64,000 nt of DNA from Hormiphora californensis. Taxonomy: Eukaryota; Animalia; Ctenophora. The DNA lies in NCBI GenBank assembly GCA_020137815.1, contig CM035360.1, forward strand, positions 1,116,001 through 1,180,000, in the 5' to 3' direction. Numbering within the stretch: the stretch's first letter is position 1; the number at the start of each line of letters is the position of its first letter. The notes beneath the pieces were generated by a model that searched no databases, was not told the DNA's origin, and was given only the letters and a program-made list of their open reading frames with translations. A program made the translations under genes and the position numbers. Shown one piece after another: positions 1 to 64,000 of this stretch.

Positions 1-238
<238 letters not shown>

Positions 239-809
239 TCTAACTTCATCACTATCTCTCCCTCCCTTGCACCCAATTTGCAGCTGGCTTGCTGTACGGC
301 AGTACGCCATATACCAGTATTATAATACTGTATGTTTGTTTGCGTGACCCAACCCTTTCTGATGGCCTACTGCTAACTGCACTGCTAACTGCTGCTGCCT
401 GCTGTTGATTGCAATCGATTGTCGATCTAGCTTTGGCCTACTATGGCGATCATATATCTAAAACAGCTGTTGTAGACAGTCCATATGTTTAGTTTGTCAT
501 GTACCAAAGCAAATTTAATCCTCAATATCTGAATTTTTTTAAGATACCCTTTAGCCTCCCAGCCAAGCCACCATGTCCCTGCAACCTCGCTAAAGAAGAC
601 CGCCCCTGATTAATTAGAATTAGATGTACTTATTTTCTGTGTAAAATTAGCTCAAAAGTAGATCATAGCCTTGCAGTTTGAACCATCTTGATAACTAAGT
701 CGCCGAATATGTTCCCAATTCTAGATCCAATACAATTGACCACTAACATTAACCCTCCCTCATAGCTCACAATGTTCTAACTCTGATGTAGATCTCATCC
801 TGCAACAAC

Positions 810-3800
810 ATGGTTTTTACTCGGCCATATGTCACTCCATCAACCCCCACGGGGGGAGGAGGGGCCACTGGCGGCACCCAGATTGTCCGAAGAATCATCC
901 CCAAAAACGACAACATGTCCCTATTCGGTGAAGACGAGGAATACTCCCTCTCCGACTCGGGGGGAGCCGATCCACCACCGCCTTCCTCTGTCTTTGACAC
1001 GCCCATCCCCGCGAAACGACCGATAAAACAGACCAGTTATGTTTTTGAGAAAGAGTTAAGGGAGGATTTCGCTAACCCGTACTGTAACGACAGTAGTAGT
1101 GAGGAGGATGATGAGGAGAGGGGCATCATGTTGGGAGAGATGGGCGTGTCCGAGGAGAGTCTAACCAGTCATCGCACGGTTAGTTAATAGTTTCACCCGC
1201 TCAAATGTTCCCTTTTTTGTTTATCTAAACTCGGATATTTTCCACGAAAGATGTTGTTTTGGGATTTCATAACCATCGCATTATATGTCAACTCTACACT
1301 GTACCAACATTGTAGAGTCTATGCAGATGAGTAATTTACCCCCGCCCCCAATTGACAAGATACCTAAAACTTTTCGTATATCGTCTTATCTTGATTTATC
1401 ATTAATTTTCAGCATTTTTTCAGAATTTTTTGTCGGCTAGAAAAAAATTCGAAATAGGGGGTCTACTGATAAACGAGAGGCGCAATTTAAAAATTGATAC
1501 CGTAATATCTCCGGTTCCTGATGAGATACAGAAACCGTTTTGGTAGCGTTGGAAAGGTCTTATTGAGACCAATCCAACGCAACCAAGATCATGTCATTAT
1601 CTTTTGAGGAACCGGAAACGTGAATTTCAATTTGCGAGACGCAGTGAGTGTGCCCAGTAAAACCAGTGCTGACAATATCGGTAGACCCCCTATTTCGAAT
1701 TTTTTCTAGCCGACAAAAAATGCTGAAAAAATGCTGAAAATTAATGATAAATCAAAATAAGACGATATACGAAAAGTTTTAGGTATCTTGTCAACCTTTA
1801 ATCTTCCCGTGACGTCATTTTACCTGATTTCTCCTCCCACTTGTTGTAACTCAACAACCTCCCCATATATAGGTTGGTGATAGTGGCTACGAGGATGAAA
1901 CAGGGAAGTGTGACGGGAGGATTTACCCAGAAGCAAGTCAATCTATAACAAACCCGCCCTCGTTCAGATGTGCTTCGTCAAGGTAGGTATTGAGTTATTA
2001 ACAGTTGAATTAACAATTAAATTTCTCTCCTAAAAACAAGTACAATTTAAAAATTATTGCGAGACTTGAGATGATTAGAGGGGCATCAGTAGTGTACTCG
2101 ATGTATAATTGACGTCTCCAGTATGATAGCAGCTCCTCACTGAATGGAGTGTGAATCTGAATTTTGGCTGTTTGCCGACAGTTTGAGGTCACACAATTGC
2201 AGCAAAAAGTTCAACCGTGCCGAGCTAAAATTAGGCTAGAATTATAATTCGTATTTATTTCACTTGACACATTGTAGTGGTATTACAGTCAGACCCCGAT
2301 TTACCGGGATGCTCGGGGGGAAAAGGTTTTGCCCGGTAAATCGGGGTCCGACTGTATTAAGTTCTTCACGAGTTTGTTCTAGCCATCATTTAGTCGCCCA
2401 GGGAATGCAAATCACAAGTTTAAGAGCTCCACTTTGGACTCCTTCCAATTCCAAAAACACAGGCCTTGTTCAGCTTGTATTATAACGCCGTGAAATATTC
2501 TCTCTGATTTTCCTTTCAACACATGTGTCACGACATTCCAATAGTTTTACCTATCAGTGTTTGTAATAAAGTGATTTGGTTTATAGTTTGTAGGCTCCCC
2601 AGGAGGTTAATATTCCATGGCAACCTAATAATTCCCGCGTTTCTAGGAAGACTGGGCAACACAAGATTTGACCCACGAGACAGCTCGACTCAGTATGAAC
2701 AGCCAGTTATCCAGTTCTAGCTCGGAGGATGACGGCATGCCTCTTGTTATTCAGGTAACCATGGTAACTATGATAACCATGGTAACCACCATAACTGTCA
2801 GTGACTCATAGTACTTAGTTATAGTGGTTATAGCTCGAGACTCACAGCATAGCATGACATCATGCATAGAATATACTTGCTATGAGCTGTACTAGAACCC
2901 TAACTAGTTAGGTTTCTAACTTTTCTTTCTTTGCAGGATCGGATGTCGGTGGAGGAAGTCCAGGGAATGAGCGTACAACAACTCAGAAGCGTGGCATCCC
3001 TTCTACATCTCGAATTTACACGTACGTTATATTCTAACTCTCCTTTACATTTGTAAATGCGGGACGCAGTAACACAGGGTCGAACAATTGGCATACTCCA
3101 GCCCCGACAATAAAGCCTTGGGGTATAAAATTAGTCATCCCAAATCTTCCGTGCAATGAGCAATGGTTCATTATTCGAATTAAGTCTTTGTCAACTTGTC
3201 CTGTCTCCTGAACAATCAACAAGTATTATTATATGGTATCACAAAGTTAGACAGGGCATTTTCTTTGAGAGATAGTATCTTGAAAAGGGATAGGGGAAGA
3301 GAGAAGGAAGAGAGGTATAGAGAGATTGGGAGAGAGAGAGAGATAGAAAACTAAAAATTAGTAAACTTTACTTTACAGGAATACTTTACTGTAAAGTATT
3401 CCTGTAACGTGATGACAACAAAATATTCTTCTAGAACTTAATACTAACACAAAAACATACGGACAAGCATATGTTTTAATGTTTTAACCCCAAACATCCA
3501 CTCCGTACGTAGTTTATGACACCCTTTCCCCAGGTATCAATGGTGAGCTGATGGGCCATCTGTCGGACAGGGATGACCTAACGGAACTTCAGGATGAATT
3601 ACTTCAGAAAATATTTACTTTGAAAAAGTAAGCAATTAATTAAGTAAACAATTAATTAAGTAAGCAATTGTTTTGTTCTGATGTCTTGTGATCTGAATCG
3701 GGTTCTGATGACGCGTAGAACCAGCAGTTATCTGCTATGGCTTACTAATACTTGGAGTATTATTTCACAAACAACTGTCTGTTGTGTTGCATGTGTAACT

Positions 3801-4085
3801 TTCGAAGTGTCCCTGAAGTCCAATTAATCCCTTCCTGTTTCTAGTACTAAAAACCAAGCCCACACTTTCTTAATCAACTCACACTTGCCCAAACTCACCA
3901 GCCCGTTGAGTCGCCTGACAATGACACTGTGTCCGCGCTATGAACAATTCAAGCAGTCCAAACTCACACCCGGTATTCTTTGCAGTGCAAAACCAACGAC
4001 ATGCGGGGAGGAGGAGAAAACAATAACCGACAAACCAGAGGCAAAGTTCTCTCGACGTCTTTCCTCGTTTTTCCAAAGACATTAG
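810..4085 (+). CDS. SCHIP1-like (schwannomin-interacting protein 1 family) coiled-coil protein, 6 exons, with an apparent 1-nt frameshift in exon 2
   Basis: GT-AG exons 810-1178, 1873-1982, 2647-2754, 2937-3021, 3534-3627, 3845-4085. Translation contains LVQMCFVKE and MSVQQLRSVASLLHLEFTRINGELMGHLSDRDDLTELQDELLQKI. These resemble, from memory, the SCHIP1 motifs LQICFVND and [37 protein letters not shown]. The frame must shift once near 1915. Confidence 0.65.
1352..1797. mobile_element. Non-autonomous TIR element (MITE), Kolobok-like
   Basis: About 115-bp inverted arms TTGACAAGATACCTAAAACTTTTCG... / ...CGAAAAGTTTTAGGTATCTTGTCAACCT, followed by TTAA (1798-1801). The left end lacks the terminal AGG. 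Confidence 0.8.
2286..2354. mobile_element. Tc1/mariner-type MITE, family CAGTCGGACCCCGATTT (short copy)
   Basis: TA|CAGTCAGACCCCGATTTACCGGG...CCCGGTAAATCGGGGTCCGACTG|TA. Related copies at 45480-45527, 51293-51393, 54068-54239 and 61578-61765. Confidence 0.85.
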
Positions 4086-4770
4086 GATAGCTCAAAATGT
4101 TTAATTTAATTTATTTTAACTCCGAGTTTTTATACAAATAGAGAGTAAGACTGGAGAGAGATAGAGAGAGATGGGGGAGAGAGAGGGAGAGAGGGAGAGA
4201 GAGAGGTGGGGAGAAGGAGAAAAAAGAGTACAGTGAGAGAAAGAACGGTATTTTGTTTTTCAAAGAGATTGTTTTCTTTCAATTGGGTTAATCATTGTGA
4301 AAAAATTCAGTAAATTCAGGGATTTTTAAGCGACCTGAACCGTGTTGAATAATACTGCAGCATGCATCATACCTGCTGGTAATGGTGTCACACTAAGATA
4401 TAAAAATGAAAGGGGAAGGCAGAGGATTTAAATTCATTTTTATGTTTGTTAAAAGTTTCTTATAAGTTTTGATCTTTGGGCCACCTGCTAGATTAAACAA
4501 TGTTCTAGGAAGTAATTATATCGTGTTATCTAGCACATACATTATGAATATTTGACATGTATATTATTTCCCTGTTTAAATATTTTGTTTAAAAACCCGC
4601 TGTTTTCCTTTTATTCACCGGATTACCGAACGAAAAGGACAATACAAGGCCCACAGGCAGAGACCGGACCATGGCTGACACATAATTGAAGATTCAGGTA
4701 TAAGATGCATGTCGCATCATCATTCGTTTCATTTATGGATGAACAAGGACTTATCGACAAAAATTTAACA

Positions 4771-6390
4771 ACCCGGTGCGCGTCGCAACTTTGCGCGCTT
4801 CTTCGGCGCGCGTCGCGTGTTTAAATAAAATAAATTCCAAATCAAAAATTCAAACTTTTTTGCTCCAAAAAATTTGGAGCAAAAAAACTTTTTTCTCTTT
4901 TCTGGATTTAGGTTGTTTTTTAAAAATCAGCAACAAGTTTGGCATGAGCTGTCATCTGGGCCAGATAATCTGGTCGCTGCTGTCCCCTAGTACAGGAGTT
5001 TTTGACAGCTACAACAGATTCCAGGACTGCAGGCCAAGCTTCCGCCATAATTTTTGGTTCCAGACTTCCAGTGGTAGCCCCTGGATCCTGCTCACGCCTC
5101 ACGGTAGTGGGGACTCCCCCTAGGGCCTAGTCCCTGTAAGTCATGGAAATGTTGTCAAAAACTGCCCGAACCTAGAAATCATTAGGGGCAAGCTAATTTT
5201 TGCACAATCCGATAGTCAATAGGCCCCTGAACCACCAAAAAAAAGTCCCAAGCCCAACTCCTGGGGGAAGTGCCCCTAATTGGCCCTAATTGATTACAGT
5301 GTATTTGTAACCATCAATTAAATCGTAAATCGTCTTAGGAAAGGAGTAGAGGGAAAACCAAGGGCACTAAAGTGTTCAGCGTCCTCGCATTAGTGGGGGT
5401 AGGTGCTGGAATTAAGTCTCTATCTCATCTGGTTAATTAGATAATTGGATGATTAGATCCGCACATAGCCGTTTTTGGCCACATGGCTATAGCCACTTGG
5501 GAATGGTTTAGAGACTTTTCACTGGTGCCATTTTGTAGACAATGGCTAAGTTATGGGGGGTCGTGGTCGGACTTTTAAGCTCTATCTCAAACCGTTTAGC
5601 CGTTATTTGGATTCAAAGGTGCTGAAAATGAGCAAAAAATGGTAAAAAGTACGATTTTGAGCCTCTTTGTGGATCTTTGAATCCAAATAACGGCTAAACG
5701 GTTTGAGATAGAGCTTAAAAGTCCGACCACGACCCCCCATAACTTAGCCATTGCCTACAAAATGGCACCAGTGAAAAGTCTCTAAACCATTCCCAAGTGG
5801 CTATAGCCATGTGGCCAAAAACGGCTATGTGCGGATCTAATTATCCAATTATCTAATTAACCAGATGAGATAGAGACTTAATTTCAGCACCTACCCCCAC
5901 TATTTCGAGGACGCTGATCATTTTAGTGCCCTCGGTTTTGTCTCTACTCTTTTCCTAAGTGGCTATAGCCATATAGCCAAAAAACGGCTCTGCGCAAACC
6001 TAATTATCCAATTATCTAATTAACCAGATGAGATAGAGACTTAATTCCAGCACCTACCCCCACTAATGCGAGGACGCTGAACACTTTAGTGCCCTTGGTT
6101 TTCCCTCTACTCCTTTCCTAAGACGATTTACGATTTAATTGATGGTTACAAATACACTGTAATCAATTAGGGCCAATTAGGGGCACTTCCCCCAGGAGTT
6201 GGGCTTGGGACTTTTTTTTGGTGGTTCAGGGGCCTATTGACTATCGGATTGTGCAAAAATTAGCTTGCCCCTAATGATTTCTTGGTTCTAACAAGAATTC
6301 CATGAATTACTGCTGGGTTCCCGTCTTGGCATGCTTGTAAAATAAAATCCAAACGAAAAATGCACTGGTGTACGGCGCACCTAGACGGGT
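4771..6390. mobile_element. Foldback-type non-autonomous DNA element with long internal inverted repeats
   Basis: About 5170-5615 is mirrored in about 5675-6285, with an extra subrepeat in the right arm. Subrepeats (GCATTAGTGGGGGTAG, ATAATTGGATAATTAG) are shared with the 12781-15068 element. Termini are degenerate (ACCCG...CGGGT), so boundaries are approximate. Confidence 0.7.
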
Positions 6391-6753
6391 ATCAAAATTC
6401 AAATGTAAAGTTATTGAATTGTAAAATGTTTCTTGGTTCAAGTTTCAACCAACGATATTTTCAACGCAACCAAGTTGGTATCATTGAAAAGATCGTATCG
6501 CGTACGTTCCAACGCAGTACGCACCAAAGATCGAGTTATTATTAGTTAAGTTATCAGGAACCAGAGATATTTTGGCCGTATTACGTACGCCAGACCCACA
6601 GCTAGGAGCCGGTATAATAGACCCCATATAGACCCTAAATTTATTATCTGACAGATGCATTTTGTTGAAAGTTTTAACAAAACTAGCTAAAAGTTGCCAA
6701 CCACCAAAAGTTTATCTCGCTCGGCCATTCCCTCTAGATAATCCTACCAAACA

Positions 6754-7246
6754 ATGTCCACTGCTGGAATAGTCCAGTATGTTATAGTACGGTCGGACCT
6801 CGTTAAAACATGGCCATTGGGTGCTCTAATAGCCCAGGCTTGCCACGCCTGTACGGCTGTAATGCACGTGTACAGAGATGATACGCATGTGAAGGAGTAC
6901 ACGGCAGATCTTGATAACATGCATAAATGTGTTCTAGAGGTTCGTTCTTTAGAATAATTGTCAATTGATCATGATCATATCACTCAACTAAGTCGTTTAG
7001 TGCGTTTTAGTAGCTCGTTCCCCAGAAAATTCTTAATTCTACCCCCTGACATATTTTACTATGCTGTGTATCCAGGTAAAAAGTGAATCAGAGTTAGCAG
7101 CGCTGTCAGCCAAACTAACTGAAAACTCAGTGCAACACAAACTCTGGATAGAACAACCTGAGAATTATCCAACTTGCCTGGCCGTGAAACCCTACCCAAA
7201 GGACGATGTTAAAAACTATTTTAAGAAACTGAAACTTTTAAAATAA
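6754..7246 (+). CDS. PTRHD1: Peptidyl-tRNA hydrolase domain-containing protein 1 (PTH2-like fold), 2 exons
   Basis: Exons 6754-6939 and 7076-7246 (phase-0 GT-AG intron). Motifs VQYVIVRSDL..WPLGALIAQACHA, LDNMHKCVLE and HKLWIEQPENYPTCLAVKPYPK are typical of PTRHD1. Confidence 0.93.
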
Positions 7247-7463
7247 ACTTTGCATTTTTTTGTTGGTTGTTTTATTTCTTATTTGATACATTGTACTAAT
7301 TTAGTGTATTTAATATTTCTTTGGGTATGATATCCCTCATTTCTCTCCCTCCTGTGCTGTACTCTCTCATGATGTCGCACGCTACGTTAGTTAGGAGTGG
7401 GGACATCGTACCCAATGTATTTCACACTATACTAATGCACCAAATCCCTGATAGCAGCTTCAC

Positions 7464-8646
7464 ATGGCTACTACCATGGAGCCTGGTGGAGGTGGTGGAG
7501 CCCCGTCACCAATTAGCGGTCTGCAGCAACCACCTGAGAAGACGGCCACTCCACAACCACAAAGTGATAAAACTGTCCTTGATTTTATGCGAAAGCGAAG
7601 GAAGCAGACGAAGAAAATGTGCAGTGTATGCTTTACGGTAAGAGTTAGTAGTATGTGGTGCAGATTGCAGAATGAATTAGTAGAATAAAGTAGTGGAGAA
7701 TAAATGTTTTTTTGGGTACTTTATTGAGGTCTTCGTCCCTCTCTTCGGCAGAGCAACGAAATAAAAATGGTGTGGGCTGGATAAAATAAGAGAATATAAT
7801 ATAATATTCAAGATCAAAATGTATATCAGAATATATTCAAGATCAAAAATGATATATTATAAAACGCCCCCACTCCCCCTTAACATAACTCCTCCACCCC
7901 CTCTTCAGAGCCTGCCATATACACCAGCGGAGTTTCCTATCACTCTGAACTGCAGACATATCACGTGTGCCAGCTGCCTCAACCAGTACTTCAGAAATCA
8001 GGTGAGTGGGTGTCTAAACCAATACTTCAGAAATCAGTTGAGTCTCTCGTTGTTACCCGAAATAAAATTTTAGAGCAATCATTCACCATTCTTTGTTATA
8101 CCCCATTGGCCCCGCCATCTATTGCTGGCCTTTAAAGGTAAAAGGCACTGATGCGTCTATGAGCGTGTGTAAAACTCCTTTGCAGTTCTGAGGAAGGCCA
8201 GGCCACACGTGGACTAAATTATATTGTGAAGTTCTATAGAAAAGTGTCCATTCTCGAATGTTTAGAACAGCTCCTCTGCAGAAGATCATCCATCCCTGTG
8301 CGATATATGAATTATGAATTGTATAGAGTTTTGAATTCCTAGAAAGTTGTGCCAGCCACTATCTAGAACAAGAGAGACAGAGAAAGAGAGAGGAAAATAG
8401 AGCGAGAGAGAGGGAGGGAGGGAGACACTAACTAGTTAATGCTCTAGTTAGTTATGTATGTCTGAGTCTCTGCGCTTAATATATCTTAACTATTAGCTCA
8501 AAGAAAGGAGCAGAGAGGCTAGACGGAGAGACGATGAGAGAAAGAGGGAGAGAGATAGAGAGAGAGAGCGAGGAGAGAGAGCTCTCTATCTATATCTCTT
8601 CTCTCTCTCTCTCTCTCTACTCTCTCTCTCTCTCTCTCTCTCTTCG

Positions 8647-8686
<40 letters not shown>

Positions 8687-8691
8687 CTCTC

Positions 8692-8725
<34 letters not shown>

Positions 8726-11700
8726 GCTCTCTCTATCTCTCTATCTCTCTATCTCCCCCTCTTTATCTATATAATATCTCTTCCTCAGATTGTCAAAGGG
8801 ATAACGAACATTTGTTGCCCAAAACATGGTTGTTACGACGCCTACACCCCTTATGATATACTGCTCATTCTCAATGATGAGACACTACACCTCAAATATC
8901 AAGGTAAAGTTGTATGTGCTTTTATATATTTTATGTACTGAATATATTATAAAATATTCTTATATCATTCTTGTTCTCTTCTCAAAATATGGTTTATCGT
9001 GGGGGTGACATTGACAGCTTTGAAATTCATTCACTCACAAATTTGCAGAATGCAGCTGTCCCCGCTATTTAAATAGTCACACACGCAATATGAGTTTTCA
9101 ATTTTGACACACTAATGGCCCATGTAACATCAGACATCTAGCGTCTAGAATTGAATTGTTCACAATATAGCTGTGCGAGAGAGTCTAAAAAATGCGGTTA
9201 TAGAGAAAAGGTGTGTGTAAGATGAGATTTAATACGGACCTCTCGGAAAGAGGAGACGACCCTATAGAGAGGAGACTGTCTAAAGATGGTCTTTATCTTT
9301 TTAATTATATGATCATGGGAGACTTCAATTTCCAGGTTCAAGACTCAGGCAACTTTTATGCGAGGAAGCTTCTTCACCTTTTGGACTCATTTGACTTTGT
9401 GCAGAATGTACCATCAGTTCCGACTCATGTGAGGGGAGGAACTCTGGATCTGATGATCTGTCAGCGTGATTTTCTCACTAAACTGGAAAACGTGCAAGTC
9501 TTTCCGGATGGGACGTTGTCAGACCATTTCTTGGCTACAGTGGACCTAAAGCTCTCTACCCCTGGGGATGATTATAGGACGTGGAGGAAGATGTACAGCT
9601 ACAGAGATTTTAATTCGGTTGATCCAGAGGAATTCAGACGTGCTCTCCAGGAAGTTTGTCTTCGGGTTCCAGATGGGTGTACTGCAGAGGAGGCTTTGAG
9701 GATCTATGATAGTGCGTTAGAGGAGGTGGTGAGGAAACTGGTACCGATGAAGAGAAGGAAGGAAGTAAAGAGTGTTAAGTTGTGGAGGGAGAGACAAGAT
9801 GTTCGGGAGGCACTAAGGGAGAGGAGGAGAGCAGAAAGGGCTTGGGAATCTAACAAGACAGGACTCAACAAGATACAGTACAAGGAACTACAGAGGCGTT
9901 TTGAAAAGATTGATAAGCAGGCGAGGATGGAATTTTCCCGGAAGCAGCTTGAGGAGGTTAAAGATGATCCTGCAGCGCTGCAGAAGAGGCTAGGTCGTCT
10001 AATTGGAAAGTCTGAAACTGTTCTGCCAGGAGGAGTGTCAGACGGAAAGTTGGCAGGGGATTTTGCAGAGTTCTTCAGTGGGAAGATTGAGAAGATTCGG
10101 ACAGCGGTTCGGGATGAGCAAGAGGATGGTTCTGAGGAGCTCACTGTGGATTCTCTGCCTGCGCCTACCTGTACTCTAACCAAGTTTGAGGAAATCAGAG
10201 TTAATGAATTAGTTCGGGTTGTCAAGGAAATGTCATCGAAGTCTTGTGATCTGGACCCTATTCCGACCTGGTTGGTGAAAGACTGCCTTGAAGAACTAGC
10301 GCCGATCCTGACGAACATTATCAACAAATCCCTTCTACGATCTACTGTTCCAGATATTATGCAGAAAGCATTGGTGATGCCAACGATAAAGAACCCCAAT
10401 GGGGACACTGATTTATTTTCGAACTACAGGCCGGTTTCTAACATATCGTTTGTATCGAAGGTACTGGAGAAAGTTGTGCTCAATCAGTTAAACTCATACC
10501 TATGGATGAACGACCTACTCAATGCAGACCAATCTGGGTATAGGGCGGGGCATAGTTGTGAAACACTGCTTGCTGGAATGTTTGATGACCTGTTGAAGGA
10601 TTTGGATTCTGGCAAAGTATCGGCCCTTCTGCTGCTTGACATGAGTGCGGCTTTCGATACTGTGGATCATTCGAAGCTGATTGGAATTTTGGAGGCAAGG
10701 TTTCGGGTAAGAGGATCTGCGCTTGAATGGTTTAGAAGCTACCTTAGCAAAAGGACTTTTAAAGTGAATGTTCGTGGGGAACTCTCGGCGGCGATTGCAC
10801 TAATCTGTGGAGTCCCACAGGGGTCCCTTCTTGGACCTGTTTTATTCTTGCTGTACATTGAGGAACTTCAGGATATTGTTCGTCCCTATGGCCTAAAGAT
10901 CAAACTGTATGCAGATGACTCTCAGATATACTTTGGACTGGTTCCGAGTGATGCAGAGGGGTGGAGTTCCAGTAAAAAGACCCTAGAGGATTGTCTCAAG
11001 AATGTCAAAACATGGATGGTTAACCATGGACTTAAGTGTAATGAGGACAAGACGGAGTTTCTACTGTTGGGAAAGACAAGCTCCTTGGAAAAGATGGCAT
11101 TTGATCCAGAGATCCAGTTTGGAGGTTCGGTGGTCAGGCCTATGGAATGTAAGGGGACGACAGGAAAGACCCTTGGTGTTCTCATGGACCATCAGTTGAC
11201 TCTTGAGAGACAGATATTCAATGTTAAGAAACAGTGTGGCCTTATGCTCAAGAACTTGTGGCAGGTCAACAAGTGTCTTGACAAAGATACCAAGATTATG
11301 TTGGTCAAGCAACTGGTCATTTCCCGGATTGATTACTGCAACATCCTTTACTATGGACTACCTAAGAGGATATTGAGGTATCTTCAGAAGACCCTGAATT
11401 CTTGTGTGCGTTTCATTTTCAATCTAAAGGGACATCAGGATGACTACACAGAATACTACAAGGAGGCACACATTCTACCTATTGAGCAGAGGCTGACTTT
11501 CAAGGCATGTCTTTTGGCGTACAAGATTGTACGAGGCACTGCACCCAAGTATCTGATGGACCTGGTCCCTCGTGATGACAATCCTGAACCTGTAAAACCT
11601 ACCCGATCTACCTCAGTTCCAGATTTCTTCAGGTTGAAATATCCAAAGCTCTCAAGTGTAAATGCGAATTCTAAGTTAAGAAGGAGGAGGATCTCTGTAT

Positions 11701-14700
11701 TCCTGCCGGAAGTGTGGAACTCCCTGCCATTGGAGTTAAGGTCTGTTCACCCTGTTGAACTCTTCAAGACAAGGCTTAAGACCCGGCTATTTAAGGAAGC
11801 TTTCGTTGATCCAGAGAGCAGTAGCACCTGAGTCATCTCGTCTTTGGGTCACTGGTTCTGTTCTGGTCTGGGTTTAGTGTTCCCCTTGGGCAGACGTTTA
11901 TTTAGACAGTGTTATTCCTCATTGCATTTACCGGGCTTGCAGTAATAGCTGCTGACTTTTTAATAGCTTTGAGAGCTGCTGTCTTTGAGTAGCATGAGAG
12001 CTGCTGACTTTGTAATTTAGCTTATTCAGTGTGAGAGCATTTTTATGCCTATCTAAGTTGGTTCGTATTTTATGAGGCCCGTATTTTCATCAATAAAAGT
12101 CTATCTATGGTGTGTTTAAATCCAGATTTTAATAGTATGTGTCATAAGTAAGGAAGGTGTTATAATTTAGGTATACCGCTCTGACGCTGAGCAGTGTCAG
12201 TCAAAATTCAGTTTGCTGGCCCTGTTTTGCCTGGGCGGTATACAAAAACTTATATTATTATTATTATTATTATTATCTTTGATGAACTCTATCTCTATAA
12301 TTCTATTTTTATCTTATTCTCGTCTCTCTATTTTCCGCCTCCAAATTTTAAAGGTAAACCCTGGCCCGGTAAAACTACAAAAAATACTGTGGTGCACTCC
12401 GGTATATCAATAAATTAGTAGAAACAGAGTTGTGCACAGCGCTCGAAATATACACATTGTATTTCCCAATTTGTAACTCTCTCTATTTTTACTTGAAAAT
12501 ACAGGAAGTAATGTGTACAAAAAAACTTTTCACATTGTCGTGTGAAAAGGCGGTGACAGATCACAGATCTGATGAAAAGATCTAAAATACATCACCCGAT
12601 AATTGTTCCCGATCTAAAATACCCGATCATTGTGCCTCATCTCATCCTCTCTTCCCAAGAATGGGGATTTTTCTAGAATTCTTTGCTGTTCTAGGGTATT
12701 GTGTGGATCTGCAGGAGGGAGTCTGTCAGGGTTTGTAAAATGTAAAATATTTATACCCCTCACGTCATGTACATTGTTAACCCTTTGACGGCGACAGAGC
12801 ATATATGCTACAGTCTATTCTAGGCGGCCTGGAAGTCCTTATATTATATCTAGGTCGCCCATATTTTGTCACAAGCTAGTTTTAGGGATTATGAACCTAA
12901 AACCACGTCCAGATCAGCTCAGAAAATCAAGAAAAAATTTTTATAGCCCTTCTAAGGAGGCTAATTTCGGCCTTTTTTTAAAAACATTTCTCATTTTTTT
13001 GTTTTTTGGGGGCACAACTAATCCTTTGAAGGAATGAAAGTGCTCGACATAGCCGACCGAATGCAAAAAGCCGCATCAAAAAATATTGAAAATTGAATGA
13101 CTTATTAACATTTAAGGCGCCGTATCATATATGATACTATCGCCCGTTAGGGAATTTTAGTAACAAATCTAAATTGTACAAGTTCGTGGGTGCTATGGCA
13201 TAAATTTATGCTTTCATGTGGTATGTAGCTACAAGTTCTACAATCGTGAACGATTTTACCAGGAAAAGAACCCAAATTAGAGATTTGTATCATATATGAT
13301 ACTATCGTCCTAAGGGTAAATTCTCCTATAACATACATAATTCGGGCTAGAAAAGGAGCTAAGAGACAAATGGGGGCACTAAAATGTGTATAATCATCGC
13401 ATTAGTGGGGGTAGAGCACATAATTAGGTCGCTATCTGGATCCCTAATTGAGATAATTGGATAATTAGCTAATTATCTGTCCCGCACGTGCTAATTATTC
13501 ATGAAACTTTGCTCTGGGAAGGAGTTATGAGACAAATGGGGCACTAAAATGTGTAGAATCATTACATTAGTGGGGGTAGAGCACATATTTAGGTCGCTAT
13601 CTGGATCCATAATTGAGATAATTGGATAATTAGCTAATTAGTTGCCCTGGAGCGCTAATAAATGAGACTTTGCGGAGTATCCAAGACAAGTAGGGGCACT
13701 AAAATGTGTAAAATCATCGCCTTAGTGGAGGTAGAGCACATAGCTGAGTTTCTATTCCAACTCCTAAATGAGATAATTGGATAATTAGCTAATTGACGGT
13801 TGCACACCGTCCACTTTTCACCAAATCCCGTGGTTTCTAGGTAATCCTGAGCTCTTTTGCTCAATCTAAGGATCTTCTGACAACCCCTAACCCCATTTGT
13901 ATCACCTTTGGGCCAAAGGTGATACAAATGGGGCTTTGGCTCGTGCTACACAATTGTAAAGCACTCGATACAACCCTAGACACTGCCTTCAGCTCTTTAG
14001 AACCCTCTTGCTCCATCCTAGTCCCTAGACCTCTCATACATCCAAGATCCAACTACAATCCTATAGAATTTTTATATCCTATTGCTCCTACAACACGTTC
14101 AACCTCTAATGTACTACAGTTTCCCATATTTATTGTTTGGACACACGGTTATAGGGGTTTAGGGATATTAGGGGATGTCAGAAGATCCTTAGATTGAGCA
14201 AAAGAGCTCAGGATTACCTAGAAACCACGGGATTTGGTGAAAAGTGGACGGTGTGCAACCGTCAATTAGCTAATTATCCAATTATCTCATTTAGGAGTTG
14301 GAATAGAAACTCAGCTATGTGCTCTACCTCCACTAAGGCGATGATTTTACACATTTTAGTGCCCCTACTTGTCTTGGATACTCCGCAAAGTCTCATTTAT
14401 TAGCGCTCCAGGGCAACTAATTAGCTAATTATCCAATTATATCAATTATGGATCCAGATAGCGACCTAAATATGTGCTCTACCCCCACTAATGTAATGAT
14501 TCTACACATTTTAGTGCCCCCATTTGTCTCATAACTCCTTCCCAGAGCAAAGTTTCATGAATAATTAGCATGCGCGGGACAGATAATTAGCTAATTATCC
14601 AATTATCTCAATAAGGGATCCAGATAGCGACCTAAAGATGTGCTCTACCCCCACTAATGCGATGATTATACACATTTTAGTGCCCCCATTTGTCTCTTAG

Positions 14701-17700
14701 CTCCTTTTCTAGCCCGAATTATGTATGTTTTAGGAGAATTTACTCTTAGGACGATAGTATCATATATGATACAAATCTCTAATTTGGGTTCTTTTCCTGG
14801 TAAAAACCGTTCATGATTGTAGAACTTGTAGCTACAAACCTCATGAAAGCATGAATTTATGCCATAACACCCACAAACTTGTACAATTTAGATTTGTTAC
14901 TAGAATTCCCTTACGGACGATAGTATCATATATGCTACAGTGGGCCCAGCAAAAACTACATGTCGGAATTACAAATTTCCTTTTCGAGGCGTTTTGTGTT
15001 GATAATATCTACTTATAAACGAAAAATTAGACAATTCTATCGAGCCAATCCTTCTCGCCGTCAAAGGGTTAAGCCAGCCGCCGCCGCTGTCCAGGGGTAT
15101 AAAATATATATGCAGAAATTACTTAAATTATGTAATACCCATATTGTACATAATATCACGCCTCTTTTTCTCCTCTCCTGCTTTCTCTCTCTCTGCCCAC
15201 CTCTGCCCTCTCTCTCTCCCTTTTTTGTCTCCCCCTCTCTCTTCCTTTTTTAAATTTGTATCAGTCCCTTCCTCCCTCAAACAGAATTATAGTTCCACTG
15301 AAAAGCTCTTGATGAGTTTGAGTGAATAAAAAGAAGCATTGAGTCATGATAGAAAGATTAAGAATAAAGCAAATACATATGTAAAATATAAGGTTACATA
15401 CCATATAAAGGCATATTCTTCGTAACAAACAACTACTAGACGAGCTCAGTGCTGATGTATTAAAAACTCATAGCCCAGACCATATTAGGGAATAAAAGTG
15501 CCTTGCTCGGCCATCGTACGATGTCCTGTACCGCACCCCTTACTATGCTGTATGCACATCAATTCATAGCAATTATATCACAGCTGGCGCCTGACCCTAA
15601 AACCGCGTCCAAAAGTCATCTAATATCGCTTCCTATCTCTCCTCCAACACCTGCAGCACCCCTCCCCTCTCTCTCCTACCTCTAACATCCCCCTCTTCCT
15701 CTCCTACCTCTAACATCCCCCTCTTCCCCTCCTCTCCTCACTCTAACATATCCTCATCTCTCAGACTTCATGCTACGGAAAGTGCTAATTAACGAGCCAG
15801 ATTGTCGGTGGTGTCCCGCTCCTGATTGTGGGTACGCAGTGATCGCCGCCGGTCGGGCTGCATGTCCCCTTTTGAAGTGTGAGAAGTGCCAAACTGAGTT
15901 CTGCTACCACTGCAAGGTAGGTTGGGAAATGGGAATCTTAGAAGTTAGAATTAGAACCTTAACAAGATAGATAACGATATAATGGTACTGGTGTAGTATC
16001 GGACGGAGGGCGCGAGATTTGGCAATCTCTGCTGCGCTGCAGCGCCGAGCACTGCAGCGCCGAGCGCTCCGTTCTGCTATTCCATCCTTTTTCCCAGGAT
16101 CGCGGTTTTAGATTCGGTCTTAGATTCAGTGAGTTTAGCAACAGTTCGGAAAAGGCAATCTAAAAAGAGTTACGTGTCCATTTATTTCTACATTTCATTC
16201 GGCCACGGAACCAAAGTCTTTTTATTCAGCAAAGGAGACGGCGAGGGAAAGAACCATTGGTATTCCCTCTTCGTCTCAGTTTCGGCTTTACTCTATCTGG
16301 TGGCTTCGGTCAAAGGTAGAATGCCCCCAAGGAAGCGGAAGTATGCCGCGCCTGTGAGGAAGTCTAAGCGTATCGCAGCAATGGCGAGTGAAGACATCGC
16401 CTCACCCCTACGAACACCTCTGTCCGTAGTAGAAGAAGAGCGAGTTTTGGTTAGGGCTAATGTGTACTCCAAAACTACCTCTGATTCTACCTCGAGCAAT
16501 GGTGATGAGAGAAGAACTACCGAGAAGAACGCAGAAACTATGCCTCAGTCAGATAGCGGAGCGTTCGACTTCTACTCGTTCATGGACAGTATGCCGGCGG
16601 TTCAGCAGCCAGCTCCGTCCCACCGTGTTCCTTCGCCAGTCTACACTCCAGCAGCCAAGGGAGCGTTCCTGGGGGAAGACGCCCTGCAGAGAAGTGACTC
16701 TTGTCGCGTGAGAGCCTTAAAGAAGGAATCTCGTGTCGAGACGCCACTGCCTACAGTAAATTTGAAGGAGGCCGGGAAGTTGTTTGTCAGAGGAGCTACC
16801 ATACCGTCCCCTCTCAGATCAGTATCAGCAGAAGACAGTGAAGAGGAAGAGGAACAGTATTGGTACGGCTATGTCGACGGAAGAGGATACCACCCCATGT
16901 CCGAGAAACAGGAGCAGACATACAGAAATTTTCTCGCTCGCCAGAGGGCTGGTATGCCGTCCCAGATAGACGATCCTCCTCGTCCCGTCATCATTGATCC
17001 TAGAGGAGAGCCTATCCGACCTACACCGATTGCTAGGCGAGATTGTAATCCGCGTCAGTTGGCTGTAGACAGCGATAGGGAGTCCGTGAGCACCGATACA
17101 CTGCCTCGTGTACGGAGTGAACACCGTTACAGCAGGTTCCAGAAGATCAAGACACCGATCTACAAGTCAGGGGACGATTTTGATGTGTTCCTGATGAAGT
17201 TCCTGAAGTACCTGAAGCGGAGTAATGTTGCTTGGGTTGAGCTCGGAGAACATCTACTAGAAAGTATCGAGTGCAAAGACAAGTACAAGAGAGTGAACCG
17301 TCTGAAACTCTTGGGACCGGAGCAACGTGATCCTGATCTCTTGATCTCCGCAGTCCGTAGCGCTATTGTAGATAGTGTGAAGGATGAGGAAGCTGAGAGG
17401 AGGAAGCTCATGCAGATGAAGCAGGATACCGAGGAATCTGTAGAGGAGTTTGCAGATCGTATTCGTGAGGTGGCTGAATATGCCTTCCCTAGTGAAATAG
17501 ATAGGGTGGTTAATCAGCGCATGATCGAAGCTCTTCAGGACGGTCTAATAGACACCCGAGTGAGCGAACTAGTTTGTGATTTGAGGAGCTGCAATCTCAA
17601 CTTCGACAAAGTAGTTGTACAAGCTGCTAAACGGGCGAAGAGAAACCAGATGTTCAGAGGGGATGTGTACAGAGATCCCGCTTCTACTTCTCCTCACTCG

Positions 17701-20700
17701 GACAATGTGTTCCGCATGACATCAAATGTCGTGGAAGACAATGCTCCCAGTGCTCCAGCTCGTCAGACATCAGGGAATGCTCCAGCGAGTGTACCTCAGT
17801 GTTCCAAGTGCAACCAGAGAGGTCACGACGATGACAATTGTTGGGCTAGTATGACTTGTCAACTTTGTCGAGCTCATGGACATCCTGCTCACCGATGTGA
17901 AAGATTCAGAGGTCGGAATGGCAACTCGCGAGGAGGTAGGAACTCGAACCCCACAACGAGGTCCGGAGGTGATCGTTCCAGTTCCTATCGAGGGTGTTAT
18001 GAGTGTGGTGCTCTAGACCACCGAGTGGCACAGTGTCCAATTAGAGCAAGGACTGTTCAATGCTATTCTTGTTACCAGTTTGGGCACCGAGCGGCGGAGT
18101 GTCCTCAATTTCAGGGAAACGGCGGGGCGATTGGAGGCTACCCAGCAGCAACCGGTCGCCAGTGAACACTGTTACTAGAACGGATGTGGAGAGTGGAGAG
18201 AGGAGGAAGACCATAACAACTGTTTCACCTTCTCGATCATTTGCTGCTGTTTGTTCTGAAGAAGTAACACCGCCCCAAGAGGAGAGTGTTGTGAAGAAGG
18301 TCGACAGCAGGGAACAGAAAACGTGTCAAGTTGTGATCGAGGGACAGATGGGAAAACACAGAGTCAGGGCATTTGTCGACTCTGGTTCTTCTATCAGTCT
18401 GGTATGTAAGCAGATAGTACAGCGGATGGGCATGCTCGACAGTATGGTTCCTACCAGTCGGAAGGTATTTGATTTCAGTGGGAATCCTATTTCTCTTCAC
18501 GGTACTATCGATCTCAACTTCTCTGTGGGCACAAGGGTTATTAATCAGTGCTTCGTGGTGTGTGGTTCAATGGATACGGAAGTGTTGCTGGGACATGACT
18601 TTCTTTCTGTTAACCATTGTTGTTTGGATTATGGTTGGGAGTTATTTCTCCTTCCGGGAGGTGAGAGTGTTTCATTCGCTCCTCGGTTGAAGAATGTTGA
18701 GAAGTCGCACCTGATACGCGGGCTGCAGGGACAAGTAGTGCCACCTGATTCAATAGCCTACATTCAGGGTCGACTTCCACAGCATTTGAAATCGTGTGTG
18801 GGAATGATTACACCATTTGGAGCTGTTGGTGAGGATGGGTTACTGGTGGCGAGTGCTGTAGCAGAGGGTAGAGATCAGAAGGTGACCCTGAAGGTGATCA
18901 ACATCTCATGCCATCCAGTGTCAATCCGAAACAAGCAGGTTTTGGGTAGATTTGGTCCCATTCCAGAGTACAGGCCAATATCAGGAGTACAATGGGCGGA
19001 CCAGGACAGTGTTGTGAACAAGATCTCAATAGATGTTCATGAACGCTGGACAAGAGAGGAGCTTTTCGACAGACTTGGTCTGGCTAAACGGCAAGGGCCG
19101 GATATGACCGAGGAAGAAGAAGGCCAGCTCAGGGAGATTTTATGGAAGTACAGGGATGTTTTCAGTTATGATGAGTATGATATTGGATGTTCCAATATGT
19201 ACACTGCTGAAATCCGTTTGAAAGAGGGGGCACAACCCTGCTGGGCAAACCCTTTCCCTGTTCCTTATAAGTTGCGTGACGAGATGGATAGAAACATCGA
19301 GAAGATGAAGGAGGCGGGAGTAGTGGAGGAGTTACAGGAGCCCTCAGACTGGAATTCTCCTATTTTCTTGGTGAAGAAGAAGACAGCAGGATCTTGGAGG
19401 TTAGTAGCTGACCTGAGGTGTGTGAACAAGGAGTGTGTGGGCGATAGCTATCCACTTCCCAACCTGAATCATGTTTTGGATAGTATTGGAGGGGATTCGA
19501 TATTCTCGAGCTTTGATCTGTCCAAGGGATTCTGGCAAGTCCCGTACACACAAGAATCGAAAAAGGTAACAGCTTTTCTTCATCGTGGTCGTCAATTATG
19601 TTTCGCTAGGATGCTGATGGGACACAAAACATCGAGTTCCAAGTTCACTAGGATGATGGAGAAATTGTTAGGCACCTTGCCAATTGAACAGGTTATTTAT
19701 TTTGTGGATGATGTGTTTCTCTCGTCCAAAACTGTGTCCGAACATCTAACACGTTTGGATAGACTTTTAAACCGTTTCCAAACAGCTAATCTCAAGATAT
19801 CTCCCGGGAAGACAGAGTTGTTGAAGAAGGAGGTGGAGTTTGTGGGGATCTCTATCAGCGGTAAGGGTGTCAGCATCACTGATGATAGAGTTAAATCCCT
19901 GACATCTCTCCCAGCTCCAAAGTCGAGGAAGGAAGTAAGTGAAGTACTAGGTGCGTTCAATTACATTCGAAAGTGGGTAAAAGGGTTCAGTTCAATTACC
20001 AAGCCGCTCCATAACATCCTATCAGGACCGAAGAGTCGTCCCTTTGTGTGGTCTGCTGAGTGTGACAGGGCATACAACCACTTGAAAGAGTTGGTGTGTG
20101 AAAAGACCACCCTGTCTATACCCGATCCTGACGACCCTTTTCAGAGCTATGAGGTGACTGTAGATGCCAGTATGGATGGTTATGGTGCCACTTTATCTCA
20201 GGAGTTAATGTGTGATGATGTGAGAGAGCGGAAAAGATGGTGTTGGGTGTAGTGGTTCTTCACAGAGCGCTACATCAAACACTGCAGATACTCGAGATGA
20301 GATTCCTGTTCTCAGATCGAGTAGTGATGAGGAGGTGGAGGAGTTGTGTGGGGAAGATCAACCTACACGTGTGCAATCTGACGATCTATCAGAGTTGGGG
20401 AGTGAGCAGCAGTCGGTCAACAATCTCATCTCACGGGGTGATGTGACTGACGTTGTTGTCAACCAGTTACACGGGGTGCCGGATATCAGGGGAAGTATTT
20501 GTGAGGACGAGATTTCTCTCGTTTTGGAAAATCCACAATTTCTTACTGATGGTGTTCCCGTTATATTGGAAGATACAGAGGGAACAAATGTTGGTGAGAA
20601 GGGCACTGAGGCGGATGGAGCTTGTGATACAGATCATTTTGGATTTGGTTGGCTCGATTCCTGCAATGAAAGTGAGGTCCATCACCAGACCATTTACCAC

Positions 20701-23700
20701 GTTGAACCTAGTTGTTGGTGTACCGCCAAACCAGCTAGCACGGTTCCAGAGGTGCTGGAGGTGAATGCGATTTTTGATATTCCTGATGGGGGAGGACAGT
20801 TATTAAACTGGAGAGAGTGGGAAGCTGCGCAGAAAGAGGACGATATATTTCTAGTGGTGAGGAATTGGGTGATCCAGGGCTCGCGAGACGTCGTGCAAGC
20901 TAACAGGACCCCTACTGAACTGATGTCATTGTGGAAACAGTTCAATTTGCTTCGTGTGGAGGACGGAGTACTTCAGAGAAGGTGGACTTTTACATCAACA
21001 GGAGAAGACAGGTGGCTGATCCTTGTTCCACCGGATAAGAGAGAGTTAGTGATGAACAGATGCCATGGTGATCTTTGCGGACATGCCGGAGTGGAAAACA
21101 CTCAGCTTTGTTTGCGGAGGTGGTACTATTGGCCAGGGATGGAGAGTGATGTGAAGGAGTTTGTTGCAGCGTGTGTTAACTGTGGGTCCAACAAACAACC
21201 CAGGGCCTACGGGAGAGCTCCAATGGCGAGAATGATGTTCCACCATTTCAATGATGCCATCATTATCGACCACATTGTTCCTCAGAGGAAAGGGAACACA
21301 CCTAGAAGGAACAATGCAATCCTCACCATCTCAGACGCCTGGTCCAACTTTGTAATTGCTGTACCGGTGAAATCCCAGACCAGTGAGGAGAACAGAAGAA
21401 CTATCCTTGAGAGTTGGGTGTACCGTATGGGGTGGCCACGTGAGATAATATGCGACAATCACCAGGGGTTCCGAGGCGCCCAGTTTAGAAGATTCTTCGA
21501 AATCCATGGTGTTAAGTTAACATATGGAACAGCTTACAAGGCGGCCAGTACAGCGAGAGCGGAGATGAACAACAAACGTACCAACACTGTTCTGAGGGCC
21601 ACACTTCATCAAATGTGTCCTCGAAATTGGGATCTCCATCTTGCCAAGGTATCCTTTGTTCTAAACTGTTTGAAAAACAGAAGGACCGGATACACAGCTA
21701 ACAGATTGGTGTATGGGCGTGAGTTGAATGTTCCAGAGATGCTCATGTTGGATAGAGGTGGTGATTCCGAACAGAGCGGTGAGCCGAATTTGTCTGCTGA
21801 GATATATAGAAGCTCCAAGGAACTGCGGGATATATCCAGGAGGGTGAGGAAGAACATGGACACAGACTGGGGGTATGCCAAGAGATCATACGACAAGAAA
21901 TGTCATGATCCAGGGTACTCTGCAGGAGATCAGGTGTTTGTGAGGATAAATTGTCCAGCTCACAAGTTTGGAGCTCGTTGGAATGGCCCATTCTTGGTGA
22001 AGAGAGTATTGAACCCTTACCTTTACATTGTGTCAAAATCAGCAACAGAGGACAAGGTGATCAATATCTCGAAGTTGAAGTTGTACCGAAAGAAGCAGGC
22101 AGGTGAAAACACGGGGGTCAATGTTGAAACCGTTGTTGATCCTGTTGATCCTGTTCCTCTCATCGATTTAGCTACGGGGGAGACACAAGAGGAACCTATT
22201 GTTATAGCTCCTGTTGTCGAACCTGTACCTGATACCTCTCACGAGATTACTTCTTTCCCAAGTGTACCAGTACAGCCGGAAAGAGGTGGAACAGCGTGGG
22301 CAGGAAGATTGAGGAAGAGAATAGCTAAGGTTGTCAGCCGGATCTCCAGAGCAGGAAGTAATCGGAGAGGATAGTGTGTCAAATTCTGGCCAATTCCTTT
22401 TCATTCTTTATTCTCTCACAAGATGGACCGAAATCTGTGAGATCTGTGAGAGAATCATCTCTGTGCTGTAGTAACCCGGTCTCGGTGCAACATGTTTGTC
22501 TGTGTATCTGATTAAATTCCTTTCTCACGGGGCGCATGCCAGAGAAGGGACAGATATGCAACAATGCATCTTCGGCGACTAGCAAGAGGCGGCGAGCGGA
22601 GAGGGGTGTGAGCGCAATGAATGAAAAGCATTCAGTGTGAGCACTCAACGAGATAGTTTTTTGCGGCGCGGCCGAGGGGATCATCTCATGCTCCATTCCT
22701 GATCTATGTGTCAACGTCAATTGACGAGTACACACATCCGGTCAAAATTGACTTGACTCTGAAATCAGCAAGTATGAGAGAGACGATACAATTATCCTCT
22801 CTTGTACAACCTGATGACGAGAAGTTGAAGAAGAGGAAGCAGGCAAGATCAGAGGATTGCTGGGACAAGAGCAGAGGAATGCGAGGAGGCTGCTACATTC
22901 CAGAGGAACTAGAAGAAATTCCTACCCCTGCTGAGAGAAGACGAAGAAGAAGAAGAAGAAAGCTGCTGTTCTCATCACAACAGAAGATTGTGTGTTTGTA
23001 GTACAAGTGTACAGACAATGCAAGTAGTTCGTTTGTCCGTGCGTGATTTAGTAACTTATTCAGTTGAATGTTTTATAATTAGTGGTCGTGTGTTATTTTT
23101 AGTGTGATAGTGAGCTAGATAGTTTTTTAGAGTGAGAAGTGTGATTTAGTGGTCTCCAGTAGGTAGGGATGGTCTCGGGTTTCGTTTTTAGTGTTTTATT
23201 TATTTGGCTGGCCTATTTCTCTCTTTTGTTTTCTCTTTTGACCGTGTTCCAAGGTCACAAATAGGGGAGGGGGGATGGTGTAGTATCGGACGGAGGGCGC
23301 GAGATTTGGCAATCTCTGCTGCGCTGCAGCGCCGAGCACTGCAGCGCCGAGCGCTCCGTTCTGCTATTCCATCCTTTTTCCCAGGATCGCGGTTTTAGAT
23401 TCGGTCTTAGATTCAGTGAGTTTAGCAACAGTTCGGAAAAGGCAATCTAAAAAGAGTTACGTGTCCATTTATTTCTACATTTCATTCGGCCACGGAACCA
23501 AAGTCTTTTTATTCAGCAAAGGAGACGGCGAGGGAAAGAACCATTGGTATTCCCTCTTCGTCTCAGTTTCGGCTTTACTCTAATATAATGGTACTAAATC
23601 AAATAAATTGACAGAAGCTTTCGAGATCACTGTGTATCACGTCTTCAGCTTCAGAATTAGAACCTATAATTACTATTTCATCTTACGAATCTTGGGAGTA

Positions 23701-26700
23701 TGTTGTAGTATGTTTAGATACTGCGTTGGCCATAAAAAGGGAGGTTGAAGTAGGTAGTTGCTAGCGGGAACTCCCTAAGAAGGGATTTTTCTCAATCAAT
23801 CAATTTTATCCAGATAATATCCAGATTATCCAGATATTTTATAATTCCCCCATGTTTTGTAGGGCTACTGGCATGCTCATCAGACGTGTGATGATGCTAG
23901 GAAGTTGACAAACCCCCATCCTGTATTTCTTAGGAGCAGTGAAAACACCGCTGAGGTAAGATATTAAAACAGGACTCAAATCGACCGAAAAACGGCAGAT
24001 TGGTCAAGAGAGAACAAGTCTTTATCTAATCACTACATTTATCTAATTCGTTACCAAGTTAGTTATTATAGAGGCTCCTTATTTTGGTGAGAATTGAGAA
24101 ATAACGCCACACCCCCTCTCTGAGTATCTCTCTCTCCCTGTCAGTCTCTCTACTTGTCAGTCGCACCCCTTCCCTCCCTGTCAGTCCTCGTCTCATACCG
24201 TTTAAATACTTGACAATCAATAGCTTTAACTCCCGTACTCTGATCACGCTATAAAAATGACTGATCAAGATGAACTCACCACAAATCTCATTAAGGTAAT
24301 AATGGACACTTATCACCACATCATTTTTTAAAATCTCTCCCATGTTTTCAGTTGGTATCGAAGACACCTCACACTCTGTTTAGAGGTATCAGAAGCGCTT
24401 GCCCTATTTTTATAACGCGCCCAAAACGTTATACTGAGCACTGAAAAGTTGTAGTCTACACTACATAGTTCTAGCTAAGGGGTTTGAGCCGCGCACAGGG
24501 CCACACCGAGACCAAATCTCGTTACTTTCCTGATTTCTTTGACACAAACAAGTATTGCAGAGCGGCCAATAGAGCTGGCGGTTTCAAACTTCGTCCGTAT
24601 TCGGAGGGATAGATTAGCAGTTCAGTGTTTCAAACCAGGTCTAATTTGGCAAAGTAGAAGCTGAGTTACAACATGTTTTGTACAAATGGTTCAACTTCAA
24701 GACCTTTTTAATTTTGATGGCCAGACCTTTGAAGATAGAAACTTCAAACTTTGCCACGATCTTTGATATGATATTAAGCATACCTGACTTACTTTTCCAA
24801 AAATTTTTTCCATCATTAACACCTAAAACAGATTTCAAAACCAAGGTTCCGGGGATAATTTTTCAAATATAAGTACAGAATTATAATTTTCAGACAATTT
24901 GGTGGGGAATACCAAAATTTGGTGCATTTTCAGTGAGTGGTTGAGGAGCTATTAATTTTTGAAGTGAATCAAAGCGGGTTTGTTACCCCTAACTCAGGCC
25001 GCTTCGCGGCCTTTGTTTGGCGTGCTTCGCACGCCGCGCCGGCAAGGGAGGGGTAACTTCGTTACCAATGTTTTCAGGTGATAAAGCGATGTCCAAGGTG
25101 TACTGCCCACGTAACTAAAACAGATGATGGCTCATGTAACCACATGACGTGTGCTGTGTGTGGAGCTGAGTTCTGTTGGTTGTGTCTCAGGGAGGTCACC
25201 GATATCCACTATCTCAGGTACTGGTTATGTTCTGACTCTTAGAGTAGAGTTCGGGATAGGGGATATGGGAGGGGTGATTCACTATCTCAGGTACTGGCTA
25301 TGTTCTGACTCTATCTTATGTAGGTAGAGTTGGGGATAGAGGATAGGGGAGGGGGATATGGTTCTAAATGCGGTTCTAAGATATAATCGATATATTATGG
25401 TCACGGTCAAAAAGTCTGCTGAAAATTGACATATTTGTGAACTTACTCAACCGTGGATAAGATCCACTCAATGGACAAATTTTCCAAACTCAGCCCACTC
25501 AAAATTGTTCAAATTTTATTAATCTGCTCCTTGTTATGATTACAATATGATGTAAGGGACTCTTTTTTATCTTGAATTTTAAAAACATGGGCACCGGGGT
25601 AAGGGCCCTATAAGGGGGAGGTTCCAACCTATTTGTTGTACGTTTGTACGGAAAAAAACACAGGTTTCCTCAAACAAAAAAATACAAAAAAATACAAAAA
25701 AGTACAAAAAAATACAAAAAAATACAAAAAAATAAAACGGGGTATAAACGATTAAACAAAGCTTTTCTGATCGTTGAAACTTTAGTTTATGATCATAATT
25801 GTGTCATAAATTCCTATTAAACTGTGGTTTCATACAAAATTAGCAACTTTTTCTTATAATTGGAAGATAAAAACATCTTTTAATCATGTTTTAATTGTTC
25901 TTTATCAAAACACAAGGAAATATTCTATTCAAAATTTTCGAAATCTGAATCAATGATGTTTACTTTTTCGAATTTCGAATGAAAGATAATAATTACACGA
26001 CAAACGTTCCTAGGTGGTACATTAGGACAAAAGGAACCCGTCCATGAACTTTTACTAGGCACCCACCTCCATAATTTGTTGTGCTTTTTTTTTGTACTGT
26101 TTGTACGAAAAATTTGAATTTCTAAGAGAGAAAATCTTTCCAAATCGAACTTTCTATCCAAGAAAGTATTATCGAATCGCAATTTCTAAGCGAGAGAAAT
26201 TTTCCCGAATCGAAATTTCTTACCGAGAAATTTTTTCGAATCGTATTTTCTAAGCGAGAAATTTCCCCAAATCGCAATTTCTTTACGAGAAAATTTTCTT
26301 GAATCGTATTTTCTAAGCGAGAAATTTCCCCGAATCGCAATTTCTTACCGAGAAAATTTTCTCGAAACTTATTTTCTAAGCGAGAAATTTCCTCGAATCG
26401 AAATTTGTTACCGAGAAAAATTTTCTCGAATCGTATTTTCTAAGCGAGAAATTTCCCCGAATCGCAATTTCTTACCGAGAAAATTTTTCTCGAATCGTAT
26501 TTTCTAAGCGAGAAATTTCCCCGAATCGCAATTTCTTACCGAGAAAATTTTCTTGAATCGTATTTTCTAAGCGAGAAATTTCCCCGAATCGCAATTTCTT
26601 ACCGAGAAAATTTTCTCGAATCGTATTTTCTAAGCGAGAAATTTCCTCGCATCGCAATTTCTTACCGAGAAAATTTTTCTCGAATCGTATTTTCTAAGCG

Positions 26701-28773
26701 AGAAATTTCCCCGAATCGCAATTTCTTACCGAGAAAATTTTTCTCGAATCGTATTTTCTAAGCGAGAAATTTCCCCGAATCGCAATTTCTTACCGAGAAA
26801 ATTTTCTTGAATCGTATTTTCTAAGCGAGAAATTTCCACGAATCGCAATTTCTTACCGAGAAAATTTTCTCGAATCGTATTTTCTAAGCGAGAAATTTCC
26901 TAGCATCGCAATTTCTTACCGAGAAAATTTTCTCGAATCGTATTTTCTAAGCGAGATATTTCCCCAAATCGCAATTTTTACCGAGAAAATTATCCCGAAT
27001 CGAAATTAAAGGTCCCCCCAAACTACTATGTCCCTTGCTGCGCGCGACCGGATTTTAGACGGCCATAGCTCCACCCCCTGATAATATTAGGCCAGTCATA
27101 TGACGTTGTGAAATATAGAGACTTGAAATTTGTTTTGTAGGGAGATCATATCGAGTTCTTCGTCCAAAACAAATTTCAAGTCTCTCAGGGAGTGGAGTTA
27201 TGACCGTGGGAAATTTCACAAAACACGAGTGAGGGACATAGTAGTTTGGGGTGTACTTTAGTACCGAGAAAGTGATCTCCAACTGAGAAAATTTTCTCGT
27301 AATCGTAACGGTAATCTGAATCAATGATTTCGTTTTTTTAGAATTTCAAAAACGTGTACTTTTACACCCTTTTTTAGTATGTAATTTTAGCAGGAAAATG
27401 GACGACAATGGAACTAAAAACGTTCATATATATGATAGATGGTACATGAACATAAACGGAACCCAGCTATGTATTATTTATTAAGTATGTATAAATACTT
27501 TTATCAGGCACCCACATCCTTCATTATTTTTTTGTATTTTTTTGTATTGTTTGTATGGAAAAAAACAGGAATTTCGGATACTTTTATGTATGGTCCGTAC
27601 AAAACCGTACAAAACCGTACAAAAAAATAGGTTGGAACCCCCCCCCCCTATAAGTTACACCTGCCATTACATCCTCCCCTATTTTATTTGGATCACCCTC
27701 CCTTTTTCTCATACATCCCCGATACTCCCCTTCCCTTACTCTGTATTGTTGTCTTGCCGCCCTGCTACTCAACGTTCTCTTTTGGGATTACTTTCGACGG
27801 AATAGTGCTGGAGGGAATATGTGCATTTTTGCAATACGAGGGTCGTGACTCTTGTGGGTCGTATGAGACCCTTGAGTACGATGCACACGAGATAAAAAGT
27901 ATACGATTTTACCCTTCAAGATCTTTATTTTCAGTCCGAGTGGTTGCACGTTTTGGGGCAAGAGGACCTGGTCCCGAAAGAAGCGATTTCTTTGGCAAAT
28001 TGCCACCCTAATCGGGGCACCATTCGGAATTTGTATGCTTAGTGCAGTAGCAATACCAGCAATTCTGATAGCTGTGCCCGTCTACGTGGGACGAAGGGTG
28101 AGTGTGAGGGAGGGGAGATGAATCAAACATCTTTTCTTGGGAATGACTTTACTTGGAGTTGTCGGGTGGGGTCACCACCTATCGCTAGTTTTGGAAGGGC
28201 CGCGCAATGGAAATTTCACCACAGAAAGTCCCAGATTTTGAACGCGCGCGCGCCTTGCCATGATCTCTCTTCCTAATGTTATTCATCATGTGTGTCATGT
28301 GAATGATATCATGTGTCTCTCCAATTGATTACCTGGACGATCATTGATGAGATCATCGCTCTTTATAGATGACAGAGTAGTTTGAGGTAGATAATAATTT
28401 AATTAATTTTCCAGTTGAATATGGAGTGGAAACGAAAAAAGAAAAGCAAGCTGAAGAGGGTGTGTGTGGTGACAACGGGGGTTACTATGGCATCTCTACT
28501 GTCACCCATCGTGGCTGTTGTATCCGTTGGAGCAGGTATGGTATTATCACACGAAATTATCACACTAAACGATGATTTTGGTGTATTGCATCTTTCATTG
28601 CTCAATCCTTTCTCAAACAATATTATACCAACAAGGGTCAAATAGAGTAAGCAAGGTGAATGTTTTTCTGTCCCCTCACTTTTCAAGAGATTGAACTTTG
28701 AAGGAGGCCGAGGGTGGGGTACACATAATATCATTGTCTTGTGTGTACTACATATTGATACATGGCTTGTCTC

Positions 28774-28850
<77 letters not shown>

Positions 28851-31800
28851 TTTGTTGACTCAGTCCGACTTCCGTGTATACCTTTCTCTCCCTGGCAGTG
28901 TGGGAAATCAGAATCACCCGCTTTGGTCATGTTTCAGCCAACATTATCAATTTATTGACTTCCTTTTCCGAATAGTAGATGGGTTTTTAGTTGTACAATT
29001 ACACTTCCACCAAAACTGAAATAGTACATGAATTTGCTTCCTGCTAATAATATAGTACAGCAGTTTGACGTTACAACACTGCTAAGCTCCTCTCTTTATA
29101 ACATACACAGTTGTCTTCTTGCAGCATACATACAGTTACTTGTGTATGCTCTCTACTAATTGCCGCTTCTCCATTGAATATTCAATTAAATATACATTGC
29201 TCTCTTGAACACTTTTATATTTGGTTTCTTTTACTCAACATGAGTTTTGCAATGATCTCCCCTCAAGCAAACTTCCACAGAACCAATATGCGCCCTGTCC
29301 GGGTTGTTAAATTCCTGTCTGCTATCCTCCTCCTCGCCCTATTCCTCCTCTTTATTCTCCAAGACAACCCTCAACACCACCAACAATCCTCCCCTACAAC
29401 AAACAACCTTCCTCTCAAATCGGGCAGTCTCCTAACCTACTCATCCTACTACCTCCCCCCGGGACTACCACCCCGGCCCCGAAGGGACAACGTCTCTGTC
29501 CTGTGGGTTAGCAGTCTCACAGAGGGAGAGGGACACCGGGGGTTCGTCCAGGAGAACCTGAATTTCCTGATCCCACTCGGACAGGAAGTTGATATAGGGT
29601 GGTTTGCTATCGACATTCCATCATCATCAGACCTGCTAACAAACAGTAATTACCTGGAGAGGAGGGAGGAGGAGAAACTCTCCCTCCTCACCTCCTACCA
29701 CCGGGGTAAATCCATGTTTATGGCTGGTAACTTCCCCATCACAGTGTTAGGATGTACCCCTTCCGAGTATCCTGATATCATCCCCCTCCTCCGGAACCAC
29801 TCAGCGGTATACAAGATTGGTAGAAGTATGTTTGAGACTACCTGGATCCCCGCAGGGTGGGATGCCCTGATAAACGAGTACCTGGATGAACTGTGGGTGC
29901 CGACTGAGTTCGCGAGGGAGGTTTACCATAAAGCGGGGGTGTTGAGACCCATAACGGTGCTAGGAGAGGGGTTTGATGGTGAGGTATTTAAGAAGTTACC
30001 CTCTCCTGATGAGGTGGTTAAACTTAGGCAGCGGTTCTTTCCAAACTGTCACCCCGATGATACGATATTTCTCATGGTTGGAAAGTCAGAGCCGAGGAAA
30101 GGGGTTGAGTATGTTATCAATGCGTTCGGGGACGAGTTTCGGAGAGGAGGTGCGTGTCTGTATTTGAGGACGAAACTGACCAATGTACAGCAGCGTCTTA
30201 TTCGACGTAGGAAGGGTAGAGTTACTAGAGTTAGGATGTTTGGAATGGATGCTCTGGATTACCGTGATTTGGTGCTGGCCTACAAAGCGGCAGATGTATT
30301 TATACTAGCGACCCATGGGGAGGGCTGGGGTAGACCTGTGATGGAGGCAATGGCATGTGGCCTCCCTGTTATTGTCCCCCTCTGGTCCGGGTTAACAGGT
30401 TTTGTGAAGGAGCAATATTCGTTATCCATCCCTGTTACCCGGTTAGAACCTGCCTTCCCTGATGAACCTTGGATTATACACGGTGAAAAGTATAGTGAAC
30501 TTCATAAGTGGGCGGGGATCAATGTGAAGGCGATGAGAAGACAAATGAGGTGGGCGGTAGATCACCCAAATGAAAGGAGGGATGTGGGGTTGAGAGCCAG
30601 GGTTGAGATGTATGGGAATTTTACACGGCAGCATATATCACGAACTGTGGCCGGGAGGTTGGAGGATATTTTATTAAAATTTGTTTTATAGCGTACCTTA
30701 TTTTGAATTGTTCATACACAGTGTCAGGCGACTCAAACCTTATTATTCAAGTTGTTGCTTTTTGTCAGTCTTGATACCGAGAAACCCGCCCATATGGGCG
30801 TCGCCCCCAAATGTATATAGGAGGGTTCTAGAACATACCAATCCTAAGTGCACTGGGCGGATAATAATGCTTTTATATTCATTGCATAATGCATAAAAGT
30901 ATTTGTTTTTGGGTTCAACGGCCACTCCTGATTCTGAGAAATCTGTTCTAAGTGCTTTGGGTAGTTTATGGTCTATGGGAGACTGAACAGAACAAATATT
31001 CACCCTAAAAAGTTATTATCACTCAGCTTTCTAATCCCACGAATCAGTGATTCTCCTCTATCTCACCATGTCATTTTAGTGAACAGTAACCGGTAGAGGA
31101 CCACCCACTAATCAATTAATCATCAATTCTGCTCTGTTACCTCACCCTTTTCTTGGGAATCAAAACTTTTAGAACCGTTAAATAACAAAATAAATGAATC
31201 GTTAAATATCACGGGAATATCTTGCGTTATTCGACCCTCCAGGGGCTCTACCAACGTATATAGCATTACAACTCGCCACTAGGACAGGTGGCACCCGCGA
31301 AGCTTCAAAATGCAACAAACGTATTTGTATCGTTATCGATATCAAATCACTCTGCACCTGTCATGAGTCATCACAACCCCCTTCACCTGTTACCACAACC
31401 CCCTTCACCTGTTTCCACAACCCCCTTCACCTGTTTCCACAACCCCTCTCTCCATTCCCCTGTTTCCACAACCCCCTTCACCTGTTTCCACAACCCCTCT
31501 CTCTCTCCATTCACCTGTTTCCACAACCCCTCTCTCTCCATTCACCTGTTTCCACAACCCCTCTCTCCATTCACCTGTTTCCACAACCCCCATCTCTCCA
31601 TTCACCTGTTACCACAACCCCTCTCTCTCCATTCACTCGTTTCCACAACCCCTCTCTCCATTCACCTGTTTCCACAACCCCTCTCTCCCTCTTTTAACCC
31701 TCTCACCCTTCTCACCCCTCACTCAACAAATCTCCTCCAGGTGCTCCGATAATGATAGCCTTCGTGTACACTGTCGTTCCCTTCCTGATATGCCGGGGTG

Positions 31801-32512
31801 ACTGCTTTGGAGTTGATGAAGGTATACATTTTTTGGGGACAAAAGTGCCGAAAAAAGAGCCCCCTTGGGCATAATTTTATGCCCAAAACCATGATAATGA
31901 AAAATTTCCCCACGGAACTATTATAATGGGTGGGGATTATTTTGTCAACAAGAAATTGGAACCAAGAGCTTGATAGACATCAACATTGTTCTAAAACCCC
32001 TTTTGGGCGCGATGAGAGAGGGCAATACATTATGAAACTGGGTAGGGGGCGAGGGAAATTTTAACCATCCGTTTCCCAAAAGAATTTATTTAAATAACCA
32101 GAGTATGGTTATGAAGTTTAAGACTTCCTTTTTTGCGACAAGTAGCAATTACTGTTTGAAATCCCCCTACGTTCAAATTTTCCATGAAGTTGGAGAGAAA
32201 AAAAATTACATAATCCTTTTCTTCTGGATTCTGCCACTAATAATCACCCCAAATATTCCAGGTACACTACCCCAAACATTGGGAGATCTAAACGAACAGA
32301 TCCAGGAAGCCCTAAACCTCGGAGGGGGAGGAGGAGGGTCTACAGCAGCAACTACAACATCAGACCAAATATCACCACCATCACCGGCTACTGGTGTTCT
32401 CCCACAACCCTCCAAACCGGTGATTGGGATGAGGGATCTCTCCGACAACTCTGATGTGATATCATACTGTTCAACTGCCTCGGCAGCTCCATCATCTGGA
32501 TCGTGTATCAGC

Positions 32513-32573
<61 letters not shown>

Positions 32574-32611
32574 GGCACTCTCATGTTGATTCAAGATCTA
32601 CCACCGTCTAA
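7464..32611 (+). CDS. RNF19: RBR (RING1-IBR-RING2) E3 ubiquitin ligase, RNF19/Dorfin family, 10 exons
   Basis: Phase-consistent GT-AG exons 7464-7637, 7909-8001, 8789-8903, 15765-15916, 23863-23955, 25078-25217, 27935-28097, 28415-28535, 31741-31821, 32262-32611. RING1 [19 protein letters not shown]; [29 protein letters not shown]; RING2 [27 protein letters not shown]; RNF19-specific [20 protein letters not shown] followed by two hydrophobic segments; poly-Asp tail from (GAT)n. Confidence 0.93.
8533..8760. repeat. Imperfect (AG)n/(CT)n inverted microsatellite
   Basis: AG-rich tract, GAGCTC centre near 8580, then a CT tract just upstream of the RNF19 exon 3 acceptor. Confidence 0.85.
9213..11831 (+). 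CDS. LINE ORF2: C-terminal part of the APE endonuclease plus reverse transcriptase (uninterrupted)
   Basis: Motifs [20 protein letters not shown] (APE); [38 protein letters not shown] (RT). The first ~30 codons are probably flanking DNA. Confidence 0.92.
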   Translation: MCKMRFNTDLSERGDDPIERRLSKDGLYLFNYMIMGDFNFQVQDSGNFYARKLLHLLDSFDFVQNVPSVPTHVRGGTLDLMICQRDFLTKLENVQVFPDGTLSDHFLATVDLKLSTPGDDYRTWRKMYSYRDFNSVDPEEFRRALQEVCLRVPDGCTAEEALRIYDSALEEVVRKLVPMKRRKEVKSVKLWRERQDVREALRERRRAERAWESNKTGLNKIQYKELQRRFEKIDKQARMEFSRKQLEEVKDDPAALQKRLGRLIGKSETVLPGGVSDGKLAGDFAEFFSGKIEKIRTAVRDEQEDGSEELTVDSLPAPTCTLTKFEEIRVNELVRVVKEMSSKSCDLDPIPTWLVKDCLEELAPILTNIINKSLLRSTVPDIMQKALVMPTIKNPNGDTDLFSNYRPVSNISFVSKVLEKVVLNQLNSYLWMNDLLNADQSGYRAGHSCETLLAGMFDDLLKDLDSGKVSALLLLDMSAAFDTVDHSKLIGILEARFRVRGSALEWFRSYLSKRTFKVNVRGELSAAIALICGVPQGSLLGPVLFLLYIEELQDIVRPYGLKIKLYADDSQIYFGLVPSDAEGWSSSKKTLEDCLKNVKTWMVNHGLKCNEDKTEFLLLGKTSSLEKMAFDPEIQFGGSVVRPMECKGTTGKTLGVLMDHQLTLERQIFNVKKQCGLMLKNLWQVNKCLDKDTKIMLVKQLVISRIDYCNILYYGLPKRILRYLQKTLNSCVRFIFNLKGHQDDYTEYYKEAHILPIEQRLTFKACLLAYKIVRGTAPKYLMDLVPRDDNPEPVKPTRSTSVPDFFRLKYPKLSSVNANSKLRRRRISVFLPEVWNSLPLELRSVHPVELFKTRLKTRLFKEAFVDPESSST
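9301..12272 (+). mobile_element. 5'-truncated non-LTR retrotransposon (L2/CR1 group) in RNF19 intron 3
   Basis: ORF reading through 9301-11831 begins mid-endonuclease. 3' UTR ends GGGCGGTATACAAAAACTTAT(ATT)n at about 12250-12275. Candidate TSD TTATCTTT at 9293-9300 and 12273-12280. Confidence 0.9.
12781..15068. mobile_element. piggyBac-like non-autonomous foldback element
   Basis: TTAA|CCCTTTGACGGCGA...TCGCCGTCAAAGGG|TTAA (TSDs 12777-12780 and 15069-15072). Internal inverted repeat of about 760 bp (about 13125-13890 vs 14165-14935), built from three ~170-bp subrepeats. No transposase ORF. Confidence 0.9.
15989..16295 (+). repeat. 5' LTR
   Basis: TGGTGTAGTATCGG...GGCTTTACTCTA; same sequence as 23276-23582. 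Confidence 0.95.
16321..18165 (+). CDS. gag: Gag with four CCHC zinc knuckles
   Basis: ATG at 16321 just after the PBS (MPPRKRKY.., NLS-like). MHR-like [16 protein letters not shown]. Knuckles [56 protein letters not shown]. Confidence 0.92.
   Translation: MPPRKRKYAAPVRKSKRIAAMASEDIASPLRTPLSVVEEERVLVRANVYSKTTSDSTSSNGDERRTTEKNAETMPQSDSGAFDFYSFMDSMPAVQQPAPSHRVPSPVYTPAAKGAFLGEDALQRSDSCRVRALKKESRVETPLPTVNLKEAGKLFVRGATIPSPLRSVSAEDSEEEEEQYWYGYVDGRGYHPMSEKQEQTYRNFLARQRAGMPSQIDDPPRPVIIDPRGEPIRPTPIARRDCNPRQLAVDSDRESVSTDTLPRVRSEHRYSRFQKIKTPIYKSGDDFDVFLMKFLKYLKRSNVAWVELGEHLLESIECKDKYKRVNRLKLLGPEQRDPDLLISAVRSAIVDSVKDEEAERRKLMQMKQDTEESVEEFADRIREVAEYAFPSEIDRVVNQRMIEALQDGLIDTRVSELVCDLRSCNLNFDKVVVQAAKRAKRNQMFRGDVYRDPASTSPHSDNVFRMTSNVVEDNAPSAPARQTSGNAPASVPQCSKCNQRGHDDDNCWASMTCQLCRAHGHPAHRCERFRGRNGNSRGGRNSNPTTRSGGDRSSSYRGCYECGALDHRVAQCPIRARTVQCYSCYQFGHRAAECPQFQGNGGAIGGYPAATGRQ
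18060..20252 (+). CDS. pol: Pol: aspartic protease, reverse transcriptase and N-terminal RNase H (truncated)
   Basis: FVDSGSS (protease); [23 protein letters not shown] (RT); [14 protein letters not shown] (RNase H start). The frame is lost near 20235. Confidence 0.92.
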   Translation: MLFLLPVWAPSGGVSSISGKRRGDWRLPSSNRSPVNTVTRTDVESGERRKTITTVSPSRSFAAVCSEEVTPPQEESVVKKVDSREQKTCQVVIEGQMGKHRVRAFVDSGSSISLVCKQIVQRMGMLDSMVPTSRKVFDFSGNPISLHGTIDLNFSVGTRVINQCFVVCGSMDTEVLLGHDFLSVNHCCLDYGWELFLLPGGESVSFAPRLKNVEKSHLIRGLQGQVVPPDSIAYIQGRLPQHLKSCVGMITPFGAVGEDGLLVASAVAEGRDQKVTLKVINISCHPVSIRNKQVLGRFGPIPEYRPISGVQWADQDSVVNKISIDVHERWTREELFDRLGLAKRQGPDMTEEEEGQLREILWKYRDVFSYDEYDIGCSNMYTAEIRLKEGAQPCWANPFPVPYKLRDEMDRNIEKMKEAGVVEELQEPSDWNSPIFLVKKKTAGSWRLVADLRCVNKECVGDSYPLPNLNHVLDSIGGDSIFSSFDLSKGFWQVPYTQESKKVTAFLHRGRQLCFARMLMGHKTSSSKFTRMMEKLLGTLPIEQVIYFVDDVFLSSKTVSEHLTRLDRLLNRFQTANLKISPGKTELLKKEVEFVGISISGKGVSITDDRVKSLTSLPAPKSRKEVSEVLGAFNYIRKWVKGFSSITKPLHNILSGPKSRPFVWSAECDRAYNHLKELVCEKTTLSIPDPDDPFQSYEVTVDASMDGYGATLSQELMCDDVRERKRWCWV
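18114..18160 (+). promoter_or_regulatory. -1 programmed ribosomal frameshift signal (gag-pol)
   Basis: Slippery heptamer G GGA AAC at 18114-18120 in the gag frame. Pol is in the -1 frame. Five nt downstream is a stem GGCGATTGG/CCGGTCGCC. Confidence 0.85.
20335..22374 (+). CDS. Pol C-terminal part: acidic linker plus integrase
   Basis: HHCC zinc finger ([14 protein letters not shown]), catalytic D-D-E region ([20 protein letters not shown]), GPF-type motif (WNGPF). Confidence 0.9.
   Translation: MEELCGEDQPTRVQSDDLSELGSEQQSVNNLISRGDVTDVVVNQLHGVPDIRGSICEDEISLVLENPQFLTDGVPVILEDTEGTNVGEKGTEADGACDTDHFGFGWLDSCNESEVHHQTIYHVEPSCWCTAKPASTVPEVLEVNAIFDIPDGGGQLLNWREWEAAQKEDDIFLVVRNWVIQGSRDVVQANRTPTELMSLWKQFNLLRVEDGVLQRRWTFTSTGEDRWLILVPPDKRELVMNRCHGDLCGHAGVENTQLCLRRWYYWPGMESDVKEFVAACVNCGSNKQPRAYGRAPMARMMFHHFNDAIIIDHIVPQRKGNTPRRNNAILTISDAWSNFVIAVPVKSQTSEENRRTILESWVYRMGWPREIICDNHQGFRGAQFRRFFEIHGVKLTYGTAYKAASTARAEMNNKRTNTVLRATLHQMCPRNWDLHLAKVSFVLNCLKNRRTGYTANRLVYGRELNVPEMLMLDRGGDSEQSGEPNLSAEIYRSSKELRDISRRVRKNMDTDWGYAKRSYDKKCHDPGYSAGDQVFVRINCPAHKFGARWNGPFLVKRVLNPYLYIVSKSATEDKVINISKLKLYRKKQAGENTGVNVETVVDPVDPVPLIDLATGETQEEPIVIAPVVEPVPDTSHEITSFPSVPVQPERGGTAWAGRLRKRIAKVVSRISRAGSNRRG
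23276..23582 (+). repeat. 3' LTR
   Basis: Follows the polypurine tract at 23263-23275; matches the 5' LTR. Confidence 0.95.
25614..27648. mobile_element. Non-autonomous TIR element carrying an internal ~61-bp satellite
   Basis: TATAA|GGGGGAGGTTCCAACCTATTT...AAATAGGTTGGAACCCCCC|TATAA, with (AAAAAATACA)n subterminal repeats mirrored at both ends. Confidence 0.8.
26120..27005. repeat. Tandem repeat, ~61-63 bp unit made of two related halves
   Basis: Unit TTTCTAAGCGAGAAATTTCCCCGAATCGCAATTTCTTACCGAGAAAATTTTCTCGAATCGTAT, about 14 copies. Confidence 0.95.
28776..28845. repeat. (CT)n microsatellite
   Basis: Direct reading of the sequence. Confidence 0.95.
29240..30691 (+). CDS. Intronless GT-B glycosyltransferase (GT4 family) with an N-terminal type II membrane anchor, nested in RNF19 intron 8
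   Basis: Single ORF from ATG 29240. Hydrophobic [16 protein letters not shown]; [17 protein letters not shown]; VGKSEPRKG; [31 protein letters not shown] (EX7E motif of retaining GT4 enzymes). Confidence 0.88.
   Translation: MSFAMISPQANFHRTNMRPVRVVKFLSAILLLALFLLFILQDNPQHHQQSSPTTNNLPLKSGSLLTYSSYYLPPGLPPRPRRDNVSVLWVSSLTEGEGHRGFVQENLNFLIPLGQEVDIGWFAIDIPSSSDLLTNSNYLERREEEKLSLLTSYHRGKSMFMAGNFPITVLGCTPSEYPDIIPLLRNHSAVYKIGRSMFETTWIPAGWDALINEYLDELWVPTEFAREVYHKAGVLRPITVLGEGFDGEVFKKLPSPDEVVKLRQRFFPNCHPDDTIFLMVGKSEPRKGVEYVINAFGDEFRRGGACLYLRTKLTNVQQRLIRRRKGRVTRVRMFGMDALDYRDLVLAYKAADVFILATHGEGWGRPVMEAMACGLPVIVPLWSGLTGFVKEQYSLSIPVTRLEPAFPDEPWIIHGEKYSELHKWAGINVKAMRRQMRWAVDHPNERRDVGLRARVEMYGNFTRQHISRTVAGRLEDILLKFVL
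31372..31690. repeat. C-rich minisatellite (TTCACCTGTTTCCACAACCCC plus variable CT), directly upstream of the RNF19 exon 9 acceptor
   Basis: About 11 units of 21-32 bp. Confidence 0.9.
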
Positions 32612-34445
32612 TACTGCATACATGTAACATGAACAGAGTTATTGGGGGAGGGAGGGGGTTCATCAGGGGTCACTGTCTGGGTTTCATGATGTGATTCAGC
32701 TGGATTATATCACCCATGTACAATATAATACATCATGGTTGTTACTTTCGTAACCCTCGCTTCACCCGCGAGCAGCGATTACAGGGTCGCGTAATCTGAC
32801 AACATCATGGGTGACATATCTAGAGTTATCTATGGTTCACGTGTTTTCCATGATTCACGTGTTACCTTGAGTTATCACGTGTTACCTTGAGTTATCACGT
32901 GTTATCTGTGGTTCACGTGGTACCTATAACAACGCATTATCCCATTACTGATCCATTATTGATCGCATGTAATTGCATCGCTTACATCCCGCTACGTGTG
33001 TTGTGTAGTACCAGATGAATTGATCTTCAATTCGAAATGGGTGCTATTCAAACCAGAGATAATTTTACCAAACTGAACTGATTTATATCAGATGTGTATC
33101 AGCTCTCAGTTTGGTTTATATATCCCTTGATTTGTTCGTGCTGAGTGCTGTGTGTGTGCTTGTTCCGAATTGTCATCCTGCTGCTGTCATCATGTAAAAC
33201 TACTCGTGTAGTAGGTGACTGAGAGTGTGTAATTGTATGAGTGGGTGGGTAATTAGAACGAGCAGTTCTAACAACATTTTTTGTCTTTTTTGAAAATTCC
33301 TGGGTAGGTTAACTGCAGATATCATCCTGTTATAGTAAACGTGCATTTGTAAAACTTGTTCTAGGATAGCAAAATTATGAAAAAGATCTACATTCCATGT
33401 TTCTAGAGAATATATTTTTACAGGGTTTTTTTGCAGCGAGGTTATGCTAAAATCAAATTTGAAATTGAATATTCGAGAACTTTGTCAAGCTTTACCCAAC
33501 AAAGACATAGTCACAGCTTGAACTAGAAGAAGGGCAATCAAAAAATTTAGAAAATTTCGTTTGAGATATCTTTGATCTGACAACAGTTATCGTTCAACTT
33601 GCGTTAATTTCAAAAGCTGCAGATCTTGTAATAAGCTGTTTAAATTTCGCGAGAGTGTCATATTCTCTTTTCTTTCCTAACTGAAGACTGAGTTATTTCA
33701 ATTGCGATCTATAATTCTGTCTTAGATCACACACCTTTGCCCCGCATTTCCGTGTTTATGCTAAATACTTGATTTACAGTGAATGATTCAATGTCTCAAT
33801 CAAAGTGAAATAATGTTTTCACAAGCTGCGTTAATTTATTCATTCTTTCTCTACCTCTCATGATCTGTCATTTTACTCGTAATAGCTATTAAAATTCTAA
33901 AAGCTCCTTCATCCATTATGTCTCCTTCTTTTCTTTTTCGATCATTTGAGCATGATGGATTTGTGTGTGATGCTTTCAGCTGCTTCAGCTATTCATGTCA
34001 AATGGAATTAAGGGGGATAAATAAGGGATTTTTTTAGTGTTTGTGTGTACATATAATTATTTTGAGAATAGATAACAATTTTATCAGGGGTGGCGACAAT
34101 ATATATATATGATTATATTTATCAGGGTGATATATATCTCTTGTGTATTCAAATAATATATTAATTGTTTTCAACGGAATTTATGTATAGCAAACCCGGT
34201 ATTCGTTAGACTTATAAATATAACAAATATACTAAACCACGTGCAGTACATAACACTATCGAACATATACACACTAAAACAAGGCACGTACGTTCCAAAG
34301 TAACACAATTCATGATGTTGTGTAAACAGTTCCACTCGTTTATATTTAATTATACATAATTAAAGTAGATGAAGTCTCGGTAGAAACTTAATTATAATAG
34401 ATATGGTTGTAAAGTTGTAAATTTCGAGCTTTTTTGCTCGTTTAA

Positions 34446-35512
34446 AGTAAGAGTGGCGCGCCGTGTTTTCTCACAAGACTTAGTGGATGAACGGGGAGTA
34501 CCACCAGGACCATTGGTACGGTATCAAAAATTTCCAATGCTGTCTCGTTCATTAGTTATGACATAATATGTTCATTATTTCAACTTTCATAAAATTGCTC
34601 TACAGAAAAATCTGTTCATTGTGGATTAAAATGGATGCTTGCATCGTGTTCAGCGTCAAAAAATAGCCGGGGTACCAAATTTTGGTGTCTCTACCTTGTC
34701 TGGGACGCGAGATATCGACAATTATTAAAAACGCCCAAAATGGGTGAGAGAGAGATTGTTATCTTTGGGTGCTAGTTGTTTGTGCGCGCCACCCACTTGT
34801 AACAAACTCTCTTTCTCTCACTTTGGTCGTTTTTGATATTTGTCGATATCTCGCGTCACAGACAAGGTAGAGACACCAAAATTTGGTACCCCGGCTATTT
34901 TTTGACGCTGAACACGATGCAAGCATCCATTTCAATCCACAATGCACATATTTTTCTGTAGAGCAATTTTATGAAAGTTGAAATAAGGGTCACCACACAC
35001 CAAAGTTAAAATTAAAATTAAAATTTGACGTTTTTGGTCATAACTCTCCCATTTCTTGGCAAAATTGCTTCATTTTGTGCTTTTTGGAAAGAGGGCATCG
35101 AGCCCGTTCTAAAGAGCTCAAGAAACTTAAAATCGGCGCAAAGTGCGCGGCGTTAAGGCGCATAATGCGTGTGTTAAAATTTTAAAATTTTAACGCACAC
35201 ATTTTGCACTGTAACGCCGCGCACTTTGCGCGGATTTCAAGTTTCTTGAGCTGTTCAGAACGGGCTCGATGTCCTCTTTCCAACAAGCCCAAAATGAAGC
35301 AATTTTGCCAAGAAATGGGAGAGTTATGACCAAAAACGTCAAATTTTAATTTTAATTTTAACTTTGGTGTGTGGTGACCCTAATGAACATATTACGTCAT
35401 AACTAATGAACGAGATAGAATTGGAAATTTTCGATACCGTACCAATGGTCCTGGTGGTACTCCCCGTTCATCCACTAAGTTTTGTGAGAAAACACGGCGC
35501 GCCACTCTTACT
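34446..35512. mobile_element. Kolobok-like non-autonomous element with two internal palindromes
   Basis: TTAA|AGTAAGAGTGGCGCGCCGTG...CACGGCGCGCCACTCTTACT|TTAA. About 130-bp TIRs enclose hairpin A (about 34575-34985) and hairpin B (about 34986-35381). Confidence 0.88.
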
Positions 35513-36069
35513 TTAAGGAATTGACTGTCATTATTTTGCATAAAGAAGACATGGTTTTACCACTAGACGTTATATATGATAATGATAGCAATCAGGAGAC
35601 GAGACACGATCCATCATCTTTTGACACCTTTTTTCCGTGCAGCAACAGTGATGGCAAGTCTGGGGTTTAGTCTCGTTTCCTCTGTAATCTTCCTCTCTCG
35701 TCCTGCAGGAATTATATATGGTTTACTCTGAAACTGTACTAAAAATAATCATATGCCAGTGGTGAACCACGTAGTGAATAATAATGAAGCAATTTGGCCA
35801 AAAAATGGCAGAGTTATGACCAAAAATGTCTAAATTTTGTGGTGTGACTTTACCGCTAACCTAATGAATATATTCACTATTACTAGGTTAGCGGTAAAGT
35901 CACACATATATAGAATATAATGAGACATATATGTCTCATTATATTCTACTATTATACCTGCACTGGAGCCTCTGATGGACGGTAAAACTTTGTAGGGGGA
36001 GGGTCTCTTCATCCTGGATGCCTTGTCAACGATCTCCTTAAAGAAAGGAGATAAGAGGGGGTCATGGTC

Positions 36070-36480
36070 AGGGGGATGTCCGGAGGGGTGTCAGGAGAGG
36101 GGTGTTAGGAGAGGGGTGTTAGGAGAGGGGTGTCAGAAGAGGGGTGTCAGGAGAGGGGTGTCAGGAGGGGGTGTCAGGAGAGGGGTGTCAGGAGAGGGGT
36201 GTTAGGAGAGGGTGTCAGGAGAGGGGTGTTAGGAGAGGGGTGTTAGGAGGTGGTGTCAGGAGAGGGGTCAGGAGAGGGCCGGTGTCAGGAGAGGGCCGGT
36301 GTCAGGAGAGGGGTGTCAGAAGGTGGTGACAGGAGAGGGGTGTCAGAAGGTGGTGACAGGAGAGGGGTGACAGGAGAGGGGTGTTACTAGGAGAGGGGAG
36401 TCAGGAGAGGGTGTCAGGAGGTGGTGACAGGAGAGGGGTGTCAGGAGAGGGGTGTCAGGAGAGGGGTGTCAGAAGGGGTT
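36070..36480. repeat. G-rich 14-bp minisatellite (GGAGAGGGGTGTCA)n
   Basis: Direct reading. The ORFs 36023..36329 are repeat artefacts. Confidence 0.95.
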
Positions 36481-37557
36481 GTCCGGAGATGCTTTAGTTA
36501 AACTACCCCCTGTCTCTGTCAGACCATTGGTCTGACAGTGACAGCCCTTCCGTTTTGAGAATGAAAGTGCATTCAAAATACCGTTCAGAACTTCTCTATA
36601 CGGCATGAAGTGCACTTTCATTCTCAAAACAGAAAAAGACAAGGGATAGTTATATTGATGGTTTCGCAGTTTGCTTTCCAAGTACATAATATAAGCAAAA
36701 TCATTATTGTTTGAATTTTCTTTGTTTGACCGTATTTGAAAAAATAGCAACGAGACAAGCTGCATAACTGCACCTTCTCAACCGCTTTTGGAAACTTTTA
36801 ATTCTCTCAGTCTCACAGAATGTTCTCTCCCTTTGAGATACTGCTGCAACTTGTTACTCAACAAGCTGCAACAAGGTGTCCATTATTTAGATCTTAATTT
36901 AGTAGAATTTGGAATTAAACATGACATAATATCGATTATATTTAAGGACCGCATACCGGCTAGGTTGGAAATTTGAATGCAAATTTCATTAGAGTTAGAT
37001 ACACAGTTAGGTATAAATTTAATCAGCTTCAATAGCAGTGTGGATCGAAGCTATTTGCACCTCTACTGATTCGTATCTCGAGCCATGCAATCAGTAGATT
37101 GATTTCTCTTTGCTTCATCAAACCTAGTACACTGTTCAGTGTTCTACTAAACAGATCACAAGACTTTGTACTAGATACAAGAGGTTCTTCTGCTTCTGTC
37201 AGAGCATTGACCTGACCCATTCTCGTTTCTCTCAAATTTGGAGCGTGCGAGAACTGTGGTCAGAGCATTGGCCTGACAGTTCTGCTTTATAACTCTGCAA
37301 AATTGTATAACTTTGTTGGCAGCAAGGGCCAAGGGTCTGATAGAGCCTCTTATAGCACCATGTTCATTTAATTCATATTACTCGACCATGCCCGATGTGG
37401 CTCACAAATTTCGTTTGAGAAACGCGGTGACTCAATGACTGATCATGTCCCTTGATCTGCCGAACCCTCACCTAGTGCAGTGTCCCAATCCCATGATGAA
37501 ATGATTAATATGATATCATATATATTCAGAAAGCTAGGGGCGCCACCTGCCATTTAA

Positions 37558-38860
37558 GGGTACACCTGGCGTTTTTCATCATCGAGTGCCCAACCAAATG
37601 ACTTCACCAGGGTTTAGGTCATACAAAATGGACCTCAAATATGCAATTTTAGCCCTAAAGTCGAATTCATATTTTTGCTACAGCCTATTTTCAAAGTGGC
37701 GTTTTTTCAATTTTTGTTGGAATTTTTAACCTCAGGACCACTTTTTTTGAGATAGAAACATTAAATTCTTGAAATTTGAAGAGAATATAAAGGTGAATAA
37801 GCCCAAAGAAGGATTTTTGAAATGGAGCTTATTTCTGGCCATGAGAAGGGTTTACTTTTTTGCTTCTTTGACACGCTGGCTGAGAATGTTCCCATGCTTC
37901 ATTAGAGATGAAAATCTGGAAATAGTTGCTCAAAACGATTATCTATGTGGCCCAAAAATTTTGGAACTTTCCCGCCAAAGATGTGGTGTACAGAGCTTGT
38001 TTTGTGAAACCCGTCTTTTTGAAAAAGAGAGGAATTCCCTGTATCTCCAAAACGGATGATCGTAGAGACCTGGGACCAAGCTTAATCGATTCAGAAGGTC
38101 CGATTTTGGGGGGGTCTTCTGAGAGACATTTTGCTCCTACTCCAACCGTTTTTGCTGTAATTGCGAAAAAGGTATCAGCAAGTAAGGGGGAAATCAGCCC
38201 GAAGCAGGCTACTGGAATAGAGTTGTTCCCCCTTTTCATAGAATTGGTTTTTTGCAATTACAGCAAAAACGGTTGGAGTAGGAGCAAAATGTCTCTCAGA
38301 AGACCCCCCCAAAATCGGACCTTCTGAATCGATTAAGTTTGGTCCCAGGTCTCTACGATCATCCGTTTTGGAGATACAGGGAATTCCTCTCTTTTTCAAA
38401 AAGACGGGTTTCACAAAACAAGCTCTGTACACCACATCTTTGGCGGGAAAGTTCCAAAATTTTTGGGCCACATAGATAATCGTTTTGAGCAACTATTTCC
38501 AGATTTTCATCTCTAATGAAGCATGGGAAAATTCTCAGCCAGCGTGTCAAAGAAGCAAAAAAGTAAACCCTTCTCATGGCCAGAAATAAGCTCCATTTCA
38601 AAAATCCTTCTTTGGGCTTATTCACCTTTATATTCTCTTCAAATTTCAAGAATTTAATGTTTCTATCTCAAAAAAAGTGGTCCTGAGGTTAAAAATTCCA
38701 ACAAAAATTGAAAAAACGCCACTTTGAAAATAGGCTGTAGCAAAAATATGAATTCGACTTTAGGGCTAAAATTGCATATTTGAGGTCCATTTTGTATGAC
38801 CTAAACCCTGGTGAAGTCATTTGGTTGGGCACTCGATGATGAAAAACGCCAGGTGTACCC
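37558..38860. mobile_element. Near-perfect palindromic (foldback) TTAA element
   Basis: TTAA|GGGTACACCTGGCG...CGCCAGGTGTACCC|TTAA. Arms of about 610 bp with few mismatches and a spacer of about 80 bp. This explains the mirrored ORFs 37769/38359 and 37926/38175. Confidence 0.93.
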
Positions 38861-40276
38861 TTAAATGACCGTGCCCCATGTGGTATATATAATATAAAAT
38901 ATTTCGATTTCGGAAAATCATTTGGCATCCCCCGCAATTTTGTAAACGTTTGTTGAGTAAAAAGTGATCTTGGAAACGCTCAGAACGTGATATACCTTAT
39001 TAGAGATTCATCACTATCAAGATCAGCTACCCTGATCGCTTTAATATCTCCGATTACTCAAGACTCATATTCGTCTGATATATGGTATACGCGAGTTGAT
39101 ATAATGCACAACAGATGTGACAGCTCTCTACAGAGATCTCTATAGATATTGTGACCTCTCTATATTCATATATTGGTTCTTGTGATCTCTCTATATTGGG
39201 TCCTTGTAAATATATCATATCTACTCTGTAAGAACATTGGCCCTGAGCGTACGAGAACAGCGGTCAGAGCACACAGTATCCTATAACTCCTTAGTCTACA
39301 GGGCAGATGTGATATCGATATTGTCCTCGACTCATGACCTATAGTGCCATAGTGGTAGTTGTAACAATTGTGCAGCTGGTAATAGGCAGCGGATAACGGA
39401 TCCCTGTCAGAGCATTGGCCTGACAAACGGATCCCCGATTGATCTGGTAGTATACTGGAAAACTGGTTGTTCAGCTCTCTCTCTCTCTCAACCGCACGAG
39501 ACACGTGTGTCTGTGTATCTGTGTGTCTGTGTGTGCATCTGAGCTTGATCTGCAGACCGCAACATCTCTTAGAACTGATTTACTGATATTGAGTAGCTTT
39601 CGCAATACCGCAATACAGCTCTAGCTAAGTTATTAGTTTCCACTTTCCACTTCCAGTTATATTCTCCTGTCAGGCCAATGCTCTGACCATGCAGTTCTCG
39701 CACGAAATGAGAATAAGGTCAGAGTCTGACTCAGACCTTGTTGAGTAAGTCAATATAACTCAATATAAGTCAATATAACTCAATATAACTCAATATAAGT
39801 CAATATAACTCAATGCAAGTCTTGTGTTGTATGAACAATACAATGCAAGTCAGCCCAGCTCAGCTCTGACAGGGCTTCTCTTATTTCATATATTAACTCC
39901 CCCATTCAGTTTGAAATTAGTGCCTGACTCAACCGCGACCGCTCTCTTCTGAGCTGTCTGGCGTGTGTAGCTCGACCCTGCAATCCCTCAGATCGGCGCT
40001 AGACGACCCATCCCACCAAGCTGAAAGCTCCTACATCATGTAGTACATGTATAACTTTATTTGAGTTGAGTATCGTACTATCGTAACGTCTAGGCTGTCA
40101 GGCATCAAAGGTCCTGTGAGTGGTTGTTGAAAATTGAGTAAGGGGCGAGAGGTCCGGTCATGCATCACGTTGACAGTGCGTTTTGGTGCTTTCAATCACT
40201 TGAGCTGTACTGTACTGCAGCTGGATTGTCCAGATGGCACACGTAGTAGACCCTAGAGTTGTGTTACCCCTTTACT

Positions 40277-41656
40277 AGTGAGAGAGAACAGCAGGGATTT
40301 TCACAAAAAGTTATCTGGATACTCCTTGATGGCTAACTAAAACTTTAGTGAAAACCGCATGTCTCTAGCATGTTTTTGAAAATCGAGCTAACACATGCGA
40401 GACGCACCATTATCAGTGGCGTAGCCAGGGTTTTGAGCATGGTAGTGCATTAAGCATTTGAAGTAGTGCACCTTTGATGACGGAAAATTTTACCGATTTT
40501 TGTCGATTTTTGACAATCTGAGAGCAATTTGAGACAATATGAAGGAGGCACAGCCCCCGCCCCCACGAGCAGGGTCCAGGGATTGCAAGCCCTGGTGGGG
40601 TCGTGGGGCGAAGCCCCCGGAAATTTTTCTTGATTTTTGTCAATTTTGACAATCTGAGATCAATTTGAAAATAATAATTTAGGCAATATGACGGGGACAA
40701 AGCACCCACGAGCAGGGTCCAGGGATTGCAAGCCCTGGTGGGGGTGCGGGGCGAAGCCCCCGGAAATTTCTCTTGATTTTTGTCAATTTTGACAATCTGA
40801 GAGCAATTTGAAGACAATAATTCAAGCAATATGTCGGGAATAATCAATAAAGCCCCCACTAGCAGGGTCCAAGGACTGCAAGCCCTGGTGGGGGCGTGGG
40901 GCGAAGCCCCCAGAATTTTTTCCCGATTTCTGCAAATTTTGACAATCTTAGAGCATTTTAAAAACATTAGTTCAAACAATATGAAGATTGAAGGAGGCAA
41001 AGCAGGGTCCAGGGACTGCAAGTCCTGGTGGGAGCATGTAATGGGGCGAATTTTTTCCCGATTTTTGTCAATTTTGACAATCTGAGAACAATTTGAACAC
41101 AATCACGCAAACCAAGGAGGGTAATACACCATGGATAGCACAATCCTAGCAATTGGGTGTTATCCCATCGAGGCAGGGAACGCATGGTATTGGCGATTGC
41201 TCTCTATAAACTTGTCACCTGAACCCCTCTCTTTTTCTCGTTCTTTGTGCTTTATCTCTATTTGTTTGGGATTGAGTGTCGTACATTACATCTCAAACGC
41301 TAATTTCAAATTTATATCCTACCGAACTCCGAAGTAGTGCAATTTCGATAAAAATTTAGGCGTGGTAGTGCAAATCACGAAAATTGAGGTAGTGCAGTTG
41401 GGAGCGCTCAGGTAGTGCAATGCACGTTTGCACATACCCTGGCTACGCCACTGACCATTATGGGCCTATAATGGGCGTAAATTCATATTGTACATGCAGT
41501 TACGCCCATTATGGGCCCATTATGGTGCGTCTCGCATGTGTTAGCTCGATTTTCAAAAACATGCTATGAGACATGCGGGTTTCACTAAAGTTTTAGTTAG
41601 CCATCAAAGAGTATCCAGATAACTTTTTGTGAAAATCCCTACTGTTCTCTCTCACT
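40277..41656. mobile_element. Kolobok-like palindromic MITE interrupted by a hAT-like element
   Basis: Arms AGTGAGAGAGAACAG(C/T)AGGGATTTTCACAAAAAG... and its reverse complement ending 41656, followed by TTAA. Confidence 0.8.
40414..41453. mobile_element. Non-autonomous hAT-like element with internal ~150-bp tandem repeats
   Basis: TIR CAGTGGCGTAGCCAGGG/CCCTGGCTACGCCACTG; 8-bp TSD ACCATTAT (40406-40413 and 41454-41461). Confidence 0.9.
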
Positions 41657-41898
41657 TTAATTCATATATTATATGGGCAATGAGGGGGGGGGGGGGTACA
41701 TATTTTGTTTTGTTCACGGGGAGGGAGGGTCGAACAAGGCAATACACATTGTGCTAGTCTGCTAGTAAAACATCTTGAGCTCCTTTAATTTAATTTGAAC
41801 CTTCCTCTACTTCTGAGAATTATTATTTATATGCCACTTTTAGAATTATATATATACTTACTTCTGATGATTTACTTCTTCTGATGATTCGCCGCCGT

Positions 41899-43330
41899 TT
41901 ACACTCCGACCGGGGTATCGCTTGCTTGCAACTCCCCATCGTTCAGTCTCATGTCTAGTATAGAGTTCCTGGAGCTTCGTACATATCCCGTAACTGGGGG
42001 ACAGTCCGAAAACGACGTCAGGTATCTTGACAGCTGAACTTTGAATACCTGGAACTCGTCAATTTGATTAAGTTTTGCAGGTAAACAGTTCCATAGTCGT
42101 GGTCCCATAACAGCAAAGGATCCGTCATATGCTGTCTGTTTGGCCATAGTGGACAGTTTGGTCAATTTGGGAACCACAGCTCGAACTCCAAGTCGGCCTC
42201 CAGTTGTGAACCTTATTTTGAGGTCATTGGAGACTAGGCCGTGCATGATCTTCCACATGTGGAGAATGGAGTATCTCTCTCTCCTGCGCTGCAGGGAGCT
42301 AAGGCCCAGGTATTGCAGTCTCTGCCAGTAATCCATCCCCTTGCACTCAGAGATCCGTCTGGTGAAGGAGCGTTGCACCCCCTCTAAAACCTGGATATCC
42401 TGGATCTTGGTAGGATTCCAAAGAGGGCAGCAGTATTCCAGCAGGCTTCTTACCATGCTCTTGTAGAGGGTTACCATAACCCCTCTATCCCTGGTCCTGA
42501 ACACACTAAACACCCAGGCTGCTTTCCTCTTAGCGTTTTCGGCGATGGTAGCGATGTGACCGGACCAGGTTAGATCAGAATGAACAAGCACGCCCAAATC
42601 CTTAACCGAGGACATAGGTTTCAGCAGCCCTGCTGAAGTGCTGTAGCTCAAGATATCAGCAGTAAAAGGGAGATGGTGCATGAGATGGTCACGTGAAACG
42701 CCATGCAGTAGGAATTCAAACTTATCCGTATGCAGTTTCATGTTATTTCTCAGTGACCACTCGGTAACCGAATCCAGGTCCCGTTGGAGTATTTTCATAT
42801 CCATTTCTCCTCCAATACTCTTCATGATTCGTGTGTCATCTGCAAAGCACCGCAGTGTACTTCCTGACACAACCGTTGTGATATCATTCAGATATATTAA
42901 AAAGAGCATCGGTCCCAAAACTGACCCTTGGGGAACTCCGCTCTTAACATGTACAGGCTCCGACTGACATCCATCCACCGTGACTCTCTGCACTCTTCCT
43001 TCCAGGAAAGACTGGATCCATGTCACGAGACCTTCATGTACCTTATAGCTTCTAAGCTTTCTAATCAAGATGTTATGATCAACTCGGTCAAACGCCTTAG
43101 CGTAATCAAGGTACACAGAGTCAGTTTCCATGCCATCGAGTGCATTACTATGAATGTTGTCGAAGTGATCTAGGAGCTGGGTGAGGCAACTTCTCCCACG
43201 CCTAAATCCATGTTGAATGTCGTTAAAAAGCTCATTTTTCTCAAAATGGTTCACTAGCTTTTTCCGTACGACTCTCTCGAAGACCTTAATGGTATGATCG
43301 GTCAGAGAGACAGGGCGATAATTTGCAGCT
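41899..43330 (-). CDS. LINE ORF2 reverse transcriptase portion (out of frame with the endonuclease N-terminus)
   Basis: AANYRPVSLT upstream of the called ORF; QHGFRRGRSC, YLDYAKAFDRVDH, SGVPQGSVLGP, CFADDT. Confidence 0.9.
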
Positions 43331-43616
43331 GAGCTACATGCTCGTCTATCGGTAGATCAAATGACGTCAGCAGCATAACACCGCCCCCTGTCCTGTATCT
43401 CCGATCACAACGGTAGACCCTGTACTTCTCCCATCCATTTAGAATTTGTAAGTTTTCCACGTATGGTTTAAGCCATGTTTCTGTCACAGCTATGAAGGGT
43501 ACCTCTCCTGGGATTGACTCCACATCCTCCCTGAGGCACTGCAACTTCCAAGCACATTTACTCCTTGCACTTGGGTTGCAGGATTGGGCGTTTAATAACA
43601 CGCCTGACTGCAGCAC
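43302..43616 (-). pseudogene. LINE ORF2 APE endonuclease N-terminal fragment
   Basis: LLNAQS, IAVTETWL and YRCDR..RTGGGVML motifs, then an abrupt junction to RT-proximal sequence near 43335. Confidence 0.85.
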
Positions 43617-44950
43617 CCGTGGCCGGATCCGACCCGAGACCTCCCCATTGAGCAGCTCTTTCCTTGATCTGCTCTCAGAGTTTTCAGGGTTTTCTGCATT
43701 TGTGTCTGATCCCCTTTTATGTCCGACATTCCCTTCTGAAGCTTTTCCAAAAGGGATTTGATAGCTAAAAAATCACCCTGACTTTTAGCTGGAGTGAATT
43801 TTGCGTTTGGTTTACCGCCTGGTTTACCGTTTCGTCCCAGCGAACTGCCAGGCTTCTTATCATTGGACTTGTTTTGCCCCGTTGCGAAGGACGGCTTTTC
43901 CGTTCGTCCTCCTTCCTGGGAAAGTCCACGTTCACTCTTTCTTCTATCTCTCTTTTGCCCCACCTGGTCCCTTGGCTTTCGCCTGTTGGTTCCTTTGGGG
44001 TGAACAAGGTAACATTTCTTTTCAAAACATTCCTTGGATTCTATTGCTCTGCTACAGATAGCCTTGTGTAGTTTCCTACATTCCGGACCCTTGGCACAAC
44101 CTTTCTCTCCTTTCTTCCCCCAGGGAACACATAGTTTCGGATGAAAAAAGTCACACCTATCCTTACCGTCAGCAGATTTCTTCCCAGTTATGCCATGAGG
44201 ACACCTACCCTCCTTGAGCAACATACAAGTAGTTTCGCACTCGTTTGGGAATTTTTCCGCCTCCTTCTGCTGTTTCGCGAGATTGGCCAGTGCTTCCAGC
44301 ACAGTCGGATCGCCAGCATTCACCTTCTCGCTTGCCTCATCGTTCATTTTCGTTTTCCGTTCACTACCGGGCTCAACAATCGACAGACTGTTATTCCTAG
44401 ACCTTCCAGGCGTATTCAGTCGCGATGAGACCTTGGTAGTAAGCGGTGTACCCTTTTCCTCATCTTTGGGAACACAGCACGGATCGCATATCCAAACTTC
44501 TCCTACCAGGCTTGAAGCTTCATTTCTGGAAGTGATTACACTCACCAAAGGTTCACAGTCATGGGAAGGTTGGTGACAGAGAAAACACCTCAGAGGAACG
44601 AGGCCATTCCTCTTGTGCTGGTAGATGTCGTTACATTCAGCACATTTGACTGGCACGGTCAGGGCTTTGAGCTCCTGAGCAACCCTGAGAGCAATCCTGG
44701 GCTTTGTTTTCAGCTCTATGTCCTTAACCCCCTTTTCACCATATAGGGGAGGAATACCGAGAAACTCCGCGAATTCATCGAGAATGGGTCGGTTAACCTT
44801 TGATAAGGACGCCTTATTGGCCCACACAGGTTGTGATGTATCGAAGTGTGTCAAGCAGGTTTTAACAGCTTCCGGACCAGTCCGAATCATCTCCCCGAGT
44901 ACTTCCTTGGCTGTGCCATGTTTGTCATGATTGGCCATTACTTTTACCAT
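43592..44950 (-). CDS. LINE ORF1 protein with a PHD-like finger and CCCH-type zinc fingers
   Basis: CAEC..CFLCHQPSHDC..WICDPC; CPHG..CDFFHPKLC..CAKGPECRKLH..CYLVH; basic C-terminal region. Confidence 0.8.
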   Translation of the reverse strand: MVKVMANHDKHGTAKEVLGEMIRTGPEAVKTCLTHFDTSQPVWANKASLSKVNRPILDEFAEFLGIPPLYGEKGVKDIELKTKPRIALRVAQELKALTVPVKCAECNDIYQHKRNGLVPLRCFLCHQPSHDCEPLVSVITSRNEASSLVGEVWICDPCCVPKDEEKGTPLTTKVSSRLNTPGRSRNNSLSIVEPGSERKTKMNDEASEKVNAGDPTVLEALANLAKQQKEAEKFPNECETTCMLLKEGRCPHGITGKKSADGKDRCDFFHPKLCVPWGKKGEKGCAKGPECRKLHKAICSRAIESKECFEKKCYLVHPKGTNRRKPRDQVGQKRDRRKSERGLSQEGGRTEKPSFATGQNKSNDKKPGSSLGRNGKPGGKPNAKFTPAKSQGDFLAIKSLLEKLQKGMSDIKGDQTQMQKTLKTLRADQGKSCSMGRSRVGSGHGCCSQACY

Positions 44951-44996
44951 AGGCTAGATCCTACAGGGGGTTTGAGACACACGACGCCGCCGCGAG

Positions 44997-45033
44997 CTCA
45001 AATTAATTTGTTTAAAGTAGTGTTGAAAAGTTT
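44997..45033 (-). other. Spliced-leader (SL) exon sequence, retrotransposed copy
   Basis: Reverse complement reads AAACTTTTCAACACTACTTTAAACAAATTAATTTGAG, 46 nt upstream of the ORF1 ATG. It matches my recollection of the Pleurobrachia SL. No GT donor or SL intron follows it. Confidence 0.75.
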
Positions 45034-45965
45034 ATATGTAATATAAGGAAGGAAATAATTATAAAGATGGTATAACTTTAAATTATGTAAATGGTTATAC
45101 CATCTTTATAATTATTTCCTTCCTTGAGAAGCACTTATGCACACCCTATATATGGTGCTGGATTTTGACATCAATACTACTTTACTAGGGTAGATCGTAT
45201 CTATAGACCACCTTTATATACCGATACTTTAACTAAGATCATTAGATCAACTTTGTGTTGCCCGCGTAGCGAACATGAGGGGCGCGACGTGCCCAAAACT
45301 TTGTGGGAAGCTGCCTGGTTAATTCTGGTTTTGATTTGTTCAAACCCCCCCCCCCCCCCCCCGGCGGAACTATGTTCTCCATATTGTATGAATACGTGAA
45401 AGGTGTGATAATATAATGGTGGAAAGGAGGCGAAAATTATTATAGTTATAAGGTGGTTCGAATTACAACTACATTCGTACCCCGATTTACCGAGATGCTC
45501 AGGAAATTTTGCCCGGTAAATCGGGGTGCGGGGGTGCCTGGCATTATTATAGCAGAGTGATGTTTTGTTAATTCACTGATTGTATTGCTGTAACAGCAAT
45601 ACAATCTGAATCAGGAAATGCTGTTGAGTAACTGTCAGGCCAATGCTCTGACCACAGTTCTCGCACGAGAATGGGTCAGGCCAATGCTCTGACAGTTGAG
45701 TAAGGGCTTACTCAACAACTCTAATGGGAAGTTTCTACTTTTATTTATTTCTACTTTTATTCGTGTGGTCTATGTGCACATAGGACACATATGTGTCCGG
45801 TTCAAACAATACCTACCTGGAAGTATCTTTCCCTTTCCTTTACTTGTTTCTCCTTACAATCCGAACACGTTAAGCAGTCAGCTGGGATGAGCGACTTGAC
45901 AAAGGGTCTAAAATCTTTTAACAGCTTGACCTGTGAATATGAAGTACGGCGGCTGAGTTATCTTC

Positions 45966-46739
45966 AACCGGGGCAATTCGAACAACTGGGGCAATTCGAA
46001 CATAGTACTGCCCGTCTCTCACCTAGTTAAGCTATCATAATGACGTCATCCTATCTCCAGAAGAAAACTGCTCGTTCGAGCCTGCCCGTTACCACTAAAT
46101 AGGCTCTAGATCCGGTTTAAGTTGGTCAATTTCCGATTTGAAAAAACCAGCTGAAAGCTAATAATATCAGCTTTCAGATGGTATAAAAATTATTTAAATA
46201 TTCGCATGTTTTCATTCCAAATTCTGGTAAATTAAGATTACCGGGGCAATTCGAACAACCGGGGCAATTCGAACATGGGCAATTTGGTTAACACACCGGG
46301 GCAATTTGGTTAACTCCTGGGCCAATGATGTGCAGTTCTTTGTACCACGTGATCACGCGTGATACCGGGGCAATTCGAACAAGAACGACCAGCGTGTAGA
46401 TTGCGTGTAGATTACATTGTTCGAATTGCCCCCACCTCTAACAACACCAGGCGGGAATCTTCTTCTGGTGTTGTGAGGACGTTCACGTGACTCCCACGTG
46501 ACGAAATAAAGCACTCCTATTGGTGTTGTCCGAATTGCCCCGGTACCATTTTTTCCGACCAAAATTTTTAAATTAGTTATTTAGTTAAGTAAATGATGGT
46601 CCCTAGAGTTGAAATTTATCTTATTTGAAAGATAAAATAATGAACTTTAATCCTATATAATTTTTTTCATTGTATCTTTTTTTAAATGGGAGTGAGAACC
46701 GATTAAGTAAAAAGTTAACCATTTTGCCCCGGTTTACCC
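45966..46739. mobile_element. TA-type MITE with CCGGGGCAATTCGAAC subterminal repeats, left end truncated
   Basis: Right end TTTTGCCCCGGTTTACCC|TA; repeated GGGGCAATTCGAAC in both orientations; related in design to 56636-57333. Confidence 0.7.
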
Positions 46740-47449
46740 TATGCAATGTTTTACAACATTAATACTGAAGTTATACTTGAGAAAGGGAGAGAGAAAAAAC
46801 TTCTCGAATTGAAAGCTTCAGATCCTTTAAGTTGAACATGAAGAGGCCAATGGCCATAGTTCTTAGAATAAGTGCAGTGATAGGCGAGAGTTTTCACACG
46901 TTTTATTACTTTTCAGCGCCTGTAAGTGTACATCTACTTGTACTAGAAACTTCTTTTTTATTTTTTATTTCTGAGTGAATAGGTGATCTCTGACTTCCTT
47001 TCTCACTCTGATTTCTCTCAATATAATGGTTTCTTCGATCTCTCCCCCTCTCACTGGAGACTAGAAACTCGAGAAATGGAACCGCTGCTATAATCTTTCA
47101 AGCCCAAAATTATTTCTGCACCTGCTGCCCCTCATTTTTGCCGGGACTCTGGTCTGCTGGTTGTCATAGTAACCATGACTCACCTGTGTTAGATGGAGGT
47201 CCTCGTTCGGATTCTTTCGGTCGATTATCGCTCTCCTGTTTCTGTTAGATATTAACACCATGCTACACACTATAAATACATTGGAGTTATGATCATATTA
47301 GTAGAAATAAAATAAAATGCATTAGTTGTTGCTAAATAAACACCGGTGGGAGAGTAAGAAGAAAGCGCTCTTGTGATTTAGCTTTTTAATAATCTAAGTA
47401 CACATATATTGCATTTGGTGCAGATTGTATTTTTAGTTTTTTAATCTGG

Positions 47450-47582
<133 letters not shown>

Positions 47583-49283
47583 ATGGATATAATGGGGTAA
47601 TCTCAGAACCCGGGCAGCACCTGCTAGGTTGAGAAATTTGAGTAGTCTTTCGTAATTCTGCACTGCATATATTGAACACAGCACCTTCTCTGATGTCGAG
47701 TTTCAGAGTGGTTATAGGAGAGGGAGGAGAGGGAGAGGGAGAGAGGCTAGGAAAGGGAGACGGAGAGAACCTAGGAGAAGCAGGGAGGCTAGGAGAGGGA
47801 GGGAGAGAGCTTAGGAGAGGCAGGGGGAGAGGAAGGCTAGGAATAAAAAATATATTTAAATAGCGAAAAGAGTACTAATACCATTTTTTCTTTTTCATGC
47901 TTCATAATTTACGGTAAATTTTACCCTTCTGTCCTTTTCATTCACATTCTATGTCGCGTTATTCTAACCCATACTTGAATCCATTTTCATTTCGTAACTT
48001 CTGAAGTCTGAACTGAACTATTACATACCACAAAAACCATAGAAAAAGAAGAAATTCGTTTTCTTTGGTTTTTGTGTTAATATAGCTCTCTGCAAAGATC
48101 GAGCACTGGTATAGCCATCAAGCTAACTTTGAATAAGAACTGAACTATTATACTGAACTATGCTGTTTAGACTACTCGACTGCGTAGAAGAAGTCCCCCT
48201 CCGAACAAGGAGGGGCGCGACGTGCTTTAGACTTGCTTTATTTTGGAACTGGTCATCGGCCCTATAACAGCCAACTTTTCCGGAATGTTGAGAGCACCCC
48301 CCCCCCCCCCCTCAGGCCTAAAACAATGTCTATTTTGGTACTTTAAAAAACACTCATTTTGATTTCGTGATTGATTGTTGAACAATCAATCACGAAATCA
48401 ATTTGTTCTAAAACGCTATTTTGCTGTCAGCCCTTCTTAGAACAGGAAGACGTCCCACGACGGTCGACTAGCCCTCCGTCCAGGAATCAGCCAATCAGGG
48501 GCTAGTATTTCCTGATTCGGTCGGTTCCTGCCTCCGCCCTTCCATTAGTCCATTCCTCCACCCCTGTATTATTGGTTTAAACTTGCATATATGTTCAAAA
48601 TATTATGCAATATTGGACCCACGCTTCAAAGAAAAGGCTACCAAGGCTTCGTGGGATAATTTTCAGGGAATAACGGCTAAGCGGCTACATGTTACCCCCC
48701 CCCCCCCCCCCTCTATGTAGACAAATTGCAACCTTGCCTGTATATATAGGCTACCGCCTACCAATTGGATTGTGGGATACTTTCTAGGGAATTTGTTTGA
48801 AAACGGGTAAACGGTAATGTTACCCCTTTATGTAGTCGAGGGGTGAATTCTTTTCGTTATATTACCCCTCTATGGAAAGGAGTGAAGGACATCTTTTAAC
48901 CATTTAGTTGTTTAGCTACACCAATTTAGTCTCGATCAGAATGTCCGCCATACTTAGTTGGTATCCAAGACACGCGGCCTTCGTTTGGTGCGCTTCACGC
49001 GCCGGCAAGGGAGGGGTAACTTCGTTACCATCATACTTAGACGGTCAGTCCCTATACGATGATATATATATATATATATGGAGGCTACACATCAGATGGC
49101 CGATGTGGCATTTTACAGGGGGCTCAATTTAAAAATTATTTTAGGGATTTATTGAGGGAATTTGCTGGTCTTTAGTTTCCCACAAATACTACGGCAGTAA
49201 ATATATTATGTGCTCCCTCTAACACCACGCAATACTGCAGCAGTGCAGGAATGTTGTTATGAAAATTTGAATATGTCGTTATA

Positions 49284-49680
49284 CTGTAAAACTAGATATT
49301 TTCGAGGCAATTAATTTTCGCGATTCGATCAAAATTTACTATTTTCACGATTTTAATTTTCGCTAATCCCACTGCTACCCCCATTTCACGGTCCTAGTCT
49401 ATTATCTAATTACGCCAAGAGTGCAGTCATCATTGCCATGAGACACCAGACCTGCTTGGCGTAGACCAATGAAATGTGAGCATTTTCTCATTGCTGATTG
49501 GCTCTAAGAGATAACCAATCAGGGATGAGACAGAAAATGCTCACATCTCATTGGCTTACAGTTTACGAGTTTTCTGTGAAAAATCATCCAAAATATTTTC
49601 GCGGAATTAATTTTCGCGGATTTTCCAGCCAAAAATAAAGAGCGAAAATAAAAATCTCACGAAAATATCTAGTTTTACAG
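49284..49680. mobile_element. pogo/Tc1-type MITE
   Basis: TA|CTGTAAAACTAGATATTTTCG...CGAAAATATCTAGTTTTACAG|TA, with ATTTTCGCG subterminal motifs. Confidence 0.88.
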
Positions 49681-51292
49681 TATAAAGCCTTCTGCTTTCT
49701 TACAGAGCAACTTACAAAAAAGTACGGGTACTTTTGTCGTTTGAGTACAAATACCTTGAGTACAAATACCTTCGGGCGCCCCTAAGGGTTAGAAAATAAC
49801 AACAAATACCCCCGCCGCCACACGTATTTTGATACAAAAATACCCGCGAGTGCTTATGGTTAACATACCCGGGTACTTATTTGTAAGTTGGTCCCTAAGA
49901 TGCTCTAAAAATTCACGCTAAGTTTTTGTAGTTATTAATTGTTTCTATTGACATTATGATGGGGTCTCTACTCTCTAGAGCAATTTTGATTTTAATTGAA
50001 AGATTTAGAACTCTCAACCAGACGTCTTTATTGAAGTATCACGTTATCAGTTATATCTGTTAAATTCATTAGCCCACCCTCAAAAGTTCAAAAGTGCATT
50101 TAGTTAATGCTTGAATTCCAGGGGGGTATTTATTCAAAGCTGTCAAACGTAGTGGAATAGTGGGACCACCTATGTTGCTAAGTATCATATCTTATAAAAT
50201 ATAAATATCTTATAAAATATAAATATCGCAGAAATAGTGTATACCGACAGAATAGTCAGAATATTCTATCGGTATAAACTGTTTCTGCGATATAAAATAT
50301 GACTACCATAATTCTGCCGGGTATTTAGATTAAATGTCACTCACGGGAAATAGAATATGCTACGTGAACCTATTATACAATATACGTGCAGTCTATCATG
50401 TGATCTATCATGTGTGATATTAATAGAAATTGACAAGTAACTCAAGTATTTATATGCCTTAATTCTTGCATTTGATGGAGGTATGGGAAAAGGGTAGCGA
50501 TCTAACTTATGTCGATACTGTCGAGGTGGATTATATCGCTCTCCCACTCCTTGGCAGCGTACAGGGTATAGCGCGACGTGCCCAACCCACTTCCCAGTTC
50601 TATAATAGTCTCTTTTTGTTACCGCATAGGCTAGGCATGTCGTTACTGGTGAAGTGTGAACAGGTCCTTATTAAAGTGCACCCAATTTCCACCTGCTGCA
50701 GTGCAGCTGCAGCCTTGTGTTTTATATAGGGTTCGGTAGCTTGCCGATAGTCTAAGTAATTCCCGTCGTTGTTTGTTAAATCATCCTATCGGAATACTAG
50801 CTAGTACATAATGGTATCCTTTCATTCCAATTTCCAATGAATTGTAATTCTAGAATCTACGGAATCTAGCATTTCTCTAAACTAAGAACCATCCGGGATT
50901 GATCTGGCTTTTTTAAGGCTCCAATTTCTAATGAATTATAAAATTCTCTAAACTATTTGAATAATCCCCACGCTGGGACGTACGTGGGGCGTACGCAAGA
51001 TACCCCCAAAATAGTTGAGTCTGCAGCTTGCCTGTTCTACAGCTCCGAAAGAGGGCAAATTAATGAAAGTCCGCAGCTTGTCTACTACTTCCCCAAAGAT
51101 ATTATAATAGTATAGGGGTTTAAAAGAGTTGCAATTTCTTATTTTCTCTAGCATTTATATCATTTTGTGATAGTAGGATAATTTCTGGCACCATTGTCAA
51201 TTGATTACTTTCCATAGAACAGCATAGAAAGCTCTGGAATTTAGTTGCTCCAATTAATAGACAGGTGTGCGATACAGTGTGTGATCAAGTAG

Positions 51293-51393
51293 CAGCCGGA
51301 CCCCGATTTACCGGGATGCTCGGGGAAGGGCTTTGCCAGGTAAATCGGGGTACCCAGTATTATATCGGGGCCCGGTAAATCGAGTTTCGACTG
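51293..51393. mobile_element. MITE, CAGTCGGACCCCGATTT family (diverged)
   Basis: CAGCCGGACCCCGATTTACCGGG...CCCGGTAAATCGAGTTTCGACTG|TA. Confidence 0.75.
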
Positions 51394-53303
51394 TAGTAAC
51401 AGCCGGTTGAGGGTTATTATCACTGAACCATGAAACGATGCTCGTTTGTGTGTATCTGTGTGTGTCAGTGTGTAATTGTAGATGAAGATAGTTATTACAA
51501 TACTGGGCCAGTGTGGAGAGATCACGATAGAGAGATAGAGAGATAGAGAGATAGAGAGCGAGCGAAAAAAAAGAAAGAATGTGTCTCTATTTTTTGCTAT
51601 ATCACATTTATTTCTCAAATTCTTTGCTTGAGTATATTTTGAGGAGCGTCACCCGCCTCACTAAAAATATGTACGTTTCTTATTCTTATGACTCTGCTAG
51701 CTATACTACCCTCCTATTATAGTATGACTTATGTATGAATGTATTACCCTCTGATTATGTATGCATCTTCACTCTATTAAATTGGGATGGTAATGGTTAT
51801 GGGATGTGTGTAGTGGAGGCTCTTGCGGTGTTTTCCGCGCCGTGGGGGCTTCTGCTTGTGTCGTTGCTGGTAACTTCCACCTCTCACATAACAAGTCCGA
51901 TTCAGTCCACCTCCGCGTGGTCCATCCTGGTAACGTCAATCTGTTAAGGGAGAGAGAGAGTGGGTGAGCGAGTTAGAGAGAGTTCTGAGAGAGTGACGGC
52001 TAAATGACTACGGACGTCCAGACAACTTCTGGATTCTGACTCACGTCAACCCCGCTATATACAGCAACCCCTGAGGGCTCTGCCCGTCGACCCGGCTGCT
52101 GTCGCCTGCAAAACAGCTCTCTTGCCCATGGCTGTCTTTATGACAGGGCAGAGATAAACCCAGTAATAACCAAGTAGGGGCTGGTCGCCCCTGGGGAACC
52201 CCTGCCCAAATTTGCACCTAAAAACCTCTGCCTATTTAACCCCCACACCCTATTTGTTCCAAAAAACAGATCTAGACACAAAATAACTTACCGAACAAAC
52301 TGCGCGCACAGTTCCAAGCCCAAGTTCTAGACTCCTCAGACACACCCTACCCCCCCCCCCTAATCCCAAGCTCCGCACATGCGTGATCTCCACACCTACA
52401 ACAAATCACCGAGCCTCAGACACGCACACCCCAAAACAAGGCAAGTGACAAACCTACAAATCTGAAAGACCCTTTAGTAGTCAGGGAAAAGCCCATTACA
52501 GTTTGGGACACTTAAACAATGGTACCCTTATTCAAATAGCAGACACGCTTACACTGAGACCCCTCGCATTAATTACGCGAAGCCTTGAGTGAACTGATAC
52601 TGGTCAAATGCACTCAGGGACAACCATAGACGTTGTTTTACAGCAACTAATCTATAACCTGGCCACCCGGCGATGGCAACATCGCCTGACCGGACCCTTG
52701 GGTCGTACTTGTGAATACATTACTAGCTAGCTTAGACTACAAGACCCTTGGTGTAAAGATAAGCATTTAATCCCTTGATAGGTAATCAATGATATCCGGC
52801 AAATCACCTACTTCCACAGTTGTCGTGACAGTGGTAACCAAAGACCAACCAATTGGACGGTAAGTCCCATCACATGTCTGCGGGGAAAGATTTCTCCGTG
52901 CCAAATCCGACACAGACTCGCATGCTCCTTTTGCGGTACCATAAAGAGACTGCTGGGAAACCAGTGGAATCTAAGTGGAATCATACCGACAGTGACCCTG
53001 CGTGTGGGGGTCATCTGGCAAGGAGTGAGGTCAGTAACGGGCCGGCTGAGGGGTCATCAATAACCTCAGCATGGGGTGGAACGACGGGAGGTACTGAACA
53101 CACACACACACACTCTATTAAATTTAGCTGGTATGGTAAATTCCTGATTCGTGCCTCGCTCGACCCTGTTTCACCACGCTCTGCAGGGTTTGGACAAGAA
53201 CAAGTACTATATTCATTTTGCAAATTGCATTATCTATTTTTTGGTATTTGGGAGATTCCCATTATTGGTACATATCAACCGAAAAACTTTTTCTCGGAAT
53301 ACT

Positions 53304-53548
53304 TACCTTACTCTCGTTAATTAAGCTCGCATATTTCAAGAAACTTTTAAATAAGAAACTTTTTTTCTAGGAAAATACAGGTGTAAACAATCCAAAAACA
53401 AAAAGAATTTCTTCTTTATCAAGAAACTATACAAGTTAGGGGTGTTCTATTTTGTTGTGGTGTCTCTGAGTTGTGTGATTTACATTTGAAAAGTTTCTTA
53501 TAAAAAAGTTTCTTACTAAAGCGTTTCTTAAAAAACGAGAGTAAGGTA
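53304..53548. mobile_element. Small TIR element with a long flanking direct repeat (Mutator-like?)
   Basis: TACCTTACTCTCGTT...AACGAGAGTAAGGTA; TTTTCTCGGAA occurs on both sides. Confidence 0.55.
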
Positions 53549-54067
53549 TTTTCTCGGAAGGGGGATGGGCCACGGCCACTTGCCAGTGCAGTGATAATGG
53601 TATCTCTCCAATGTGTAACGTGAGCAGGTTCGTTTTTTGTAATGGCTCTATCTCTTTTTCTATCCCCCTTCTTCCCTTTCTCTCTCGTGCTTTTTGTCGA
53701 TCAAACAGAACTGTGTGCTACATTGACCACCTGGTAGTGACTGGTCACTTGGTGACATATAGACACCTGTGTGTGAGCTCAATCTTGGTCGCGCCAGGTG
53801 TCTATGTCACCAAACTGGTCACTAGGAGTGGGGTATAGCAGAGAGAATTTTCTCGAAACAATAATTATACCATGCACTATATAGATTTTAGATAGTCGAG
53901 AGAATGCATTTACCCTTTGGTGAGCGTGGATCTAGCATGCGACTGAGTGTACGCGCTCATCGCGGGACCCCTTCAATATTTTTCTGGTAGGGGAGAATGC
54001 ATTTACATAATTCTTAACATTACAAGTCTAGACTATTTCACTAGACCAGTTCGTGTGCATCTTATTA

Positions 54068-54239
54068 CAGTCGGACCCCGATTTAGGGGCCCCCGATTTA
54101 GTGGCACCCCGATTTAGGGACAGGATTTTTTTTCTCTGATATAGGAAATTAACCTTATTTGACCCCGATTTAGTGGACACCCCGATTTAGTGGACAAGAG
54201 CCTTTCCCCCGAGGGTGTCCCTAAATCGGGGTCCGACTG
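54068..54239. mobile_element. MITE, CAGTCGGACCCCGATTT family
   Basis: TA|CAGTCGGACCCCGATTTAGGG...CCCTAAATCGGGGTCCGACTG|TA, with internal CCCCGATTTA repeats. Confidence 0.88.
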
Positions 54240-56635
54240 TATATTAAATTAGAATTATGAAAAGGCATCAAATTACTGTACTATTACTCACGTCCCAATT
54301 AGCGGATTACGGGAGCCCGAAAGAAATGCCCGAAATAGATTGCCCGAAATATATATTTGTGCATTACGTACTGGTGAAATTGTGGTGAAACGTAAGGCGC
54401 AGATGAATCTTTCGGGCGATCTATTCGGGCTCTCCTTTCGAGCCCCGTAATCCCCCGTGTTATTGTCTTAACGATTAACAGGGAGAATTGATGCGTACCA
54501 TGTCACATACACATTGACTCTCGATGCTCCAACCCCCATTATATAAGCATACCATTAAGCTATGCTATGCAACAGTTGATTCAATAGATAATCTAATGTT
54601 CAAGGCCATGGAGATAATAGTATAATCAAAACTTATTTATATGCAATATATAGAGTAACTGTTTCGTACAATCAATACTCTGCTACTATATCAAACTGGA
54701 CACCTACAAGCAGCGAATGCAATATAGTACTCAAATAAAGGCTGTTCAATTGTGCTTGCGATGGTGTGTAAGTTTTAAAACTATGGGCCCCCTCTCAATA
54801 GCTCAACAGTATTTATAATTTCTGCATGTATAATGATCTTATATCGTGCTTCAGTATTAACTTTTCTTTGTGATCTCTAATTAACCTTATTTTAATCAAT
54901 CAATTGTTTTAATTATATTCATTGCATCCCCTCCTAATTCGTATGTAGTCTCATACTGCGAACTATACATTTAATACACATGGATCAATACAATTGACCT
55001 TTTATAATACATATCATATAAACTAGTAGGCCCGTTCGCCCTACGGGCGAATTTCGGGGAAATGGTAGCTGGATTAGGGAACGCTGACATCACCTGCACC
55101 ATCCGTTCCTAGCCTATCTCTCACTTTCTCCCTATACTACGTTGTTTTACGTTATGTTGTTGTACGCTCTGGGCTTCCTGACAATGTCAAGGTGCGAATT
55201 TAAAAAGTCAATGGCAGGGAGGTTCAGTGCTGTTACAGAAACTCATCACGTGAAAACTTGGCCGCTATGTAGCCAATTCAGAGATTTCTATATTCGATTG
55301 GAGTAATCACCCTTGGGCGACGTTGGGTAAAGCTATCAGTAGTCGTTGATTGGCTCGCTTGAACACGTTGGCGTAATCTGTCATATTCTCTAGCCTGCTC
55401 TCTGACAGCAGCAGATCTTCCGGACCCAGATGACCGTTGCCGAATAGCGCTTGGGGTTGAAGAGTTAGACATCAGGACAAAAGTAAAAGAATGCACGTGC
55501 AGAATTGAATTTCCCTTAGTACCCAAAACTGGGAGTGAGGTTTCTAAATTGCTCTAATAATTGCACGTGCAGGTGTAGTTGCTAGGTGATGTAGCACTGA
55601 CAATTTGAATAGTAAGTAGTATGATACTTAATACTCCTGTCTATTCCATACTGCCATAATTTGGACTCTGCCAAAGCTTTGGAGTGTTTCCATTTGTTTG
55701 TATTGGGTCTTCCTCCTTCGCGGTTTCCTATGGTGATAAGCCCCGTGTACATCTTTCTAATTGGGCTGTTTAGCCACATACGCTGAGTGCAAGCCTCATA
55801 CTAATGGTGTTTTGTTGAGTAAGGGGGACACACTCTTCCCCCTTACTCAACAAATGGTGTTGTAAATGTCCTTATGGATAAGTCTAGGACATATATTATA
55901 TCATCTAGGACATCTATACTATATCATCTATACTATATCATCTATATCCTCGATTTTAAATGCATGTCGTCATCTAAAAGCCACGTGGTATTATTGAGCT
56001 CAGTCTTTGATGCGAATAGTAAAGTATTATATATAATACTTATAAGTTATAAGTCCCACCCTGCTATAAAAAGTAGAACGCTCGTAACGATCGTTCGACG
56101 ACCGATATCGTTAGTTTAAGCTGGTCGTCAAACGCCCGTGAAACGACCAGCTGAACGATCGTTATACGAGCGTCTTACTTTTAGCAGAGAGTATCTTTTT
56201 ATTGCAAAACTCACTTTTGTCTTTCTGTAATACTAATATAGTCTGTTATAAAGTCTGTTATGAGTAGTTGAGATCACATCTTTCTTCATTCAATTCACAC
56301 ACTGTTTTCGAGTAACTAATTGCAGTTGGCATAGTTTGAGCTCACACCTACGATACATCGTAAATAGAAATTAATTTGTTGAATTAGGACGGCACAACAA
56401 TATGTAATTGGAAATTTGCATAAATCCTAAAATAATTTAGTTATCCTTCTCGGTTGCTATTGATATTTTGTTGATGGGGCTAAAGAAAAAAATGCGAATA
56501 ATTGTTACCGATTTGTCTGTCAGGCCACCGATTTGTCTGTCAGGTCAATGCTCTGACCACGATTCTCCCTCGCGTGCAGAGCAGGAGGATTTCCTTATTT
56601 GAAAATAAAATTGCTTGCCGATTTGTTCATCATTA

Positions 56636-57333
56636 GGGTAAGCTGGGGCGAAATGGTCCACGGGGCAATGTGGCCAATGTATGGGGCAAAGTGGCCCTAG
56701 TGATAACATGTGGTCACGTGACTTTTTCTCCAGCGGAGACCTGCTCGTTCTGTTCCGAATTTTCGCTTTAAAACTGCTGTCATTTCTGTTTGGGTTGGCC
56801 GATTTTAATTTTGCAAAAACTGCCAGTTAGGCTTTATAATTCTCTAAAACGTGCAGGTATAAAAATTTTGAAGAAATTGGCAATTTTTTTTGTCTTAATT
56901 GTCAATTTTGTGAAATCGGGGCGAATATGGCCCACTCTCCGGGGCAAAGTGGTCCGGTCTGGGGCAAAGTGGCCCACCTCTAGGACCAATGAAATGGCGC
57001 CTGCAATACCACGTGACATTGGAATGCACAAAAATGTAGTCCAGACGGTCAAATTAGGGGCAAAGTGGCCCATGTTCTGCACCGGAACGTGATAAAATCG
57101 AGCAATGCTATTGGCTTGGGCCACTTTGCCCCGGTGCAAATTTTCCAAAAAAGCCTCACCAAATTATTTGAATTGATTAATTAACCCATTAAATAAAACT
57201 TGTAGATTTTAAAATTTAGCTCGGCTGAAAGGAAAAGGTTTCATTGGATAGCCTATATATATTTTTTCTTCCTGCTGTATACATTGCGTATTTTAGAACC
57301 TAAAACGTGGGCCACTTTGACCCCAGCTTACCC
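56636..57333. mobile_element. TA-TSD MITE with GGGGCAAAGTGGCC subterminal repeats, about 200 bp upstream of the GPCR start
   Basis: TA|GGGTAAGCTGGGG...CCCCAGCTTACCC|TA. Confidence 0.88.
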
Positions 57334-57526
57334 TACCATTCATTCGAGCCTTTTAGTACCTTTTAGGTTTGCTAATGCACAAAACAGGCTGGAGGCCTAA
57401 AGCCTTATTTCGTAAGGTAGTAGTACCTTTAAGTGGTTCAATATAGTTTGCTAGTTGAAATAATTACTCTCTTAAATCTCTTGAATCTCTTGAAACTTAT
57501 ATAATTCACTTCTCAAGTACCATAAT

Positions 57527-60204
57527 ATGGAGGAGATATACCCAACGGCGGGACAGGATGAAATAACTCCAACTACCACTTCCGACTTTACCGTGAACTG
57601 GATCAACGTTCATACTGCATGCAGGGTATGTATTCACTTTTTGTAAATTTAATTTTATCGCAGGGTATGCATTCACTTTTTGTAAATTTAATTTTATCGC
57701 AGGGTATGTATTCACTTTTTGTAAATTTAATTTTATCGCAGGGTATGTATTCACTTTTTGTAAATTTAATTTTGTCGCAGGGTATGTATTCGCTTTTTGT
57801 GAACTTAATTTCATAGCAGAGTGCGCTTATGAAATAAAATGTAGTTTAAGCTACACAAAAATTAATAAGCTCTTTTTTCACAAATTAAAACAAGTTGGTT
57901 TTTTCATAACTTTGGAAAGCAATTAATCATCTTCGTAATAAATGGAAAGATGCAATTGATATTCTACCGTTATAATTAAATTATAATTAAATTAGTTATA
58001 ATTAAATCTCGTTTCAGTTTTACCTGATCCCCTTCATGGTTTTCCTTCCTCCGATGAGCCTGTTAACGTTGATGGTGTACAGGCGGAAAGATAAAAATAA
58101 AACGGTGTTTCTGAACATCCAGCTCTCCATTGTGAACATACTTACCGCGTTCCTTCTTTTACCAATGTTCTTTTCTTTTTATCAGTAAGTTAAACAGTAT
58201 AGTAACCAACCAACCAACCCATCCTGTAGGCAGGCATGATACAAATCAGAATTTCCAGGATGTAAATTCAGATTTTGCCGCAAATTTGAATGTGAATTTT
58301 AAACCCCTCTACTAGGTTACTGTCAGAAAGGAAAGGTAAAATGTTGGATCCAGACTCCGACGAGGCGCTCAGTACGGAGTTTTGTAAGAGTCTGGCAATC
58401 ACCTACTATCTTGTTACCTCCCTCTACTTCATTACCCTCTTTGGGCTTTCGTTAGATCGAATGATAGCAATATCAATTCCCCTAAAATACCGGCAACTCT
58501 CACCATACATTTACATGTAAGTGTAATTTAGTGCATTATACCAAAGATTTAAAAGACAGCTTCTCCCATACCCCAATTTGACAGTGCGTTCAGATGGGGT
58601 CGCGGCGTCAGACAGACTTCTCCATTTGATCGGTTTTTGATTAATTTTTTTACTAAAAATCCAATTTTCCCCTTCAGAAAAAGCCTTCTCGTGTTATGGT
58701 CTATTTTCATCATTCTGCCCACAATCGGAGTCAGTACGCCTAACAGAGCCGATGGAAACGTGGCCTATTTCCGGTATTTACCGGGCCAGTTCATAAACGC
58801 TGATCACTACAGCATAATGTGTGGAATACGGTTCAGTGTTGAGCCGAGTTATAGTTCAGGATCATACAAGTTTATCCAACCGACTGCCGCACAAAAGGTT
58901 TGAACCATCTTCTTGTAGAATCTAAAAATTTTAAAAAAATGACTTAGACGAGAATTTCAGGATGGTGTGAAAATAATACCCCCATTACTTATATCCTTTC
59001 AAAATAACACATGATGTATATACAACCCGCTTTTTATCAGATTTACTGTTTCGTGCTAATGGTCATTCCGTATGTGATAATACCTATCCTGACCCTCATC
59101 CTAACAATGGCAACTATGGTCAAACTTTTAAAGGTAAGACGTGGTTACGTCAACTAAGTTGCCTGGTTTCATCAACTAAGTTTATCAACTACAAGAAAAT
59201 ATCAAGATGTTATTCACTCAAGATGTTATTCACTCCTTTAGTCACTTTAGGTTGTTCAGAGCTGTAGAAGATCAGATCCTCTAAACTCTAACCATCACTT
59301 TCAGTTTTTCTTCAAGCGAAGAAAGTTACAAGGAGCAAAAGTTGCGTTACGAAAATTTACAAAAGGTAATGCATGAAAGGATAAGTCATCTTAATTGCGT
59401 TTTAAATTTTCATGCATTGTAAATAAGTATCTTTCTATGGTAACATGTTGCTATGGTAGCATGTTGATATGGTAACATGTTGCTATGGTAGCATGTTGCT
59501 ATGGTAACATGTTGCTATGGTAGAATGTTGCTATGGTAACCCCTCTCTCTCCTCAGTAGACTCTGAAGAACCAGTAGGGGTGCATTTATCGCCCCAAGTA
59601 GCGGATAAAGTTACCCGGCCGAGTATCCCAACAAGTATTAAAATGGTGAAGAAGACGGAATACCACGTTAACGCCTTTGTCACCCTACTCATCCTCCTCT
59701 TTGCTTTCTTCGCTTGCCACTTTCTTTGGTAAAGATGCACACACTACTTTCATTTTACCGGGTTCACCGGGGAAAGACAAATAATTTCATTTTAAATAAT
59801 GAAAATACGAGCGATTTTGGTACTTAGAAATAAGTTACCGTAGCTTTCAAATGGGTATCCGTATTCTTCCTAACAAATAGTTCCATTTTGTTCCTAACAA
59901 ATATATCTCACTGTACAGGTGGATTCAAAGGATAGGTGAAGCATGTTTCTACATCACAGGGGTAAACTTCTACGATCAAACATCCCTTTTCAATAACTCG
60001 AAATCCATTATTCTTGGGACATTTTTCGCGTACTGTGGGCCCCTTTTCTATGGTATCCTCCTACCACTCATCCTGCTGTGGAGGCAGATCAGCTTTAGGA
60101 AGGAGTGGATTGGATTATTTCGGGATGCAAAGGCGAATACTCTCGAAATGTCACAGCTATTTTCACGGGCACGAGTTAACAATACTACTGCAGCAGGATC
60201 TTAA
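57527..60204 (+). CDS. Rhodopsin-like (class A) G protein-coupled receptor
   Basis: Phase-consistent exons 57527-57625, 58018-58184, 58316-58516, 58678-58897, 59041-59133, 59305-59365, 59557(or 59560)-59728, 59919-60204. Seven hydrophobic segments; TM3 FCKSLAITYY..LFGLSLDRMIAISIPLKY (DRY-like); TM4 Trp; TM5 IP; TM6 FFACH; divergent TM7. Confidence 0.85.
57621..57812. repeat. 39-bp tandem repeat (5 copies) containing the GPCR exon 1 splice donor
   Basis: Unit GCAGGGTATGTATTCACTTTTTGTAAATTTAATTTTATC. Confidence 0.95.
59436..59540. repeat. 16-bp tandem repeat (CTATGGTAACATGTTG)n in a GPCR intron
   Basis: About 6.5 copies abutting the acceptor polypyrimidine tract. Confidence 0.9.
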
Positions 60205-60890
60205 GGGGAAAATCACACCAAATGATACTACAGCATGCTGCATCAGGATCTTAACCGTACTGTCGATATGATATAATGTTGTTTCAGCTTCTCTGATTTA
60301 ACTTTGGGTCACGTGACTTAAAAATCATTCCTACATCCCTGATACTCCTCGAAATATCAGCTGATACTCCACGAAATACCAGATAATCCAGTGATTCCAA
60401 GACTCAGAATATCAGTGATTTCAATTAGGCCCATTAAAGAAGTTAACGAATTAACGAATTATCTCAACCATCTTATTCTTAGTGATTTGTCTTCTGACTT
60501 ATTCAAGATATTTTATCAACTTTTGCTTTGATTGACTGATGTGCGATTTTTTATGTGTTTTAATTTGACACTCGTTTGACCATGAATTGATTATTGGTGA
60601 ACTTAGGTCTTAAAACCTGTCAGAGCATTGGCGTGACAGAAATTTCGACACATGGAAGATAGTTTTGGAACTGTTGTCAAAACTATAGAAACTGATTGAG
60701 ATTTGAGTACTGTATTTTTCGATCAGACCCACTTTCTCGAACCAGAACAAGAAATTACTGGAGCAATTTTTTAAGTCTATCAACTCTGTTTGTCTGTGTG
60801 TGTAAGGTATTGGGTTTCATACACGAGAAAGAGAGAGAAAGGACGGAGCGAGTTACATCTCCTCCCTTATCTCTGAAATTTGAATTTATT

Positions 60891-62306
60891 ATGCTGTTTT
60901 GTTTCTTTGTTGTTCTTCTTCTCCTAAGCAATGTGTTGAGTTTCACTGAGGTACAACTACAAATCCAACTATCAGCGTGCCTTTATAACTGCCATAAACA
61001 GGTTGGAACATGACACCCACTCTTGTTAGCACGGGGACGATCCAAAAAAAAGAAGAAAAAGACACTCACTCTCTGCTTTCCATACTGGATTGTATGCTGG
61101 TTCTGTCAAACTCGTTCGTGCCATATCAGTTTTTATATTTCATGCCCCTATATAATCTCACCACTCATTTCCTCCCAGTACACACTACCTGAGCTAGATC
61201 TCTGTACTTCCTACTGCACCCCATCAGCAGCATGTAGTGCAGCAGGTGACTCTGATATCTGTAGAATCCTCTGCTATGATGATATCTGTCGGGAATGCTG
61301 CAGAGTCATGGGCGAGCCGGTTACCTGGGATACGCCGTGTAGGGAGGAGATTGAGATAGAGGTGGAGGAGGGGTATACTTTCAATACCTTGGATGTAAGG
61401 TAGGTAAATTGAAATAGTCTTCTGACTGCATGCTGTATGAATTGTTTGTGATTCGGCGCCGACACCGTTTTAATCCAGTGTGCTCAAATCGGCCGTCGGA
61501 AAGCCTACAAAGCTGTTTTATCAGATTGATTAGGTTAGGATGTGTTCCATACTGTTCAATGTTCTCCGTTCTGAATACAGTCGGACCCCGAATTACCGGG
61601 CCCCGATTTACCGTAACCCCGATTTACCGTAACCCCGATTTACCGGGAGGATAAAATTCCCCCGATATAGGAAATTAACGGTATTTGACCCCGATATACC
61701 GGGTACCCCGATTTACCGGGCAAAACCCTTTCCCCCGAGCATCCCGGTAAATCAGGGTCCGACTGTACCTAGCTTCCTGTGATTCACTGAATTTAGATTC
61801 GGATTCAGCTAGTAAATTTTAATTCTCATAGCAGCTCCACCTTTCAGGTTGTCAGATGATTGTGCTCCCTATCATCACCTAATCCTGCTCGTCCAGACTA
61901 TTGATGATGATGAGTCCCAGGTTGCGGACTACAAGATGGGACCCAACGCTACATTCACTGGTCTCCTACCTTTTACCATCTACGACCTATCCCCGTCCTT
62001 GTCATTACCCATCACCTATCATGTTGAGGTTGTGTCTCTTGAGTTGTCCTGTTCCCAGAGACACAATGAGACGTTTCAGATTGAGTATGACATCACCACT
62101 CCACTCGACCAAGGTGATCTAATGTAGTGACAAACAATCTTAATGCCGTTTTAAGTTAAGGCAAGTGCCCTTTTCATTTTAAATTCCCCGTAATAAGTGA
62201 CACAGACATGACAGCTGAATTATAAATGGAAGGGAAAACCATTTAACTTAATGGCAGCTGCACCTTACTCAACAGCTTTCAAAAGCCTTTTCTGTCTATT
62301 TCTCTA

Positions 62307-62396
<90 letters not shown>

Positions 62397-64000
62397 AGTA
62401 ATTACAGAGTTGGAACTGCTGTCCCTACCCCTCCACGACGACTGGCTGAACACCACTAAAGGTGTGCCCAGCAATCAAGAAGACCTCTGTTATGGGTTTA
62501 AGACAATCTACCTCCACGAGGGGATGTGGCTTTATAATAAGGATGATATGCTAATTCCAGAGAACTCGGCGGATATAACTGTTACGCGGCCCTACCCAGT
62601 TCCGGTTAAGGGTATAGGTAATTCACGATGGGATTGTGTTCAAGGGTTATACTGCTCCAGGAGACTCGGTAACAACTTCCTCGTCCAGGTTTGTGTTTGG
62701 TACAATGATTCCCTTTTTGGTACAATATGATTCCCTTTTGGTACAATGATTCCCTTTTGGTACAATATGATTCCCTTTTGGTACAATGATTCCCTTTTGG
62801 TACAATGATTCCCTTTTGGTACAATGATTCCCTTTTTGATGGAATGATTCCCTTTTGGTACAATGATTCCCTTTTGGTACAATGATTCCCTTTTTGATGG
62901 AATGATTCCTTTTTGGTACAATATGATTCCCTTTTGGTACAATATGATTCCCTTTTGGTACAATGATTCCCTTTTGGTACAATGATTCCTTTTTGGTACA
63001 ATGATTCCCTTTTGGTACAATGATTCCCTTTTGGTACAATGATTCCCTTTTGGTACAATGATTCCCTTTTGGTACAATGATTCCCTTTTGGTACAATGAT
63101 TCCCTTTTGGTACAATATGATTCCCTTTTGGTACAATATGATTCCCTTTTTGGTACAATATGATTCCCTTTTGGTACAATATGATTCCCTTTTTGGTACA
63201 ATATGATTCCCTTTTGGTACAATGATTCCCTTTTGGTACAATGATTCCCTTTTGGTACAATGATTCCCTTTTGGTACAATGATTCCCTTTTGGTACAATG
63301 ATTCCCTTTTGGTACAATGATTCCCTTTTGGTACAATGATTCCCTTTTGGTACAATGATTCCCTTTTGGTACAATATGATTCCCTTTTGGTACAATATGA
63401 TTCCCTTTTTGGTACAATATGATTCCCTTTTTGGTACAATGATTCCCTTTTGGTACAATATGATTCCCTTTTTGGTACAATATGATTCCCTTTTTGGTAC
63501 AATATGATTCCCTTTTGGTACAATGATTCCCTTTTTGGTACAATATGATTCCCTTTTGGTACAATATGATTCCCTTTTGGTACAATGATTCCCTTTTTGA
63601 TGGAGTAACGCAGCGACTAAATTGACTGAATAAACGAATGGGATTTCGTAAAATTGGGCTAACCCGTCCCCAAACTATTAATATCCTAGTCCAAATCTTG
63701 GACGGTGAAACCCTGAATTATGGTTAATCCGCAGGTCGCACAGAAGGGTTCTGGTGAACTAATAAATGGAAGCGAAACAGCTGCCGTTTTATCCTACAAA
63801 CCAAGAAAACGTCAATACTGTTTCCACTACCCTCTCTCCGGGCCCCCCACGGACAACTACACCGTGGGATTCTGTGGAAATTCCACGGGGAACACGGGGT
63901 CCCTGTGGCTGGACGTTCAATTACCAAATGCATCCCACGTGGTTGACCGGGTGGTCCAGTTGGGCATATCTCCCAAGGATCTTCCTATGGATGATAAACA
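60891..64000 (+). CDS. Uncharacterised Cys-rich secreted or membrane protein, 3' partial
   Basis: Signal-peptide exon 60891-60950 ([20 protein letters not shown]), then phase-consistent exons 61179-61399 (Cys-rich), 61848-62113, 62399-62688 and 63735-end. The frame of the last exon is uncertain. Confidence 0.6.
61578..61765. mobile_element. MITE, CAGTCGGACCCCGATTT family
   Basis: TA|CAGTCGGACCCCGAATTACCGGG...TCAGGGTCCGACTG|TA. Confidence 0.88.
62697..63600. repeat. Intronic 19-22 bp satellite (GGTACAAT[AT]GATTCCCTTTT[T])n
   Basis: About 45 copies beginning just after the donor at 62689. The three long minus-strand ORFs (62606-63585) are repeat artefacts. Confidence 0.96.

What the first reader, a model, noticed from the sequence alone, without database searches (positions are those of the whole stretch)
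41856..45033. LINE retrotransposon capped by a spliced leader: a retroelement that may use host SL trans-splicing in its life cycle
Seen: on the minus strand the element begins with AAACTTTTCAACACTACTTTAAACAAATTAATTTGAG, joined directly to a 46-nt UTR and the ORF1 ATG (44950). No GT donor or SL-RNA intron follows it. Established: ctenophores use SL trans-splicing, and I recall this string as the Pleurobrachia SL (to be verified). The SL-associated elements I know (NeSL, SLACS/CRE) are restriction-like-endonuclease elements that insert into SL genes, whereas this is an APE-type CR1/L2-group LINE. Inference: the LINE RNA was trans-spliced and fully reverse transcribed. Because the SL ends in AG, each new copy carries a possible acceptor. 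The element could then be cut out of any read-through transcript and capped, with no internal promoter.
Basis: partly seen in the sequence, partly recalled or inferred. Interest (0 to 1): 0.88.

Follow-up and report, generated by a model that had tools for sequence, protein, structure and literature searches.

The report
Comb jelly LINEs wear spliced leaders
A jumping gene (LINE) in a comb-jelly genome begins with the short leader that these animals splice onto their messenger RNAs, as do its sister copies and many unrelated LINE families, so these elements were copied from leader-spliced RNA and likely get a fresh leader again and again as part of their life cycle.

Summary
Observation confirmed, with corrections. 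The 37-mer at 45033-44997 equals the last 37 of the 43-nt ctenophore spliced-leader (SL) exon, both as published for Hormiphora and in an SL-RNA/5S array found here. An empty-site allele has no SL and leaves a 4-nt TATA duplication, so the SL arrived with the element; this is not insertion into an SL gene. The window copy lacks 1291 nt of ORF2. In 3 of 4 DNA runs, including a second organism, the family's 5' UTR joins the SL; no SL-free upstream was seen. One variant has the SL at a downstream TAG acceptor. Of 10 SL hits in two DNA-type metagenome assemblies, 9 head transposon-like ORFs and 1 is the SL gene; two LINE lineages about 25% identical are involved. Likely mechanism: recurrent trans-splicing renews the 5' end. 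Unshown: splicing at the SL's own weak GAG, and lack of a promoter. SL-tagged retroelement loci are already noted in flatworms, and this scan noted SL-headed LINEs in dinoflagellates, Perkinsus and Euglena. My searches found no report for ctenophores.

The parts
45033..45036 (-). 5' copy of the 4-nt target-site duplication (TATA, in a TA run); its last A is also the first A of the 37-mer
   Evidence: empty-site contig in run X3: joint 41852->45033 skips 3180 nt, 4 letters fit either side; sequence
44997..45033 (-). host spliced-leader exon, last 37 of 43 nt, ending exactly at the SL donor position
44951..44996 (-). 46-nt 5' UTR, shared with a sister family; holds a pyrimidine-preceded TAG ending at 44961 that carries the SL directly in one variant copy
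   Evidence: joint 44960->44997; loose end at 44962; records 10, 18, 2
43592..44950 (-). ORF1, 452 aa, Cys/His-rich (PHD-like and CCCH-like spacing seen by eye; no Pfam match)
   Evidence: relatives at 86, 72 and 46% identity
43335..43616 (-). ORF2 start: first ~94 aa of the APE endonuclease, cut off by the deletion
   Evidence: 74% identical to residues 1-94 of P0004, a 990-aa APE+RT protein
43332..43333 (-). junction of a 1291-nt internal deletion in ORF2; 2-nt microhomology, ends not GT-AG, so not an intron
   Evidence: X3 record 13 and X4 records 20 and 21 carry the missing part; junction; length restores the frame
41899..43335 (-). ORF2 3' half: reverse transcriptase, open to its stop
   Evidence: Pfam RVT_1 E 1.1e-31; 73% identical to P0004 residues 525-980
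41857..41898 (-). short 3' UTR ending in two imperfect tandem repeats; no poly(A)
41853..41856 (-). 3' copy of the TATA target-site duplication

Best explanation
This is a recent, internally deleted copy of a ctenophore APE-type LINE family whose genomic copies begin with the host spliced leader, and the leader is likely renewed by trans-splicing again and again, at or just behind the AG of the old leader. Shown: the SL came with the insertion, is joined exactly at its donor position without SL intron, is the family's 5' end in two organisms, and heads other LINE lineages. Inferred cycle: a transcript starts upstream of the SL/UTR junction (read-through from a host promoter, or the element's own promoter near the SL); the old SL then works as an outron; the spliceosome adds a fresh capped SL; ORF2 reverse-transcribes the RNA and stops 0-8 nt short of the cap; the loss does not accumulate because the next round supplies a whole SL and leaves no relic. 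The window copy cannot make ORF2 and was either mobilised in trans or deleted during or after insertion.
For: Empty site without SL, 4-nt duplication. UTR joined to SL in 3 of 4 runs: X5 (0 differences), X10 of organism B (13 differences in 270 nt, same junction), X3. In X5 the depth over 44979-45014 is flat at 3321, the sum of the two SL-joined contigs (2171+1150), so no third contig brings another upstream. Two variant junctions both start at the SL's 3' end: one lands on the first downstream AG, a pyrimidine-preceded TAG (X5, depth 191), one lands 15 nt downstream (X3). Of 34 SL loci from metagenomes, 10 head transposon-like ORFs, 7 of them with an APE domain behind ORF1. All 10 and the window join at the donor position, keep 35-43 nt of SL and show no second SL piece within 300 nt. 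Among six related families the 120 nt behind the SL are only 32-79% identical while the last 35 SL nt are invariant, and their ORF2 is 20-31% identical to the window's lineage. TE transcripts carry SLs in Hydra (about 30% of TE Iso-Seq reads, PMC12220107).
Against: The SL ends in GAG, the least used acceptor context (recalled). L016, L020 and L032 keep a TTTYAG directly behind the SL that should compete with it. The X3 variant junction is not preceded by AG in the window's sequence, so it may be a plain deletion. The TAG variant rests on one contig in one run, and a deletion through the shared AG would look the same. The metagenome scan demanded an exact 29-mer, so SL invariance is partly built in and LINE families without SL could not be counted. 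The X4 family contig stops at 44994 with no continuation of either kind. 7 of 15 X5 records and 3 loose ends were not displayed. The UTR is 93% conserved in a sister family whose ORF1 DNA does not align at 80%, which suggests a function of its own such as a promoter.
Confidence: 0.62

Rival explanations
1. The SL was captured by trans-splicing once per family (or rarely) and is now inherited as a fixed part of the element: transcription starts at the genomic SL under an internal promoter in the SL and UTR, only copies with a complete 5' end are active, and re-splicing is an occasional accident.
For: GAG is a weak acceptor (recalled). TTTYAG is retained behind the SL in 3 of 10 loci. The UTR is conserved between sister families, and a C-rich box about 20-30 nt behind the SL is visible in L016, L020, L031, L032 and weakly in the window. 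Internal promoters are the rule in APE-type LINEs (established knowledge).
Against: Only 1 of 11 copies keeps all 43 SL nt, so the 5' end should erode. Lineages with 20-31% ORF2 identity all carry the present-day SL with no relic of an older one, which needs replacement at the old junction. Variant junctions start at the SL end.
Confidence: 0.26
2. SL-free master copies with their own promoter, outron and YAG acceptor make the RNA; the SL-headed copies are dead-end processed products.
For: This is how SL-tagged retrogenes arise (PMC12014239). Contigs drop rare variants; the X4 contig ends 2 nt before the junction.
Against: No non-SL upstream at the junction in 4 runs, although variants at single-locus depth (191, 78, 86) were kept by the same assemblies. 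The same holds in organism B.
Confidence: 0.08
3. One-off chimera (template switch onto SL RNA) or assembly artefact.
For: The window holds one SL only; LINE-snRNA chimeras are known in mammals (listing).
Against: Same junction in independent runs and a second organism. Eleven junctions all at the donor position, none with SL intron.
Confidence: 0.02
4. Targeted insertion into an SL-RNA gene, as NeSL, SLACS, CRE or CZAR do.
For: Such elements exist (recalled); the 3' tail happens to end in GTAAG, like the SL donor.
Against: The empty site has no SL; no SL intron or 5S sequence in the flanks; the endonuclease is APE-type.
Confidence: 0.01

Closest known systems
SL-bearing retrotransposon loci of parasitic flatworms (PMC12582326: 597 loci with partial leaders at LTR and LINE elements; PMC5832876: six SL-containing transposable elements in Schistosoma mansoni)
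   Same: Genomic SL exon without SL intron next to a retroelement; the authors suggest integration of trans-spliced retrotransposon RNA (passages read).
   Different: In the passages read they are a by-catch, with assembly chimeras not excluded (PMC5832876) and no test of family-wide fixation, empty site or cycle. Here the SL is near complete, is the family's standard 5' end, and has an empty site and an alternative acceptor. The supplement of PMC12582326 could not be read and may hold more.
Dinoflagellate SL-relic retrogenes (mRNA recycling; PMC12014239)
   Same: Trans-spliced RNA is reverse transcribed, inserted, expressed and trans-spliced again (passages).
   Different: Host genes, not the LINE itself; new leaders land on an AG inside the old one, so relics pile up in tandem. 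The ctenophore SL has no internal AG behind its first two bases, and no relics were found in 11 of 11 loci.
Trans-spliced TE transcripts in Hydra (PMC12220107) and Cer1 of C. elegans (PMC3315495)
   Same: Retroelement RNAs use the host SL machinery (passages).
   Different: RNA-level only in the passages read; the full-length Cer1 RNA is not trans-spliced; no SL in genomic copies is reported there.
SL-gene-specific RLE retrotransposons (NeSL, SLACS, CRE, CZAR; recalled)
   Same: SL sequence abuts the element's 5' end.
   Different: They insert into SL genes with a restriction-like endonuclease. Here the endonuclease is APE-type and the target had no SL.
R2 and L1Tc elements released from co-transcripts by an HDV-like ribozyme (PMC3185411, PMC4035085: start of abstract only; R2 recalled)
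   Same: Works like them if the inferred cycle holds: a processing step defines the 5' end out of a longer transcript.
   Different: Here the host spliceosome would do it and add a cap; Rfam finds no ribozyme in the window.
CR1-group LINEs
   Same: Two ORFs, APE+RT, Cys-rich ORF1, short tandem-repeat tail; RT motifs look CR1-like (recalled).
   Different: 5' end is host SL; clade placement was not tested against reference elements.

Membership tests
Retrocopy of an SL-trans-spliced RNA | SL exon joined exactly at its donor position, without SL intron | tested here: met
   SL gene L022 continues with GT, the window does not
Retrocopy of an SL-trans-spliced RNA | SL lies inside the insertion (empty site lacks it; target duplication outside it) | tested here: met
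   X3 record 9; one contig in one run
Dinoflagellate-type recycled retrogene | tandem relic leaders from repeated cycles | tested here: not met
   0 of 11 loci with a second SL 11-mer within 300 nt; several contigs have under 60 nt of upstream flank
Dinoflagellate-type recycled retrogene | transcript of the copy receives a new SL | not testable with these tools
SL-gene-specific RLE elements (NeSL/SLACS/CRE/CZAR) | restriction-like endonuclease behind the RT | tested here: not met
   APE domain in front of the RT
SL-gene-specific RLE elements (NeSL/SLACS/CRE/CZAR) | inserted in an SL-RNA gene | tested here: not met
SL-RNA gene | GT donor, stem-loops and U-rich Sm-like site behind the exon | tested here: not met
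   present in L022 (z -3.88), absent in the window
APE-type two-ORF LINE | ORF1 plus ORF2 with APE and RT | tested here: met
   RT; APE remnant 74% identical to P0004, which has PF03372, PF14529 and PF00078; this copy is internally deleted
CR1 clade | PHD-type zinc finger in ORF1 | tested here: inconclusive
   Cys/His spacing by eye; no Pfam match at E 0.1
CR1 clade | 3' tail of short tandem repeats, no poly(A) | tested here: met
CR1 clade | RT groups with reference CR1 elements in a tree | not tested
   no named reference elements among the 120 listed hits; no tree was built
Promoter-less, co-transcribed element (R2-like mode) | no promoter activity in the 5' end | not testable with these tools
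   needs reporter or cap-mapping data

The most novel reading that the evidence does not exclude
Ctenophore LINEs of several deep lineages have handed their 5' end to the host: each copy's leader is the acceptor that cuts it out of any read-through transcript and is swapped for a fresh capped leader, a self-renewing end that needs no promoter and leaves no relic. Most of the hundreds of dispersed leader copies reported in ctenophore genomes would then be LINE heads, not SL genes, and retrotransposition would seed trans-splice acceptors across the genome.
Probability: 0.3. Interest if true: 0.86.

Novelty: new variant of a known kind. Interest (0 to 1): 0.66.

Why it matters
It offers a third way for a LINE to keep its 5' end, beside internal promoters and self-cleaving ribozymes, and in an early-branching animal lineage. 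It gives a concrete reading of the 718 and 491 leader copies reported in the Hormiphora and Mnemiopsis genomes (PMC8527503), which confuse gene annotation. It ties SL trans-splicing to transposon biology: a leader that changes between species would have to be re-captured by every LINE family. All of this can be tested with public assemblies and Iso-Seq data.

Tried and rejected
No whole genome is held for the window, so copies could not be counted one by one; contig depths are used only as rough ratios, and the tool warns they are no copy number. Only 5 of 22 listed runs were laid (X3, X4, X5, X10, X22). No RNA holder was listed; the one guessed-RNA run X22 covered only the SL and one 39-nt piece, which is no evidence on expression. 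The 1291-nt deletion was tested as a spliced-out intron: ends are not GT-AG, rejected. The X5 joint 43218->44986 is likewise not a canonical intron. SL scan of viral contigs: 0 hits; RT search there: none confirmed. The 15 hits of a 19-mer in prokaryote genomes extend only 19-21 nt and were dropped as chance. Distance from the SL to the first AG is longer in 11 LINE loci than in 23 mRNA-like loci (p 0.02), but the loci are related and three go the opposite way: not used. A Pfam scan of 104 open frames chosen from 22.6-62.7 kb plus the LTR element found no host exons that bracket the element, so a read-through source was not identified. L016, L031 and L032 have no Pfam-supported domain; the Atlas gave unnamed ctenophore clusters for L032 and a doubtful PHD lead for L031, so they count only as probable LINE ORF1. 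Derelle et al. 2010 (PMC2844618) is not held; supplements of PMC8527503 and PMC12582326 could not be read and may bear on novelty. Look-ups of earlier scan notes by place and by sequence were empty.

Full report
Observation. The minus strand carries the 37-mer at 45033..44997, a 46-nt UTR and the ORF1 ATG at 44950. Its last 29 nt occur once in the window and in 0 of 100 shuffles. PMC8527503 (passages read) prints a 44-nt leader consensus for Hormiphora californensis whose last 37 nt are identical; the same passage reports 718 leader copies in that genome and 491 in Mnemiopsis. A metagenome scan also returned the SL-RNA gene itself: L022 has two 778-nt units, each with a 5S rRNA gene and a 43-nt SL exon followed by a GT donor and further stem-loops. 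The window matches that unit over the 37 nt only. So the window is from a ctenophore with this SL, and the copy lacks the first 6 nt of the exon.

Anatomy. ORF1 is 452 aa with no Pfam match and three relatives at 86, 72 and 46% identity. ORF2 is broken: its first 94 aa are 74% identical to the start of P0004, a 990-aa APE+RT protein, and the RT half is 73% identical to residues 525-980 of it. Contigs of runs X3 and X4 carry extra sequence at 43332/43333; in X3 it measures 1291 nt, which restores the frame. The junction has a 2-nt microhomology and no GT-AG ends, so it is a deletion, not an intron. The three named relatives among the 120 listed RT hits are Mnemiopsis leidyi proteins. The tail is two imperfect repeats without poly(A). 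CR1-like is a recalled label; no tree was built.

The SL came with the element. One X3 contig runs from 41852 straight to 45033, with 4 letters fitting either side. This is the empty site: no SL, and a TATA duplication in a TA run. The insertion is therefore polymorphic and recent, and targeting of an SL gene is excluded.

The SL is the family's 5' end. With only 18 nt of SL in the laid stretch, so that SL-only contigs drop out, the UTR runs into the SL in 3 of 4 runs: X5 (90-nt contig, no differences, depth 2171, against 2658-3488 for two ORF1 contigs and 121-313 for single-locus pieces), X10 of organism B (one contig over all 270 nt, 13 differences) and X3 (15 nt of UTR left out). In X4 the family contig stops at 44994 and nothing continues it. 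A sister family aligns only over the UTR and SL (4-5 differences in 70 nt), reaches the SL in X4, X5 and X10, and in X3 has one piece with 14 nt of SL and then unrelated flank; its loose end reads as an N-terminus like P0003. No loose end shows a non-SL upstream at the junction; three loose ends and seven X5 records were not displayed, but the X5 depth over 44979-45014 is flat and equals the sum of the two SL-joined contigs. Depth rises toward the 3' end in X3, X4 and X5, as expected for a LINE with 5'-truncated copies. Depths are rough ratios only.

Variant junctions. In X5 one contig (depth 191) joins the SL to 44960, skipping 36 nt that end in the first AG behind the SL, a TAG after a C-run. 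This is what a fresh SL spliced onto a downstream acceptor and then retrotransposed would look like; a deletion through the shared AG cannot be excluded. The X3 variant also starts at the SL end but lands on a site without AG in the window's sequence.

Other families. Of 34 loci with the exact 29-mer, 23 are mRNA-like (SL at the contig end, host-type ORF), 1 is the SL gene and 10 head transposon-like ORFs. Two assemblies hold no mRNA-like hit and so look like DNA: they give 9 transposon-like loci and the SL gene, and no SL-headed host retrogene. Seven of the 10 have an APE domain behind ORF1 (six reach a curated cut-off, the cut-off fragment of L003 does not). Six form one group with ORF1 identities of 31-61%; L020 is a relative of the window element (ORF1 25%, APE 34%); ORF2 identity between the two groups is 20-31%. 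L016, L031 and L032 are probable ORF1 only. All 10 and the window join at the donor position, keep 35-43 nt of the exon with unrelated flanks, and show no relic. In the six-member group the 120 nt behind the SL are 32-79% identical while the last 35 SL nt are invariant; 29 of these were required by the search. L020 comes from an assembly whose other four hits are mRNA-like and has 351 nt of flank before the SL; if that assembly is RNA, it is a read-through transcript that was not spliced at the SL, but strand and molecule type are unknown.

Mechanism. Shown: SL-LINE junctions made at the donor position in many lineages, carried by retrotransposition. Inferred: because only 1 of 11 copies keeps all 43 nt, yet every lineage carries the present-day SL without relics, the SL is probably replaced repeatedly at or near the old junction (0.62). 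Against an every-cycle version: GAG is the weakest acceptor (recalled), three loci keep a TTTYAG right behind the SL, and the UTR is conserved, which fits inheritance of the SL with an internal promoter and rare renewal (0.26). The two readings can combine: an internal promoter that starts at the old SL would make it a short outron. Whether the element lacks a promoter was not tested.

Known cases. PMC12582326 reports 597 loci with partial leaders at LTR and LINE elements in flatworms and suggests integration of trans-spliced retrotransposon RNA (passages). PMC5832876 reports six such elements in Schistosoma and allows assembly chimeras (passages). PMC12220107 finds SLs on about 30% of TE Iso-Seq reads in Hydra (passages). 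PMC3315495 shows SL1 on the short but not the full-length Cer1 RNA (passages). PMC12014239 describes SL-relic retrogenes (passages). PMC7986045 (passages) only lists ctenophores among SL users. Eight searches gave no paper on SL-headed LINEs in ctenophores or on an SL as a family's fixed 5' end; I read listings for most hits, subscription papers are mostly missing, Derelle 2010 was not held and two supplements were unreadable. Earlier notes of this scan describe SL-headed LINEs in dinoflagellates, Perkinsus and Euglena; I did not check them.

Verdict. Real, family-wide and shared by several LINE lineages; a new variant of a known kind. The promoter-less, self-renewing cycle remains a hypothesis with a clear test. 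Interest 0.66.

Noticed in passing
window 45045-45125: Perfect 32-nt inverted repeat with a 17-nt loop, 12 nt upstream of the SL; the X3 allele differs heavily here, so it may be a separate small polymorphic insertion.
   Followed up: partly
window 15989-23575 (+): Gypsy-like LTR retrotransposon with two identical 300-nt direct repeats and gag, protease, RT, RNase H and integrase matches in three frames; apparently young.
   Followed up: partly
window 9204-11831 (+): 5'-truncated LINE, 68% identical in ORF2 to SL-headed L034 and 29% to the RT of the finding; no SL because its 5' part is missing.
   Followed up: partly
window 29102-30691 (+): Uninterrupted 529-codon frame with a family 1/4 glycosyltransferase domain; origin not examined.
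   Followed up: no
L022 263-1513: Ctenophore SL-RNA genes alternate with 5S rRNA genes in a 778-nt tandem unit.
   Followed up: yes
L032 471-1656 and L016 67-1258: SL followed by a single ORF1-like frame; in L032 a TAA-repeat run follows within about 150 nt, with no ORF2: possibly SL-headed ORF1-only non-autonomous elements.
   Followed up: partly
   Followed up: partly
window 37751-38667: Inverted duplication of about 700 nt, probably a miniature DNA transposon (mirror ORFs).
   Followed up: no
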